This document shows, piece after piece, positions 1 to 64,000 of a stretch of DNA of 64,000 nt (within the stretch, counting starts at the first letter, position 1; every line of letters begins with the position of its first letter). The stretch is from Fidelibacterota bacterium (GTDB lineage Bacteria > Fidelibacterota > Marinisomatia > SCGC-AAA003-L08 > GCA-2689995). A program made the translations under genes and the position numbers. The DNA lies in NCBI GenBank assembly GCA_014381925.1, contig JACNKR010000027.1:1991-65990 (forward strand). The letters run 5' to 3'. The notes below the pieces were generated by a model. The model saw only the letters and a list, made by a program, of their open reading frames with translations. It searched no databases and was not told the origin of the DNA.

Positions 1-255
1 CCTCCGCAAAATTAACCAGTCTGAAAGTTCTTATTCAATTCTGACAGACACAAAATTGAACCAGTCTGCTAAAGATAACATTCCCATATAAAATCACAGA
101 CAAATTCTAAAGGGAATGGCTACCGAACTATTTAAGCGGCAGCAGCGTAGCCATAATCGGCATTTAAGGTTTGTTCCAAGATGATTTACGAGGTAACTTG
201 AAATCCTCGACATGCAGTCAATAGTCTAGCTTACCCGTCGAAACCAGACGCCCCC
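1..255 (-). ncRNA. ssrA: tmRNA (SsrA), 5' portion; the 3' T-arm/CCA end lies beyond the window start
   Basis: The reverse complement starts GGGGCGUCUGGUUUCGACGGG...GCAUGUCGAGG...CCUCGUAAA. This parallels the E. coli ssrA 5' end (GGGGCUGAUUCUGGAUUCGACGGG...GCAUGCCGAGG...CCUCGUAAA). An internal tag reading frame GCC GAU UAU GGC UAC GCU GCU GCC GCU UAA (161..132) encodes ADYGYAAAA*. Confidence 0.9.
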
Positions 256-306
256 AATATCAAAAAGCGGTTATAATTTCTAACTAATCTATTATATGAT
301 AAAAGA

Positions 307-612
307 TTAATTATTTAATAAATTAAAAAAAGAATCAGAACTTTCAGCCATTTCTAAATCAAATGTTGAAATTCCTCCTAAATCATGTGTTGAAAATCGG
401 ACTTGAACTTTACACCATCCCACAATTAAATCAGGATGATGATTTAATTCCTCCGCTTTTATTGCCAGTTTATTAATAAATTCAATCCCATTCATGTATT
501 TAGTAAAGCTTAATGTTCTTTCAATACCATTATCTTTTAGAATCCAAGATTTATTACTATTCAAAAATTTGTTAATTTCAGATTGGTTTAATAATCTTCT
601 ATTATTGAACAT
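307..612 (-). CDS. pterin-4-alpha-carbinolamine dehydratase (PCD/DCoH family)
   Basis: 101 aa. The size and the EELNHHPDL ... VRFSTHD signature are typical of PCD proteins. Confidence 0.75.
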   Translation of the reverse strand: MFNNRRLLNQSEINKFLNSNKSWILKDNGIERTLSFTKYMNGIEFINKLAIKAEELNHHPDLIVGWCKVQVRFSTHDLGGISTFDLEMAESSDSFFNLLNN

Positions 613-1191
613 TTATATTTTTTCTTTAAGTGCAATATTTATTTTTTCAATAAAATCTGAGTACATATATTGCCCCTTTATAATAGCTCCAGGATATGAT
701 GCAATAATATCGCCTTTTCGGCCAATGATATAGGAAGTTGGAACGGCATATACACCACCATATTTTCGAGTAATTTTATCCATATTTCGTGGTGAGTCAA
801 AAAGAAGCGGATAATCAACTCGATATGATTTTGTAAAATTTTTCAATGCTTTCTTTTGATCACTGATACTAATTCCTAAAATTTCTAAACCATCTTCTTT
901 ATGTTTTGTATATAATTCATTAAAGTCAGGAATTTCTAAGCGACACGGTCCACACCAAGTTGCCCAAAAATTAATAATAACCACTTTTCCTCTTAATTCT
1001 GAAAGTGTATAAGTCGAATCATTTAGAGCGGGAAGTGAAAAATCTGGAGCAAATTGAATATCTTCCGTGAGCTTATTTATTGCATTTTTTTGTTCTTGTG
1101 ACAATTCTTTATTCTGGCACATTACAAGACAAAGTAAAATTCCAATCCATAGTAAATTTGTTTTATTCATTATCTTTTTTATTATTTCCAT
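613..1191 (-). CDS. periplasmic thiol:disulfide oxidoreductase, TlpA/ResA-like thioredoxin fold
   Basis: N-terminal signal/anchor and FWATWCGPC active site. It sits 5 nt downstream of the DsbD-like gene on the same strand. Confidence 0.8.
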   Translation of the reverse strand: MEIIKKIMNKTNLLWIGILLCLVMCQNKELSQEQKNAINKLTEDIQFAPDFSLPALNDSTYTLSELRGKVVIINFWATWCGPCRLEIPDFNELYTKHKEDGLEILGISISDQKKALKNFTKSYRVDYPLLFDSPRNMDKITRKYGGVYAVPTSYIIGRKGDIIASYPGAIIKGQYMYSDFIEKINIALKEKI

Positions 1192-1196
1192 TTAAT

Positions 1197-3038
1197 TTAG
1201 ATTAACCCCTTTTTAAGGAAAGTTACAAACTTGTTTATATCTGTATCCATTCCAGCAAAACGAGAAATTTCAACATCATCTGGCGATAAAATCACATAAT
1301 ATGGTAAGGCCGCTGTACCAAATCGGTCAACTTCCATTTGCTGGTATTTCCGAGCATTTTTTCCACCATCAGTATATAATCGAATTAATATAAATTGCTC
1401 AAATAACTCAATGACTTCAGATTCTTCAAAAATATTCATTTCCATCCAACGACAATTTGTACAAGTATATCCTGTAAAGTCAAGGAATACAGGTATTTGA
1501 GTTTCTTTACTCTTTGCCATTCCTTCTTCAAAATCTTCATACCACTTTAAATTTTCATGGCTTGAAATAGATTCAGTGTTAGATTTTTCAACATAGGTAA
1601 AATCGGGTGGAAGATAAGAATCAATTAATCCATGAATAGGTTGCCCAAATAATCCAGTACTTAAATATAATCCAAAACTTAAACATGCAATACTCATCAT
1701 CAATCTCGGCACACCTATAATTTCTAACTGTGAATCATGAGGAAGCCTAATTTTTCCCAATAAATAAACCCCCATTAATATGGCAATTATTGTCCAGCTT
1801 GCCAACACCATTGGCCTTGTAAATATACCAAGCTGCCAAACTAAATCTGTATTACTGAAAAATTTAAATGCAGCACCGAGTTCTAAAAAACCCATAATCA
1901 CTTTAACAGAATTAAGCCAACCACCACTTTGTGGTAATTTTGATAAATATTGAGGAAATAATGCTAAAAAGAAAAATGGTAATGCAAAGGCAGTCGCAAA
2001 ACAAACCATTCCTAAAACAGGCCAGAAATAATCACCTTGGCTTGCTGTAACTAAAAGCAGGCCTACAAATTGAACTGTACAGGTAAACGATGTTAATGTG
2101 AAAGTAAACGCCATAAACAGAATGCCCATCACTCCACCTCTCTGCTCCTGTTTCATACTAAACTGTCTTAATGCAGATGGCATTTCAATTTCATATTGAC
2201 CAAATAAACTAAATGCAAAATAAACAAATAATCCACCAATTAATATATTTATCCATGGATTTGAAGCAATTTGGTTTGCACCTGTTGCCCCTAAAGTTGC
2301 CGCCAATAACAATCCTAATACCGTAAAAATAGTAATAATTCCAATCGTATAAACACTTGCACTTTTAAGTGGTGACGAGCCTTCAGATTCCCCCATTTTT
2401 GTAAAAAATGAAACTGTAATTGGAATCATTGGGAATACACATGGTGTAAGTAAAGCTAAAAATCCCATTGAAATAGCAAGAAGAATAAATGAGCCAAACC
2501 CTTCCGAAATTGCCTCATCTACCATAGAGGTATTAGCAGTATTCTCCGTTTCACTATTTTCATATATCCCCTCATCAATAATCAATTGAATAGTAAAATC
2601 ATCCCATTTGGGAATACACATCGTCGGATCACATGCTAAATATACCAATGAACCCTCAACATCATATTCGCCTGGAATTAAATTTTTAGATACTTTTAAA
2701 TTTTTAGATAATCTAAATTTTTTCTTTTGAATCCCCACATCCATATCAAAATTCTTATCATATTTAATAATTGGATCCGGTTCTGTAAACTCTCCATAAA
2801 AATCAAAATAAGTAGAATCATAAAATTCAACTACAGTAGGTCTTAATGATTTTTCTGGATCTGTAGAATAAAAATGAAAATTGGTTTTTATATTTACATC
2901 AAAATGAATAATTAATGGTTCACCCGCTTTATAAGATGACTTATCAAGTGAAAAATCAAATTTCACTGCATCATCAAAATCCTGAGTAAATCCAATACTA
3001 AAAAATAGGAATAGTCCTACAAAAATATGTCTTTGCAT
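1197..3038 (-). CDS. dsbD: thiol:disulfide interchange protein DsbD-like
   Basis: Secreted N-terminal domain, multi-TM core with LTPCVFPM and SFTCT cysteines, and a C-terminal thioredoxin domain with CTNC. I moved the start to MQRHIF (3038). The longest ORF (to 3128) would overlap the upstream patatin gene by 86 nt, and the signal peptide follows this Met. Confidence 0.8.
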   Translation of the reverse strand: MQRHIFVGLFLFFSIGFTQDFDDAVKFDFSLDKSSYKAGEPLIIHFDVNIKTNFHFYSTDPEKSLRPTVVEFYDSTYFDFYGEFTEPDPIIKYDKNFDMDVGIQKKKFRLSKNLKVSKNLIPGEYDVEGSLVYLACDPTMCIPKWDDFTIQLIIDEGIYENSETENTANTSMVDEAISEGFGSFILLAISMGFLALLTPCVFPMIPITVSFFTKMGESEGSSPLKSASVYTIGIITIFTVLGLLLAATLGATGANQIASNPWINILIGGLFVYFAFSLFGQYEIEMPSALRQFSMKQEQRGGVMGILFMAFTFTLTSFTCTVQFVGLLLVTASQGDYFWPVLGMVCFATAFALPFFFLALFPQYLSKLPQSGGWLNSVKVIMGFLELGAAFKFFSNTDLVWQLGIFTRPMVLASWTIIAILMGVYLLGKIRLPHDSQLEIIGVPRLMMSIACLSFGLYLSTGLFGQPIHGLIDSYLPPDFTYVEKSNTESISSHENLKWYEDFEEGMAKSKETQIPVFLDFTGYTCTNCRWMEMNIFEESEVIELFEQFILIRLYTDGGKNARKYQQMEVDRFGTAALPYYVILSPDDVEISRFAGMDTDINKFVTFLKKGLI

Positions 3039-3042
3039 TAAA

Positions 3043-3999
3043 TTAATTATTACTCTCCATTTTGGGTTTTGTATTTTGAAATATTTTTTGAATTTTATTA
3101 ATAAATCTTGTTTTTTTCTTATATGCATGTTGAATCATTTCAAGGTTATCAATTACTGTATTTTCACCATTTTTTATTAACACATCAATTTTTGAAAAAT
3201 CACCCCAAAACAAATTCAAGGTATCAGGTTCTAAAAAAACATCCAAAATCTTGTTATTAAATTTAGAAAGTTTTTTAGTTGTAATTTGTTCCGTTCTTCC
3301 TAAAATTTGGATTAAATTTAAATTATTTATTGGATTAAATTTTTGAATATCTGCACTGACGCCAATTGTAAATTCAGAGCCATTATCAATAACCATCTGT
3401 GCAGGAATTGGACGAGAAACGCCACCATCGGTAAGCAACATATCTTTATATTTTATAGGTTGAATATATCCTGGAATAGCTGACGACGCAAGTACTGCAT
3501 CTAATAAATTTCCATCTTTAAAAATAATATCGTTTCCAGTATGTAAATCAACAGAAGAACAAGAAAATGGAAGTTTTAAATCTGAAAATTTTCTAACAGG
3601 TAACAAATATCTGAGTGCATCCTTTAATCTATCTGACTTTAATAATCCCAATCTTTCATTTACAATATTAATTTGGATTGTTTTTTTAACAAACTCAGTA
3701 GCCATTTGTAAAAAAGAATAATCATCTTCAGTTTTTGAATTTATTCGATTTAATCCAATAATTTTAAATTCATCACTATTAACAAAATTTTTAATTCTAT
3801 TTTCAACCCAATGTGTATCTAAAGTCGCTGAATACATTGCTCCAATAATTGCTCCTACCGAAGTTCCTGCAATTAAATCGGGTATGAAATTATTTTTCTC
3901 TAATTCTCTCAATACTCCGATATGGGTTAAACCACGAGCACCACCACCACCTAACGCAATTCCAATTTTTAGTGAATTAGGAATCTTACTTTTCCTCAC
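3043..3999 (-). CDS. patatin-like phospholipase (RssA-like)
   Basis: GGGGARG oxyanion motif, GTSVG (GxSxG) nucleophile, and TDGG catalytic Asp motif. Confidence 0.85.
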   Translation of the reverse strand: MRKSKIPNSLKIGIALGGGGARGLTHIGVLRELEKNNFIPDLIAGTSVGAIIGAMYSATLDTHWVENRIKNFVNSDEFKIIGLNRINSKTEDDYSFLQMATEFVKKTIQINIVNERLGLLKSDRLKDALRYLLPVRKFSDLKLPFSCSSVDLHTGNDIIFKDGNLLDAVLASSAIPGYIQPIKYKDMLLTDGGVSRPIPAQMVIDNGSEFTIGVSADIQKFNPINNLNLIQILGRTEQITTKKLSKFNNKILDVFLEPDTLNLFWGDFSKIDVLIKNGENTVIDNLEMIQHAYKKKTRFINKIQKIFQNTKPKMESNN

Positions 4000-4852
4000 T
4001 CAATTTTACTCTAACTTTTTTTATTATTACATCAGACATGGGTCTATCACTATAAAGGTTTTTCTGTTGCACAGTTCTATAATTATTTTTATTCAATCCA
4101 TTTGGAGTTTTTGAATAAATTGTTTCACCCGTTTTAGGATCTTTCAATGTTACCCAATTTTCAGGATCTTCATCTACTGGAATTTCTTTTTTTGAATTTA
4201 TCTTTACAATACTATATCCCGTTGGAGCTTTCACAATTCGATCAATAACATGAATTTTACTTGTTACTTCACCAAATACAGTATATTTCCCATCTAAATG
4301 AGGTGCATCAGCAACACAGATAAAAAATTGGCTCCCCGCTGAATTAGGGTCTGAGGATCTTGCCATTGACAATACTCCTTTTTTATGAGAGTAATTATTA
4401 AATTCAGCGTCAATAGTCCACCCTGGACCACCCGTACCATCATTTTCATCATCAAAATCTCGAGATAAAATATCTCCACCTTGAATCATAAATCCAGGGA
4501 TTACACGATGGAAAGTTGTTAAATCATAAAATCCACTATTTGCTAACCGCTTAAAATTCTTACAATGTTCTGGTGCAATATCTGGAAATAATTTCATTGT
4601 AAATTTCCCCACTGAAGTTTCCATATAAACAATATCATTTTCATTCACCTCTACAATTGGAAAATTTTTTACATTCGCTTTTATTTCATCTATTTTAGAA
4701 TCTATTAATTTGATTTGATTTCTTGGAGAATTAATAAGCCCTTTCATATCCAAACCTAATTTAGGGTCATATTTTAATATTGCGAGCGAATCTTGTGCAA
4801 TTGTTGCTCCAATAAATAAAATAATTAAAAAAATCGGTGATTTTGTTTTCAT
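3986..4852 (-). CDS. secreted cyclophilin-type peptidyl-prolyl cis-trans isomerase
   Basis: Signal peptide plus the cyclophilin motifs FHRVIPGFMIQGGD and SMARS..PNSAGSQFFI. Confidence 0.85.
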   Translation of the reverse strand: MKTKSPIFLIILFIGATIAQDSLAILKYDPKLGLDMKGLINSPRNQIKLIDSKIDEIKANVKNFPIVEVNENDIVYMETSVGKFTMKLFPDIAPEHCKNFKRLANSGFYDLTTFHRVIPGFMIQGGDILSRDFDDENDGTGGPGWTIDAEFNNYSHKKGVLSMARSSDPNSAGSQFFICVADAPHLDGKYTVFGEVTSKIHVIDRIVKAPTGYSIVKINSKKEIPVDEDPENWVTLKDPKTGETIYSKTPNGLNKNNYRTVQQKNLYSDRPMSDVIIKKVRVKLSEEK

Positions 4853-4980
4853 TTTGTTTCAATATTTATGTTAGAAATTAGTTGCTATTACAAGTAATTT
4901 ATCCTTTTCGGTGATAAATATCTAAAGTTAATTTTGTAAATAATTTTAACAAAATTTTATTATAATGAAATATTAAACAA

Positions 4981-5556
4981 ATGGAACAACTGGCACTCGG
5001 AATATTAGAGAAATCAAAGACGAAAGTCATTGCAGAAATACTGAATGGGTTCAATGGTTTTAAAATTGAATTTATTGAAAAAATCGGCAGTGATGATATT
5101 GCACAATTAATTGAAGTATCAGAAGAATTAGTTAAAAAATTCGGTGATTCTGCAAAATTGACTAAAAGTAATATTACAAAATATTTTAATAAAGATACAC
5201 TTCCATTTGTAGCTCGACAAAATTCTAAAATTATTGGGTACATTATTGGTGTTCCTTTAGAATATTTTACAAAAGAAGCATGGTCTCATTATGATATTAA
5301 TTTAGGAAAAGATAATACAATGTATACCTATGCATTTGTTGTTAGTGAACAATTTCAAGGACGAGGCGGTTATGCAAAATCGTTAAAACGAGTGTATTTA
5401 AATTATGTAAAAAAACGAAATTATAAGTTTATTACTGGACATACCGAATTAGGTATCGCAAAAAACTTTTCAAAAGATACAGAAACTGTGAAAATTTTTC
5501 CAGAGTGGTATAATAGTAGAGTTTCTTTTGAATATTATAGAAGACCAATTAAATAG
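4981..5556 (+). CDS. GNAT-family N-acetyltransferase (probable)
   Basis: 191 aa. QFQGRGGYAKSL resembles the GNAT acetyl-CoA motif Q/RxxGxG/A. The rest is not diagnostic. Confidence 0.45.
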   Translation: MEQLALGILEKSKTKVIAEILNGFNGFKIEFIEKIGSDDIAQLIEVSEELVKKFGDSAKLTKSNITKYFNKDTLPFVARQNSKIIGYIIGVPLEYFTKEAWSHYDINLGKDNTMYTYAFVVSEQFQGRGGYAKSLKRVYLNYVKKRNYKFITGHTELGIAKNFSKDTETVKIFPEWYNSRVSFEYYRRPIK

Positions 5557-5566
5557 GAGAATGATA

Positions 5567-6466
5567 ATGAAGTTTATAAAATCAATATTAATATTTTTAT
5601 TATTTCAAATTGGGTTTTGTATTTCTTTATGGGATGTATATTTTGAATCAGAGCCCGCACATGGATATGATAAGTATATGATATTAAATCCAGACGAAGA
5701 ATATATAGGAGGATTTGGAGTCTATGAGGGGTTAGTATTCATTGAAGGAAATGGTGCGGTTATAGACCTGCAAGACGGTTTAGGAATCTGGGTATCAGGT
5801 GCGGATTCTATTTCTGAAGTTAGATTAGATATGGAATATTTAACTATTATAAATGGTTTTGAATACGGTGCATATTATTCAGGTTATGCAAAAGGCGATA
5901 TAAAAAATTGTAATTTTATAAATGATTATATGGGTTTAAAAATGTTAGACCAAACTTTTTTAAATGTGGTTAATTGTAATTTTATTGATAATGAAGCGTA
6001 TGGGTTTGCAATATATTCTTCAATTCCAACACATCATTTATCCTATTGTAATGGATGGAATAATGGTGAAACTTATATGGAAAACTGCCCTGGCTGAGGA
6101 AATATTTGGACTCTGTTAGAGCCCGAACCTGGTACTGGAAATATAAGTCTAAATCCTGAATTTTTAAATCAGAATAATCTGCAATTTGAGTATAATTATA
6201 TATCACCATGTATTGATCAAGGAGATCCCGAATTAACAGATCCTAATGGTTCACGGAGTGACATTGGGGCAAATTTTTATGAAAATTCATTATTAGGTGA
6301 TTGTAATAATGATGCCGTGCTAAATGTAATAGATATTGTTGGAATAATTGATGGATGTATTTTAGCTGCAAATTTAGAAGATTGTAGTTGTGGAGATTTA
6401 AATGTGGATGAACAAATCAATGTAATTGATATTGTTATTATGGTGAATTATATTTTAGGGAATTAA
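5567..6466 (+). CDS. secreted parallel beta-helix protein with C-terminal dockerin-like module, interrupted by one in-frame TGA (6095..6097)
   Basis: Signal peptide MKFIKSILIFLLFQIGFC follows an AGGAG RBS. Beta-helix rungs are present (NCNFINDYMG, NCNFIDNEAYG). The same frame stays open after the TGA and encodes conserved-looking SPCIDQGDPELTDPNGSRSDIGA plus a two-repeat dockerin. 5567..6466 is exactly 300 codons. Confidence 0.55.
6296..6463 (+). other. dockerin-like duplicated Ca-binding module
   Basis: GDCNNDAVLNVIDIVGII ... GDLNVDEQINVIDIVIMVNYILGN. Two DxNxDxx(I/L)NxxD(I/V) loops, each followed by a hydrophobic helix. Confidence 0.65.
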
Positions 6467-6957
6467 CTTTCTAAAATTAATGAAATTGCTGTTGTTAACT
6501 TTAATATATCATTACTTTGTTTAACAACTTGTTTAGTAATATTTTGAGTTAAGTTTTTAATTACTGTATAACCAAGTTGAAAATCTTTTTCACAAATATT
6601 GAAAAAATCAGTAGCCATTAAAATTCCTATCTCAACCTCGGATGTTGACCCAATACTTGCAGTTCTTTTATTGTTTTTTGTAAATAAAGAATAATCACCA
6701 AAGAATGGGTGCATAGACGAATCCAATGAAATCATTTCTTTTTCTCTATCATCAAATTCACTATTACTTGTAACCAATGTCATTGGCTTGCAAATCTTAA
6801 CACTACCTGAAAAAAGGAAAATTATTGAGTCACCCACATCCCCTTCTTTTATTATCATTTTACCTTCGTTCATTTTTTTTCTTTTAATTACTGAATTAAA
6901 CTGTAAAATTTGTTCAGATGTTAATCCATTAAAAAGTGAAAATTTTTCTAATTCCAT
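6463..6957 (-). CDS. stand-alone cyclic-nucleotide-binding (cNMP/CAP-type) domain protein
   Basis: 164 aa. Contains GDVGDSIIFLFSGSVKI and the phosphate-binding-cassette-like NNKRTASIGS (RTAS) motif. Confidence 0.7.
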   Translation of the reverse strand: MELEKFSLFNGLTSEQILQFNSVIKRKKMNEGKMIIKEGDVGDSIIFLFSGSVKICKPMTLVTSNSEFDDREKEMISLDSSMHPFFGDYSLFTKNNKRTASIGSTSEVEIGILMATDFFNICEKDFQLGYTVIKNLTQNITKQVVKQSNDILKLTTAISLILES

Positions 6958-8099
6958 TATTCTATTACCAACGCCCCCTCATTTGGTTTTATTAAATAAT
7001 TATCATCTGGATTTATAACAACTCCAGTCTTATCAGAATTTCCAAATTGATGCCCAGCCTGTTTTAATTTTTTTTCAATAAATTGATCAAGTGCAGAAGT
7101 ATCGGCTGATAAAATTTCATTCACACCCATTTTATGATGTATTTCATATACCCCTAAACAAATTAATTTCTTTCTAGATCTTAAATAACTAAACAATTCA
7201 TTAAAAGGTTTACCAATAAATGAACTTGGAATTGGAACACTTTTCAAACTATTTGGTGAATTATAATCTAAAATTCTATTAATAACTTCGGGGATTCCTG
7301 GAGCAAGGATATGTGCGGCCGCCATAAAAGTTTCAAAATCATCATCAAAAATTATTTCATCCGCATTTGCTCTCTTTAAATAACGAATACTATCCTTATC
7401 ATTTGCATAAACGATAGTTTTACAATCGGTAGATAAATGTTTTATTCCTAGGGTGGTAATAATCGCTTTTTGGTCATTTCCTTGTTTATAATCCATTAAT
7501 ATAATGGCAGCATTCGCTTTTTTAACATTTGCTTTTTCAAGAATAGCTTCTTCAGAGTAATCACCAATAACAAAACGAATTTTAATATTAAATTTCTGGA
7601 CAAAGGCATTTAATTTATCAGGAGTTTCTTCGTTGACCAATACAATATCAATTTTATTTTTTGACAAATTTATTAATGAGTTTATGACATGTTCCATTTT
7701 ACGATTCCATCCGCAAATTAAAACATGGTTTTCAAAATTAATTTTTTCCAATCCTTTCCCTTCTCGTATTTTTTGTGTAACAAACACAGATGAAATTGTA
7801 CCTGTAACAACTGCAATTAATCCAATTCCAGACATCATAATTACAATCGCAAAAATTCTTCCTGGAACTCCAGTAGGCGACATATCACCAAAGCCAACAG
7901 TTGTCATAGTTACGATTGTCCACCATAATGAATTAATTAAACTATTAAAACTAGTCGCATTTTCAGAGGGGGTTTGTAAATCTCCTTCTAAAAAGAATAT
8001 TCCTATTCCACCTAATGTCCATACGGCAAATAATGCAACAATTACTTTGGTAATGGGTTGAACCCATAATTCAGCTATTTTTTCTTTTAGTCTATTCAA
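6957..8099 (-). CDS. 2-TM potassium channel with cytoplasmic RCK/TrkA-N domain
   Basis: TM helices flank the TTVGFGD selectivity filter. A Rossmann-like RCK domain follows (HVLICGWNRK...). The stop overlaps the start of the cNMP-binding gene (TAATG). Confidence 0.8.
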   Translation of the reverse strand: MNRLKEKIAELWVQPITKVIVALFAVWTLGGIGIFFLEGDLQTPSENATSFNSLINSLWWTIVTMTTVGFGDMSPTGVPGRIFAIVIMMSGIGLIAVVTGTISSVFVTQKIREGKGLEKINFENHVLICGWNRKMEHVINSLINLSKNKIDIVLVNEETPDKLNAFVQKFNIKIRFVIGDYSEEAILEKANVKKANAAIILMDYKQGNDQKAIITTLGIKHLSTDCKTIVYANDKDSIRYLKRANADEIIFDDDFETFMAAAHILAPGIPEVINRILDYNSPNSLKSVPIPSSFIGKPFNELFSYLRSRKKLICLGVYEIHHKMGVNEILSADTSALDQFIEKKLKQAGHQFGNSDKTGVVINPDDNYLIKPNEGALVIE

Positions 8100-8157
8100 G
8101 AATATTTAAATTTAATTAATCCCTTAATTTCAAATGATTTACCCCAAACTACAAACA

Positions 8158-9162
8158 TTATTTTGACATTTTCATCGGATCAGGTACTTTTCTTGCAATT
8201 AAGTACAATGTAATAAATGCAATAAATAATAATGTCAAGACCCCAAACCATTGAAATCTATCTTTATAATAAATAGAAGATTGTGCAGAAATTACAAAAT
8301 CATCATCAAGTATATCAACACCAGAAAACCGCCATAATAAAGTATCGCCAAATGCTGAATCAGCATTTGAGCTAATTAATAAACCCGGCATAACAGTTGT
8401 TAATTCAATAATATCATCGGCTAAATCAATTGTAATTCTGGCTTCATTTTCATATTTATCAACTAAGTCTGTAAACTGAATACTTGCTTTCTCAAGAAGA
8501 TTTTTACAGATTATTTTAATGCCTTCATTTTTTATAAATTCAAAATTTGATTGTAAAGATTCATTATTATAATTTTGATTTATTTTATTCAGCCAATGTT
8601 CAAGATCTAATTTCACCATGGGTTCCAAATTAAACCCAATATCAGTTTCACTTAATGCTTGATTAAAAATATATGTTAGCCCATTAAATACCCAATCAGC
8701 AGGCGGATTATCCTGGTCTTTTAAAAACTGTACAACAAGGGGGTATTTTTCTGACGCTTTCCGGCTAGAATAAGTAATATTAATATCCCAATTCTCTCTA
8801 ATAAATTTATTCGAATAATCTATAGAAAAGTGATGGTCTAATAAAATTTCATTTGAAATTGAATCTGAATTAAAAAATGATTGAGGAAAATTTTCACCAT
8901 CTTTAAAATTTTTAACAGCTCTAAAATTATATTCTTCACTATTTTCATTAAAATTATGATTAATTACCCAATCTAGCCCCGTAGGTAATGGAAAATCAAA
9001 ATCTAATAAATCTTTTTTATCTCCAGTGGCAGAATGGTCATAATCAAAACTTCCTTCAGGATATACAATTATTGAAATATTATGTTCAACACAAGAAGTA
9101 AAAATAATGATAAAAAATAATATAAATAAAAAATTGACTCGTTTTTGCATAATTAATTCCAA
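8158..9162 (-). CDS. hypothetical protein with lipoprotein-like signal (FTSC) and C-terminal TM anchor
   Basis: Long ORF with a signal peptide and a C-terminal hydrophobic helix (GVLTLLFIAFITLYLI). I recognise no family motif. Confidence 0.45.
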   Translation of the reverse strand: MELIMQKRVNFLFILFFIIIFTSCVEHNISIIVYPEGSFDYDHSATGDKKDLLDFDFPLPTGLDWVINHNFNENSEEYNFRAVKNFKDGENFPQSFFNSDSISNEILLDHHFSIDYSNKFIRENWDINITYSSRKASEKYPLVVQFLKDQDNPPADWVFNGLTYIFNQALSETDIGFNLEPMVKLDLEHWLNKINQNYNNESLQSNFEFIKNEGIKIICKNLLEKASIQFTDLVDKYENEARITIDLADDIIELTTVMPGLLISSNADSAFGDTLLWRFSGVDILDDDFVISAQSSIYYKDRFQWFGVLTLLFIAFITLYLIARKVPDPMKMSK

Positions 9163-9232
9163 AATTAGAGGATTAAATTACGAATAAATTTTCAAACAGT
9201 TTATATTACATTTCTGTATTAATTTTGATTTA

Positions 9233-19334: not shown

Positions 19335-22300
19335 TTATTTAATGAATGAAACTTTTTGAATTTGACTAAATTCATCATTGTAATTTACTTTTATAAAATA
19401 TGAACCGCTACCTAATTCAGTTGGTTGCCATTTTAATTGATGATTTCCCGCAGAAGCAAATTCATCAAAAATAACTTCAATTGTTTGCCCTAAAATATTA
19501 ATAATCTCAATTTTAACATTTGCATGCTCAGGAATAGAATAGCTTATATGCGTTTCTGGATTAAATGGATTTGGATAAACACCATTAATTTTAAATTCAA
19601 TAGGAATATTTGCTGTAATTGAATTACCCTCTTCTGTGATTGAAATTGATTGAGCGTAAATATTTTTTAAATCTTCTTTCCCCGTACTTCTTAAATCCAT
19701 CCAAACCATATAAAATGAATTTTGTTCAGGTGTTTGAGAAAAAATCACTGGTTTGGACTGTTTGTATAATTCATTACAAAGTGGATATCCATTGCCTTCA
19801 AACTCAGGGATTCCATTAATTACATGCTGAAAATACACATCCTTCTCTAAAGCGACATCTTCACCTGGTGGTGTATTTCGTTCATCCTCCCACACAACAA
19901 TAAATGACTCATCACTTCCTAAAATAACATCTGGAGAAATTTGGTCACCAATATCATCTGAAATTAATACCTCACTTTCAGAATTTAAATTTTCTAAATT
20001 AAGCGTATTACAATAAATATTATAATTCAATCCATCTCTATAATCTTCCCAGCAATTATATACTTCATTTGATGTTGGATTAAATGCAACTGATAATCCT
20101 TCTTGACCACCAAACCCAGTTACAATCGGAAAACCATTTTCAGGCCCCTTTAATTGACCTTCAAGTGAAATTATTTGTCCGAAAATATCTATTCCATTTT
20201 CATACCCATTTCGCAAGTCTTCCCAACCAAAATAAATATCATTCCCAATCATTTCCATTACTGGATTATTTTTTATATTTGTATCATTAACTAAAGAAGT
20301 ACCCCATTCTTCCCATCCTTCAATTGTATTTCCATTAGAGTCAATAGCTTTTACAAAAATATTATACCCCGTTAACCAGGACTCCGCTTGCCAAGAGATA
20401 ATAATCCCTCCATTCGGATATTGCTGAATATCTATTAAATGTTGATCTACAATTGCATTTGTATAATCTGATACTTCGATACCATTTTCTTCCCAAACAG
20501 GTACACCTATATCCGAAAATTTTTGTACGAATATTGATTGTGGGCCATGCTTCTTTGCAGAATAGGAAATATAAAATGAATTATCCTCTCCATTTATTAT
20601 TTTAGGTGATTCCATACTCCAATTCACATCTTCAATAATTGGAGTCCCCATTTCACCTCCAATCATATTTAAATTTTCATCTAATAATTGATAATAAATT
20701 GAAGTATATGCACTCTCAACCATAAAAGTAAGTAAAAAATGTCCATTTAAATATGCAATTTGAGGATCTCCTTGGCTTGGATTTAAACATAAAGGTACAC
20801 CATTTGTCCAATTTATAGGCTCATCGTAATTACTATCAATTATCATTCCAAAAGTAACTTCCTGTAATTCAGGTGCCCATCGATTATCAATCCAATATAT
20901 TAATGTTTTACCATCTTCAACATAAATAGAATTAATATGAGAGTCTGTATCAGGGTCGCCTACATTTCCGGTAATTCCAGCAAATACTTTCATGCCGTTA
21001 TCTTCAAATTGAGTTCCTGATTCAGGAGTTATTCGTTGTAAATATATACTATTTGAACCAATTCTATAATCGTCCCAAGCAGCAAAAACTCCACCATTTC
21101 CATCATTTTTTAATACGGGAGATAAAGAATTTTCAGCATTAACTAAGATTCCATTATCTTCAAATGTAAGTTCATTATCTGAATTTAAGTGCTGAACAAA
21201 TACATCAACTTCTGGGAATGCACCATTTCTAAAATCTTCCCAAATAAAATAGGCACCTCCATTACCATCACTTGTTAAGCGTGGATTAATTTGGTATTGT
21301 TCATCAAAAGCTGTTATTCGTAAACCATTTTCATTTAAAATAGGAATACCATCTAAATCTATTTTATGAGCATAAATATCAGGGCGATCAGGGTTATGAC
21401 GATAATCCTGCCAAACTAAATAAGTTCCTGAATCATCACCTTTTACTCGTGGTTTAATCTGTTCTCCATCTGCAATTGCAATACCTACACCATCTTGTTC
21501 TAATAGAATATTTCCATCTAAATCGATATATTGCATGAAAATATCACCAAAGTTTTCAATAGAACGATGGTCTTGCCATGCAACTACAAATTGCTCACCA
21601 TTAACATAAGTAACTTTAGGAGATGTTTGAATAAATGGTGCTTCACAAATTGGAATTCCGCCATCAGAAGGCTCAGATAATATTGTATTACAGTTAATAT
21701 CCATAATTTGAATATATATATCTTTATTTTCATCTTCATCCGCTCCAACAGGGATTGACCTTGACCAAGTCATGCCAGCAAGTCCATCACCAATCACTTC
21801 TAAGCTCACACCGCTTCGTGAAAATGAGGAATTATTTAGCGTAATACCTGTTCCTGGATTTAAAATAGTACCATCAAATGAAATATGTGTTCCTTTTACA
21901 ACAGCAACACCATCTGATTCATCAACCCAAATTGCAAATACACCACCTAAATTATCTTTACACATATTTGGGGATGATTGCTTTCCAGCTACATTTGTAA
22001 TAGGAGTGCCTTCTAATCCAAATTGTAATGTACCATCGGCAAATACATGCTGTCCATAAATATCACCTTTTGCTGGTTCATTTCTGTAATCCATCCAAAT
22101 CATATAAAATCCACCAGCATCATCGGTAATGATAATTGGATCTTCCTGTCGTCCATCTGCTTGTGCAATTGGTATTCCATCTTTTAATCCATCTTCCAAG
22201 GCTACAAGCTCACCATCAGTTCCCCATAATAATTCACCTTCAGTTGTTACCTTCTGAGCAAAGATATCTCTTATACCATACCGACAATCAGACCATACAA

Positions 22301-22448
22301 TTATTAATTCACCTTCATTTCCAATTTCAATTGCTTTCCACCATTCAATATGTGTTCCCTGTCTTAATGGTACCCCATTATCCTGCCAATCAAAGGGAGA
22401 TTGTGCAAAAATTGTACTTATTAATATTATCCAAAAAATTGATTTCAT
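19335..22448 (-). CDS. 1037-aa secreted repeat protein (WxDxR ... DIYxQ units) with T9SS C-terminal sorting domain
   Basis: Signal peptide and at least 11 clear copies of a roughly 55-60 aa unit (e.g. VWSDCRYGIRDIFAQKV, IWMDYRNEPAKGDIYGQHV, VWQDYRHNPDRPDIYAHKI). CTD contains VYPNPFNPETHISYS ... YFIKV. Confidence 0.6.
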   Translation of the reverse strand: MKSIFWIILISTIFAQSPFDWQDNGVPLRQGTHIEWWKAIEIGNEGELIIVWSDCRYGIRDIFAQKVTTEGELLWGTDGELVALEDGLKDGIPIAQADGRQEDPIIITDDAGGFYMIWMDYRNEPAKGDIYGQHVFADGTLQFGLEGTPITNVAGKQSSPNMCKDNLGGVFAIWVDESDGVAVVKGTHISFDGTILNPGTGITLNNSSFSRSGVSLEVIGDGLAGMTWSRSIPVGADEDENKDIYIQIMDINCNTILSEPSDGGIPICEAPFIQTSPKVTYVNGEQFVVAWQDHRSIENFGDIFMQYIDLDGNILLEQDGVGIAIADGEQIKPRVKGDDSGTYLVWQDYRHNPDRPDIYAHKIDLDGIPILNENGLRITAFDEQYQINPRLTSDGNGGAYFIWEDFRNGAFPEVDVFVQHLNSDNELTFEDNGILVNAENSLSPVLKNDGNGGVFAAWDDYRIGSNSIYLQRITPESGTQFEDNGMKVFAGITGNVGDPDTDSHINSIYVEDGKTLIYWIDNRWAPELQEVTFGMIIDSNYDEPINWTNGVPLCLNPSQGDPQIAYLNGHFLLTFMVESAYTSIYYQLLDENLNMIGGEMGTPIIEDVNWSMESPKIINGEDNSFYISYSAKKHGPQSIFVQKFSDIGVPVWEENGIEVSDYTNAIVDQHLIDIQQYPNGGIIISWQAESWLTGYNIFVKAIDSNGNTIEGWEEWGTSLVNDTNIKNNPVMEMIGNDIYFGWEDLRNGYENGIDIFGQIISLEGQLKGPENGFPIVTGFGGQEGLSVAFNPTSNEVYNCWEDYRDGLNYNIYCNTLNLENLNSESEVLISDDIGDQISPDVILGSDESFIVVWEDERNTPPGEDVALEKDVYFQHVINGIPEFEGNGYPLCNELYKQSKPVIFSQTPEQNSFYMVWMDLRSTGKEDLKNIYAQSISITEEGNSITANIPIEFKINGVYPNPFNPETHISYSIPEHANVKIEIINILGQTIEVIFDEFASAGNHQLKWQPTELGSGSYFIKVNYNDEFSQIQKVSFIK
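19338..19589 (-). other. T9SS (Por) C-terminal sorting domain
   Basis: VYPNPFNPETHISYSIPEHANVKIEIINILGQ ... GSYFIKVNYNDEFSQIQKVSFIK. Confidence 0.7.
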
Positions 22449-22453
22449 TATTT

Positions 22454-23848
22454 TTATCTTTCTATTTTATAAATTTCTAATCCATCTCGAGTTGCAACAA
22501 ATATATTGTTATTATTTATTCTAACAGAATTTGCATAACCAGTCTCAATATTACCTAATAATTTTACTGTGGAATTATCAATCCACTCATAAACTAAAAC
22601 ACCATCATATCCTGCAGATAATGCAATGATATCTCCATCAGTATCAATACCTCTTATATTATGTCCTTCAGCGAAGGATATATTATTTACAAAACGACCA
22701 TCTTGGTCAAGAGAAGACATGTAACAACCTTTATTATATGAATGTCCTGTAAAGACCGTATTGTTAAAACTTTCTATTGTTAATATCTCTCCTGGTAAAT
22801 CAAATTGTGCCGTTGGTGCAACAACATCTATAAATTCTTCAGCAGAATCCCATACTTCATTTCCATTTATATCGATATAACTTTCTTCGGCATCCCAAAC
22901 ACCATTCCCGACAGGATTATCAATTGAGCAAAAAATAACACCTGGTTGCCAATCATATTCACCACAATCATAAAAATCTTCACCTTCATCCCAAGTTCCA
23001 TTTTCATTTGAATCTACAAAGTCTTCAGCCGAATCTTGAACTCCATTATTATTAAAATCGTCAAATGGTTCAACAGAATCATAAATTCCATTTTCATTTG
23101 AATCTACATATTCTTCGCCTTCATCCCAAATTTCGTTATTCAATTTTGCATTTGAATTTTGTTTAAATATTGAAAGACCCAGCTCTCCTTCACTAAAAGC
23201 AATCAAACTATCTGAAAAAGATACAAATTCACCAAAATATGATTTATTGACTCCATAAGTACATTCTAATTCAAATTCACCTGTTAATTCACTAAATGAA
23301 ATTATTCCGTTTACAATTGAAGTTGAACCAGCATCATATTCTGCAGCCCCTTCAGCCATATCATGTTTTAACAACGGATAAATAAAAATAGAATCTAATT
23401 GAGAATCATCAATTACAAAATCACGCCAATTATCACCAAAACAACCTGTTAAATAATTTGTTAAATATTGTTCCCCATTTAGATTATATAAATAAATTCG
23501 GTCATTCATATCTAAAATAAAAACTAAATCATGCGATTCTGATATAACAACTTTGTTTGATTTTTCTTCACCTAAATTTGCTTCCCAATCAATTAGATGG
23601 ACTCTTTCATCAATACTTTCAACTTCATTTTCTTCATTTAAATTTAAATCAAATAAATATGTACCATCATAATTTGCAGATAAAGCAATTAAATTGTCAC
23701 TAATATCCACATCTAAAGCATAACCATTTGTTGCGAATGAATAAACTTCTGAATATTGAAGATTTCCCTCTGTAATTGGATTTAGAGGGGAATGACAAAA
23801 TTGAATAATTAAAATAATTCCAGTTATTATTAATAATTTTTTAAACAT
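22454..23848 (-). CDS. lipoprotein-like beta-propeller protein (LVIVD-repeat-like) with acidic Tsp3-like Ca-binding insert
   Basis: Signal with Cys (IIQFC). LVIVD-like units are present (DNLIALSANYDGTYLFDL, GDIIALSAGYDGVLVYEW, NNIFVATRDGLEIYKI). The central insert carries repeats of DSNENGxxDxxE. Confidence 0.45.
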   Translation of the reverse strand: MFKKLLIITGIILIIQFCHSPLNPITEGNLQYSEVYSFATNGYALDVDISDNLIALSANYDGTYLFDLNLNEENEVESIDERVHLIDWEANLGEEKSNKVVISESHDLVFILDMNDRIYLYNLNGEQYLTNYLTGCFGDNWRDFVIDDSQLDSIFIYPLLKHDMAEGAAEYDAGSTSIVNGIISFSELTGEFELECTYGVNKSYFGEFVSFSDSLIAFSEGELGLSIFKQNSNAKLNNEIWDEGEEYVDSNENGIYDSVEPFDDFNNNGVQDSAEDFVDSNENGTWDEGEDFYDCGEYDWQPGVIFCSIDNPVGNGVWDAEESYIDINGNEVWDSAEEFIDVVAPTAQFDLPGEILTIESFNNTVFTGHSYNKGCYMSSLDQDGRFVNNISFAEGHNIRGIDTDGDIIALSAGYDGVLVYEWIDNSTVKLLGNIETGYANSVRINNNNIFVATRDGLEIYKIER

Positions 23849-23856
23849 AAATAATC

Positions 23857-24903
23857 CTATCGGTAAATATCATAAACACCATTCCAAGTTAACTTTATCC
23901 CAAATTCTGTTTTATAGAATGATTTAATATCTTCAACCCACTGAAATTGTGATAATGTTTGGCGATATCTCATTTTAATATAACCATTTATCTTGAAATT
24001 AGAGTTTATTTTTTTTGTTAATGATGTATAAATTTGATGATCAAAATGAATTCTCCCAGAATGTAATGGGTCATCTATTGATTCGTTTAGATATTTTCTA
24101 TTGCCTAACGAGTAAGATATATAGAATTTATCTGACTTTAAGAATTTAATATGTTTTAATGAACGGCTAATCTTTATACTCGCTGTTCGATAAGACCTAT
24201 CTTGAAAAGTTGAGTTTAATCCTGAATAATATGAAATATTATTTCCATCACCAATTCCAATTTTCAACCCATAACTTAGTTTAGAGTTAAATTTATGAGA
24301 TAAATACCAAGAAAAATTATGAATTTCAGTATCAAATTCTGTAAAATTAGAATTATAATATTCACTTGAAATCTCCCATGATATACGCGTCCAATTCTTT
24401 TTATTAATGGGTACTGAATATGAAATAAACCCACTTGCTTTGGAATAAGTACAATCAAAATATTGATTTGAAAAAATATCTGCATCTTGATAGCGTTTTA
24501 AATAATTTTCAGGAGTAAAAGAATATCCTGTTTTCAACCAATGATAAGACCCAAATTTAATTTCAAATTTCCCTGAAAAAGAAATTGTATTTTTTTGAAT
24601 AAATGATCTTACAATTTTACTTCGTAATTGAAATATAAAATTTGTTTCATATTGGTCTAATAATACAGGTGAATAAATTATTTTTAATTGAGGTTTATAA
24701 TAATCACTGTCGTAATATTTTATTTCGCCTAGAGAATTACTACCTAATGTTTTAGTTTGTAAATCACTTTTAGAAAATGAGAAAACATTGGAATCATACC
24801 CCGTTGCAAAATTAAATTGATAATAAATTGGTACAACTAATCTGTCAACAAAATTTTGTCCTAAAAGAAATTGGCTTAATAATATAATTAATAAAATTCT
24901 CAT
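23857..24903 (-). CDS. predicted outer-membrane beta-barrel protein (unassigned family)
   Basis: Signal peptide. Throughout the protein, alternating aromatic/hydrophobic strands are separated by short polar turns. Rich in Y/F/S/N. No family motif recognised. Confidence 0.4.
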   Translation of the reverse strand: MRILLIILLSQFLLGQNFVDRLVVPIYYQFNFATGYDSNVFSFSKSDLQTKTLGSNSLGEIKYYDSDYYKPQLKIIYSPVLLDQYETNFIFQLRSKIVRSFIQKNTISFSGKFEIKFGSYHWLKTGYSFTPENYLKRYQDADIFSNQYFDCTYSKASGFISYSVPINKKNWTRISWEISSEYYNSNFTEFDTEIHNFSWYLSHKFNSKLSYGLKIGIGDGNNISYYSGLNSTFQDRSYRTASIKISRSLKHIKFLKSDKFYISYSLGNRKYLNESIDDPLHSGRIHFDHQIYTSLTKKINSNFKINGYIKMRYRQTLSQFQWVEDIKSFYKTEFGIKLTWNGVYDIYR

Positions 24904-25751
24904 TATTTAGGAATAAATTCTCCACGAATTAATACATTTCTATTGGGGGACTTATTAAAAATCAAAATTTCTGAATCTTTACTATTTATAGAAAAATAAG
25001 AAGTTCTTAACTTTCCAGGGTAGCTTTCTATATTTTCAATTTTACTCTGAGTTGAAATTGATGAATAAAAAATTGATGTTACAACTTTATTATTTTCATT
25101 AAAATTTAAAATATAAGGTTGGTAAAAATCACTCTCATTATTGTAAATACATCGAGAATACAACCAAAAATCACCTTCAAAATCTTCTGAAAAACTAAAT
25201 AATGCATTACCACCTGTTTCTAACATTGAATATGGTGTCGATTTTTTTCCTGTAATTACATTTAATATTTGATTATTATTATAATCTGTTTCTGAAATAA
25301 AAGACTTCCTTCTTTTTGGTTTTAATTGGTGAGTTAATCGTACTAACATAGGTAATTCTTTAGATTTAATTCTAAATTGATGTTTACCTTTTGGAATATT
25401 TATTTGAATTTTACCAGATTTGGAAAATGAATGTGCTGGATGTTTTTTTGACTTTGTATTATCCGAAATTGAAAGTGTTTCTAAAAATTCAAGAGATTCT
25501 GTATTATCTAATCTTAAATTAAATGAAACATCAATTGGAATATTAATTTTCTTTGGTACAGGTTTTCTAAAATATAAATTTATTAATTTAGGGCCTTCTA
25601 TTTCATAAATACATTCATTACCTCTTAAAATATAATAATCAATTTCATTCTTATTTATTAATAATGTCTCAATTTCAATATTATTTATTGGATGCAAAAG
25701 TTTGCCAAATGATAATGTAATTAAAATTATTAAATAAATTATTAACTTCAT
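24903..25751 (-). CDS. hypothetical secreted protein
   Basis: Signal peptide. Its start abuts the upstream stop and its stop shares 1 nt with the next start. No recognisable motif. Confidence 0.4.
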   Translation of the reverse strand: MKLIIYLIILITLSFGKLLHPINNIEIETLLINKNEIDYYILRGNECIYEIEGPKLINLYFRKPVPKKINIPIDVSFNLRLDNTESLEFLETLSISDNTKSKKHPAHSFSKSGKIQINIPKGKHQFRIKSKELPMLVRLTHQLKPKRRKSFISETDYNNNQILNVITGKKSTPYSMLETGGNALFSFSEDFEGDFWLYSRCIYNNESDFYQPYILNFNENNKVVTSIFYSSISTQSKIENIESYPGKLRTSYFSINSKDSEILIFNKSPNRNVLIRGEFIPK

Positions 25752-26897
25752 TTAAATTGTAGAATCTGGATTAAAAGATTTTAATCTATCATTCACTTGT
25801 TTATGACTATATACACCAATTCCTAAAATCATACTCAAACTAATAATTGTGCTTATCCAGGTAATTAATAAATTATATTTTTCAGTAAAATATATGACGC
25901 CTTTTCCAATTTTTTTCTTTGTTGGACCTTGAGGCAATATTCCATCTATTATCTTATTCACTTTAATAATACTCACCACAGGTACATTATTTTCCGCAAA
26001 TGACTTTACCACACTCGGATTCATTTCTTTTTTAATTATTTCATCAGGAGTGAAAACAGGTTTATTTTTTAATTTTGAAACACCTCCAATTCCAATAGCC
26101 GAAACACCTCCACCAATATTTATAAATGCTGAATATCTATTTAATGGAATATAAGATTCATACTTATTTAATCGATGCTCAATACTTTTCAATAAATTTG
26201 ACGAATCTCTTTCTACAAAATAAGGGATAAAATCAATATTATTTCGTTTTATTGAAGATTTAATTAAATTTCGAGATTCTGTTCCACCAAAATTACCAAT
26301 TCTTTTTAAACAATCTCCCTTTCCACCAAGAGATGCCAATGTTGATTGATAATTAAACACACCTTTATCTATTAAAACCGATTCCATATCTAACCAAGTA
26401 AAGTTAGGGTCAGTTGCGCCCCATGTAGAAGAGGAGACAGAAGTAATTATTACAGGATAAACATCCAATGAATTTGTTGCACTAAAAAGGGCTATGTTTG
26501 CACCTGGATTTGAACCTGTTAAACACACTGCAATAGTATCTCCTTTTTCAACACCTGCTTCCATTAATTTATCAACCATAAATCCTGCAAAATTAGGCTT
26601 TAATGTTGCCTGTTTATCTGCCAAATTACCATTACTTGAACGAATTAAACTTTCTTCCTTAAAAATCAATCCAGTTAAGTTGGGGTCAATACTTTTAAAT
26701 ACCTGCATATTTGATTCTTCGACGAAAGATTTTAATGCGTTTAATGCTTTTTTCATCTTTTTAGATGCTGTAATTTTTTCATCATAATTAACAGACTTTT
26801 CTACTACTGTTGAATTAAACACCCAAAAAACTAATAATAAATTAATAACAGCCATAGAAACTAAAATTCTTGTTTTTTGTATCACAGGTCTAAACAT
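25752..26897 (-). CDS. membrane protein partnered with PgsB/PgsC (possible 'poly-gamma-glutamate system protein'; not PgsA/CapA-like)
   Basis: N- and C-terminal TM helices flank a large soluble domain. It overlaps pgsC by 8 nt. I recall a TIGRFAMs family of this name co-occurring with PgsB/PgsC but cannot verify membership here. Confidence 0.45.
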   Translation of the reverse strand: MFRPVIQKTRILVSMAVINLLLVFWVFNSTVVEKSVNYDEKITASKKMKKALNALKSFVEESNMQVFKSIDPNLTGLIFKEESLIRSSNGNLADKQATLKPNFAGFMVDKLMEAGVEKGDTIAVCLTGSNPGANIALFSATNSLDVYPVIITSVSSSTWGATDPNFTWLDMESVLIDKGVFNYQSTLASLGGKGDCLKRIGNFGGTESRNLIKSSIKRNNIDFIPYFVERDSSNLLKSIEHRLNKYESYIPLNRYSAFINIGGGVSAIGIGGVSKLKNKPVFTPDEIIKKEMNPSVVKSFAENNVPVVSIIKVNKIIDGILPQGPTKKKIGKGVIYFTEKYNLLITWISTIISLSMILGIGVYSHKQVNDRLKSFNPDSTI

Positions 26898-27330
26898 GAA
26901 TTTGACCTCCGCTAATTAATATCAATAATAATTGAACAGTTGCTCCTGTCATTAAAATCACACTAATTGTTCTAACGACTCCCTGTCTATCCATCCAGCT
27001 TGCAATCAACCCTGGAATAATATTACCAATTACCGCTAGATTTGCTTCTTCTTCACCTAAAAAATATATTTTTGATAAATATCCAAGTAAAAATCCTAAT
27101 AAAAGACTTAGCACTAATCTTCTTTTTCCATAAATAAATATAAAGTTAGACAATAACTTTACAATTCCAAATGCAATTAAACTGGCAATAAATGTACCAA
27201 TAACCCGTAATGGATCATGAAGATATAACGCAATATATCCCGGAACAATTACACCACCAGCCATTACTCCTAATGTTTCTGTTAGGAATAAACTAATTAC
27301 AATTCCTAATCCTACCGCGATTTCAGTCAT
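26890..27330 (-). CDS. pgsC: poly-gamma-glutamate biosynthesis protein PgsC/CapC
   Basis: 146-aa polytopic protein. TETLGVMAGGVIVPGYIALYL and IPGLIASWMDRQG parallel B. subtilis PgsC (EKTGIVPAGLVVPGYLGL, VPGLIANTIQKQG). Confidence 0.85.
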   Translation of the reverse strand: MTEIAVGLGIVISLFLTETLGVMAGGVIVPGYIALYLHDPLRVIGTFIASLIAFGIVKLLSNFIFIYGKRRLVLSLLLGFLLGYLSKIYFLGEEEANLAVIGNIIPGLIASWMDRQGVVRTISVILMTGATVQLLLILISGGQIHV

Positions 27331-28483
27331 TAATTTTTGCCTGTTTCAATTTTGAAATAAATTCTTCTCCCCAGCCGACCATATTGCCAATTCCCATAAT
27401 ATATTCACCTGATAAATTATAAAAGTAATTTAATAAATCATCCGGATTTGATGATTCTGGAAATGTCAGAATTTCACAATTTTCTGAGTGATTATATAAT
27501 TTTAAATTGGGTAAATTATCACCTCTTATTATAAATAAATGAGGTTGAATTATATTTAAAACTAATTCAATCATTTGAGTTGTTCTAAATCGACGATCAG
27601 ATCTCGCATTTAAAAATATTGCGATATGAGATTGATCTGTCTGTTCTCTTAATAATTCAAATATCTGATAAGTTGATTGAGGGTCATTCGCCGCAAATGC
27701 ATTTATAAAATTATTTGTTTCCGATTTCCCTTTTATTTTTAAAACCTGTAAAGCACCTGGATCGGGAGTTGCATTATACATTCCAGATAGTGCTGTTTTT
27801 TTATCTATTCCAGCCTGCTTGCATACTTCTAATGCAATTGCAACATTTTCATTATGTTCAAGATATGAAAACCCTTTCATCTCTTCTGATTCTATTTGCT
27901 CACCTGAAACTTCTACAAAAGTAGAATTGTTCTCATTTGATTTATCTTTAATGATGTTTGATGTGGGGCATTTAGTTGTAATCATAACCCCATTTTCAGG
28001 GACAGAATTTGAAAGTGATTTTGTTATATCTTCCATAGTATAACCCATTTCATCTACATGATCCATTCTAACATTTGTAATTACACCAATATCTGATTTT
28101 ATCATTTTATGTTCAGAAACCCATTGATATTCTGGCATAACGGCCATACATTCTATCACAATATATTCTGGGTTTTGCTTAGAAAAAGTGCGTAATAATC
28201 GAAGTTGTTCACCAATAGAAGGTGACCGTAAACGATGAATAATTCGATCTATTCCATCAACATCAATTACTCTCGGAGAAGTACCTGTTACTTTCGCAAG
28301 TGTTTTAAATCCACCCGCCCTTAATCCACCCGCAATTAATCTTACTACAGAAGATTTTCCACGAGAACCATTTACATGAATCCTATTCGGTAATTTTGCA
28401 AGTACTGTTTGATGTAATTGATATTCCCAAATCCCAACCAATATGAGGACAAATATTAATGTCCCTAAAGCAAATACAGTCAT
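27323..28483 (-). CDS. pgsB: poly-gamma-glutamate synthase PgsB/CapB (Mur-ligase-like amide ligase)
   Basis: N-terminal TM helix, then the P-loop HVNGSRGKSSVVRLI characteristic of PgsB/CapB. Overlaps pgsC by 8 nt. Confidence 0.85.
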   Translation of the reverse strand: MTVFALGTLIFVLILVGIWEYQLHQTVLAKLPNRIHVNGSRGKSSVVRLIAGGLRAGGFKTLAKVTGTSPRVIDVDGIDRIIHRLRSPSIGEQLRLLRTFSKQNPEYIVIECMAVMPEYQWVSEHKMIKSDIGVITNVRMDHVDEMGYTMEDITKSLSNSVPENGVMITTKCPTSNIIKDKSNENNSTFVEVSGEQIESEEMKGFSYLEHNENVAIALEVCKQAGIDKKTALSGMYNATPDPGALQVLKIKGKSETNNFINAFAANDPQSTYQIFELLREQTDQSHIAIFLNARSDRRFRTTQMIELVLNIIQPHLFIIRGDNLPNLKLYNHSENCEILTFPESSNPDDLLNYFYNLSGEYIMGIGNMVGWGEEFISKLKQAKIND

Positions 28484-28509
28484 TAAAGTTAAATTTTAAG
28501 CTATTCTAC

Positions 28510-31500
28510 TTAACCTAAAATAATATTAATAATGATAATGATATCAAAAACATTTAAAACTCCGTCACCATTAATATCTGCAATGTACAATTCAATTGAA
28601 TCTAACGAATTTGATGTTGGATTTAATATTTGATTTACAATTAAAATAACATCAACAATATTAATTACAGTATCTTGATTTACATCTCCCATTGTTAATG
28701 GTGTACTTGGACGAGTCGTAATAAATAATGCCGACTCATCAGCTAATGATAATGCAGTTTCAGGATATTGATTATTAAATGAATATTGTAAACCATCTGT
28801 ACTTGTATGATCTTCTATTCCAACAGTAGCATAAGAACCATGAAATGCAGTAGCACCGCTATAATTTGAAGTATTATTAACAGTTTTATATTGAATTTTA
28901 ATTTCTCCATCACCTGTTGGTGTTAATGTATCATATAAAATAATTTGAAAATCTTGATCATCATTTCCACCATCATTTCTCATATCAGACCACTCAATTA
29001 TAAATACATCCATATTGGGGTTATAAAAAGTGTAAACATCGCCATTGTTAGATGTTTTTAAATCATCCCAAAATGCTGCAATCATGGGTGATGGTCCACC
29101 TGCACCCGGAACAGGATAGTTTCTAAAAGATGTCATTTCGGAGTCACCAAAAGTTATCCATCCATTGGTACAAATAGTGACTTGGCTATATTCTATTCCA
29201 TAGAATGAAAAATCAAATGGTAAGTTTATAGTTGTCGTTTGTTGTAAACTGGGATTACCATCACCACTATTATTTAAATTTAAGTTTGTTCCAGAACCTC
29301 CATAATCAGGATCAATTTCAATCCAATCATAAATTCCTGCTAAGTTATATCCTAAATCACCTGAATCATATATATAATAACCATGTTGGTCAGGACCAAG
29401 AGGATCTGTAATAGTAGCAGTCCCTACTTGAATATGCAATGGTTCACTATGATTATATCCACTTGAGCTTGTTAAATTTAATTGTACAGGAATAACTGTT
29501 CCATTAATAATATTTTCATTTGCTGTAATTTCAATAGAATTAGATGATAGTACTGAGCTATTTGCATTTATTAAATTCCAAGAAATATTATTATCAGCCA
29601 CCGTAAATGTGCTTCCTGGAATAATTAATTCTCCACTAATATTATCTACACCAATATTTCCAATATTTTTTAATTCAATTTGTATATTTTTTGTTTCACC
29701 CGGATTAATTGTACTTCCAGTTATAAATGTATAATTATTTACAATTAATCTTCCACCGACAACATTAACAGGTAAATATCCATTGGCTTCATTTATGTTT
29801 TCATCAGAAATTCTAATTCTTAATCCAAGTTCTTCACCATCCATTGCACTCTCATTTAAAGAAATAAAATACGAAAGTATAATTTCTTCATTTGCCCCTA
29901 TACTTGTTATTGTCTCAATTGAATTTCCATCTAAAAATGTTATTAAATCAATATCTGCTGTTAATTCTACAGTTAAATTAGTCTGTGTTGAACTCCCAAA
30001 GTTTTTTATAGGAATAGCCAAAGAAACTGTTTCACCCGGATTAAATAAACCATCATTATTCCCAGTCAATGGAAAAGCCATACCATCATCATAAATTGAA
30101 ATATTTTCAGCGACTACATTTACAGGAAGAACTGCATCTGTTACTGAAATTGTCCCTTCGTGTGGTATTTTATTTTTCATTGTTACAGTTACGCTTATAC
30201 TTCCCTCTGGAATATCTTCAATATGAAAAAATGCATTCCCTGAATTATCAGTTAATCTATTTTCAAAGATTATATCATTCCCCATTAATAATGTAACCAA
30301 CGCATCTTTAAGTGCATTATTATTTTCATCATTAACCGCAACTTCAATAAAATTTGAACCTAATGATAAATTAGAGTTATAGTTTACAGATAATTCCCTT
30401 GGGGTATCTGTCCATAAATGCGTTGCGGGATCACCCATTAAATTATTCCAATGGGTAAATATATTAACCATATTACCAGAATTAGAAGGGTATGTTTTTA
30501 TTAAATGTAATTTACCATGGACTAAAGCTTCGCCTGCTGTTTGAGCATTACCAGGAAATAATCCCCAATAAATACCCATATCTACAATATTATTATACAT
30601 TGTGTGGGTCCCTGAAGTTGCAGTACCAACTGATGCAATTGCACCTTTAGGGATATTCTCTGACCCCGCTCTAAAAAATGATTCTGACAATGCTTCACCA
30701 CCCCACGAACTTCCAAAACTACCTGTATCACAAGTTAAGACTGTTGCAAATGGAAGCATATAACCATTATTTAGATTATTAATATTTCCACTACCAAATC
30801 CACTTACACCAATATAACCTCTATAATTTAAAAACAACACACCACTGTTTAACTTATTACTCATAAAACTTGACCAGCCATTGTTATACTGGGTATCTAC
30901 ATTTTCAAATTCATATTCATCTAACATATCATTAATAAACATATTTGTAATTATAGTAGAAACACCTGAATAAGAAGGATCGCCGGCAAGTGCAGCACTT
31001 TCATACCAGTCTGTACCTGTTTGTGCAATATACGATGCTTTTTCATAATGAATAATTTTATTTACAACGGTTGCAATATCACTTGAATTTTCAACCGACA
31101 TTCTACCTATTACAACATCGGGATATAAATCATCACCATTTAACAAACCGTATGGATTATCTCCTTTACCACTATATCCTGACCAATTTTCCGTAAAAGC
31201 AGGAATACTATATGAACCACTCACATCACCAATTAAAGTAACAAATTCTGGCTTGGGGTCAAAATCTTCATATGCATTTTGAATATAATTTTTTATTGAA
31301 TTCGTGCTTGTTCCTGTCTGGGAAGTTGAAGCAGTATAAACCGTATATCCCCTTTTATGCCGCCATTCTAATAAGTTTTCTATATTATTATTTGTTAATG
31401 CGTTTCCACCCCCAATAACTAATATTGCAGGCTCTTGAAATTCCATATCTTCAGTACGAGTAAAATTAGGAATTAAACTTTCATACATTTTCACAAAAGG

Positions 31501-32079
31501 TCTTGAATATTGAATTGTTTCTGTAATTGTAGATGAGGTTAATGGAGTGATATTAATATCTACATTATTATAAACAACTAATCTTTTTTCTGATGGGTAA
31601 TATGTAAATGGTACAAATTCTATTGAGATAATATCTATATCTCTCATTGTTTGCGGACTTGAAACATTTAAATTATTTATTGGATAACTAGAAATTTGAG
31701 AAAACGAATTATTGATTAATAAACTTCGTGAGTAAACTTGTTTATGCTCGTCATCTTCTATATAAGGTAGTATATTGATATCTTCAATTGTATATGAATC
31801 TATAATTTCATATTGAACATTATATTGAACATTTTTATCAACCATATATAATGACGAAAATGTGGGTAAATCAGGCATTCCAATTTCTAATAATTGTCCT
31901 GTATGTTCAATTTTAATTTTCTGAAAATCTTCATGTGAATCAAATTCAATATCACCTATATTCAAATTTAAAGTTCCACTCCCATCTGACTGACTGACAT
32001 ATTGGAAATGACTAATTGATGAATTTGTTGTAGCAAATATGCCACTGATAAATAAAATAATTGATAATAATTTTTGCAT
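28510..32079 (-). CDS. gingipain-like (peptidase C25 family) secreted protein with propeptide, NIDO-like module and C-terminal dockerin-like module
   Basis: Signal peptide, a C25-propeptide-like N-terminus (GMPDLPTFS ... MRDIDIISIEFVPFTYYP), and a catalytic-domain-like LNYRGYIGVSGF ... TVLTCDTGSF. The C-terminal module is shared with the 14166..17105 protein. Dockerin at the end. Confidence 0.7.
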   Translation of the reverse strand: MQKLLSIILFISGIFATTNSSISHFQYVSQSDGSGTLNLNIGDIEFDSHEDFQKIKIEHTGQLLEIGMPDLPTFSSLYMVDKNVQYNVQYEIIDSYTIEDINILPYIEDDEHKQVYSRSLLINNSFSQISSYPINNLNVSSPQTMRDIDIISIEFVPFTYYPSEKRLVVYNNVDINITPLTSSTITETIQYSRPFVKMYESLIPNFTRTEDMEFQEPAILVIGGGNALTNNNIENLLEWRHKRGYTVYTASTSQTGTSTNSIKNYIQNAYEDFDPKPEFVTLIGDVSGSYSIPAFTENWSGYSGKGDNPYGLLNGDDLYPDVVIGRMSVENSSDIATVVNKIIHYEKASYIAQTGTDWYESAALAGDPSYSGVSTIITNMFINDMLDEYEFENVDTQYNNGWSSFMSNKLNSGVLFLNYRGYIGVSGFGSGNINNLNNGYMLPFATVLTCDTGSFGSSWGGEALSESFFRAGSENIPKGAIASVGTATSGTHTMYNNIVDMGIYWGLFPGNAQTAGEALVHGKLHLIKTYPSNSGNMVNIFTHWNNLMGDPATHLWTDTPRELSVNYNSNLSLGSNFIEVAVNDENNNALKDALVTLLMGNDIIFENRLTDNSGNAFFHIEDIPEGSISVTVTMKNKIPHEGTISVTDAVLPVNVVAENISIYDDGMAFPLTGNNDGLFNPGETVSLAIPIKNFGSSTQTNLTVELTADIDLITFLDGNSIETITSIGANEEIILSYFISLNESAMDGEELGLRIRISDENINEANGYLPVNVVGGRLIVNNYTFITGSTINPGETKNIQIELKNIGNIGVDNISGELIIPGSTFTVADNNISWNLINANSSVLSSNSIEITANENIINGTVIPVQLNLTSSSGYNHSEPLHIQVGTATITDPLGPDQHGYYIYDSGDLGYNLAGIYDWIEIDPDYGGSGTNLNLNNSGDGNPSLQQTTTINLPFDFSFYGIEYSQVTICTNGWITFGDSEMTSFRNYPVPGAGGPSPMIAAFWDDLKTSNNGDVYTFYNPNMDVFIIEWSDMRNDGGNDDQDFQIILYDTLTPTGDGEIKIQYKTVNNTSNYSGATAFHGSYATVGIEDHTSTDGLQYSFNNQYPETALSLADESALFITTRPSTPLTMGDVNQDTVINIVDVILIVNQILNPTSNSLDSIELYIADINGDGVLNVFDIIIIINIILG
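28513..28689 (-). other. dockerin-like duplicated Ca-binding module
   Basis: GDVNQDTVINIVDVILIVNQIL ... ADINGDGVLNVFDIIIIINIILG. Confidence 0.7.
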
Positions 32080-32363
32080 TTTCTCTTTCTTTTTAATTTG
32101 TATTATTAAATTGATGATATCTTAAAAAAACATCTATAATAAATATACAGCAATCAATATATATGATAGTTTTCGATATGTATCAATTTGTAATTTGGTT
32201 AGATTAAATTTCATTTATTTTGCTTTTAAACAAGCCGATAACTTAATAGATAGACGAGAATTCAAATCAAACAAATTGTCACATAATATTTATGTTGTGT
32301 AATTTACTAGGCTGTGTAGCTTATAGCAAATTCAAACAATGAAAATCAACAAAGGAGAGACAC

Positions 32364-32801
32364 TTGATTCAATTTAATAATATCAAGAAAAAAATAACAG
32401 AAGGGTTTACACTTGTAGAAATCCTTATCGTAGTTGTAATTATCGGAATTTTAGCTTCAGTAGCTATTCCAACCTATATGAAATATGTTGAAAGAGGTTA
32501 TGCTTCTGACGCAAAAGTTCAAATTAAAAACATTTTAGAAAATGCAGAAATTTATAGACAAGAAACAGGTGAGTGGCCTGTGGATGTTCAAACTATGCTT
32601 GATGAAGGTGTTTTAGGAATGAAAAAGTCTGTTCTTAATAAATGGGAATTTGATTTACAATTAGAAGATGATGAATATGGTACTTCTGGTCAAATTACTG
32701 CTTCAAGCCTACCTGGAATGAAGGGTGGAGAAGGAAAGCAAATTATTTACCTTATTGAAGAAGGTGAATATGTTGGATATGGACAAAAAAGAGAACAATA
32801 A
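32364..32801 (+). CDS. pilA: type IV pilin (major pilin candidate), prepilin-type N-terminal methylation domain
   Basis: The leader ends in G, then FTLVEILIVVVIIGILASVAIP (Glu5). An AAAGGAGAGA RBS lies upstream of a TTG start. It is the first gene of the pilus operon. Confidence 0.8.
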   Translation: MIQFNNIKKKITEGFTLVEILIVVVIIGILASVAIPTYMKYVERGYASDAKVQIKNILENAEIYRQETGEWPVDVQTMLDEGVLGMKKSVLNKWEFDLQLEDDEYGTSGQITASSLPGMKGGEGKQIIYLIEEGEYVGYGQKREQ

Positions 32802-33860
32802 ATGGATGTAAAAATTCATGACTTACTTGATTATGCATTAAAAAGTGGTGCATCTGATCTTCATTTAAGTGTTGGTTCTATTCCAATGGTGAGAATTCAT
32901 GGAATAATGAAAAAATTACAATTACCTGTAATGACTCAAGACACAATGGAATCGATTAAAAAAGATGTTTTAAACGAACATCAATTAAAACGCTTTGAGG
33001 AAAAACTAGAAATTGATTTTTCTAAAAAACTTGAGAAAAAAGGTCGTTTTCGCGTAAACTTCTTCAATCAAATAAATGGATATTCTGCTGTTTTCAGAAC
33101 AATTCCTTCGGCCGTTAAATCTACGGAAGAATTGATGATTCCTCCAATTTTAAACCAATTAGCGCTCAAGGAAAAAGGATTAATCCTTTTAACCGGACCT
33201 ACAGGTAGTGGAAAATCAACTACACTTGCAGCAATGATTCAACATATAAATGAACATAAACAACATCATATTATTACAGTTGAAGATCCAGTAGAATATT
33301 ATCATGAATCAAATAACTGTTTAATCAATCAACGAGAATTAGGACAATCAACACACTCTTTTGCGAATGCATTAAAGTCTGCTTTACGAGAAGATCCTGA
33401 TGTTATTCTTGTTGGTGAGATGAGAGATTTAGAAACAATCCAATTAGCATTAACTGCAGCGGAGACTGGGCACTTAGTGTTAAGTACATTACATACTTCC
33501 AGTGCTGTTAAAACAATTGATAGAATTATAGATGTTTTTCCTTCAGGGCAAAAATCTCAAATTAGATCTATGCTTTCAGAAAGTTTATTGGCTGTAATTG
33601 CTCAAAAATTATTACCAAATAAAGCAAAAACGGGACGAGTTCCTGCAAGTGAGATAATGGTTGCATCTTCTGCGATAAGAAACCTAATCAGAGAAGATAA
33701 AATTTATCAAATACCAACATTAATACAATCAGGTGCAAAGGAAGGAATGCAAAGTTTAGATGCTGACCTTCAACGATTATTACACCAAGGCATAATTGAC
33801 CGCGCAGATGCAATTCAAGTTGCTGAAAATCCTGAAGTATTTGAAAGAGGTATTTTTTAA
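32802..33860 (+). CDS. pilT: type IV pilus retraction ATPase PilT
   Basis: 352 aa. Contains ASDLHL, Walker A GPTGSGKSTT, Walker B/Asp box ILVGEMRD, and His box GHLVLSTLHT. Confidence 0.85.
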   Translation: MDVKIHDLLDYALKSGASDLHLSVGSIPMVRIHGIMKKLQLPVMTQDTMESIKKDVLNEHQLKRFEEKLEIDFSKKLEKKGRFRVNFFNQINGYSAVFRTIPSAVKSTEELMIPPILNQLALKEKGLILLTGPTGSGKSTTLAAMIQHINEHKQHHIITVEDPVEYYHESNNCLINQRELGQSTHSFANALKSALREDPDVILVGEMRDLETIQLALTAAETGHLVLSTLHTSSAVKTIDRIIDVFPSGQKSQIRSMLSESLLAVIAQKLLPNKAKTGRVPASEIMVASSAIRNLIREDKIYQIPTLIQSGAKEGMQSLDADLQRLLHQGIIDRADAIQVAENPEVFERGIF

Positions 33861-34301
33861 TTGAACTCAACTCTAAAAACATTAAAGGGATTTACATTAA
33901 TTGAGGCAATGATTGGTGTATTAATTACAGCAATTTCTGCATCAGCGATTATGATGGGAGTTAGCTCAGTAAATCAATCATTAAAAAAAGTTAGAGTTAA
34001 AGAAAAAGCATACGAAGCATTACGAGATTACACTGATTTTCTAAAAGCACGTATTATGGCAGAAGGAGGAAGTACAATTGGTTCTCCATCTCAAAATGGC
34101 GATGAAGTAATATTATTTGAAAATGATCAAGGTGAACCTGTTTATATCGCAACGGTTAACTATCATCCAATTAGAAAATTAAGTGATCAAAATAGTTTAG
34201 GTGAAGTATATTCATTAGACACATATATTGTCTGGGATTTAAATGAAAACGTTAAAGATACAATTGAATTTAATACTGCCCAAATTAGGCTTCAACTATA
34301 G
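33861..34301 (+). CDS. minor pilin (prepilin-type N-terminal domain)
   Basis: LKG/FTLIEAMIGVLITAISA cleavage-methylation motif with Glu5. 146 aa. Confidence 0.7.
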   Translation: MNSTLKTLKGFTLIEAMIGVLITAISASAIMMGVSSVNQSLKKVRVKEKAYEALRDYTDFLKARIMAEGGSTIGSPSQNGDEVILFENDQGEPVYIATVNYHPIRKLSDQNSLGEVYSLDTYIVWDLNENVKDTIEFNTAQIRLQL

Positions 34302-34936
34302 TGATGAAATTATTAAAATATAAAGCTTCTGGATTTACTCTTGTTGAAATGATGACAATTATATTAATCAGTTCGGTATCTTTTTTAGGGATGTTTTATA
34401 TTTATGGTGATGTATCAAAAAAATTAGAAGGCGATTTAGCCCGATCTGAAGTAAAAACATATTGTAATTATGCACTTAATGAAATGGCTAATTATATTAA
34501 AATGGCAGATGATATTTCATTTAATATCTATGATCAAAATATACAATTAATTACAGATGGCAATTATTATGGGCGAAATTCCTTTTCACTATCAAGTGAT
34601 GATGGAATATTAAAAAATGGTGACCCCATACACAATTCAACAACTCGAGATCCAAATAACCCAACTCGTTTTGTAAGAAATCATGTAATTAGATATACTT
34701 CAATTGAAAAAAATCAATTTACTCGGTACAAAATTAGAGATTGGGATATTTATTCTAAACCAAATGTTGATGGTACAACGACAAATGAAAACTCAGATGT
34801 CCGAAAAGCAACATTAATTGTAGAAATGGTTGTAGATATAATTATGGGTTGGGATGAAGATATAATTATTGAAACGCTTTCATTTAAAAAAGAGACTTTT
34901 TCTCCAACGGCATTTATTAAATATCGAAATTCATAA
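34301..34936 (+). CDS. minor pilin (prepilin-type N-terminal domain)
   Basis: ASG/FTLVEMMTIILISSV motif with Glu5. 211 aa. An ATG at 34304 is an alternative start. Confidence 0.65.
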   Translation: MMKLLKYKASGFTLVEMMTIILISSVSFLGMFYIYGDVSKKLEGDLARSEVKTYCNYALNEMANYIKMADDISFNIYDQNIQLITDGNYYGRNSFSLSSDDGILKNGDPIHNSTTRDPNNPTRFVRNHVIRYTSIEKNQFTRYKIRDWDIYSKPNVDGTTTNENSDVRKATLIVEMVVDIIMGWDEDIIIETLSFKKETFSPTAFIKYRNS

Positions 34937-36946
34937 TTGATGACAATTAAGCAAAAACTAACAGCAGGTTTTATTTTACCAACCACAATTGTAATGACAA
35001 TGGTTGGAGCAGGAGTTGTGTTTGCTTATTTTCAAAAAGCAATGGCTGAACATCACCGAGTTTCTCTTAAAATTGCTAAAACAAAAGCAAAATATAACGC
35101 AGGGACAGGATTAGCAATCAAAACCTATGAAGATTTCTTCATGGAAGAAGTGATGATAAATAATTCAGATACCATTCGAAGATATGATGGCGAGATTGTA
35201 GATGGTATGGGTAAATTTGATTCTGTTTCAATTCGTATTAGAAAAAATAAAGGTGGACAATTAATTCGAGTTGCTAAAGCAAAAGGATACTCTACTGTTC
35301 AAACTTTTTGGGGAAATGGATCCTTCACATTAGAAGATTCAGTTAGCTTAATTACAGAACCACAAAAAACATTAGCTACATATTTATACCTTACAGGAAG
35401 CGAAAAAGCGGGCGGTGCTCCACAAACTATGGAAAATGGTGTTAGAAGAGAAGTTAATTTTGGTTCTGGAGATAATTTAAATGCCGGAGATATTCAATCT
35501 AATGGTCAATTAGTAATGAGTGACTTTGGATGTCCTGTATTTAATACAACAGTTACAATCACCGAAGAATGTGTCCAAAACCCTGATGGTACCTATGACA
35601 CCGAGGTTAATTACCCTGATATGGGATTTTGTAATGAAAATTCTGTTTTCCAAGGAAGTCCACCTCTCGATACTTTACCACCTGTATGTTTACCCCCTCC
35701 TTCTTTCGATTCAAAAAAAGCATACGCTGATGTAAAATTAGATGCAACAGAATTATTAAAATGGTCACCGTTTGGATTAAAAGATACATTAATTATGACT
35801 GAAATAGAGTTTGTAGAAGACGGAGGGTTTTATGCCCGTCAATGGTGGTATTTAATGCCGCCACATTTAAAACCAGGAATATCATTAGTTCAAGCTTCAG
35901 CTCCTCAAGGGGCAGATTTAGAAGGTGTAACAAATGCGAATACACAATGTATGAACCCAAGTGATTTAAGGACATGTACCGCTTATGGAGAGGCACTAAT
36001 AAATTACCATGTTAAAGAAATTGATTTTGAGGGTAATGAATCTTTAATTGATGATGATATTCAAGGTACTCATGGTTTTCATCACTATGATACTCATGTA
36101 TATCAATATGACCCAAGCAATCCAAATTCAGCATTTTCAACAGGGTCTGCAAATGTCGTATCTGAAGAGTTTTATCCATATAACCATCCAACCGCTATCT
36201 ATGTTAAAGGTGGGCAAGTATTAGTTCATGGTCGATATAAAGGAAAATATACGATTATAACTGATGAGTACACCACTTACCGGCGACATGCATGGTCACC
36301 AAACTTCTCGTCACCTATAGATACTATGTGGTGTAATATTTGGTTGGTCGATGATATTCGAAATGTAGATGGTTCCACAAATGGAAGCCTATATTCAGTT
36401 CAACCAGATGAAGATTGTACGGGTGGATCAAGTAATGTAATGGGGATTGTTTCTGGTGCCAATGTATTTATTGCAAATACAAAAGCAAATGGTGCAAGAG
36501 GAAGTTCTTATGGAAGTAGTATTGTAATTCATGCACATATAATTGCATTTAATGAATCTTTTTCGATGCATTATTGGCAAAATAGAACCCAATCACCTTA
36601 TGGGTGTGCAAATGGATCTATTTGGGGTGCAGGATATGGAGACTGCAATGGTGACAGATATGGAGGGAATTTTAGTGGCCAAAGTGATTTAAGAGGTACT
36701 GTCAATTTATGGGGGGGTGTTGTTCAAAAATATAGAGGATACATGAAAAGAAATTCTCCCGGCCCATATAGTATATCCCCAGGAATTGGGATGGATAAAA
36801 GTTATCATTATGACAATAATCTAAAGTGTTTTGATCCACCATTATATCCAGAAAGTGTATTTTGTAATGATGAAAGCTGTGGTGGTGAAGCTACAGAAGG
36901 TGAAAATCAAATTAATTTAAAAATAGCAAGTTACAGGGAATTCTAA
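34937..36946 (+). CDS. large pilin-like protein lacking Glu5 (PilX_N/GspK-like N-terminus); candidate pilus tip or cap protein
   Basis: AG/FILPTTIVMTMVGAGVVFAYF hydrophobic N-terminus without Glu5, then about 630 aa with many Cys and Gly and no family I recognise. An ATG at 34940 is an alternative start. Confidence 0.5.
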   Translation: MMTIKQKLTAGFILPTTIVMTMVGAGVVFAYFQKAMAEHHRVSLKIAKTKAKYNAGTGLAIKTYEDFFMEEVMINNSDTIRRYDGEIVDGMGKFDSVSIRIRKNKGGQLIRVAKAKGYSTVQTFWGNGSFTLEDSVSLITEPQKTLATYLYLTGSEKAGGAPQTMENGVRREVNFGSGDNLNAGDIQSNGQLVMSDFGCPVFNTTVTITEECVQNPDGTYDTEVNYPDMGFCNENSVFQGSPPLDTLPPVCLPPPSFDSKKAYADVKLDATELLKWSPFGLKDTLIMTEIEFVEDGGFYARQWWYLMPPHLKPGISLVQASAPQGADLEGVTNANTQCMNPSDLRTCTAYGEALINYHVKEIDFEGNESLIDDDIQGTHGFHHYDTHVYQYDPSNPNSAFSTGSANVVSEEFYPYNHPTAIYVKGGQVLVHGRYKGKYTIITDEYTTYRRHAWSPNFSSPIDTMWCNIWLVDDIRNVDGSTNGSLYSVQPDEDCTGGSSNVMGIVSGANVFIANTKANGARGSSYGSSIVIHAHIIAFNESFSMHYWQNRTQSPYGCANGSIWGAGYGDCNGDRYGGNFSGQSDLRGTVNLWGGVVQKYRGYMKRNSPGPYSISPGIGMDKSYHYDNNLKCFDPPLYPESVFCNDESCGGEATEGENQINLKIASYREF

Positions 36947-36951
36947 ACTAA

Positions 36952-38019
36952 ATGAGTATAGGTATTGACTTTGGTTACTCCAATGTTAAAATTGTTGAGT
37001 TATCCAAATCTGGAGCGAATTACAAAGTTGAAAAAATTGGGATTCGCCCATTAACAGCAGACCTTGCAAAATATAATCCTGAAAAAATTGGGAAATCTCA
37101 ATGGGTTTCAGCAATTCAAGATTTATGCAAGGAATTAAATATTCAAACAAAAAAATCTAAAATTGTAATTTCAAATTTATCGGGACACCATGTAAGTGCA
37201 AGACAAGTAACAACACTTGAAATGAACCATGAAGAATTAGAATTAACACTGGAATTAGAAGCAAAAAAACATATTCCATTAGATGGTTCAGACCCAATAT
37301 TAGATTTTCATATTATTGGACCGAGTGCAACTGAATTAGATAAAATAAATGTATTATTATTAGCAACAACTAAAAATATTGTTGAAAAACATAGTGATAT
37401 CATGAAAGATTCTGGTTTCAAATTAGGAAAATATGATACAGATTCAATTGCGTTGTTAAATTGCTATTTAAATAATAATGAATTACCACAGACTGGAGTG
37501 GATGTCATTTTAAATATTGGAAGCAGTACAACTCAAATGATTATTTGGGGAAAAACCCACCCATTTTTTTTCCGTGAAATTGAAGTATCAGGCTATCATT
37601 TTTCGAAATATATTGCGGATAAAGAAAAAATAAACTTTGAAAGTGCCCAACAAATAATGATTGAGCAAGGGACAAATTATTCACCTCCAGCATCAGATAA
37701 TTCGACTGATGAGCCTTCATCATTTATTCAAGTAGCTGAGAAAACAATTTACGACCAACTTGTAGATGATTTAAGAAAAACACTTCGATATTATATGAAA
37801 AATAATAATCAAGCATTTTTTAATAAGTTTTATGTTTGTGGGGGTTCTTCACAAATTCCAGGATTAAAGGAATTTATTGGAGATGCATTAAATATCAAAT
37901 TAATGGAATTAAATCCATTTGAAAATATGGATATTTCTGAGTCGGTTGAAAATGTTTCTCAATTTGCTGTTGCAACGGGATTAGCAATCCGAGGATTGGA
38001 GCAAGATAATCGTGGATAA
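36952..38019 (+). CDS. pilM: type IV pilus assembly protein PilM (actin-like ATPase fold)
   Basis: IGIDFGYSNVKIVEL phosphate-1 motif, later VCGGSSQIPGL. Followed by PilN/O-like bitopic proteins. Confidence 0.75.
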   Translation: MSIGIDFGYSNVKIVELSKSGANYKVEKIGIRPLTADLAKYNPEKIGKSQWVSAIQDLCKELNIQTKKSKIVISNLSGHHVSARQVTTLEMNHEELELTLELEAKKHIPLDGSDPILDFHIIGPSATELDKINVLLLATTKNIVEKHSDIMKDSGFKLGKYDTDSIALLNCYLNNNELPQTGVDVILNIGSSTTQMIIWGKTHPFFFREIEVSGYHFSKYIADKEKINFESAQQIMIEQGTNYSPPASDNSTDEPSSFIQVAEKTIYDQLVDDLRKTLRYYMKNNNQAFFNKFYVCGGSSQIPGLKEFIGDALNIKLMELNPFENMDISESVENVSQFAVATGLAIRGLEQDNRG

Positions 38020-38617
38020 AAAATTTATATTAATTGATTTAAATAAAACAATTAGCCATGCTCAATTACAAGAAATGCAACAAGATCGAAATAGATGGAT
38101 AATTTTTGGTATTATTGCTTTTGTATTTACATCATTAGCAGGGTGGTTCATCTCAATAAATATGCAAGCAAACTCAATTATTGAAAACCGAAACATAACA
38201 ATTGAGAAATTAATTAATGATACGGATAGACTGAAAATGGAAGGTCAAATTAATTTATCTAAGAAAGATATTGATAATTTAATTAAAACGGAAGGTGGCC
38301 GAATTATTTGGAGTGAGAAATTAAAAATTATTTCTGAAATTACCCCTTTAGATATGGCTATTACTGGTTTAGAATTTAGAAGTTTAAATTTTATTATAAA
38401 AGGTATTTCAAAAGTTCATCCAGATGAAAAAGAATTTTTAATCGTTGAAGATTTTATAAATACCTTAAAAGAAAATGAGAGTTTTTCTAAAGATTTTAAA
38501 TCCATCAAGTTTAAAGGATCTGAAAGAGATATATCTCGAGGCCAAGAAATATTTAAATTTACAATTGAAGCTCAATTAAATAAAAAAACCAACCGGAAAA
38601 AAAGGAGACGGAAATAA
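38012..38617 (+). CDS. pilN: PilN-like bitopic pilus alignment protein
   Basis: Short cytoplasmic N-terminus (ILIDLNK), a single TM helix, then a periplasmic coiled-coil/ferredoxin-like region. Assignment is mainly by position after pilM. Confidence 0.5.
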   Translation: MDKKFILIDLNKTISHAQLQEMQQDRNRWIIFGIIAFVFTSLAGWFISINMQANSIIENRNITIEKLINDTDRLKMEGQINLSKKDIDNLIKTEGGRIIWSEKLKIISEITPLDMAITGLEFRSLNFIIKGISKVHPDEKEFLIVEDFINTLKENESFSKDFKSIKFKGSERDISRGQEIFKFTIEAQLNKKTNRKKRRRK

Positions 38618-39180
38618 TGAAACGAAATATAATTTTACTTTCCATCGTATTTGCCTTTTTTATATTTTTCCAAGTGGGAAATTCTTTTATCATTGCAGAT
38701 AAACCGACGCAAATCGTTGATTTAGAAGGTGATACTGAAGTTGCAAATGAAAAATTTATTACAGCTCAAATTTTATCAAGTAGTTTAAATAAAGTATATA
38801 AATTATTTCAAATTAACTTATCATCTCAAATTAATAAATCTGAAAATCAAGAATCTTCAATTCCATTTTTATCTGATCTAACAGCATTATTGGCAAAATT
38901 AGAAATAAAAACCATTTTTATAAAGCCAAAATCAAAAGATAAAAAGGGAAATAATACACTTATTCCCTATGAGCTAGTCATTAATTGTTCATTTGAGAAA
39001 TTTGGTAAACTAATTACAGAATTAGAAAGTAGTGAACGATTAATAGAAATTGAAGAATTTAATTTAGATAATGGTTTAGAGCGAATTCGTTCAACAAACA
39101 GAGAACAGCAACTTAAAGCTCAAGATATTACACTTAAAATTTCAACGATTACTCTGAATAAAGTAAAAGGTAAAAAATAA
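38617..39180 (+). CDS. PilO-like bitopic pilus alignment protein
   Basis: Single N-terminal TM helix plus a periplasmic domain. Start overlaps the previous stop. Assignment is positional. Confidence 0.4.
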   Translation: MKRNIILLSIVFAFFIFFQVGNSFIIADKPTQIVDLEGDTEVANEKFITAQILSSSLNKVYKLFQINLSSQINKSENQESSIPFLSDLTALLAKLEIKTIFIKPKSKDKKGNNTLIPYELVINCSFEKFGKLITELESSERLIEIEEFNLDNGLERIRSTNREQQLKAQDITLKISTITLNKVKGKK

Positions 39181-39683
39181 TGAACGCAAGAGTAAAAGCA
39201 ATTTGGAATTTAAGCATTGGGGTTTCAATTTTAATTTTATTATTTTCAAGTTATCAATTATTTAATTTGCAAGAAGTTATTAGCGAATTAGAATTAAATT
39301 TTGAAAACGAAGAAATTGGAACAGATAAAATTCTACAAAAAAATATTGAAAAATTAGAAACTAATTTGAAAAAAAGAGATGGATTTAAATTTATTATTGA
39401 AAATTCACCTACTGATTTAACAAATGTAGTTCAGTTTGATGGATTTGATCCTCGATTTAATCGAAATTCAAAACATATATATGTTACAGCAATTATTAGT
39501 TCTTCTCGGTCTAATATGAATAGAGCAATTGTGCTTTATCGAGAAGATGAATTTACGGTAATGAAGGGTGATTCCGTTGCAGGCGGATTAATTACTGACA
39601 TTACAACTAAAGAAGTCCATTTTGAAAAAAGTGGAAAAGAGTTCGTTTTTTACAAAGGACTTGAAACCGAAATTTTAGAATAA
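39180..39683 (+). CDS. PilP-like periplasmic protein
   Basis: N-terminal anchor and a small C-terminal beta domain (GDSVAGGLITDITTKEVHFEK). It lies immediately upstream of the secretin. Assignment is positional. Confidence 0.35.
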   Translation: MNARVKAIWNLSIGVSILILLFSSYQLFNLQEVISELELNFENEEIGTDKILQKNIEKLETNLKKRDGFKFIIENSPTDLTNVVQFDGFDPRFNRNSKHIYVTAIISSSRSNMNRAIVLYREDEFTVMKGDSVAGGLITDITTKEVHFEKSGKEFVFYKGLETEILE

Positions 39684-39705
39684 TATAGATAAACAGGAGA
39701 ACGAT

Positions 39706-41136
39706 TTGTTGATGGGTAAAACACTCAAAAATACCATTTTAGGGATGGTAATACTTATAAACTTTATACTGGCAAGTAGCCAGCCAAAAATAACACTTCA
39801 TGCAGAAAATAGTAGATTATCTACTGTCTTATCTATTCTTGCAGAAGAAAGTGGATATAATATTGTAACTGGACCAAATGTTGGTAAAGAAGATATGATT
39901 TCAATCCATTTGGATAATGTTGACATTGAACAAGCAATTAACCTTATAATTAGAGCGTCAGGATTAGGCTATGAAATTGTTGGAAAATCAATTTTAGTCG
40001 CTGAGGCAAGTAAATTAAAAGCTGATGTAGGCGTTACATCACAAGTCTATGACCTTCAATATGCAAATGCTCAAGAAGTAGCAGATCTTCTTGTTAATTT
40101 AACAGACCAAATAACTGTTGATAAAACAGGGAATAAACTATTAGTCAATGCAAGTCCAAAAAAATTATCTGAAATTACTGAAATAATTACAAGAGTTGAT
40201 ATTCCTGCACTTCAAATTATGTTAGAAGCAAAACTAATAGAAGTCACAATTTCTAAAGATACCAACATTGGGATAGATTGGGCTAAATTAGCCCAAATTT
40301 CTACGGTGATTGCAGAAAATGCATTACCGATTACATTGCCAAGTGGAAAAGCAACTGGCGCTATTTACCCCGGCTATAACTATGGAACAGATACAAATGG
40401 CGATATTTATGAAGAAACAGGTACTTCTTATGGAAGTGATGGAATGCCAACAATGCCATTTGAAAGAATTGATCCATTTGGTAAAGGTTTACCTGGTTTC
40501 AGTCGAAAACTAACAGCATTTGATGTTACATTGGATATGATGCTAAAAAATAATCAGGCTGAAATACTTGCAAATTCTCAAGTTGTAACCTTAAATGGTA
40601 AAGATGCTCAAATCAAAATGGTTGATATATTCCCTTATGTACTCTCAAGCGGTGGTGTTGGTGGACAAGTACAAGTACAACGAGAAGAAATTGGAATTAA
40701 ATTACAAATACAGCCTACTGTAAATACAGATGGTTATATAACAACGAAAGTGGTTCCAGAAGTTAGTTCAATTTATGATTTTATTGGCCCAGATAGAACA
40801 ATACCATGGGTGAAGAAAAGAGAATCGACAACAACTATCCGAGTTAAAGATAATGAATCAATAATTATTGCAGGTTTATTATCATCAGATAGATCTTATG
40901 CTGAAGATAAGGTACCGCTACTTTGGAGAATACCTTATTTAGGTGAAAAATTCTTTACGCATACAGTCGAAAAAGAAAAGAAAACAGATTTAATAATTCA
41001 AATTACACCACGCATTATTAGAGATAATTATAGTGCGAATGGAAATATTGACTCTGGAATTTTAAAAAACCAAATTCATCAAAACATTGAAAACAATAGC
41101 ACTATCAATAAAAATGATGAAGAGCAAGGAAAATAA
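39706..41136 (+). CDS. pilQ: secretin PilQ/GspD family
   Basis: Signal peptide and N-terminal secretin-N type domains. C-terminal secretin core: ILANSQVVTLNGKDAQI ... VPLLWRIPYLGEKFF ... DLIIQITPRII. An ATG at 39712 is an alternative start. Confidence 0.8.
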   Translation: MLMGKTLKNTILGMVILINFILASSQPKITLHAENSRLSTVLSILAEESGYNIVTGPNVGKEDMISIHLDNVDIEQAINLIIRASGLGYEIVGKSILVAEASKLKADVGVTSQVYDLQYANAQEVADLLVNLTDQITVDKTGNKLLVNASPKKLSEITEIITRVDIPALQIMLEAKLIEVTISKDTNIGIDWAKLAQISTVIAENALPITLPSGKATGAIYPGYNYGTDTNGDIYEETGTSYGSDGMPTMPFERIDPFGKGLPGFSRKLTAFDVTLDMMLKNNQAEILANSQVVTLNGKDAQIKMVDIFPYVLSSGGVGGQVQVQREEIGIKLQIQPTVNTDGYITTKVVPEVSSIYDFIGPDRTIPWVKKRESTTTIRVKDNESIIIAGLLSSDRSYAEDKVPLLWRIPYLGEKFFTHTVEKEKKTDLIIQITPRIIRDNYSANGNIDSGILKNQIHQNIENNSTINKNDEEQGK

Positions 41137-41137
41137 T

Positions 41138-44113
41138 ATGAAGAACACGGAAAATAATATGAACATTATTAATTTAAAAAAATTAGTTTACCTTTTTATA
41201 ATTGCTGGATTGGTGTTTATGGCATGTGACACACGCAATCCAACGAATACAACAAACTTGCCAGGTGCAGGAGATGTAAATTCATTAGATGTTTGGGTGA
41301 ATTCAGGTTATGTTGTTTTAGATGGTATTAATGCAATTCCTAAAGATACAATTAATGCACAGGTTCTTGATGAAAATGGTGGACCAATAAAAAATGTAAA
41401 TGTTAGTTTTAAAATGGTTAATACTGATTCCTATGGTTCATTAAGTACTACAAATGTATCTACGGATTCGACTGGTAAAGCCATGAGTGTTTATTCTATT
41501 GAACCTGGTGAAATCCCTACTGAAATAACTTTAATTTCAACTGATATTGAAATTTCAATTCCGAGTGCAGAAAAATCAGAAACAGTTAATTTAGAATTTG
41601 AAATCCATGAAAGTTGGAAATACCCAGAATTAAATGTTGAAGGATTTGGCTTTTATCCTAATGTTGAAAGTACAGTCCATGTGATAGGTTCCGAAGAAGA
41701 AATATCTGTAATTTCAAAAAATGGTGCAGGTGTTGGCATTTGCAATGTACCCGTATTTTTCAAGTTAGAAAGCAGTACCTCTACACTTTCTGCAGGTGAA
41801 ATTAATAAGTCAGTTTCAGAATCATGTGAAGATAATTCGAATGGTGAAGAGGGTGGTGAATCAGGAGAACCAACAAGTGATTCAACTGCGGTCGCTGAAT
41901 CAGGAATTTCATCATTAAAATATACAAATATAAATGGACATAATAATGGTGACTACGATATTTTAATTGCAATGGTAAAAGACCCAAATACAGATGAAGT
42001 ATTAAAGTCTGATACGCTTAAATTGTATTCTATAAATCAAGAAGATTTAAATTTAGCTGAAATTCAATACATACATGTATGGTCCCAATCTTCTGAATTA
42101 AGTATAGATGACAATGAAGAAACCTATACTGATACTCTTTTTGCTGAAGCATTAGATGGATATGGAAGCAGATTAGGCGGAGTCCTATTTAATTTTTCAA
42201 TTGGTGCAGATGATATCCAATGGGGTTCACTTGCCTCAAGCTCCGTTCTTGCAGATTCTTCAGGATTAGCTCAAACTTCATTCAGGACTTATCCAAGTAT
42301 TTTTAATAGTTTTGATGATGCAGATCATCCTGTTTCAATAACAATTACTATTCCAGGAAGAGAAGACTTAACACCACAGTTAATTTCATTAAATTTAATG
42401 AATAACTTACCAATTTGTAGTGATTGTGAAGCACAACTATCATTGACCACAAGTCCAAATACTTTGCCTTATGGAGATCCTTCTATAGAACAATCTATTA
42501 TTACAGCCTTTATGGTTGATTCCTTAGGTAATCCACCTGAAGAAGGTACTCTCATTGAATTTGAAAGTATTACTGAAGATGATGAAGGTGAATGGATAGA
42601 TTTTGGTCATATTGAACCCTATGCATATTTTGATGGAAATGGTGAAGCATCGGTTACTTTTAATATGGGAAATGATGCCGGGTTAGCTACTATTATTGGT
42701 AATTCAAATGGATTATCTGATACTGCCTATATTGTTATTAACTCTACAAATGCTTCATATATTGAAATAATTCCTTCATACCCAAGTGAAATAACGGTAA
42801 CAGGTGGTGGCGGCCAAGAAGCAACAGAGGCTGCCGTTGAAATAAAAGATGGTAATGGTAATTTAGTTACAGACCCATATAAGTTATTTTTCCAAATTGA
42901 AGCACCAATGCCAGAGGGTGTTCACCTAAATGGATTAGACGGAGTTATTCAAGCATTACAATCCTCTACAGTAGGACAATCAGCAGTAACAATTAACGCA
43001 GGTACAAGACCAGGGAGTGTAAAAATTCACTGCACTCTATTTTCTGATGATGTTACCGAAGAAGAAATTTTAGCTGGAAATTATTCTAGTGAGCAACTTA
43101 TTGCTACTGCAGAATGGGAGCCAGTAACAATTGCTACTGGAGCACCTGAATTTGGTGAGATTAATTTTAGCCCAGTTGATATTACACCAATTAATGGTGG
43201 AATGTATGAACTTCCAATTTCAATTTCACTTTGGGATATTCATTCAAACCCAGTAAGTGACTCTACTGGTGTTTATGTTTGGATTGAAGAGAATGCAACT
43301 CCATGGGATGATACTGCAGAATATTTTGCAATTAACCCAGATACAGGTGAACCAGATATAATTAAATGGGGAACTACTGAATTTGATTCACTTGCCTATG
43401 TATGTCTTCAAGACCATAATAACGCTGATGAAATTATCTTACCGACAAATGAAGAATATTGGGAACGAATGCAGCAACCAGGTTTTGCAGATGGAACAAC
43501 TAAAACAGGTGGACTAAATGCATCTGGAGATTCTTACCCCGGTATTGCATGGTCTAATATTTACTATAGTTCTGCAACTACATTTTCACGAATAGTAACT
43601 AAAGCTCAAACATTTACAAATGGTGTAGATGATACTGAAAATCAATATTTAATATTAGATAGTCGAGATAATCATGACGGAGAAGCAACGGTACTACCCT
43701 TTCAACCAGGGCAAATCATTGTTTCAGCTTCTATTCAGTTTTGGGATTTCAATCCAGATGTAAATGGAGATACAGGAGGTTTTACTGATCCAATTACAAT
43801 CCAAGCAATGATAACTGATTATTATGGATATCCAATTGATAATGGTAATCTTCAATTAAATGCACCAGGTGCTTCATTTAATGGATTTATAGGTGCGGAC
43901 CCTGATTTTGAGAATCCATCTCTTTCAAATGCTCAAGGAATTGTACAATGGACAATTGCGTATAATAAAGCACTTTGCGTTGCAGAAACAAATACGCCAC
44001 CAATTACTTATGCGGATTTTATTTCATCCATTTCTGTACAATTATTAGACCCACAACAAATATCAAGTGATCCATTAGATATTACACTTGCAAACTCATC
44101 AATTGATGAATAA
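41138..44113 (+). CDS. about 990-aa lipoprotein with multiple Ig-like (Big/invasin-like) domains, unknown function
   Basis: Lipobox-like LVFMAC. Repeated segments such as INAQVLDENGGPIKNVNVSF...STDSTGKA resemble Big_1-type domains. I moved the start to the ATG 1 nt after the pilQ stop; the longer ORF from 41087 overlaps pilQ. Confidence 0.5.
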   Translation: MKNTENNMNIINLKKLVYLFIIAGLVFMACDTRNPTNTTNLPGAGDVNSLDVWVNSGYVVLDGINAIPKDTINAQVLDENGGPIKNVNVSFKMVNTDSYGSLSTTNVSTDSTGKAMSVYSIEPGEIPTEITLISTDIEISIPSAEKSETVNLEFEIHESWKYPELNVEGFGFYPNVESTVHVIGSEEEISVISKNGAGVGICNVPVFFKLESSTSTLSAGEINKSVSESCEDNSNGEEGGESGEPTSDSTAVAESGISSLKYTNINGHNNGDYDILIAMVKDPNTDEVLKSDTLKLYSINQEDLNLAEIQYIHVWSQSSELSIDDNEETYTDTLFAEALDGYGSRLGGVLFNFSIGADDIQWGSLASSSVLADSSGLAQTSFRTYPSIFNSFDDADHPVSITITIPGREDLTPQLISLNLMNNLPICSDCEAQLSLTTSPNTLPYGDPSIEQSIITAFMVDSLGNPPEEGTLIEFESITEDDEGEWIDFGHIEPYAYFDGNGEASVTFNMGNDAGLATIIGNSNGLSDTAYIVINSTNASYIEIIPSYPSEITVTGGGGQEATEAAVEIKDGNGNLVTDPYKLFFQIEAPMPEGVHLNGLDGVIQALQSSTVGQSAVTINAGTRPGSVKIHCTLFSDDVTEEEILAGNYSSEQLIATAEWEPVTIATGAPEFGEINFSPVDITPINGGMYELPISISLWDIHSNPVSDSTGVYVWIEENATPWDDTAEYFAINPDTGEPDIIKWGTTEFDSLAYVCLQDHNNADEIILPTNEEYWERMQQPGFADGTTKTGGLNASGDSYPGIAWSNIYYSSATTFSRIVTKAQTFTNGVDDTENQYLILDSRDNHDGEATVLPFQPGQIIVSASIQFWDFNPDVNGDTGGFTDPITIQAMITDYYGYPIDNGNLQLNAPGASFNGFIGADPDFENPSLSNAQGIVQWTIAYNKALCVAETNTPPITYADFISSISVQLLDPQQISSDPLDITLANSSIDE

Positions 44114-44127
44114 TAAAAAGTAAATTA

Positions 44128-45846
44128 ATGCAAAACTTTAATCCTCAATTTGAGAAAATAGGCGATATCCTCGTATATGAAAAAGTATTGGATGCTTCAC
44201 AATTACAAGAAGCATTATCAATCCAAAATACATCATCAGATAAAATAGGTCATATTCTTGTAAATAAAGGATTTATTTCAGAAGATGACCTTGTAAAAGC
44301 GTATTCTCTTCAATTAGGGCATAAACACGCCAATGAAGAAAATATACTTAAAACACCTGAAGAAATTGTCAGTTTAATTCCTGAAGATTTTGCACGAGAA
44401 CACAATGTAATTGCTGTTGGAAAACAAGGTAATACCATAATTGTGGCAATGGAAGATCCTGAAGATTTAATGGCTTTAGATTCTATTAAGAAAATTACTC
44501 AACTTAACCCCGAAGTTGTTGTTGCGGGTAAATCAACAATTGTGAATTGCATTGAAAACCTTTATGGAAAAGTAAATAAAAGTTCACAGATTCATGATGC
44601 AATTTCAAATATTAGTATTGTTGCAGGTGATGAAATTGATGGTGATGAACTTGACCTTGCGACAGAAGATGTATCTGCAGAAGATGCTCCATTTGTAAAA
44701 CTTGTAAATTTAATTTTAAATGAAGCAATTAAAGAAGATTCTTCAGATATTCATGTTGAACCTGGGCGGGAAGAAGTTTCAGTTCGTATTCGTATTGATG
44801 GTGTTCTTCTAAAAATTATGTCACCACCGATGAGTTCTTTAAGCGGTATTGTTGCAAGAATCAAAATTTTATCTAAATTAAATATTGCTGAACATCGACT
44901 TCCTCAGGATGGAAGAATGAAAATTAAAACTAAAGACCGTGATATTGATGTGCGTGTATCTATTTTACCAACTGTTCATGGAGAAAAAGTAGTACTTCGT
45001 TTATTAGGTAGTGGAAATAAGACACTTACACTAACAAATCTTGGATTTCCCGAAGATAAGTTAATGGTTTTTAGGCGATGGATTAATCAACCTTATGGTA
45101 TGGTTATTATTTCAGGACCAACGGGGAGTGGTAAATCCACAACCTTATATGCAGCATTACAAGAAATTCATAGCGAAGGTATTAATATCACAACATGTGA
45201 AGACCCTGTTGAATATCAAATCCCAGGAATTAACCAAGTACAAATGCATGATGAAATTGGTTTAAATTTTTCAGCATCATTGAGGTCCATTCTAAGACAA
45301 GATCCAGATGTATTACTTATTGGTGAAATAAGAGATGAAGAAACGGCAGGTATTGCTGTTAAATTTGCAATGACAGGTCATTTAGTATTTAGTACAGTTC
45401 ACGCAAATGATGCTCCTTCAACAATTATGAGATTATTAGATTTGGGGATTCCCCCATTCCTTTTAGGAAGTTCATTAAATTTAATTATGGCTCAACGACT
45501 AGTCCGAACGATTGATAAAAATTCAAAAGAAGAATATTCTCCAAATGAAGAAGAACTTGGGTTAATTGGATTAAAGAAAAGTGATGTTAGCGGTACGAAA
45601 TTTTATAAGGGTATAAAAAACCAATCTAATCATAATACGGGATATAAAGGTAGAACTGCAATCCATGAAATTATTGAAGTTGATTCGGATATGAAAAAAT
45701 TAATTTATGACAATGCAAATCAAAATGAAATTCATGACCTTGCAGTTAAAAAAGGAATGGTTTCATTAAGGCAGGCTGGAATAAAAAAAGTGCTTACTGG
45801 GGAATCTACAATTGATGAAGTACTTAGAGCAACGGTGGAAGGTTAA
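44128..45846 (+). CDS. pilB: type IV pilus assembly (extension) ATPase PilB/GspE family
   Basis: N-terminal T2SSE_N/MshEN-like domain, Walker A GPTGSGKSTTLYA, Asp box LLIGEIRD, His box GHLVFSTVHAND. Confidence 0.85.
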   Translation: MQNFNPQFEKIGDILVYEKVLDASQLQEALSIQNTSSDKIGHILVNKGFISEDDLVKAYSLQLGHKHANEENILKTPEEIVSLIPEDFAREHNVIAVGKQGNTIIVAMEDPEDLMALDSIKKITQLNPEVVVAGKSTIVNCIENLYGKVNKSSQIHDAISNISIVAGDEIDGDELDLATEDVSAEDAPFVKLVNLILNEAIKEDSSDIHVEPGREEVSVRIRIDGVLLKIMSPPMSSLSGIVARIKILSKLNIAEHRLPQDGRMKIKTKDRDIDVRVSILPTVHGEKVVLRLLGSGNKTLTLTNLGFPEDKLMVFRRWINQPYGMVIISGPTGSGKSTTLYAALQEIHSEGINITTCEDPVEYQIPGINQVQMHDEIGLNFSASLRSILRQDPDVLLIGEIRDEETAGIAVKFAMTGHLVFSTVHANDAPSTIMRLLDLGIPPFLLGSSLNLIMAQRLVRTIDKNSKEEYSPNEEELGLIGLKKSDVSGTKFYKGIKNQSNHNTGYKGRTAIHEIIEVDSDMKKLIYDNANQNEIHDLAVKKGMVSLRQAGIKKVLTGESTIDEVLRATVEG

Positions 45847-45848
45847 TT

Positions 45849-47090
45849 TTGGCTGATTTTTCATATATTGTTAGAACAAAAGATGGTATTCGAAAAGAAG
45901 GTCAATTAGAGTCTAGTAACTATAATTCTGCAATGGAGGAACTTCTTGCTGATGGTATGACTGTAGTAAAATTAACCGAAAGAGATACGTCTTTTGACTT
46001 TTTAGGTCCATTTTTAGACCGATTTAATTTAGCTATAGAAAAATTAAAAAACAAAATTCCATTAGACGTTCAAGTATTTTTTACGCGTCAATTAGCAACA
46101 ATGTTCTCTGCAGGATTAACAATTGAAAAATCCATACACTTCCTTTCATTAGAAGAAAAAAATAAAAAGTTTAAAAAGGTTGTGGAAAATTTGGGTAATA
46201 ATATCCAAAAAGGATTACTCCTTTCTGATGCGTTAGAACGGCACCCTGGAGTTTTTTCTAACCTATATATTGCATTAGTACGAGCGGGTGAAGTTTCTGG
46301 TAAACTTTCTGAAACTTTGGATGAACTTTCTGTATATCTTGAAACGGTTGAAGATACTCAGCGAAAAGTGAAATCAGCAATGTATTATCCTGTATTTATC
46401 ATTATTTTTCTTTTTGGAATGTTATTCTTAACATTTACTTTTATTATTCCTAATTTTAAATCTGTTTATGACCAATTAGGCTCAGAATTACCTTTCTATA
46501 CTATTTTAATGGTAAATATTGGTGAATGGCTTCAATCAAATATCTTTTCGGTTTTAGGAACAGGATTACTCTCCTTTTTAACCATTTGGTTTTTAACATT
46601 AACAGATACGGGTGCACTAATTAAAGATAAAATAATGCTCCGGCTACCGATATTTGGAAAACTTATTGAACAATCCACACTTGCAAAATTCAGTAAAACA
46701 TTTGGACTATTGTTAAGTGCGGGTGTATACGTATTAGACTCAATGGGTTTATTACAAAAAGTTGTTGATAATAGAGTTTATGAACTTGCAGTTGCTCAAG
46801 CAAGTAAAGACATTGAAAATGGTATTGGTATTTCAAGAGCATTAAAAGCAACTGAAAAATTCCCTCCTATTCTCATTCAATTATTAACAACAGGAGAAGA
46901 AACAGGAGAAATTGATACACTTTCATTAAAGGCTTCTGAATTCTATTCCAAGCAAGTAAATGCAACCGTAGATAGACTTACTGCAATTATTGAGCCGTTA
47001 TTAGTTGTTTTAGTCGGTGGGGTAATCGGTGTTATTATTTTTGTAACTTACTTGCCTATATTCCACTTTGGTGAAGCAATAGGAAACTAG
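45849..47090 (+). CDS. pilC: type IV pilus platform protein PilC/GspF family
   Basis: 413 aa. Two T2SF repeats, each with TM helices (FTRQLATMFSAGL ... / FSKTFGLLLSAGV ...). TTG start 2 nt after the pilB stop. Confidence 0.8.
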   Translation: MADFSYIVRTKDGIRKEGQLESSNYNSAMEELLADGMTVVKLTERDTSFDFLGPFLDRFNLAIEKLKNKIPLDVQVFFTRQLATMFSAGLTIEKSIHFLSLEEKNKKFKKVVENLGNNIQKGLLLSDALERHPGVFSNLYIALVRAGEVSGKLSETLDELSVYLETVEDTQRKVKSAMYYPVFIIIFLFGMLFLTFTFIIPNFKSVYDQLGSELPFYTILMVNIGEWLQSNIFSVLGTGLLSFLTIWFLTLTDTGALIKDKIMLRLPIFGKLIEQSTLAKFSKTFGLLLSAGVYVLDSMGLLQKVVDNRVYELAVAQASKDIENGIGISRALKATEKFPPILIQLLTTGEETGEIDTLSLKASEFYSKQVNATVDRLTAIIEPLLVVLVGGVIGVIIFVTYLPIFHFGEAIGN

Positions 47091-47091
47091 A

Positions 47092-47829
47092 GTGCTTATT
47101 GTTGGGATTTTCACCTTTATATTCGGGTGTATTTTTGGCAGTTTTTATAATGTAATTATTTATCGCCTACCTCATCATCAGTCCATTATATTTCCAGGTT
47201 CTCATTGTCCATATTGTAAAAAAGAAATACCATTTTATAGAAATATACCACTTATAACCTACATTTTACAAGTAGGCAGATGCCATCAATGTAAGGGTAA
47301 AATTTCATTACAATATCCAATTATTGAATTAATCACTGGAATTTTTTGGTTATGGAGTTTTAACCAATATAATATTTCACATGCGGTCTATTTTATTTTA
47401 ATTACAGGTATCTTAACTTGTATCGCCATGATTGATTTTGACCAAATGGAAATCCCAATTATTTTAATGTTATTGGTTTTAGTGATTGAAATATTCTTTA
47501 CTATTTATAATAATGATTACTACCATAGTCTATATGGCGCTTTAGCAGGAATAGGCTATTTAGGGGCAGTTTTTATGGTAACATGGGTACTGTTTAAAAA
47601 ACAACCCGCAGGCTTTGGAGATTTAATCCTCGTGCTTCTATTGGGTATTTGGTTAGGCCCCATCTCCATTTTAATAACAATATTTCTTTCAGCTCTTCTT
47701 ACCGTTATTGCATGGGGAATATTAATATTTCTACAAAAAATAAATCATAATGACCGCATGCCATTTGCACCATCATTAATCATATCAGCAATTTCAATAT
47801 ATATGATTAATCCCGCTATTTCGTTTTAA
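47092..47829 (+). CDS. pilD: prepilin peptidase PilD (A24 family)
   Basis: N-terminal Cys pairs (CPYC ... CHQC), polytopic membrane protein, and the GFGDLILVLLLG aspartyl motif. Confidence 0.8.
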   Translation: MLIVGIFTFIFGCIFGSFYNVIIYRLPHHQSIIFPGSHCPYCKKEIPFYRNIPLITYILQVGRCHQCKGKISLQYPIIELITGIFWLWSFNQYNISHAVYFILITGILTCIAMIDFDQMEIPIILMLLVLVIEIFFTIYNNDYYHSLYGALAGIGYLGAVFMVTWVLFKKQPAGFGDLILVLLLGIWLGPISILITIFLSALLTVIAWGILIFLQKINHNDRMPFAPSLIISAISIYMINPAISF

Positions 47830-47840
47830 AAAAATAACTT

Positions 47841-48635
47841 CTAATTATCCAACATCTGTCTTTTTCGTTCAAATAATATTGCAGACACCGCTGCCGATAC
47901 ATTTAGAGAATTAATCTTTCCACCCATTGGAATAGTTAAAAGAAAATCACATAATTTTTGAGTGAGCTGTCTAATTCCTGCACCTTCTCCACCTACAATA
48001 ATTACAATTTTCCCAGTTAAATCCTCACTATACCAATTTTTTGCTTTCACACCGTTTTCAACACCAACAATCCAATACCCTTGTTTTTTTAATGCTTTAA
48101 TTGTTTGAGATACATTTCCTGTTTGGTATAAAGGCAAATGAATAAATGCTCCTTGGCTCACTTGTAATGTTGCCTGGGAAATTGCTCCAGACCTATTTTT
48201 GGGTAAAATCATTCCATCAATACCAGCACATTCACTTGTACGCATTATCTGCCCCAAGTTTTGAGGGTCTTCGACTCCATCAGTTAAAAGTAAACAATGA
48301 GGTTCCTTTTGATTTTCAAAATTGGGTAATGGTTTTACAAAATCACCATTAATGTGAATCACAATCCCCTGTGTTCGCCATTCTTTATACAGGTTTATAT
48401 ATTGGTCTTTTTGTAATTTTCTCACTTTATATATTTTAGAATTAATATTATTCATAATCTTAGGTGTCTTGATTGCTTTACCACCTTCTAAAATATCGAT
48501 TCCAATAATTGAAATCCGTGATTTTAAAATTTCAATACATCCATTAATTCCATAAATTGAAATATAATCTTTTTTAATTTTTTTATATCGTTTTTTGCTC
48601 ATTTCATACAAATTTTGTTCATTAAATTTAGACAT
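47841..48635 (-). CDS. rlmB: SpoU/TrmH-family RNA 2'-O-methyltransferase (RlmB-like)
   Basis: N-terminal substrate-binding segment (IYGINGCIEIL) and C-terminal knot motifs (IVGVENG, IIVGGEGAGI, IPMGGKINSLNVSAAVS). Confidence 0.65.
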   Translation of the reverse strand: MSKFNEQNLYEMSKKRYKKIKKDYISIYGINGCIEILKSRISIIGIDILEGGKAIKTPKIMNNINSKIYKVRKLQKDQYINLYKEWRTQGIVIHINGDFVKPLPNFENQKEPHCLLLTDGVEDPQNLGQIMRTSECAGIDGMILPKNRSGAISQATLQVSQGAFIHLPLYQTGNVSQTIKALKKQGYWIVGVENGVKAKNWYSEDLTGKIVIIVGGEGAGIRQLTQKLCDFLLTIPMGGKINSLNVSAAVSAILFERKRQMLDN

Positions 48636-48657
48636 AATTATTAATTAGAATTTAGCA

Positions 48658-49044
48658 ATGAGTGTAAAAGTTAGAATAGATAAATGGTTGTGGGCAATTC
48701 GTGTTTATAAAACAAGATCGCTGGCAAATGATGCCTGCCAATCGGGTAAAATAAAAATAAATTCAACACGAATTAAACCATCACGCACAATACAAATTGG
48801 TGACAGAATTACGGTTCAAAAAGGATATATTAAATTTGATTATGAGGTCACAGGAATAATTGAAAAAAGAGTATCGGCAACATTAGCACAGCAAAATTAT
48901 ATAGACCACACACCTGAAGAAGAAAAAATTAAAACAAATACAAAATTATTTACACCACAATATCAACGAGAAAAAGGTCAGGGTCGCCCAACAAAAAAAG
49001 ACCGTCGAGATTTAGATAAATTATTAGAAAGTTTTGAAGAATGA
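48658..49044 (+). CDS. S4-domain RNA-binding protein (Hsp15/HslR-like)
   Basis: RIDKWLWAIRVYKTRSLANDACQSGKIKIN is an S4 alpha-L motif. 128 aa with a basic tail. Confidence 0.65.
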   Translation: MSVKVRIDKWLWAIRVYKTRSLANDACQSGKIKINSTRIKPSRTIQIGDRITVQKGYIKFDYEVTGIIEKRVSATLAQQNYIDHTPEEEKIKTNTKLFTPQYQREKGQGRPTKKDRRDLDKLLESFEE

Positions 49045-49727
49045 CAAAACTTATCTATGCATCCATAATTTTAGAATTTGTTAAAAATGCAAATTCTACT
49101 ATAGCAATAGGTAAACAAAAATATATGAAGTCCAAAATGCCATTTTATGGTATTCCTAATCCTATTGTAAAAAAGTTAACAAATAATCAACTTAAGAAAT
49201 TTCCAATTAATAATAATGATGAATATAAAAGTCTAATTAAATATATTTTTCATAACGCTATACATAGGGAAGAATGGTATTGCGGATTACATATTGCAAT
49301 GAAATATAAAAAATATATTTTAGAAGAAAACTTACCTCTCTATTTAGAAATAATAAAAATTACACAATGGTGGGATATTGTTGATGCTGTTGCCTCCAAC
49401 CTTGTAGGACCATCAATTATAAATAGTTCACAATTCCGTAGATATAATAATTCGTGGATAATTAATGAAAATATGTGGATTCGCAGAACAGCAATCCTCA
49501 GCCAACTTAAATATAAATCAAATACAGATGAAAAATTATTATATGAATTAATTTTAAAATGCGCTCATGAAAAAGAGTTTTTTATCCGGAAAGCAATAGG
49601 ATGGATTTTAAGAGAATATTCAAAAACAAACCCTAACAGTGTTATGATTTTTATTGATAAAAATCGTAACTATTTGTCTAATCTATCAGTTAGAGAAGGG
49701 ACTAAGAAATTGGTGGATTTCACCTGA
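49041..49727 (+). CDS. DNA alkylation repair protein (AlkD/AlkC-like HEAT-repeat family)
   Basis: WWDIVD, WIRRTAIL and FFIRKAIGWILREYSK motifs are typical of this family. Confidence 0.65.
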   Translation: MTKLIYASIILEFVKNANSTIAIGKQKYMKSKMPFYGIPNPIVKKLTNNQLKKFPINNNDEYKSLIKYIFHNAIHREEWYCGLHIAMKYKKYILEENLPLYLEIIKITQWWDIVDAVASNLVGPSIINSSQFRRYNNSWIINENMWIRRTAILSQLKYKSNTDEKLLYELILKCAHEKEFFIRKAIGWILREYSKTNPNSVMIFIDKNRNYLSNLSVREGTKKLVDFT

Positions 49728-50015
49728 AAATAGTTACATAATTTTCTCCGAAGAGGAGCATATCATTTGCTTTATTTTTTTATAAAATTTAATTATTATT
49801 ATTGGGACGATATACTACATATAGGTATATTTTATTATTGGCTATGAATATCTTGTGGCTCCAAGAGATTCATAACCGAGGGAGAAACACAAAGAAAACC
49901 AATATTCCCCAGCCAATTCAAATGCCAGTCCAAGGATAAATGCTACGAATCGTTTGCGTACGAAAAAAACGCAGAAATGAACTATATATTTAAAAATTTA
50001 TAATGGAGAGAATCG
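49728..50015 (+). promoter_or_regulatory. 288-nt leader/promoter region of the class II RNR operon containing a strong hairpin (49843..49874)
   Basis: TATGAATATCTTG (49843-49855) pairs 12/13 with CAAGAGATTCATA (49862-49874). The adjacent stretch is locally more GC-rich than its surroundings. GGAGAG RBS lies before the ATG at 50016. No riboswitch class could be assigned. Confidence 0.3.
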
Positions 50016-52520
50016 ATGTTTAAGAACATGTTCGATCATCGAGGTAAAACAACTAGAGTTATTGGTGAATCTCGGATTAAGATTTATCGTGAATTATATA
50101 ATCACATTGAAAATTTACAAGAAAATGGTGAGCTACCAACCCATGCAAATTATCTTGGAGGGAATGAACTTGCTGAAAATATTTATAGTAAAAAATATTT
50201 TATTAATGATTTAAATCAAACCCAAATTGAAAAATCACCTGAAGATGTTTTTAAACGGATTTCAACTTTTGTTGCAACAGTTGAAGGAACAAAAAGCAAA
50301 CGATTAAAATGGTCAGAAGAATTTTATACTGAAATGTATGAAGGGCGATTTGTTCCCGGCGGAAGAGTATTAGCTGGTGCTGGAGATTTATATCGGTTAA
50401 AAACTTTAGCAAATTGCTTTGTTGCTAAAATTGAGGAAGACGATATTGATTCGATTTATAAGGCTGCTTTTGAATGTGCCCGAACGTACAGTTACGGTGG
50501 AGGCATTGGCGTTGATATATCATGTCTCAGGCCTCGAGATGCAATAGTTCATAATGCTGCAGATAGCTCAACAGGGGCTGTATCTTTTATGGAATTATTT
50601 TCACTAACAACGGGGTTAATTGGTCAGAGTGGTCGTCGGGGCGCATTAATGCTCACTATCGATGTAAAACATCCCGATGTAATGCATTTTATCAAAGTGA
50701 AAAAAACGCCGAATTGGGTTACAAATCAAATAATTGAACAATGTAAATGGTCTGGATTATTTGATGAATCAAAATTAGAAGCCATCAAAAAACAGGTCAT
50801 GGAAAATACTCAAGTTCGATTTGCAAATATTTCTATAAAAGCAAATGATGAATTTATGAGTGCCGTAAATGAACAACGACAATATTCAGAGGATACATAT
50901 CTTGTTTATAAAAAAAAGAATAAAGATATAAAAACTCAAGCAAGACAAAGCGAAGAACTCCATTATTCACCAGGAATTCCATCCAAAGATGTGAATGAAT
51001 ATGAATTATTAGAATCATTTGAAGACTTAATCGATTTACAAAAGTGGATGTCAAATAATAACTGCAATACCCTAAATATTGACGAATTTAAAAACACAGA
51101 AAATAGAGATATTTATGGTGATTATGTAATACAACTTGAAAATGAAACCTATGATTATTCTATACGACAATCCGGTGATTTTATGCTTTATTTTGGTAGT
51201 GAACAAACAGGAGATATTTGTGAATTAATTAAATCACGCGCTATTTGGGATCAATTTATTGAAGGAAATTATAAAACGGCTGAACCCGGTTTAATTTTTT
51301 GGACAACAATGAGTAAGTATTCTCCTTCTAACTATGTTGGTAAACCAATAATTTGTACAAACCCATGTGCAGAAGTACCACTAGAAGAAGGTGGAGCATG
51401 TAATTTAGGGTCAATTAATTTATCACGATTTGTAAATGATGGATATACTGAGAAAGCAAAAATAAATTGGAAACAATTAGAAAAAACATCTAAAACTCTT
51501 ACCCGGTTTTTGGATAATGTTGTAAAATGGAATGAAGAATTAAATGCTTTAGAAAAGCAACGAAAAGCGGCACTAGAAACAAGAAGACTAGGTTTGGGAA
51601 TTATGGGTATTGCGGATATGCTAAATCAATTAGGCATTGCGTATGATTCTGATGAGGGAATGGAGCTTATTGGTAAGATAATGAAATTCATTACAAATTC
51701 AGCATTTAAAGCCTCGGCTCAACTCGCAGGAGAAAAAGGTGCATCTATTATTTATGATGAAGATTCATACATGGAATGTCCATTTGTAACGGAAGCATTA
51801 GATGTTGATACTCAGCAATTAATTAGAGAAAATGGTTTACGAAATATTGCAATAATGTCAATTGCACCAACGGGTTCGATATCAAATATTGTATTAGGGT
51901 TTCAAAACGGAAATAAAAATTATATTGGAGTTTCTGGAGGAGTAGAACCAATATTTGCATTATTTTATAATAGACGATCAGAATCATTTAAAAAAGTATT
52001 CAGAGTATTCCATTCTACAGTCCAAGCATATTTAGATTTAAAAGGTTTAGATGTACAGACTGAAGAAAATATTGATTTAACAGATATACTTCCAGAATAT
52101 TTTATGAGAACCGCACACGAAATTAATCCCATAAAACGGATAGAAATTCAAGGTATGTGCCAAAAATATATAGACCATTCAATATCTTCTACACTTAATT
52201 TATCAGAAGATATCCAGCCTGAAGTTATATCAGATATTTATATCCATGCATGGAAGAAAAAGTTAAAAGGGATTACTGTTTATCGAGATGGAAGTCGCTT
52301 TCCCATTCTTAGTGTTGATGGGCAAAAAACACAATTTCAAAAGCAAATGGATACTACATATAATATAACTCAAGAAGATGGTGAAATTGTAGAATGTAAG
52401 GGTGATGAAATTTTAAAAATGCCTAATGGAAGGCTAACAACAGTTTATCATTATTTAAAAAATAGTGATGTTAATATTGAACAAATAATCGACGAAACAA
52501 AATTTGAGGAAGTAGTTTAA
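50016..52520 (+). CDS. nrdJ: adenosylcobalamin-dependent (class II) ribonucleotide reductase, large N-terminal polypeptide
   Basis: RNR core motifs: GGRVLAGAG, LANCFV, YGGGIGVDIS.LRP, GRRGALM, and the catalytic TNPCAEVPL...GGACNLGSINL. Confidence 0.8.
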   Translation: MFKNMFDHRGKTTRVIGESRIKIYRELYNHIENLQENGELPTHANYLGGNELAENIYSKKYFINDLNQTQIEKSPEDVFKRISTFVATVEGTKSKRLKWSEEFYTEMYEGRFVPGGRVLAGAGDLYRLKTLANCFVAKIEEDDIDSIYKAAFECARTYSYGGGIGVDISCLRPRDAIVHNAADSSTGAVSFMELFSLTTGLIGQSGRRGALMLTIDVKHPDVMHFIKVKKTPNWVTNQIIEQCKWSGLFDESKLEAIKKQVMENTQVRFANISIKANDEFMSAVNEQRQYSEDTYLVYKKKNKDIKTQARQSEELHYSPGIPSKDVNEYELLESFEDLIDLQKWMSNNNCNTLNIDEFKNTENRDIYGDYVIQLENETYDYSIRQSGDFMLYFGSEQTGDICELIKSRAIWDQFIEGNYKTAEPGLIFWTTMSKYSPSNYVGKPIICTNPCAEVPLEEGGACNLGSINLSRFVNDGYTEKAKINWKQLEKTSKTLTRFLDNVVKWNEELNALEKQRKAALETRRLGLGIMGIADMLNQLGIAYDSDEGMELIGKIMKFITNSAFKASAQLAGEKGASIIYDEDSYMECPFVTEALDVDTQQLIRENGLRNIAIMSIAPTGSISNIVLGFQNGNKNYIGVSGGVEPIFALFYNRRSESFKKVFRVFHSTVQAYLDLKGLDVQTEENIDLTDILPEYFMRTAHEINPIKRIEIQGMCQKYIDHSISSTLNLSEDIQPEVISDIYIHAWKKKLKGITVYRDGSRFPILSVDGQKTQFQKQMDTTYNITQEDGEIVECKGDEILKMPNGRLTTVYHYLKNSDVNIEQIIDETKFEEVV

Positions 52521-53173
52521 TGATAAAAATCAGTAAAAAAGATCCACATATTGCTGAGTTAAAAATGAAAAAGGAAGCTAAAATCGCTTCAGTAGGGCAA
52601 GCTCAAAACGAAATATATAAACCAATTGAAAATAGACCAGAAGTTGTTGACGCAAAAGTATATAAACTAAAAAGTGCATTTGTAAAAAATTCTGTTTTTA
52701 TAACTTTAAGTTACTTAAAATTTGAAAATCATTGCAGGCCTGTAGAAATTTTTATTAATTCAAAGGATTTAACACGAGCACCTGAATATGTTGTACTTAC
52801 ACGACTAATTTCAGCAATTTTTAGAAGGTCATCCGACCCCATGTTTATCCTAGAAGAATTACAAGGAATTTATGACCCCAGCGGAGGTTCATTTAAAGAA
52901 GGAAAATATTATCATTCTTTTTATGCTGAGATAGCTGATGTAATTGAACGCTTCTTCTTTGATGTGAAAATTTTAGATAAACCAATACAGCATCCAATAG
53001 AAGATAATGGTTCGGTTACGCAAAAAGATGAACCTATTCAAAATACAAATTCTAATGAATTGAATTCACCATTTCGTATTTGTCCAGATTGTAATAACCC
53101 GACTTTAAAAATGGAAAATGGCTGTGATAACTGTGTTGAACCAGAGTGTGGATATAGTAAATGTGATAAATAA
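52520..53173 (+). CDS. class II RNR C-terminal polypeptide (NrdJb-like)
   Basis: Start overlaps the nrdJ stop (TAATG). CRPVEIFINSKD ... resembles the C-terminal part of long class II RNRs. Cys-rich tail: CPDCNNP...CDNC...C...C. Confidence 0.6.
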   Translation: MIKISKKDPHIAELKMKKEAKIASVGQAQNEIYKPIENRPEVVDAKVYKLKSAFVKNSVFITLSYLKFENHCRPVEIFINSKDLTRAPEYVVLTRLISAIFRRSSDPMFILEELQGIYDPSGGSFKEGKYYHSFYAEIADVIERFFFDVKILDKPIQHPIEDNGSVTQKDEPIQNTNSNELNSPFRICPDCNNPTLKMENGCDNCVEPECGYSKCDK

Positions 53174-53193
53174 TTATATCAATTATTGAATTT

Positions 53194-53220
53194 AAGCCTC
53201 AGTTATTCTAGGGCTTTTTT
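53194..53220 (+). terminator. weak rho-independent terminator after the RNR operon
   Basis: AAGCCT/GGGCTT stem (5 bp plus a wobble) followed by a T-run. It overlaps the 3' end of the convergent pip gene. Confidence 0.35.
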
Positions 53221-54166
53221 ATTTCAACTTAAAATTATCCATAATTTCAATAAGTTTAGATGCAATTCCTAACTCAGTCATTGAATGACCTGCATCCTTT
53301 ACAAGATGAAAATTAGCTTCAGGAAAAGCTCTGTGTAAATCCCAAGCTGATTTCATTGGACAAACTACATCATAACGCCCTTGGACAATTTCAGTTGGAA
53401 TATGTCTAATTTTATCTATTTGATCTAATATCCATCCATCATATTCAAAAAAGCCCTTATTTATAAAATAATGACATTCAATACGAGAAAAAGCTTCAGC
53501 AATTTTTGAATCATTAAAATTATGTAGCGCTACTTTTGGGGGAATTAATTTACTCGTACTTCCCTCCCAAATAGCCCATGCTTTTGCAGTATTTATTCGT
53601 AACTGTTCATCATTTGAAGTAAGTCTTTTATAAAATGCCTTTACTATATCTCCTCTTTCCTCTTCAGGAATTACTTCAATATATTTCTCCCAAGCATCAG
53701 GAAAAATATTAGAGGCTCCATATTGATAAAACCATTCAATTTCAAATTTTCTTAAAAGAAAAATACCCCGTAAAATTAATCCTAAACATTTTTGAGGATA
53801 AGTTATTGCATACGATAATGCTAAAGTTGATCCCCAACTACCACCAAAAACAATCCAATTATCAATATTTAATAATTTTCTAATTTTTTCAATATCACTG
53901 ATTAAATCCCAAGTGGTGTTGTTTTCCAATTCGGCATGTGGAGTACTTTTCCCACAACCTCGTTGGTCAAATAAAATAATTTTATATTTTTCGGGGTCAA
54001 AATATTGACGGTAAATATCTTCAATACCACCTCCAGGTCCACCATGTAAAAATACTACAGGTATACCTTCTGGATTTCCAGCAATTTCAAAATAAATAGA
54101 ATGAATTTCAGATACTTGTAAAATATCATTAAAATATGGTTTTAAAGATGGATATAAACTTTTCAT
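53219..54166 (-). CDS. pip: proline iminopeptidase (S33 alpha/beta hydrolase)
   Basis: HGGPGGG oxyanion motif, GGSWGSTLAL nucleophile elbow, C-terminal DAGHS. 315 aa. Confidence 0.85.
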   Translation of the reverse strand: MKSLYPSLKPYFNDILQVSEIHSIYFEIAGNPEGIPVVFLHGGPGGGIEDIYRQYFDPEKYKIILFDQRGCGKSTPHAELENNTTWDLISDIEKIRKLLNIDNWIVFGGSWGSTLALSYAITYPQKCLGLILRGIFLLRKFEIEWFYQYGASNIFPDAWEKYIEVIPEEERGDIVKAFYKRLTSNDEQLRINTAKAWAIWEGSTSKLIPPKVALHNFNDSKIAEAFSRIECHYFINKGFFEYDGWILDQIDKIRHIPTEIVQGRYDVVCPMKSAWDLHRAFPEANFHLVKDAGHSMTELGIASKLIEIMDNFKLK

Positions 54167-54335
54167 TTAATTAAACCTTTTAAATATTTATTAAATCAAT
54201 AATATGTAATTTACATCTATATATTAACGAAGATTTACTGTGAAACAGATTTTTATTTTTAAGATTAATTTATTCTAAAGTTAATCAGATTGAATTTATA
54301 ATATGGAAAAATCTATGAAAATTAATACCTTAAAA

Positions 54336-55082
54336 TTATCCCATTATTTTCGGATTATCAGTAAATACACCATTAACACCAAGCTTTTTTAAACGATTTA
54401 GTTCTATTTTATCATTTACTGTAAATACACAAGTAGATAGTTTTTTGGATTTGGCCCACTTTACTAATTTTTTATTTGTATATAACTTATCAGGATGAAA
54501 CCCATCTGGCTTTGAAATAAAATAAAGTGGTTTATACCATTTTAGCATAAATGGCGTTTCATCTTTACTCCATATTAATGAGGTAAAAATTTCAGGAGAT
54601 AGTTTTTTAACTTTACGGAGGATCAATGGATTAAAACTAGAGACGATGCATCGTTCCATTAATTTATTTTTTATAATAAACTGTATGACTTTTTCAACAA
54701 TTTTAGTCGGAAAAACCCTAATTGACTTAATTTCAATATTTAATATTATTTTATTATCAATTAATAATTCTGAGACTTCATCCAATAATGGCATTTTTTG
54801 AAATCCTATTTTTTTACCCCATTTTCCCGAAGCATCAAATTTAATTAATTCATTATAATCCAAAGAATCAATTTTTTTATCCTCACCTGTTAAATTTAAT
54901 AAGTCAATATCATGATGGATAACAATTTTTTCATCAGCTGTCAATAATACATCAAGTTCAATTCCATCAACACCCATTTCAATTGCTTTTTTAAAAGAAT
55001 ATATTGTATTTTCAGGTGCAAAATTAGGTGTTCCCCTATGACCAAAAAATAAAAACTTCTTATTAAACGGATTAAATTTCAT
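54336..55082 (-). CDS. glycerophosphodiester phosphodiesterase (GDPD family)
   Basis: FGHRGTPNFAPENT, IELDVLLTAD and VIHHD motifs. Confidence 0.8.
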   Translation of the reverse strand: MKFNPFNKKFLFFGHRGTPNFAPENTIYSFKKAIEMGVDGIELDVLLTADEKIVIHHDIDLLNLTGEDKKIDSLDYNELIKFDASGKWGKKIGFQKMPLLDEVSELLIDNKIILNIEIKSIRVFPTKIVEKVIQFIIKNKLMERCIVSSFNPLILRKVKKLSPEIFTSLIWSKDETPFMLKWYKPLYFISKPDGFHPDKLYTNKKLVKWAKSKKLSTCVFTVNDKIELNRLKKLGVNGVFTDNPKIMG

Positions 55083-55291
55083 TTTTCATCTAAAAATTAA
55101 TTATATAAAGTTCATCACTAAAAATAGAGTCGTTACAAAAAATTATTAATTAACATTTTTTTATATGTTAAAATGTATTTAAAATTAATCAATAATTTTC
55201 TTCCCATTTTTACATTTTTTTAATACATTTTAATAACATTATTTTGTTAACAACTTGTTAATAACTTAAATATTTACAGGATTTACATCTC

Positions 55292-56662
55292 TTGACTAAC
55301 GGTAATTTATGGAATGATTGTCTAAACTTCATTAAGGCAAAAATTCCAGAACAAGCATATCAAACTTGGTTTGACGGTATAACCGCCACTCAACCTCATC
55401 AAAATGAAATAATGCTACAAGTACCAAATCAATTTCACTATGAATGGTTAGATTCTAAATATAGCAAACTTATAAAATTAGCAATAATGGATTGTAGTGG
55501 AATAGAATTAAAAATAAATTATAGTGTTGTCATTAGTGATCAAGAAGATAATGTTATACCTGATTTAATACCACAAAAACAACCTATAACCAATGGACAT
55601 CAAGCGAGAAATGGATTCCACAAACCAAGCCAATTAAATAATCGTTATATTTTTGATAACTATATTGAAGGTAAAAGTAATCAACTTGCAAAGGCAGCAT
55701 CTCTATCCGTTTCTGATTCACCCGGGCAAACACCATTCAACCCATTACTTATTTATAGCGAAACAGGTTTAGGTAAAACACACCTTTTGCAAGCGATTGG
55801 AAATAGCTTACTCGAATTATCTCCAAATGCTAAAATTGTTTATCTTACAAGTGAAAAATTTATGCTTGATTTCATCAGCTCTATTCAAATGCATAAATCA
55901 GCGGAGTTTTCTAAACAGTATAGAGATGTTGATATGTTATTAATTGATGATGTTCAATTTTTTCAAAATAAAGAACAAACACAGGAGCAATTCTTTCATT
56001 TATTTAATGATTTACACCACCGTGGCAAGCAAATAGTTATGACCACAGACCGCCACCCCAATGAATTAAGAGGGTTAAAAAATAGATTAATTTCACGATT
56101 TCAATCTGGGTTAATCGTTGATATTCAACCACCCGATTTAGAAACTCGTATTGCAATTTTATTAAAAAAAGCTGATTCTGAAAATCTGGATATACCATTT
56201 GAAATAATTGAATATATTGCTTCCAGTATTACTGAAAATGTAAGAGATTTAGAGGGTGCATTAATACGACTTTTAGCATTTGCGTCTCTTAAAAGACAAG
56301 ATATTACAATGAATCTTGCAAAACAGGTGATATTAGACATTATGGGGGCATCAGCATTTCAAAATATTACAATTGATCATGTTTTAAAAACGGTATCCAA
56401 AGAAATGAGGATAACAGAAAGACAGATGATTGGTAAGGGCAGAACTATGGATGTTGCAATGGCAAGACATACAGCAATGTATTTATCTCGTGAACTTACA
56501 AGTAGTTCATTAATAAATATTGGGTTGCATTTTGGTAGAAGAGATCATTCTACGGTTATACATGCGTGTAAAACAATTGATAAAAAAATGCTCTTAAATC
56601 CGGAATTAAATAGAACAATTGAAAAACTTAAAAAAGAATTGGGAGGACCAATAACCGCATGA
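55292..56662 (+). CDS. dnaA: chromosomal replication initiator protein DnaA
   Basis: TTG start. Walker A GETGLGKTHLL, Walker B LLIDDVQF, sensor motifs, and a C-terminal DNA-binding domain (RDHSTVIHAC). Confidence 0.9.
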   Translation: MTNGNLWNDCLNFIKAKIPEQAYQTWFDGITATQPHQNEIMLQVPNQFHYEWLDSKYSKLIKLAIMDCSGIELKINYSVVISDQEDNVIPDLIPQKQPITNGHQARNGFHKPSQLNNRYIFDNYIEGKSNQLAKAASLSVSDSPGQTPFNPLLIYSETGLGKTHLLQAIGNSLLELSPNAKIVYLTSEKFMLDFISSIQMHKSAEFSKQYRDVDMLLIDDVQFFQNKEQTQEQFFHLFNDLHHRGKQIVMTTDRHPNELRGLKNRLISRFQSGLIVDIQPPDLETRIAILLKKADSENLDIPFEIIEYIASSITENVRDLEGALIRLLAFASLKRQDITMNLAKQVILDIMGASAFQNITIDHVLKTVSKEMRITERQMIGKGRTMDVAMARHTAMYLSRELTSSSLINIGLHFGRRDHSTVIHACKTIDKKMLLNPELNRTIEKLKKELGGPITA

Positions 56663-57381
56663 GTATTAAATCAATTTCAGATAAAAAACACCAAAAGATA
56701 ATAATTATAGATGATGATGTCGATTTGGCTCAACTATTAGAAGAATTTTTAACCGCTTTTAATTTCAAGGTAGAATTATTTCATTCACCAAAAAAAGGAA
56801 TTGAATTTTTAAAAAATTCAGAAGCTGATCTGATTGTTCTTGATATTATGATGCCTGAAATGGACGGGTTCCAAACTCTTCGAAAAATAAGAGAATTTTC
56901 AGCTATTCCCGTTGTAATGCTTACAGCAAGAGGGGAAGTGACTGATAGAATTGTCGGATTAGAATTAGGTGCCGATGATTATATGCCAAAACCTTTTGAA
57001 CCTCGTGAATTACTTGCCCGAATACAATCTATTTTAAGACGAAGCCAATCCCCTTCTCAATTATTAGATGTAATTGAATTTGAAGAAGGATTATCACTTA
57101 ATAAACTTAAACAAGAAGTTTCAATTAGTGGTGAACCAATTCATTTATCAACAACGGAATATGAAGTATTATTATTATTTGTTGAACACCCCGGTGAAGT
57201 TTTAGACCGTGAATTTTTGGTTGAAAATATCCGAGGAATTAAATGGCAATCTTATGATCGTTCTGTTGATGTATTAGTTAGTCGATTAAGATCTAAAATT
57301 GGTGAAAACCCCTCAGAAAACACATACATTAAAACGATTCATGGAACTGGATATAAATTTATAGGAGCTCCAAAAAATTAG
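56659..57381 (+). CDS. OmpR/PhoB-family response regulator
   Basis: Receiver domain (IIIIDDD, LIVLDIMMPEMDG, MPKPF) plus winged-helix output (YIKTIHGTGYKF). Overlaps the dnaA stop by 4 nt. Confidence 0.85.
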   Translation: MSIKSISDKKHQKIIIIDDDVDLAQLLEEFLTAFNFKVELFHSPKKGIEFLKNSEADLIVLDIMMPEMDGFQTLRKIREFSAIPVVMLTARGEVTDRIVGLELGADDYMPKPFEPRELLARIQSILRRSQSPSQLLDVIEFEEGLSLNKLKQEVSISGEPIHLSTTEYEVLLLFVEHPGEVLDREFLVENIRGIKWQSYDRSVDVLVSRLRSKIGENPSENTYIKTIHGTGYKFIGAPKN

Positions 57382-58726
57382 AAAAAACTTAGAACGCCCA
57401 TTTCAACAGGTATTATTTCTTAGAATTGGGGGTTTCTTTTTTCTTTTTGCGTTTTCAATTATTTCTGTTATTTATTATTTAACAGAGAAAACCTCATATA
57501 CTCAAGATACAATTTTAGATGCACATGAATACTTTCTATATTCTAATTTAGTTGAATCTTGGGGGTACCCTCCTGATACAATTAAAGTAAAAAATACACT
57601 TGATAATTTAAAATTATTCGGCTGTATTTATAAAAATAACAAAAAAATATGGGCCAGTCCAAAATGGTTTAATAAAGATGAATATATGAGTTTTTCAGAC
57701 AGTGATACATTAGGTCTTTTGTATGATATTGAAATTCCTGTTTATGTATCATTTGGGGAATTATATGTTCACAACCAAAATTATATAGCAACATTTGCAT
57801 TATACAATGAATATGAATATTTAATTGCTATTGATGAATATTTGCCTTCTGATGTTACAACTAAATTTATTCCTGGATCTATCGTTACTTTGCTGGCAAT
57901 TTTTCTTCTATTTATTGTAATCCGAAATTATCTTCAACCCATTCAATTAATGAAAAATAGAATATTATTACTCGAAAAAGGTGATCTCGACTCTAATATC
58001 CCTATTATTGGCGAAGATGAGCTTGCGGATTTATCTAAAGAGATGAATAAAATGATAAAAGAAATAAAAGATTTATTAACTCGTAAACAGCAGTTATTAT
58101 CTGAAGTAAGCCACGAACTTTTATCTCCATTAGCTCGGATTAGGCTTTTAACAGAAATGCTACCAGAGCATAAAAATAAAGATAGACTTGCGAATGAAGT
58201 ACAATTTTTAAAAGGCATGGTTACCAATCTATTAATGTCTGATAGGCTTTCGGGTCCATATGCAAATATGGACTTAACCAATATTGAATTAGAGAATATT
58301 ATTGATAAATCTATCGCCATGTTTCCAGAATCTGAATCTAAAATTACTGTACTTGAAAAAATACCGAATCTAATATTAAATATTGATGTCACAAAAATTT
58401 CTTTAGCATTAAGGAATTTAATTGAAAATGCTATCAAATATGGTGATGAAGGAAAAAAAATAGAAATTAAAGTAAAACTATTTAATAAAGAATGGGTCGA
58501 TATTTTAGTAAAAAATTATGGTAAAGGAATTAGTAAAGAAAATATTGACAAAATCACTATTCCATTTTACAGAATTAAAGATCAAAATATTACTAAAAAA
58601 AGTGGGTTTGGTATGGGGCTTTCAATAACAAAAAAAATAATTGATGCTCATAACGGTGAATTATTAATACATAGTGAATTAAATAATTATACTCAGTTTA
58701 TTATAAGATTACCAATTCATGCATAA
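57377..58726 (+). CDS. sensor histidine kinase (start uncertain; probably non-canonical)
   Basis: H-box SHELLSPL, N-box LRNLIENAIKYG, G-box GFGMGLS. The frame is open from 57365 and encodes TM1 (FLRIGGFFFLFAFSIISVIYYL) plus a sensor domain upstream of the first ATG at 57686. The only start-like codon there is ATT at 57377. Confidence 0.6.
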   Translation: MRKNLERPFQQVLFLRIGGFFFLFAFSIISVIYYLTEKTSYTQDTILDAHEYFLYSNLVESWGYPPDTIKVKNTLDNLKLFGCIYKNNKKIWASPKWFNKDEYMSFSDSDTLGLLYDIEIPVYVSFGELYVHNQNYIATFALYNEYEYLIAIDEYLPSDVTTKFIPGSIVTLLAIFLLFIVIRNYLQPIQLMKNRILLLEKGDLDSNIPIIGEDELADLSKEMNKMIKEIKDLLTRKQQLLSEVSHELLSPLARIRLLTEMLPEHKNKDRLANEVQFLKGMVTNLLMSDRLSGPYANMDLTNIELENIIDKSIAMFPESESKITVLEKIPNLILNIDVTKISLALRNLIENAIKYGDEGKKIEIKVKLFNKEWVDILVKNYGKGISKENIDKITIPFYRIKDQNITKKSGFGMGLSITKKIIDAHNGELLIHSELNNYTQFIIRLPIHA

Positions 58727-58816
58727 AAATAAAATAATTCTTGTAATTAATTTTAATATTTAATAGATTATTTGTGTGAAATATTATAATTAAGTCCAAA
58801 ATATAAGGAAAATAAA

Positions 58817-59221
58817 ATGCAGAAAAGAAGTGTCAATAAAGTAATATTAGTAGGAAGAGTTGGCCAATCACCCGAAGGTAGATATACTCCTTCAGGTCTT
58901 TCAGTTGTCAATTATTCACTTGCAACCAATGATACAAAGTCAAATTCAGATGGTAATAAAATAGACCACACAGAGTGGCATAACATTGTTTCCCTAGGGA
59001 AACAGGCTGATTTTGTTACAGAATATGTTAAAAAAGGTCAATTAATTTGTATTGAAGGGAAGTTAAGAACTCAAAAATGGGAAGATAAAAATAAAGTTAC
59101 CCATTATAAAACTGAAATACTAGCTGATTCAGTCACCCCTTTAGAATGGAAACAAGATAATGAAAAGGTGGAAGATAAAGTATCCGAACCGGCTGAAAAT
59201 GAGGAAGAATTACCCTTTTAA
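58817..59221 (+). CDS. ssb: single-stranded DNA-binding protein
   Basis: OB-fold N-terminus (NKVILVGRVGQSPE...TEWHNIV) and an acidic C-terminal tip EEELPF. Confidence 0.9.
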   Translation: MQKRSVNKVILVGRVGQSPEGRYTPSGLSVVNYSLATNDTKSNSDGNKIDHTEWHNIVSLGKQADFVTEYVKKGQLICIEGKLRTQKWEDKNKVTHYKTEILADSVTPLEWKQDNEKVEDKVSEPAENEEELPF

Positions 59222-59311
59222 TATTTTTTAGGATTATATCACCTCTTATTAGTATATTTTGACACGAGCATTTAATTAAATATGCTTTGTTTTATTGCAA
59301 TGGGAGGCGAT

Positions 59312-59551
59312 ATGAAAAATTTATCAATTATATTATTAGGTTTATGTTTTGTTTTTGCGGGGAATAAACCCTCGGTAGTTACTGTTGTTTTTTCAGGTGA
59401 TAATTTGATAAAACTAACATCACAAAAAAATCAATTAGATTTAAAACGTAAAAGTGACATAACATCTTTAAAGAAAAAAGATGATATTTCTACTGAAAAA
59501 CGACGCCACAAAAGAAGGCGTAAAGTAAGACCACCTAAACAAGGCAAATAA
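59312..59551 (+). CDS. small secreted protein with a highly basic C-terminus (hypothetical)
   Basis: GGAGG RBS before the ATG at 59312, signal peptide MKNLSIILLGLCFVFAG, tail RRHKRRRKVRPPKQGK. Followed by a strong terminator. Confidence 0.4.
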   Translation: MKNLSIILLGLCFVFAGNKPSVVTVVFSGDNLIKLTSQKNQLDLKRKSDITSLKKKDDISTEKRRHKRRRKVRPPKQGK

Positions 59552-59560
59552 TTAAAATTA

Positions 59561-59588
59561 AAGGCATCATTAATTGATGCCTTTTTTT
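59561..59588 (+). terminator. rho-independent terminator
   Basis: Perfect 9-bp stem AAGGCATCA/TGATGCCTT with a 5-nt loop, followed by a run of seven T. Confidence 0.8.
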
Positions 59589-59608
59589 ATGTTTTAAAGG
59601 AACCTATA

Positions 59609-59977
59609 TTGAAAATTAAAAACCTTCCATCATATAAAAATTTAGAAATTGTACCTAATAATCATTCAGATAGAAATTATGAAATAAATATTTCAATACC
59701 TGAATTTAATTGTGTTTGCCCTAAAACAGGCTTACCTGATTTTGCAATTATTAAAATTAATTACATACCTAATAAAAATATAGTCGAATTAAAATCTTTA
59801 AAGCTATACATGGTTCAATATAGAAATGTAGGAATTTTTCATGAATTTGTTACAAATCAAATTTTAGATGATTTTAAAAAAGCATGTAAACCAAAAAAAA
59901 TAACAGTAATTGGAGATTTTCACCCAAGGGGTGGAATTAAAACAGTTGTAAAAGCAAATTGGCCAGAAATAGACTAA
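59609..59977 (+). CDS. queF: NADPH-dependent 7-cyano-7-deazaguanine reductase QueF (unimodular type)
   Basis: CPKTGLPDF catalytic Cys segment and ELKSLKLY QueF motif. 122 aa. TTG start. Confidence 0.85.
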   Translation: MKIKNLPSYKNLEIVPNNHSDRNYEINISIPEFNCVCPKTGLPDFAIIKINYIPNKNIVELKSLKLYMVQYRNVGIFHEFVTNQILDDFKKACKPKKITVIGDFHPRGGIKTVVKANWPEID

Positions 59978-60041
59978 GAAACCATTGATTCTGGACAATA
60001 AATCCTAGTAAAATACCCCCTTAGATTTTAAGAGTAATTTT

Positions 60042-61226
60042 ATGTTTTCAGACCGAATAAATAGAATACAACCATCACTAACTTTACAGATGACAAGTAA
60101 AGCAGGTGAACTGCGTTCAAAAGGATTTAATGTAATTAATTTAAGTGTTGGTGAGCCTGATTTTGATACTCCTGAAAATATCCGCAATGCGGGCATAAAT
60201 GCTATTAATAGTGGTAAAACAAGATATACACCTGGTGCTGGTATGCCAATTTTACGGCAAGCTGCTTGTGAAAAAATGGAGAGAGATAATTCCTTATTTT
60301 TTAAACCTGAAGAAGTTATCATCTCTTGTGGTGGCAAACATTCTCTTTATAATGCATGTCAAGTTCTTTTTCAATCAGGGGACGAGGTAATAATATTTAA
60401 GCCATATTGGGTTTCATTTCCTGATTTTGTTTCTGTTACTGGCGCAAAACCAGTATTTGTGAATACAAATCCTGAAAGTCAATTTGAACCTGATTTTGAA
60501 GATTTAATTAACTCAATTAATCCAAATACAAAAGGTATTATTATTAACTCACCATCAAATCCTACTGGAGGTGTTTGGAGTGATGATGCTGTAAAACAAA
60601 CATTAGAAATTGCAAAAAAACATAACTTATGGGTATTTTCTGATGAATGTTATGAGCAATTAACTTATGATGTTGAATTTAAAAGTATTGCAACATTAAC
60701 AAATGATAATGAAAAGATTTTAACTTTTCAAAGTTGTTCAAAAACCTATGCAATGACAGGCTGGAGAATTGGATACACGGCTGGTAATTCCAAAGTTATA
60801 AAAGCAATGAGTAAGCTACAAGGACAAAGTACTTCGTGTCCAAATTCAATTGCCCAAATGGCAGCTGTTGAAGCATTAACGGGAAATCAGGAAGCCATTC
60901 CAAAAATGAGAGAGATCTTCAAATCAAGACGAACATTAATTATGGAGAGATTGAAGTCAATTATTGGAGTTAATTGTGCTATGCCTGGAGGAGCATTTTA
61001 TGTATTTCCTGATTTCACTCACTTTATTGGAAAAATATTAGATGGAAAAACAATAAATACAGCCACAGATATTGCAATGTATTTATTAGAAAACAAACAG
61101 GTGGTATCCGTCCCTGGAGATGGATTTGGATCACCAAATAATATTAGATTTTCATATGCAGCATCTGACCAAAATATTAATGATGCGATAGATGCGCTTG
61201 AAAATGTATTAAATAAAATTAATTAA
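60042..61226 (+). CDS. class I pyridoxal-phosphate aminotransferase (aspartate aminotransferase-like)
   Basis: NSPSNPTG and the PLP-Lys motif [15 protein letters not shown]. 394 aa. Confidence 0.8.
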
Positions 61227-61236
61227 AAGGATAATT

Positions 61237-61455
61237 ATGAAAAAGGGAATACACCCCGAGTATAAAATGGGCACTGTTCATTGTGCATGTGGAAGTTCAT
61301 TCGAAACACGAATGACTGTTGATGGAATAAATGTAGAAATTTGTAATGCATGTCATCCGTTTTTTACTGGAAAGCAAAATTTAATTGATACTGCTGGTCG
61401 AATTGAAAAATATATGAAAAAATATAATCTTTCTGAGGCAGATCTAAAAAATTAA
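61237..61455 (+). CDS. rpmE: 50S ribosomal protein L31
   Basis: [10 protein letters not shown]-terminus and Cys pairs CAC...CNAC. 72 aa. Confidence 0.9.
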
Positions 61456-61475
61456 TTTTATATTAATCAAAGCTA

Positions 61476-62537
61476 ATGATTAATAAATTAAATAGTATCG
61501 TTCAAAAATATGATGAAGTTACTAAAGAGCTAAGTAACCCTAATGTTGTTTCAAATATTGAAAGATTTAAAGAATTATCTAAAGAACATAGTGATTTAAC
61601 AGAGCTTCATTCCAATGCAAAGAGCTATATTCAAAAACATAACCAATTAATTGAATATGATGAAATATTAAATGGAGATGATTTAGAATTAAAGGAACTT
61701 GTTCAGGATGAAATCGATGGATTAAAAAAAGAAATTTCTGAAATGGAAGAAATGTTGAAAATAATGTTAATTCCAAAAAATCCTGATGATGATAAAAATA
61801 CTATTCTTGAAATTAGATCAGGTACTGGGGGTGAAGAGGCTGCTCTTTTTGCTGGAGATCTTTATCGTATGTATATGCGTTATGCTGAACGACAAAATTG
61901 GACAATTGAAATATTAAATTTAAGTGATTCTGAAACTGGTGGATTAAAAGAAGCAGTTGTCGGAATTACAGGTAAAGGTGCATACGGAGAACTTAAATTT
62001 GAAAGTGGTGTCCATCGTGTTCAACGCGTTCCAGCAACAGAATCAAGTGGAAGGCTTCATACTTCAGCTGCAACAGTTGCCGTATTACCCGAAGCAGTAG
62101 ATGTTGATATTCAAATTAATGATACAGATATAAGAATTGATACATACCGTGCATCTGGTGCTGGGGGTCAACATGTTAATAAAACCGAATCCGCTATTCG
62201 GATTACTCATATTCCATCTGGATTAGTTGTTACTTGTCAAGATGAATCTTCTCAACATAAAAATAAAGATAAAGCGCTAAAAGTATTAAGAACTCGCCTA
62301 TATGAAGTTAAACAACAAGAAATTAACTCAAAAAGAGCCTCTGAAAGAAAATCAATGGTTTCCACAGGTGATAGAAGTGCAAAAATTCGTACCTATAATT
62401 TCCCACAAGGACGCGTTACTGACCATCGAATAAACCTTACTCTTTATAAATTAGATGAAATTCTTGATGGTGATTTAACAGAAACAATTGAAGCTCTTAA
62501 AATGGAAGAGCGTAAAAGCCAACTCGCTGAAGTTTAA
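61476..62537 (+). CDS. prfA: peptide chain release factor 1
   Basis: PAT codon-recognition tripeptide (RVPATE) and GGQ motif ([10 protein letters not shown]). Confidence 0.9.
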
Positions 62538-62540
62538 TAA

Positions 62541-63407
62541 ATTCCTACCATAACCACTAAAACAAAACAGGTCTGGACAATCCTCGATATAATCAATTGG
62601 GGAAAAGATTATCTTACAAAACATGGTATAACGAATGCCAAACTCGAATTAGAATGGTTTTTAAGTGACTTATTAAAGTGTAATCGGATTGATTTATATA
62701 TACGATTTGAAGAACAATTACATCAATTAGAATTAGACAAAATCCGAAAATTTATTACTAGACGAAAAACTCATGAACCGTTTCAATATATTTTAAAAAA
62801 AGCTCCATTTTATGGAAGAGATTTCATTGTAAATAATTCAGTGCTCATTCCAAGACCTGAAACAGAAACAATAATAGAAATTATTAAACAAAAATCTGAA
62901 AGTGGTAATTTTTTAGATATTGGAACAGGGTCAGGATGTATAGCAATTTCTCTTTTAAAAGAAAAAATATTTAGTACAGGAGTGGCAATTGATATTTCTC
63001 GAGAATCATTATTTATTGCGAATCAAAATAAACTAAAATTTCAAATTGAAAATTTAGAATTTAAACAATTAGATTTTCTAAATGAAAATATTAACCAAAC
63101 ATTCAACTGTATAGTCTCTAACCCTCCATATATACCACCTGAAGAAATGAAGTCTCTCAAAGATGGTGTAATAAAATTTGAGCCTGAAATAGCACTTACA
63201 GATTTTTCGGATGGACTCTCTTTTTATAGAAAAATTGCAATTGATGGGAAAAAATTATTAAATCCAAATGGCTTTATTATTTTAGAAACGGGTGGTGAAA
63301 ACCAAATTATACAAGTTAAACAGATATTTTTAGATCAAAATTATATAGTTATTATTCATAAAGACCAAAATGGAGAAAATAGGTTTTTAGAAATTACTCC
63401 AAAATGA
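62541..63407 (+). CDS. prmC: release-factor glutamine N5-methyltransferase PrmC/HemK (non-canonical start likely)
   Basis: SAM motif DIGTGSGCI and NPPY motif (SNPPYIP). A conserved HemK N-terminal domain (..WGKDYL..AKLELEWFLSDLL..THEPFQYIL) is encoded in-frame from 62541. There is no ATG/GTG/TTG before 62841. Confidence 0.75.
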   Translation: MPTITTKTKQVWTILDIINWGKDYLTKHGITNAKLELEWFLSDLLKCNRIDLYIRFEEQLHQLELDKIRKFITRRKTHEPFQYILKKAPFYGRDFIVNNSVLIPRPETETIIEIIKQKSESGNFLDIGTGSGCIAISLLKEKIFSTGVAIDISRESLFIANQNKLKFQIENLEFKQLDFLNENINQTFNCIVSNPPYIPPEEMKSLKDGVIKFEPEIALTDFSDGLSFYRKIAIDGKKLLNPNGFIILETGGENQIIQVKQIFLDQNYIVIIHKDQNGENRFLEITPK

Positions 63408-64000
63408 TTATTTCATTAGTAAAAATGACTCGACCTATTAATGTTTTTCTCTCCATTATTACGGTCATAATTTCTGCATATATTTTAAAACAAGACCTAA
63501 ATTCTTATAAAGTCATTATTACATGTCTAACCGTTGCAGGGTTTACAATTTTCTCAAATATATTAAATGATATTTTTGACATTAAAACCGATATGGTAAA
63601 CTGCCCTCAAAAACCATTAATAACGGGTGAGATTTCAATCAAAAGAGCATTTATATTTTCATTTATAATTCTAATTTTATCATTTTGGTTATTATTTCAA
63701 CTTAATTCAAATAGTACAAATTTAGTTATTTTTATTATTTTACCTATAATAGTTACCTATACTCCAGTTTTTAAGTCAGTACCATTAATTGGAAATATAT
63801 TAATTGGTTTTATACTTGGACTTGTTTTTTTATTTACTGAAGCATCTCTAACAAATAAAATTGAATTACTTTGGATTCCAGCATTACTTGCAACCCACTT
63901 AACCATACTAAGAGAACTATTAAAAGATATTGAAGATTACACGGGTGATTATAAATCTAAGATTTATACTTTCCCAGTTTGTTTTGGGGTAATAAAAAGT
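63404..64000 (+). CDS. UbiA-family prenyltransferase (partial; continues beyond the window)
   Basis: ATG overlaps the prmC stop (ATGA). Polytopic protein with NDIFDIKTD (NDxxDxxxD) and a second Asp-rich motif KDIEDYTGD. The frame is open to the window end. Confidence 0.7.
   Translation, partial: MIISLVKMTRPINVFLSIITVIISAYILKQDLNSYKVIITCLTVAGFTIFSNILNDIFDIKTDMVNCPQKPLITGEISIKRAFIFSFIILILSFWLLFQLNSNSTNLVIFIILPIIVTYTPVFKSVPLIGNILIGFILGLVFLFTEASLTNKIELLWIPALLATHLTILRELLKDIEDYTGDYKSKIYTFPVCFGVIKS

Follow-up and report, generated by a model that had tools for sequence, protein, structure and literature searches.

Established bacterial SECIS elements, as represented by that of E. coli fdhF and by the bSECIS model, are stem-loops located just 3' of the UGA codon, with a G (GU) in the apical loop at about 16–37 nt from that codon. 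Vicinal pairs of cysteine (Cys) and selenocysteine (Sec) are found in selenoproteins such as mammalian thioredoxin reductase (TrxR), with its C-terminal motif GCUG. We know of no selenoprotein built on the right-handed beta-helix fold. The known bacterial selenoproteins are mostly thioredoxin-fold or metalloenzyme redox proteins, and the bacterial families with CU or CxU motifs include SaoL, HgcA and MbdU (PMC13188914 and its Table 1). GOS_C is the family now modelled as NCBIfam NF045500, 'Omp28-related selenoprotein' (Zhang & Gladyshev 2008, PMC2398784; PMC13188914).

The locus described here lies in a window (the whole stretch of DNA analysed, 64,000 nucleotides) from a genome of 2.48 Mb in 81 contigs, with 29.7% GC. 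Its in-frame TGA at 6095–6097 is, as judged from sequence comparisons, very probably a Sec codon in an uncatalogued selenoprotein family. As in the SECIS/SelB recoding of E. coli fdhF, an in-frame UGA is followed some 10–12 nt further on by a short hairpin whose loop starts with GU, the genome encodes SelA, SelB, SelD and tRNA-Sec, and UGA still serves as a stop elsewhere. The locus differs from fdhF in that the hairpin is family-specific, lacks an Rfam match and has a stem of 7–8 bp with a 3-nt loop, and in that binding by SelB is putative. With GOS_C the protein shares a marine host, probable export and a dockerin-like C-terminal tail, and copies of both are present in the same genome, where contig C6 carries three tandem GOS_C/NF045500 genes (two with ATW-U-xxC and one with ATW-C-xxC). 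GOS_C, however, combines a thioredoxin-like fold with a UxxC motif, whereas the window protein combines a beta-helix with CxxU. Membership of GOS_C/NF045500 was rejected, as the score is 18.4 bits against a cut-off of 200 and the match is confined to residues 246–299, that is, to the dockerin-like tail. The vicinal Cys-Sec selenoproteins (TrxR, SaoL, HgcA and MbdU) likewise have a Cys 0–2 residues before Sec on a loop, which by analogy suggests a selenenylsulfide or a metal site; their folds and contexts are unrelated, and the likeness is in the motif only.

Organization of the gene

On the + strand, one reading frame runs from ATG 5561 to TAA 6464–6466, and its sole internal stop is the TGA at 6095–6097, after which 122 further codons precede the TAA. 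The gene is present as a single copy in the genome. A previous sequence-only reading of the window had described a single frame with a Cys-Pro-Gly-TGA followed by meaningful protein and a dockerin, and translation bears out both its coordinates and its motif. The parts follow one another in the order signal peptide, small right-handed beta-helix, Cys-Pro-Gly-Sec loop, cap motif and dockerin-like domain:

5555–5559, + strand: AGGAG ribosome-binding site, 7 nt before ATG 5567, read from the sequence
5561–6466, + strand: complete gene of the putative selenoprotein, 301 aa from ATG 5561 or 299 aa from ATG 5567 (translation, orthologues and AlphaFold2)
5561–5626, + strand: putative N-terminal signal peptide (MIMKFIKSILIFLLFQIGFCIS), read from the sequence, with an approximate cleavage site
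5651–6085, + strand: predicted right-handed parallel beta-helix, residues ~31–175 (AlphaFold2 strands 31–175)
6086–6097, + strand: Cys176-Pro-Gly-Sec179 (CxxU) motif, immediately past the last beta-strand, with Cys-x-x-TGA in 30/30 aligned orthologues
6095–6097, + strand: TGA, in all probability read as Sec (one TGA per complete orthologue, in the same column; Sec machinery in the genome)
6203–6271, + strand: beta-helix cap motif SPCIDQGDP..DPNGSRSDIGA, conserved in Sec and Cys homologues
6296–6463, + strand: dockerin-like C-terminal domain with two Ca-binding-type repeats (GDCNNDAVLNVIDIV.. and GDLNVDEQINVIDIV..)

ATG 5567 is likely the start codon in preference to ATG 5561. The immediate context of the TGA reads ..YMENCPG-TGA-GNIWTLLEPEPG.., with wider flanking residues ..SYCNGWNNGETYMENCPG-TGA-GNIWTLLEPEPGTGNIS.., and the downstream part encodes SPCIDQGDPELTDPNGSRSDIGA and the dockerin-like tail with its two dockerin-type repeats.

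Conservation of the in-frame TGA in Marinimicrobia

Orthologues were sought by a six-frame search of 60 relatives and, separately, in a 301-genome sample of the phylum. The six-frame search returned about 36 full-length orthologues from four families of the order, at 93–41% identity, each with exactly one TGA. In the 30 orthologues that were aligned, the TGA falls in one column (..ENC-P-G/N-U-G-N/S-IWTP..). All 34 orthologues from the phylum sample also contain one TGA, and these include members of other orders and of another class, down to 37% identity; their hosts are 'Candidatus Neomarinimicrobiota' MAGs, i.e. Marinimicrobia/SAR406. Five loci read from this sample carry CPGU, CVGU, CFGU (twice) and CLTU, and the position of the TGA is identical in all 36 loci aligned or read. 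The same TGA is present on independent metagenome contigs (TARA, NCBI). TGG was found at this position in none of the homologues examined, and no Cys form was found within Marinimicrobia among the orthologues of the 60 relatives and the 301-genome sample.

In a collection of 5.8 billion proteins, some matches are cut at 174–178 aa and others are full-length. Among the short GenBank entries, MBH49298.1 (174 aa) is named 'hypothetical protein' and NOZ08857.1 (176 aa) 'right-handed parallel beta-helix repeat-containing protein'. Full-length public proteins that were read and that align across the site have a 'W' at the Sec position, and in both proteins checked at the DNA level this 'W' is a TGA read with genetic code 4.

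Such public annotations of 174–178 aa, together with the normal use of TGA as a stop in the genome, are what would be expected if the TGA at 6095–6097 were a true stop, the product a secreted beta-helix of 178 aa, and the 122 downstream codons untranslated or in decay (a pseudogene, a sequencing error or a mutation of TGG to TGA). This explanation is highly improbable. In every complete orthologue, over the whole range of 37–93% identity, the frame stays open past the TGA for more than 120 codons and is conserved, with the SPCID..DIGA motif and the dockerin, whereas a remnant would gather stops and frameshifts. Furthermore, no start codon or ribosome-binding site is conserved past the TGA in the 30 aligned orthologues, and the conservation of the protein crosses the TGA unbroken. 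The conservation of the TGA across the phylum excludes the alternatives to Sec that the earlier reading had listed, namely a mutation of TGG to TGA, an error in sequencing and a pseudogene of recent origin.

Use of TGA and selenocysteine machinery in the genome

TGA terminates 164 of the 1069 long ORFs genome-wide (15%), and the median in-frame extension beyond it is 5 codons. Within the window, the glcD-like ORF 9233–10663 terminates at TGA 10661–10663 with full Pfam coverage, and the ORF 62841–63407 terminates at TGA and overlaps the next start codon. The real terminal stop of the selenoprotein gene itself is TGA in 7/30 aligned orthologues. The view that TGA is an ordinary stop elsewhere and that the genome is not recoded as a whole, first put forward on the strength of the ORFs ending at 10663 and 63407, agrees with these genome-wide counts.

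A search for selA, selB, selC and selD had been proposed as a check on the Sec reading, and all four were found in the genome, selC as a tRNA-Sec(UCA) of 94 nt (C63:21054-21147, ARAGORN). The selA and selB genes are neighbours on contig C21 (SelA 429 bits; selB 377 bits against a cut-off of 242). The selD gene, on contig C64 (380 bits), itself has one in-frame TGA (..SSGAG-U-ACKLGP..), and the spacing between the UGA and the hairpin loop is identical in selD and in the beta-helix gene. SelA was found in 58 of 61 genomes of the order; since nearly the whole order has it, the presence or absence of the Sec machinery is uninformative as a discriminator.

Some public gene calls, in which TGA is translated as Trp, yield the full-length protein, as would be the case if the TGA encoded a standard amino acid, either by a reassigned code (Trp in code 4, Gly in code 25) or by selenium-free near-cognate read-through. 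The use of TGA described above speaks against this, as it ends 15% of long ORFs without in-frame continuation and also ends the same gene in relatives. In addition, the sole tRNA with anticodon UCA in the genome is the 94-nt tRNA-Sec and the Sec pathway is complete; the equivalent residue in homologues is Cys, never Trp or Gly; and plain read-through needs no covarying hairpin at SECIS distance. A standard amino acid at this position is therefore very unlikely.

A covarying hairpin downstream of the TGA

The sequence-only reading had also pointed to an imperfect hairpin with GU in its loop and a spacing like that of bacterial SECIS elements. This hairpin is present, starting 12 nt past the TGA:

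6107–6125, + strand: SECIS-like hairpin, stem 6107–6114 with 6118–6125, apical loop GUU at 6115–6117

Its sequence is uGG-a-CUCU[GUU]AGAG-c-CCg, and the apical loop starts 20 nt after the U of the UGA. Folded alone, the hairpin of the window is not significant (-8.8 kcal/mol, z = -1.3), and the claim for it therefore rests on covariation. Across 35 sequences, pairing is kept in 84% of cells, as compared with at most 56% in controls in which the 3' partner was shifted. Compensatory double changes affect 5/8 stem pairs (27 cells), and the covariation score of 0.389 exceeds that of all shifted controls (at most 0.124) and was reached by 0/500 shuffles. Shifting the structure on the alignment by one column, in effect a negative control, gave 28% pairing. 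The first two bases of the loop, G and U, are invariant in the 35 sequences.

Seven different stem sequences occur among the clades, and pairing is kept in each of them: CUCC/GGAG, CACC/GGUG, CUCU/AGAG, GGGUUCA/UGAACCU, GGGUUCC/GGAACUC, GGGCAGA/UCUGCC and GGGAAGA/UCUUCC. The amino acids encoded by the stem vary alongside (T-P-W, T-L-L, V-Q-F, A-E-C and E-E-F). As the stem is swapped wholesale and the encoded residues are altered with it, protein constraints alone do not explain the pattern. A GUU loop at 20 nt from the UGA, an invariant GU and covariation in five pairs of eight are properties of a bSECIS-type element, and the geometry fits that of the established bacterial elements (the E. coli fdhF element and the bSECIS model). 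An Rfam scan of 5900–6400 at E<=10 returned only chance matches to snoRNA and miRNA families and none to SECIS families.

Relatives with selenocysteine or cysteine in other lineages

More distant relatives were obtained by searching 1.84 billion representative proteins with a profile and by a follow-up search. These proteins, of about 260–350 aa, have the N-terminal signature LQxVY..GYDK..YTGG and the cap motif in common with the window protein; their C-terminal tags differ, and include a true T9SS sorting domain (TIGR04183) in P0130 and a TWGRIK tail in others. At the site of interest, distant relatives carry C-G-C or C-S-C, and several are cut at 176–187 aa, ending in ..NCG.

Two loci were examined in their DNA sequence. 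Locus L068 (59% GC) contains two tandem genes with ..[RN]CG-TGA-[GS]GG.., whose frames extend past the TGA to 261 and 268 aa; both genes have a strong hairpin. The Sec of L068 aligns exactly to the second Cys of the CGC in P0214 (39% identity, E 1e-41), and homology between L068 and the window protein extends over residues 20–237 of the latter (33% identity, E 4e-31). At locus L101, a Sec paralogue (DCG-U-SGMKAW) adjoins a Cys paralogue (DLS-C-DGMQPW), and the two align exactly at the Sec/Cys residue; the Cys paralogue is without the upstream Cys and keeps the Cys at the Sec position. In a marine sub-branch of the P0015 type, Cys and Sec are adjacent (ENC-U-G). The relatives with such Sec/Cys pairs share 25–33% identity with the window protein, and their Sec/Cys is displaced by one loop residue from the Sec of the latter (CPGU as against CGU or CGC). 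As read across these proteins, the signature of the family is C-x(0-2)-[U/C] in a loop past the last helix rung, with the Sec/Cys residue constant in the members read.

The alignment of homologues that had been suggested as a check on the Sec reading thus has Sec (TGA) in the orthologues, Cys in the distant homologues and TGG in none. The original CxxU-like reading of the TGA is accordingly supported by the Sec machinery, the conservation of the TGA, the covarying hairpin and the Cys of the distant homologues.

Fold and domains of the predicted protein

AlphaFold2, run with a 15-sequence alignment, gave a model with a mean pLDDT of 85.7, consisting of a signal helix, a beta-helix (31–175), an irregular cap region (176–245), which is opened by the CPGU motif, and two helices (256–300). 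The signal peptide is supported by the hydrophobic N-terminus conserved in orthologues and by the modelled helix at residues 2–18. Pfam Beta_helix (PF13229) scores 21.1 bits with the window protein, below its cut-off of 25.9, although the model is a beta-helix; PF13229 is also in the precomputed Pfam matches of nearly all homologues. In a Foldseek search against the PDB, the beta-helix part matched only generic beta-helix lyases (E>=2e-3), without a functional lead. The cap motif is kept in both Sec and Cys homologues, which indicates that the part 3' of the TGA is translated protein.

The protein shares its modelled fold, the SPCID..DIGA cap and its probable export with the 'choice-of-anchor Q'-type beta-helix proteins (PF13229, NF041518), including NosD (PF05048, TIGR04247). 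It differs from NosD in lacking NosFY partner genes and in its much smaller size, the helix comprising about 145 residues. Assignment to NosD was rejected: the window protein has no match to TIGR04247/PF05048, and its homologues score 16–24 bits against a cut-off of 300. A thioredoxin-fold CxxU/UxxC oxidoreductase was also considered and discarded, since the motif follows the last strand of the beta-helix in the model and Pfam and NCBIfam give no match to the thioredoxin family.

The C-terminal tail resembles type I dockerins (PF00404; 1daq, 2vn5, 2vn6, 2ccl) in that a putative Ca-binding repeat occurs there in duplicate over about 55 residues. Foldseek matched it to type I dockerins with a probability of 1.00 and a TM-score of 0.72–0.82 normalised by target, and a profile search of the PDB returned dockerins only (E 2.4e-4 to 1daq). 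Unlike cellulosomal type I dockerins, it has a sub-threshold Pfam score (Dockerin_1, PF00404, 19 bits against a cut-off of 22.9), and its host is a marine Gram-negative FCB bacterium rather than a cellulolytic Firmicute. The 75 matches listed in the genome at E<=0.01 are nearly all restricted to the dockerin-like tail, so that the tail may be a general surface-sorting tag. Cohesin-like candidates in the genome are found on contig C39 (41649-41963; 27 bits, above cut-off) and in a 1407-aa ORF on contig C68. Going by the model and these domain matches, export of the protein is probable, as is its attachment to the cell surface by way of the dockerin-like tail.

Proposed decoding and function

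In the mechanism proposed here, SelB carrying Sec-tRNA(Sec) would bind the mRNA hairpin at 6107–6125, with its loop starting with GU 20 nt after the UGA, and this delivery would insert Sec at residue 179 in place of termination. The product would be one protein of about 300 aa, comprising the signal peptide, the beta-helix, the Cys176-Pro-Gly-Sec179 loop, the cap motif and the dockerin-like tail. If decoding failed, e.g. when selenium is scarce, a 178-aa beta-helix without cap or anchor would result. Sec is probably the reactive residue, because the Sec/Cys position is kept even in homologues without the neighbouring Cys. Sec179 and Cys176 may form a reversible selenenylsulfide that serves in redox reactions or in chalcogen transfer; such a bond between the two residues of a probably exported protein is the functional reading that we prefer.

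A different role for the inserted Sec is conceivable, namely that the Cys/Sec pair binds a soft metal (Cu, Hg, Zn) or a chalcogen and is not a catalytic selenenylsulfide redox centre. The spacing of the pair varies (CU, CxU, CxxU), which would be more in keeping with a chelating loop that is flexible than with a rigid redox helix of the CxxC type, and CU and CxU motifs are given for metal-related selenoproteins in the 2026 catalogue (PMC13188914). The L068 genes adjoin one gene for a polyferredoxin and another whose match to HMA is only faint, and the weak NosD matches of the homologues point in the same direction. On the other hand, a metal-related neighbour is conserved neither in Marinimicrobia nor in the other lineages, and some Cys forms retain a single Cys at the Sec position, which would be poor for chelation. 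A binding site of this kind is the main alternative, though one that we hold to be rather unlikely, and a soft-metal site is ranked as less likely than a selenenylsulfide redox or chalcogen-transfer site.

Known families and implications

Pfam and NCBIfam, run on both the Sec and the Cys forms, contain no model for this family. The beta-helix family is absent from the 119 prokaryotic selenoprotein families and subfamilies of the 2026 catalogue (PMC13188914), and no beta-helix family turned up on searching the text of the GOS (PMC2398784), deep-Sep (PMC12013277) and BSepDB (PMC13326102) papers. A full-text search of the literature for selenoproteins with Marinimicrobia, SAR406, beta-helix or dockerin found nothing relevant. 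The proposed decoding mechanism is the ordinary bacterial one, and the protein family is uncatalogued. On balance, we favour the view that these genes form an uncatalogued family of exported, dockerin-tethered selenoproteins of SAR406, the only one found on a right-handed beta-helix, with CU, CGU and CGC relatives and with the Sec/Cys of the loop as the essential reactive centre.

If this is true, the family would, together with the dockerin-tagged GOS_C of the same genome, imply that redox or chalcogen reactions dependent on selenium take place outside the cell, at the surface of one of the most abundant groups of deep-ocean bacteria. A secreted and surface-anchored beta-helix selenoprotein would add to the folds and cellular locations known to employ Sec, and the family would raise the demand for selenium of SAR406, a phylum that is abundant in oceans worldwide. 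The family would also represent a case of systematic mis-annotation, the proteins being either truncated at about 175 aa or given a Trp by callers using code 4, and a family model would fix many MAG annotations. Finally, the CU, CxU and CxxU forms, set against the CxC forms, would provide a natural series on what Sec does that Cys does not.

Gene neighbourhood

No partner gene conserved across lineages was found when the Marinimicrobia loci were compared with loci L068, L099, L100 and L101. The neighbours are pst genes and an AhpC-like gene at L099, AsnA at L100, and MTTB and a radical SAM gene at L101. In the window, a DsbD gene is present at 1197–3128, about 2.4 kb upstream. It is unmatched in the 1.5-kb flanks of the orthologous loci, which says little, as the DsbD of the window lies beyond that reach. 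The gene directly upstream is the following:

4981–5556, + strand: GNAT-family acetyltransferase gene (Pfam Acetyltransf_1, E 5e-5)

A GNAT gene is found directly upstream and on the same strand in 24 of the 30 orthologous Marinimicrobia loci. Its stop codon overlaps the ribosome-binding site of the selenoprotein gene, and the two genes therefore probably share an operon in Marinimicrobia.

Gene neighbourhood

The gene for the beta-helix selenoprotein, whose CxxU motif is encoded with an in-frame TGA, has the following genes on its upstream side in the window:

1197-3128, minus strand: DsbD-type thiol:disulfide interchange protein, with DsbD_TM and a thioredoxin-like domain
3986-4852: cyclophilin
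4981-5556, plus strand: GNAT acetyltransferase, directly upstream of the selenoprotein gene

In 24 of the 30 orthologous loci a GNAT gene stands immediately 5' of the selenoprotein gene, and its product is more conserved than the selenoprotein itself (44-63% identity outside the genus). Some 2.4 kb separate the DsbD-type gene from the downstream gene for this probably exported CxxU protein; no DsbD match was found in the 1.5-kb flanks of the orthologous loci, and at about 2.4 kb such a gene would fall outside flanks of that length.

Apparent tryptophan homologues and variant tails

On short contigs, gene callers that test genetic code 4 render the Sec codon of the family as Trp, and public collections therefore contain full-length 'CPGWG' proteins (P0003, P0006, P0008-P0018 and others). 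These entries resemble Trp homologues but are not true ones. In other Marinimicrobia (loci L053, L055, L091-L093 and L095) the orthologues are about 390-410 aa long and carry, in place of the dockerin tail, another C-terminal domain (about 150 aa) with the repeats GWNL[IV]G.. and GYW[LV]R..

Relatives in other lineages

Two loci outside the phylum carry tandem members of the family:

L068 (ENA ERZ27256778 k141_1718489), 2991-4783: tandem copies of a CG-Sec form
L101 (ENA ERZ27247960 k141_2862058), 3486-5335: a Sec (DCG-U) and a Cys (DLS-C) paralogue in tandem

The CG-Sec form occurs as two or three tandem copies in a lineage of 59% GC, represented by L068 and a JGI contig (sample 3300042731). 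Downstream of the copies comes a Fer4_5 polyferredoxin gene, and in L068 also a small gene that gives a faint match to HMA. A cyclophilin gene is present near these copies, as one is in the window (3986-4852). Both L101 paralogues, Sec and Cys, end in a TWGRIK-type C-terminal tag, to which no known sorting signal was matched.

Other selenoprotein genes of the genome

Selenoprotein families are also encoded on other contigs of the same genome:

C6:5606-9008, outside the window and on the minus strand: a tandem array of three genes belonging to the already catalogued GOS_C/Omp28-related selenoprotein family
C64:9298-10215: Sec-containing selD (..SSGAG-U-ACKLGP..)

One of the three GOS_C genes has ATW-C-DPC and the other two have ATW-TGA-xxC (TGA at C6:7837-7839 and C6:9006-9008), and all three carry dockerin-like repeats close to the C-terminus. 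The selD hairpin has 8 bp, with a UGA-to-loop distance equal to that in the beta-helix gene.

Dockerin-like and cohesin-like domains

A genome search gave 75 matches at E<=0.01, nearly all restricted to the dockerin-like C-terminal domain of about 60 aa. Matches inside the window and a cohesin-like module elsewhere are:

~13883-14080, plus strand: dockerin-like
~17112-17291, minus strand: dockerin-like
~28513-28692, minus strand: dockerin-like
C39:41649-41963: cohesin-like module, score exceeding the Pfam cut-off

Two further cohesin-like modules are found in a 1407-aa ORF on C68. These domain matches hint at a possible surface display system of the cohesin-dockerin type in Marinimicrobia; in the literature searched, no paper names both Marinimicrobia and dockerin.

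Window edge

One feature is shared with the adjoining sequence of the contig:

C35:1891-2245, in part window 1-255, minus strand: tmRNA gene, tag ADYGYAAAA

ARAGORN gives no hit at all on the window alone because the window start cuts this gene.

Follow-up and report, generated by a model that had tools for sequence, protein, structure and literature searches.

A pgsB-pgsC operon in Fidelibacterota with a TIGR04332 protein at the place of pgsA and a predicted outer-membrane barrel: a candidate trans-envelope system for poly-gamma-glutamate

Analysis of the window (the whole stretch of 64,000 nucleotides of Fidelibacterota DNA) revealed an apparent operon on the minus strand in which the poly-gamma-glutamate (PGA) synthase genes pgsB and pgsC stand together with genes for envelope proteins and peptidases (Table 1). 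The product of pgsB matched the PgsB model TIGR04012 (E 1e-115, 386 bits, cutoff 223), and that of pgsC matched the PgsC model TIGR04011 (E 6e-35, 120.5 bits, cutoff 96) as well as Pfam Caps_synth_CapC (E 1e-33). The three ORFs of the original prediction (381, 282 and 348 aa) were found on the minus strand as described, and their translational coupling to pgsC was borne out: an overlap of 8 nt occurs both between pgsB and pgsC and between pgsC and the 381-aa gene, the 381-aa and 282-aa genes abut with zero gap, and the 282-aa and 348-aa genes have 1 nt in common. Across approximately 80 related loci, the median gaps at these four junctions were −8, −8, −23 and −1 nt, respectively, with start and stop codons overlapping throughout the five genes. 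A terminator-like hairpin, with a stem of 11 bp and then a T-rich tail, lies 29 nt past the final gene of the operon; a scan for sigma-70 promoters returned 132 sites vs. 129 expected. The earlier statement that no CapA/PgsA-, CapD/Ggt- or PgdS-like gene is present agreed with a Pfam scan of 36 window ORFs, all of at least 245 aa, in which PGA_cap (CapA/PgsA), G_glu_transpept (GGT/CapD) and NLPC_P60 gave no match.

Table 1. Features of the pgsB-pgsC operon, with positions in the window, strand and basis of assignment.
Feature	Position	Strand	Basis
1189-aa peptidase C25 (gingipain family), first gene of the operon	28510..32079	-	Pfam
pgsB, PGA synthase (Mur-ligase-like amide ligase)	27323..28483	-	TIGR04012 and Pfam Mur_ligase_M
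pgsC, PGA synthase membrane subunit	26890..27330	-	TIGR04011 and Pfam Caps_synth_CapC
381-aa TIGR04332 "poly-gamma-glutamate system protein"	25752..26897	-	TIGR04332 match
p282, 282-aa predicted secreted protein, two tandem modules	24903..25751	-	Signal-like segment and hhalign
p348, 348-aa predicted 14-stranded outer-membrane beta-barrel with signal peptide	23857..24903	-	AF2, Foldseek
p464, 464-aa probable lipoprotein, LVIVD-type beta-propeller family	22454..23848	-	Synteny; Pfam LVIVD in homologues
1037-aa secreted repeat protein with T9SS C-terminal sorting domain	19335..22448	-	Por_Secre_tail E 7e-9
741-aa zinc carboxypeptidase M14 with CarboxypepD_reg and dockerin	17109..19334	-	Peptidase_M14 E 7e-26
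979-aa peptidase C25, the second in the operon, carrying a T9SS sorting domain; final gene	14166..17105	-	Peptidase_C25 E 2e-49, Por_Secre_tail
Terminator-like hairpin	14112..14137	-	Pattern match only

The original prediction had pointed to the "poly-gamma-glutamate system protein" model for the 381-aa protein, and the match to this NCBIfam model, TIGR04332, was far above its cutoff (E 7e-72, 242 bits vs. a cutoff of 100, profile positions 3–294 of 307); Pfam gave no match. The description of the trio as unassigned consequently does not hold for this protein, whose homologues already carry the TIGR04332 name in NCBI/JGI annotation, whereas it stands for p282 and p348. Our literature search found no paper on TIGR04332, a family defined by annotation only. 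The expected transmembrane helix at each end was located at residues ~11–29 and ~344–362 (AF2 helices 9–27 and 343–374), and the alpha/beta domain of ~310 aa would be placed in the periplasm. The AF2 model (pLDDT 92.4, pTM 0.85, 70 sequences) offers a first, predicted structural view of the family. As no Foldseek match in the PDB exceeded a TM-score of 0.21, no fold family was assigned, and a profile search of PDB sequences likewise gave no match. The possibility that the 381-aa protein is a divergent PgsA was rejected, the confident model having no PDB match and, specifically, none to metallophosphatases.

The 282-aa protein begins with a signal-like hydrophobic segment, in line with its earlier description as secreted. 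Its N-terminal and C-terminal halves aligned with each other by hhalign at a probability of 99.1% (E 7e-19); judged from sequence, p282 is a signal peptide followed by a tandem duplication of a probably beta-sandwich-like module of ~125 aa. Homologues gave weak Pfam matches to MtxA_IG-like (7/45), DUF4399 (5/45) and AMPK1_CBM (3/45). No curated family covering p282 was found in Pfam or NCBIfam, and a profile search of PDB sequences returned no match. A lead to the Leptospira protein LBF_2017, from a weak match to NF047607 (E 0.008), was rejected as a chance match because it was seen in just 1 of 45 homologues.

The 348-aa protein is predicted to be a transmembrane barrel, as had been proposed. 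Its AF2 model, built on an alignment of just 12 sequences (pLDDT 79.5, pTM 0.75), shows a signal helix leading into 14 long strands in antiparallel arrangement, with hydrophobic and polar faces alternating in each strand. The signal peptide is visible as a hydrophobic segment at residues 1–19 and as an AF2 helix at residues 2–22, before the first strand. Foldseek against the PDB returned outer-membrane barrels only, with the highest TM-scores for the 14-stranded CymA and OmpG (TMq 0.50–0.53), followed by FadL, porins and PgaA. Of 55 non-redundant homologues, 47 have F, Y or W as the C-terminal residue; the protein of the window ends in ...YDIYR, with Tyr in the penultimate position. With lumen positions estimated from strand parity rather than from coordinates, the putative lumen-facing residues of the window protein include 24 K+R vs. 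8 D+E, and the family mean net charge is +9.3 at these positions vs. +2.8 for the whole mature barrel protein, some members being as low as −1. A basic lumen of this kind would fit a channel for a polyanion, by analogy with AlgE for alginate. The best-conserved motifs of the barrel (YDSN, FTEYD and DPLHxGR) fall in predicted extracellular loops, a placement on the model that would be as compatible with a surface anchor or receptor as with a pore. The family comprises 476 cluster representatives at E<=1e-3, and scans of 33 diverse members, the window protein among them, assigned it to no curated family of Pfam or NCBIfam.

The co-occurrence of the trio with pgsBC was assessed in the best 80 of 263 genomes bearing TIGR04332, and it was complete: p282 and then the barrel follow TIGR04332 in 70/70 loci with at least 2 kb of downstream sequence, at TIGR04332 identities down to 33% and under the taxon labels Neomarinimicrobiota, Fidelibacterota, LCP-89 and Caldithrix. 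TIGR04332 itself directly follows pgsB-pgsC in the window, and it does so in each of the 79 related loci with all three genes called, a count outside which stand four loci cut at a contig edge and one (L056) without a full TIGR04332 ORF call. Starting from the barrel side, 10 of 11 individual look-ups of distant homologues led to the same pgsB-pgsC-TIGR04332-p282-barrel core, including distant loci and loci with 63–66% GC. At the remaining one (L090), the barrel is paired with an LVIVD protein, and no pgs gene was seen within 7 kb.

In the loci examined, p282 is invariably placed between TIGR04332 and the barrel, and gene fusions join its module to either neighbour. On a 12-Mb chromosome with 63.5% GC (L084), the module is fused to both. 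A 669-aa protein there contains, in order, TIGR04332 (residues 15–350), the second transmembrane segment, a signal-like third hydrophobic segment and a p282 module (402–660, E 4e-43), and the adjoining 644-aa gene product consists of a p282 module (49–290, E 6e-19) followed by the barrel (315–641, E 1e-43). The topology of these two fusion proteins is self-consistent. A single p282 module also precedes the barrel in another fusion protein (P0190). Through these fusions, the module is physically joined both to the inner-membrane TIGR04332 protein and to the barrel.

A further protein travelling with the barrel, the probable lipoprotein p464, had been overlooked in the earlier reading. Its homologue lies directly after the barrel gene in 64 loci with both genes called on the same strand, and a Cys within the signal region was present in 38 of 42 homologues. 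Precomputed Pfam annotation recorded LVIVD matches in homologues from five loci (L088–L092); Pfam gave no match to the window protein. An Asp-rich insert was observed in the p464 of this genome. The C25 peptidase at the head of the operon (Peptidase_C25 E 3e-54, Propeptide_C25, C-terminal Dockerin_1) is encoded 26 nt upstream of pgsB, and a C25 gene occupies this position in most loci, distant ones included. The M14 gene is syntenic in most Marinimicrobia loci, and the synteny of the gene for the 1037-aa protein is kept within Marinimicrobia only. The five-gene core was also found with no detected homologue of the C25, M14 or 1037-aa proteins in L048 and L074 and, according to precomputed Pfam annotation, in L087; L084 likewise keeps it with no detected C25 gene.

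On this evidence, we read the window as probably encoding a diderm PGA system, a trans-envelope assembly by which the polymer would be exported or displayed. Because of their equivalog-level matches, PgsB and PgsC would polymerise glutamate at the inner membrane, where the TIGR04332 protein would act in PgsA's stead as a third subunit, anchored at both termini and with its conserved alpha/beta domain facing the periplasm. The 282-aa protein may serve as a periplasmic adaptor touching both the TIGR04332 protein and the barrel. With its 14 predicted strands and a putatively Lys/Arg-rich lumen, p348 would either let the polyanionic chain leave or retain it on the cell surface, and the LVIVD-type lipoprotein would likely be an outer-membrane accessory. 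The earlier proposal of the trio as a candidate export route is strengthened by the barrel prediction, the synteny and the fusions; the topology, the passage of PGA through the barrel and the contacts between these proteins in this organism are what we infer. In a more ambitious form, which we advance tentatively, pgsB-pgsC-TIGR04332-p282-barrel(-LVIVD lipoprotein) may be a machine dedicated to secreting a poly-amino acid, and the first route by which PGA is exported through an outer membrane. Its connector would be new, a duplicated beta-sandwich linking the inner-membrane subunit to the 14-stranded barrel; the protein standing in for PgsA would have a fold not seen before; and the machine would occur widely among Marinimicrobia and FCB-group lineages related to them.

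Other functions can be envisaged for the same proteins. The barrel, p282 and the LVIVD lipoprotein could anchor or organise PGA at the surface, as Wzi does for group 1 capsule, or sense it or take it up, with export following another outer-membrane route. The position of the best-conserved barrel motifs in predicted extracellular loops agrees with such a role, as do the separability of the barrel and LVIVD pair from the pgs genes in L090 and the weak Ig/CBM-like matches of the p282 modules, which suggest polymer binding. However, the cassette conserves no second outer-membrane candidate, the barrel lumen appears basic, and the fusion of p282 to TIGR04332 argues for a periplasm-spanning connection over a purely surface role, which we consider unlikely.

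It appears more improbable still that the system makes no free PGA and that PgsBC and TIGR04332 instead glutamylate another envelope molecule, with p282 and the barrel handling the product, which might, for example, anchor the secreted peptidases of the same operon. No direct pointer to another acceptor was found, PgsB and PgsC scored well over the equivalog cutoffs, and the four loci with no detected C25 gene retain the five-gene core. What speaks for glutamylation is the absence of PgsA and the C25 gene directly upstream of pgsB, kept far outside Marinimicrobia; the T9SS sortase PorU, of the same clan as the C25 peptidases, joins cargo to an anionic polymer. The type IX secretion system (T9SS) also enters through the Por_Secre_tail proteins flanking the operon, and the barrel might be an accessory of it, PorP/SprF- or PorV-like, for the neighbouring cargo (the C25 peptidases and the 1037-aa protein), its adjacency to pgsBC reflecting only a conserved neighbourhood. 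Cargo-specific PorP/SprF barrels are usually encoded beside their cargo, and PorV is likewise a 14-stranded FadL-like barrel, FadL being among the Foldseek matches of p348. Nevertheless, PorP_SprF (PF11751), PorV and other T9SS models of Pfam and NCBIfam matched 0 of 33 diverse members at E<=0.1, and p348 was rejected as a T9SS barrel for want of HMM support. The core moreover persists in L048, L074 and L087 with none of the putative cargo detected, and also in L084, and the p282 module fused to the barrel occurs fused to TIGR04332 as well. Of the explanations weighed here, a T9SS accessory is the one that we consider least credible.

The trans-envelope PGA assembly favoured here shares with PgsBCA(E)/CapBCA(E) of Bacillus the orthologous PgsB and PgsC in the same order and with overlapping genes, and a membrane-anchored third protein with a large extracytoplasmic domain, encoded directly after pgsC. 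In contrast to Bacillus, the window has a TIGR04332 gene at the place of pgsA, no PgsA/CapA (PGA_cap), and two to three more envelope proteins, including an outer-membrane barrel for which a monoderm has no need. The 381-aa protein also makes the locus a clear relative of the pgsB-pgsC-TIGR04332 cassettes, whereas p282, the barrel and the LVIVD protein of the window belong to no curated model and bear the annotation "hypothetical protein".

In its architecture, the operon resembles those for alginate (Alg8/44-AlgK-AlgE), PNAG (PgaCD-PgaB-PgaA) and cellulose (BcsAB-BcsC), each of which unites a polymerase in the inner membrane, a connector in the periplasm and a dedicated beta-barrel in the outer membrane. 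In AlgE and PgaA, the pore charge complements the polymer. The differences are that the window polymer would be a poly-amino acid rather than a polysaccharide, that the barrel has 14 strands vs. 16–18, and that the connector is the duplicated beta-sandwich-like p282 rather than a TPR scaffold; in Pfam, no TPR domain was found in p282, p348 or p464. The AlgE, PgaA and BcsC families of Pfam and NCBIfam gave no match to p348, indicating no sequence homology, and PgaA (4y25) was no better a Foldseek match than generic barrels (TMq 0.40). EpsL (TIGR03014), from XrtB/PEP-CTERM exopolysaccharide loci, is likewise an outer-membrane barrel in an exopolymer locus; its model matched 2 of 33 barrel homologues weakly (best E 5e-5) and gave no match at E<=0.1 to the other 31, the window p348 included.

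What is known of PGA synthesis rests almost entirely on monoderm Bacillus, and our literature search found neither work addressing the transfer of PGA across the outer membrane of diderms nor anything relevant on a cryo-EM structure of PgsBCA. Fusobacterium nucleatum (Candela et al. 2009, cited in PMC3815933) is the sole Gram-negative organism that a 2013 review lists as producing PGA, and it therefore faces the same problem of crossing the outer membrane; the review describes no outer-membrane component for its PGA. For each step the cassette offers a candidate: a substitute for PgsA in the inner membrane, an adaptor in the periplasm and a pore in the outer membrane. Gene fusions support them, as does synteny in more than 70 genomes. 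The same literature search found PGA production documented for no Marinimicrobia. If our reading is correct, a glutamate polymer may be made by the Marinimicrobia (SAR406), a lineage abundant in the ocean, and this would bear on marine dissolved organic nitrogen; if the cassette is indeed an export machine, abundant ocean bacteria would be coated with polyglutamate or release it. Independently of function, p282 and the barrel now define two uncurated protein families, on neither of which any literature was found. Among the related loci, one (L074) carries the label Caldithrix abyssi.

Ten closely packed minus-strand genes ran from 32079 to 14166 in the AT-rich window (GC ~30%), for which Candidatus Neomarinimicrobiota/Marinimicrobia MAGs were the closest relatives, and adjacent start and stop codons abutted or overlapped throughout from pgsB to the gene of the 348-aa protein (p348). 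Pfam scans of all 36 window ORFs of at least 245 aa gave no match to PGA_cap, G_glu_transpept or NLPC_P60, and therefore confirmed the original prediction that the window contains no CapA/PgsA, CapD/Ggt or PgdS gene. The same prediction regarded the three proteins following PgsC as unassigned. This held for the 282-aa protein (p282) and p348, neither of which matched a curated family (Pfam, NCBIfam), but not for the 381-aa protein, for which the suggested TIGRFAMs search returned NCBIfam TIGR04332 'poly-gamma-glutamate system protein' (E 7e-72, 242 bits, cutoff 100). Its homologues already carry that name in public annotation; literature searches retrieved no paper on the family.

Coordinates of the ten-gene run, of other window features and of genes in related loci (L-numbers)
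Locus	Feature	Position	Strand	Remarks
Window	Peptidase C25 (C25a), 1189 aa	28510-32079	-	
Window	pgsB, 386 aa	27323-28483	-	TIGR04012, 386 bits, equivalog-level
Window	pgsC, 146 aa	26890-27330	-	TIGR04011, 120.5 bits, equivalog-level
Window	381-aa protein, first of trio	25752-26897	-	TIGR04332
Window	p282, second of trio, 282 aa	24903-25751	-	no curated family
Window	p348, third of trio, 348 aa	23857-24903	-	no curated family
Window	LVIVD-type probable lipoprotein, 464 aa	22454-23848	-	
Window	Type IX secretion sorting domain protein, 1037 aa	19335-22448	-	
Window	M14 zinc carboxypeptidase, 741 aa	17109-19334	-	
Window	Second C25 peptidase, 979 aa	14166-17105	-	
Window	Terminator-like hairpin	14137-14112		3' of ten-gene run
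Window	Arylsulfotransferase-like protein	12593-14083		
Window	FAD-linked oxidase	9233-10663	+	
Window	Intervening ORF	10660-11334		
Window	Fe-S/CCG subunit	11300-12487	+	
Window	Pilus-like cluster	32364-47829	+	
Window	Ribonucleotide reductase large subunit, then TSCPD-domain ORF	50016-53173	+	
Window	dnaA	55292-56662	+	
L084	TIGR04332-p282 fusion, 669 aa	7987-9996		gene after pgsC
L084	p282-barrel fusion, 644 aa	10001-11935		next gene
L086	Upstream C25	2949-6398		
L088	Upstream C25	709-3063		
L089	Upstream C25	208-3984		
L091	Upstream C25	1-3022		
L092	Upstream C25	1-3228		
L088	LVIVD protein	8119-9120		
L089	LVIVD protein	9158-10159		
L090	LVIVD protein	8069-9124		
L091	LVIVD protein	8166-9161		
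L092	LVIVD protein	8164-9156		

The 381-aa protein had a hydrophobic helix at each end, and because basic residues preceded the first helix and came after the second, we infer that both termini would be cytoplasmic and a ~310-aa domain periplasmic. AlphaFold2 (70 homologues) gave a confident alpha/beta model (pLDDT 92.4, pTM 0.85). Foldseek found nothing above TM 0.21 in the PDB, and sequence profiles detected no solved relative; a diverged PgsA was therefore rejected, and the protein is a different one in the PgsA position. The many invariant polar residues of the family (D71, K95, D120, S153, S157, D170, E172, D195, R242 and N260), which also has the invariant motif T127-G-S-x-P-G-A-N134, suggest a putative binding or catalytic site. 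A subgroup of 462-475 aa (P0107, P0112, P0115 and P0117) carried a ~90-aa insertion early in the periplasmic domain, placed at alignment columns ~135-205.

The N-terminus of p282 was a hydrophobic segment of Sec type. Its two halves were homologous (hhalign probability 99.1%, E 7e-19), so that the protein is a ~125-aa module duplicated in tandem. Weak matches to Ig-like or carbohydrate-binding beta-sandwich domains came from several homologues. For p348, AlphaFold2 (12 sequences only; pLDDT 79.5, pTM 0.75) predicted 14 long strands following a signal helix, with hydrophobic and polar faces alternating in each strand. Foldseek returned outer-membrane barrels only, the top TM-scores belonging to the 14-stranded CymA and OmpG, followed by FadL, general porins and the PNAG porin PgaA. 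The C-terminal residue was F, Y or W in 47 of 55 non-redundant homologues. These results supported the original reading of p348 as an outer-membrane barrel. At positions assigned to the lumen by strand parity rather than coordinates, p348 had 24 K+R vs. 8 D+E; the family mean net charge was +9.3 at such positions vs. +2.8 for the whole mature protein, which would fit a polyanion channel. With 476 cluster representatives (exhaustive profile search, E<=1e-3), the barrel is a sizeable uncurated family. Over the p282 and barrel genes (24001-26000) GC fell to 24%, compared to ~30% elsewhere in the window, in agreement with fast divergence of both proteins; identity of p282 to its homologues was only ~14-38%.

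Conservation of the trio with pgsBC, the check originally proposed, was found from both sides. On the TIGR04332 side (80 loci from species-representative genomes, the best 80 of 263 bearing the family, with ORFs classified by iterative HMM search), p282 and then the barrel followed TIGR04332 in all 70 loci whose sequence continued for 2 kb or more past that gene. These included the window, three loci reached through the barrel (L001-L003) and a contig counted twice (L001/L014), giving slightly fewer independent genomes; in one locus the barrel was masked by a stretch of Ns but could be retrieved (E 2e-82). Identity of TIGR04332 to the window copy went down to 33%, and locus labels included Fidelibacterota, LCP-89 and Caldithrix. 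Among 11 barrel homologues looked up individually, several of them remote, 10 lay in the order pgsB-pgsC-TIGR04332-p282-barrel, including loci of 63.5% and 66.5% GC. In the exception (L090), the barrel was still paired with the LVIVD protein, with no pgs gene within 7 kb.

Gene fusion is a classical sign that separate proteins act in physical contact. On the 12.18-Mb chromosome OZ375331.1 (63.5% GC; L084), the gene after pgsC encoded TIGR04332 (15-350, E 3e-85) joined to a p282 module (402-660, E 4e-43) through the second TM helix, a short basic loop and a signal-like third hydrophobic segment. The next encoded a p282 module (49-290) and then the barrel (315-641). Both modules would be periplasmic by predicted topology. 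The homologue P0190 combined a single p282 module with the barrel. The fusions thus link p282 to both an inner-membrane and an outer-membrane component.

An LVIVD-type beta-propeller family probable lipoprotein, left out of the original trio, came after the barrel in most loci, and 38/42 homologues had a Cys in the signal. The window copy was longer (464 aa) by an Asp-rich, calcium-binding-like insert. Upstream, a peptidase C25 (gingipain-family) gene immediately preceded pgsB in Marinimicrobia and also in distant loci of other GC, which points to a functional link with the PGA system, possibly in processing or anchoring, rather than chance proximity. The M14 carboxypeptidase of the same operon, with a CarboxypepD_reg domain, was syntenic in most Marinimicrobia loci. 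The M14 family also contains gamma-D-glutamyl peptidases and tubulin deglutamylases, which makes this protein a candidate for trimming PGA instead of PgdS or CapD. Dockerin_1 occurred at the C-terminal end of the window C25a, the M14 protein and the arylsulfotransferase-like protein; in L003 the M14 orthologue had Por_Secre_tail instead, and the C25a orthologue a weak Dockerin_1 match.

Barrel prediction, synteny and fusions supported the trio as a candidate export route. PGA would be made by PgsBC at the inner membrane with the TIGR04332 protein standing in for PgsA, p282 would bridge the periplasm, and the chain would pass through, or be presented at, the outer membrane by the barrel, possibly helped there by the LVIVD lipoprotein. 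We consider such export or presentation via the barrel reasonably probable. That the proteins serve surface anchoring or uptake instead seems rather unlikely. Less likely still are a non-PGA product of the cassette and a T9SS accessory role of the barrel; against the latter, none of 33 diverse barrel-family members matched a PorP/SprF or PorV model in Pfam or NCBIfam at E<=0.1, and these identities were rejected for p348. The proposed route shares its working scheme with synthase-dependent exopolysaccharide secretion (Alg, Pga and Bcs), but the module does not belong to those families, because its strand number differs and it has neither a TPR scaffold nor homology to them. The only Gram-negative PGA producer listed in a 2013 review (PMC3815933) is Fusobacterium nucleatum, and the review describes no outer-membrane route for PGA. 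The p282/barrel module, with the LVIVD protein, and its fusion-backed tie to PGA synthase appear undescribed.

Divergent from the PGA operon was a complete type IV pilus/type II secretion-like cluster (pilins, PilT-like ATPase, PilM, probable PilN/O, secretin, PilB-like ATPase, PilC and prepilin peptidase), a neighbourhood shared by L003. The window also contained dnaA, which may place the chromosomal origin close by; the cumulative GC skew minimum, at ~32 kb, coincided with the divergent promoter region, not with dnaA. Other plus-strand genes included a glycolate-oxidase-like pair separated by an ORF, and the large subunit of a ribonucleotide reductase (by reading probably class II), with a TSCPD domain encoded after it in an ORF of its own.
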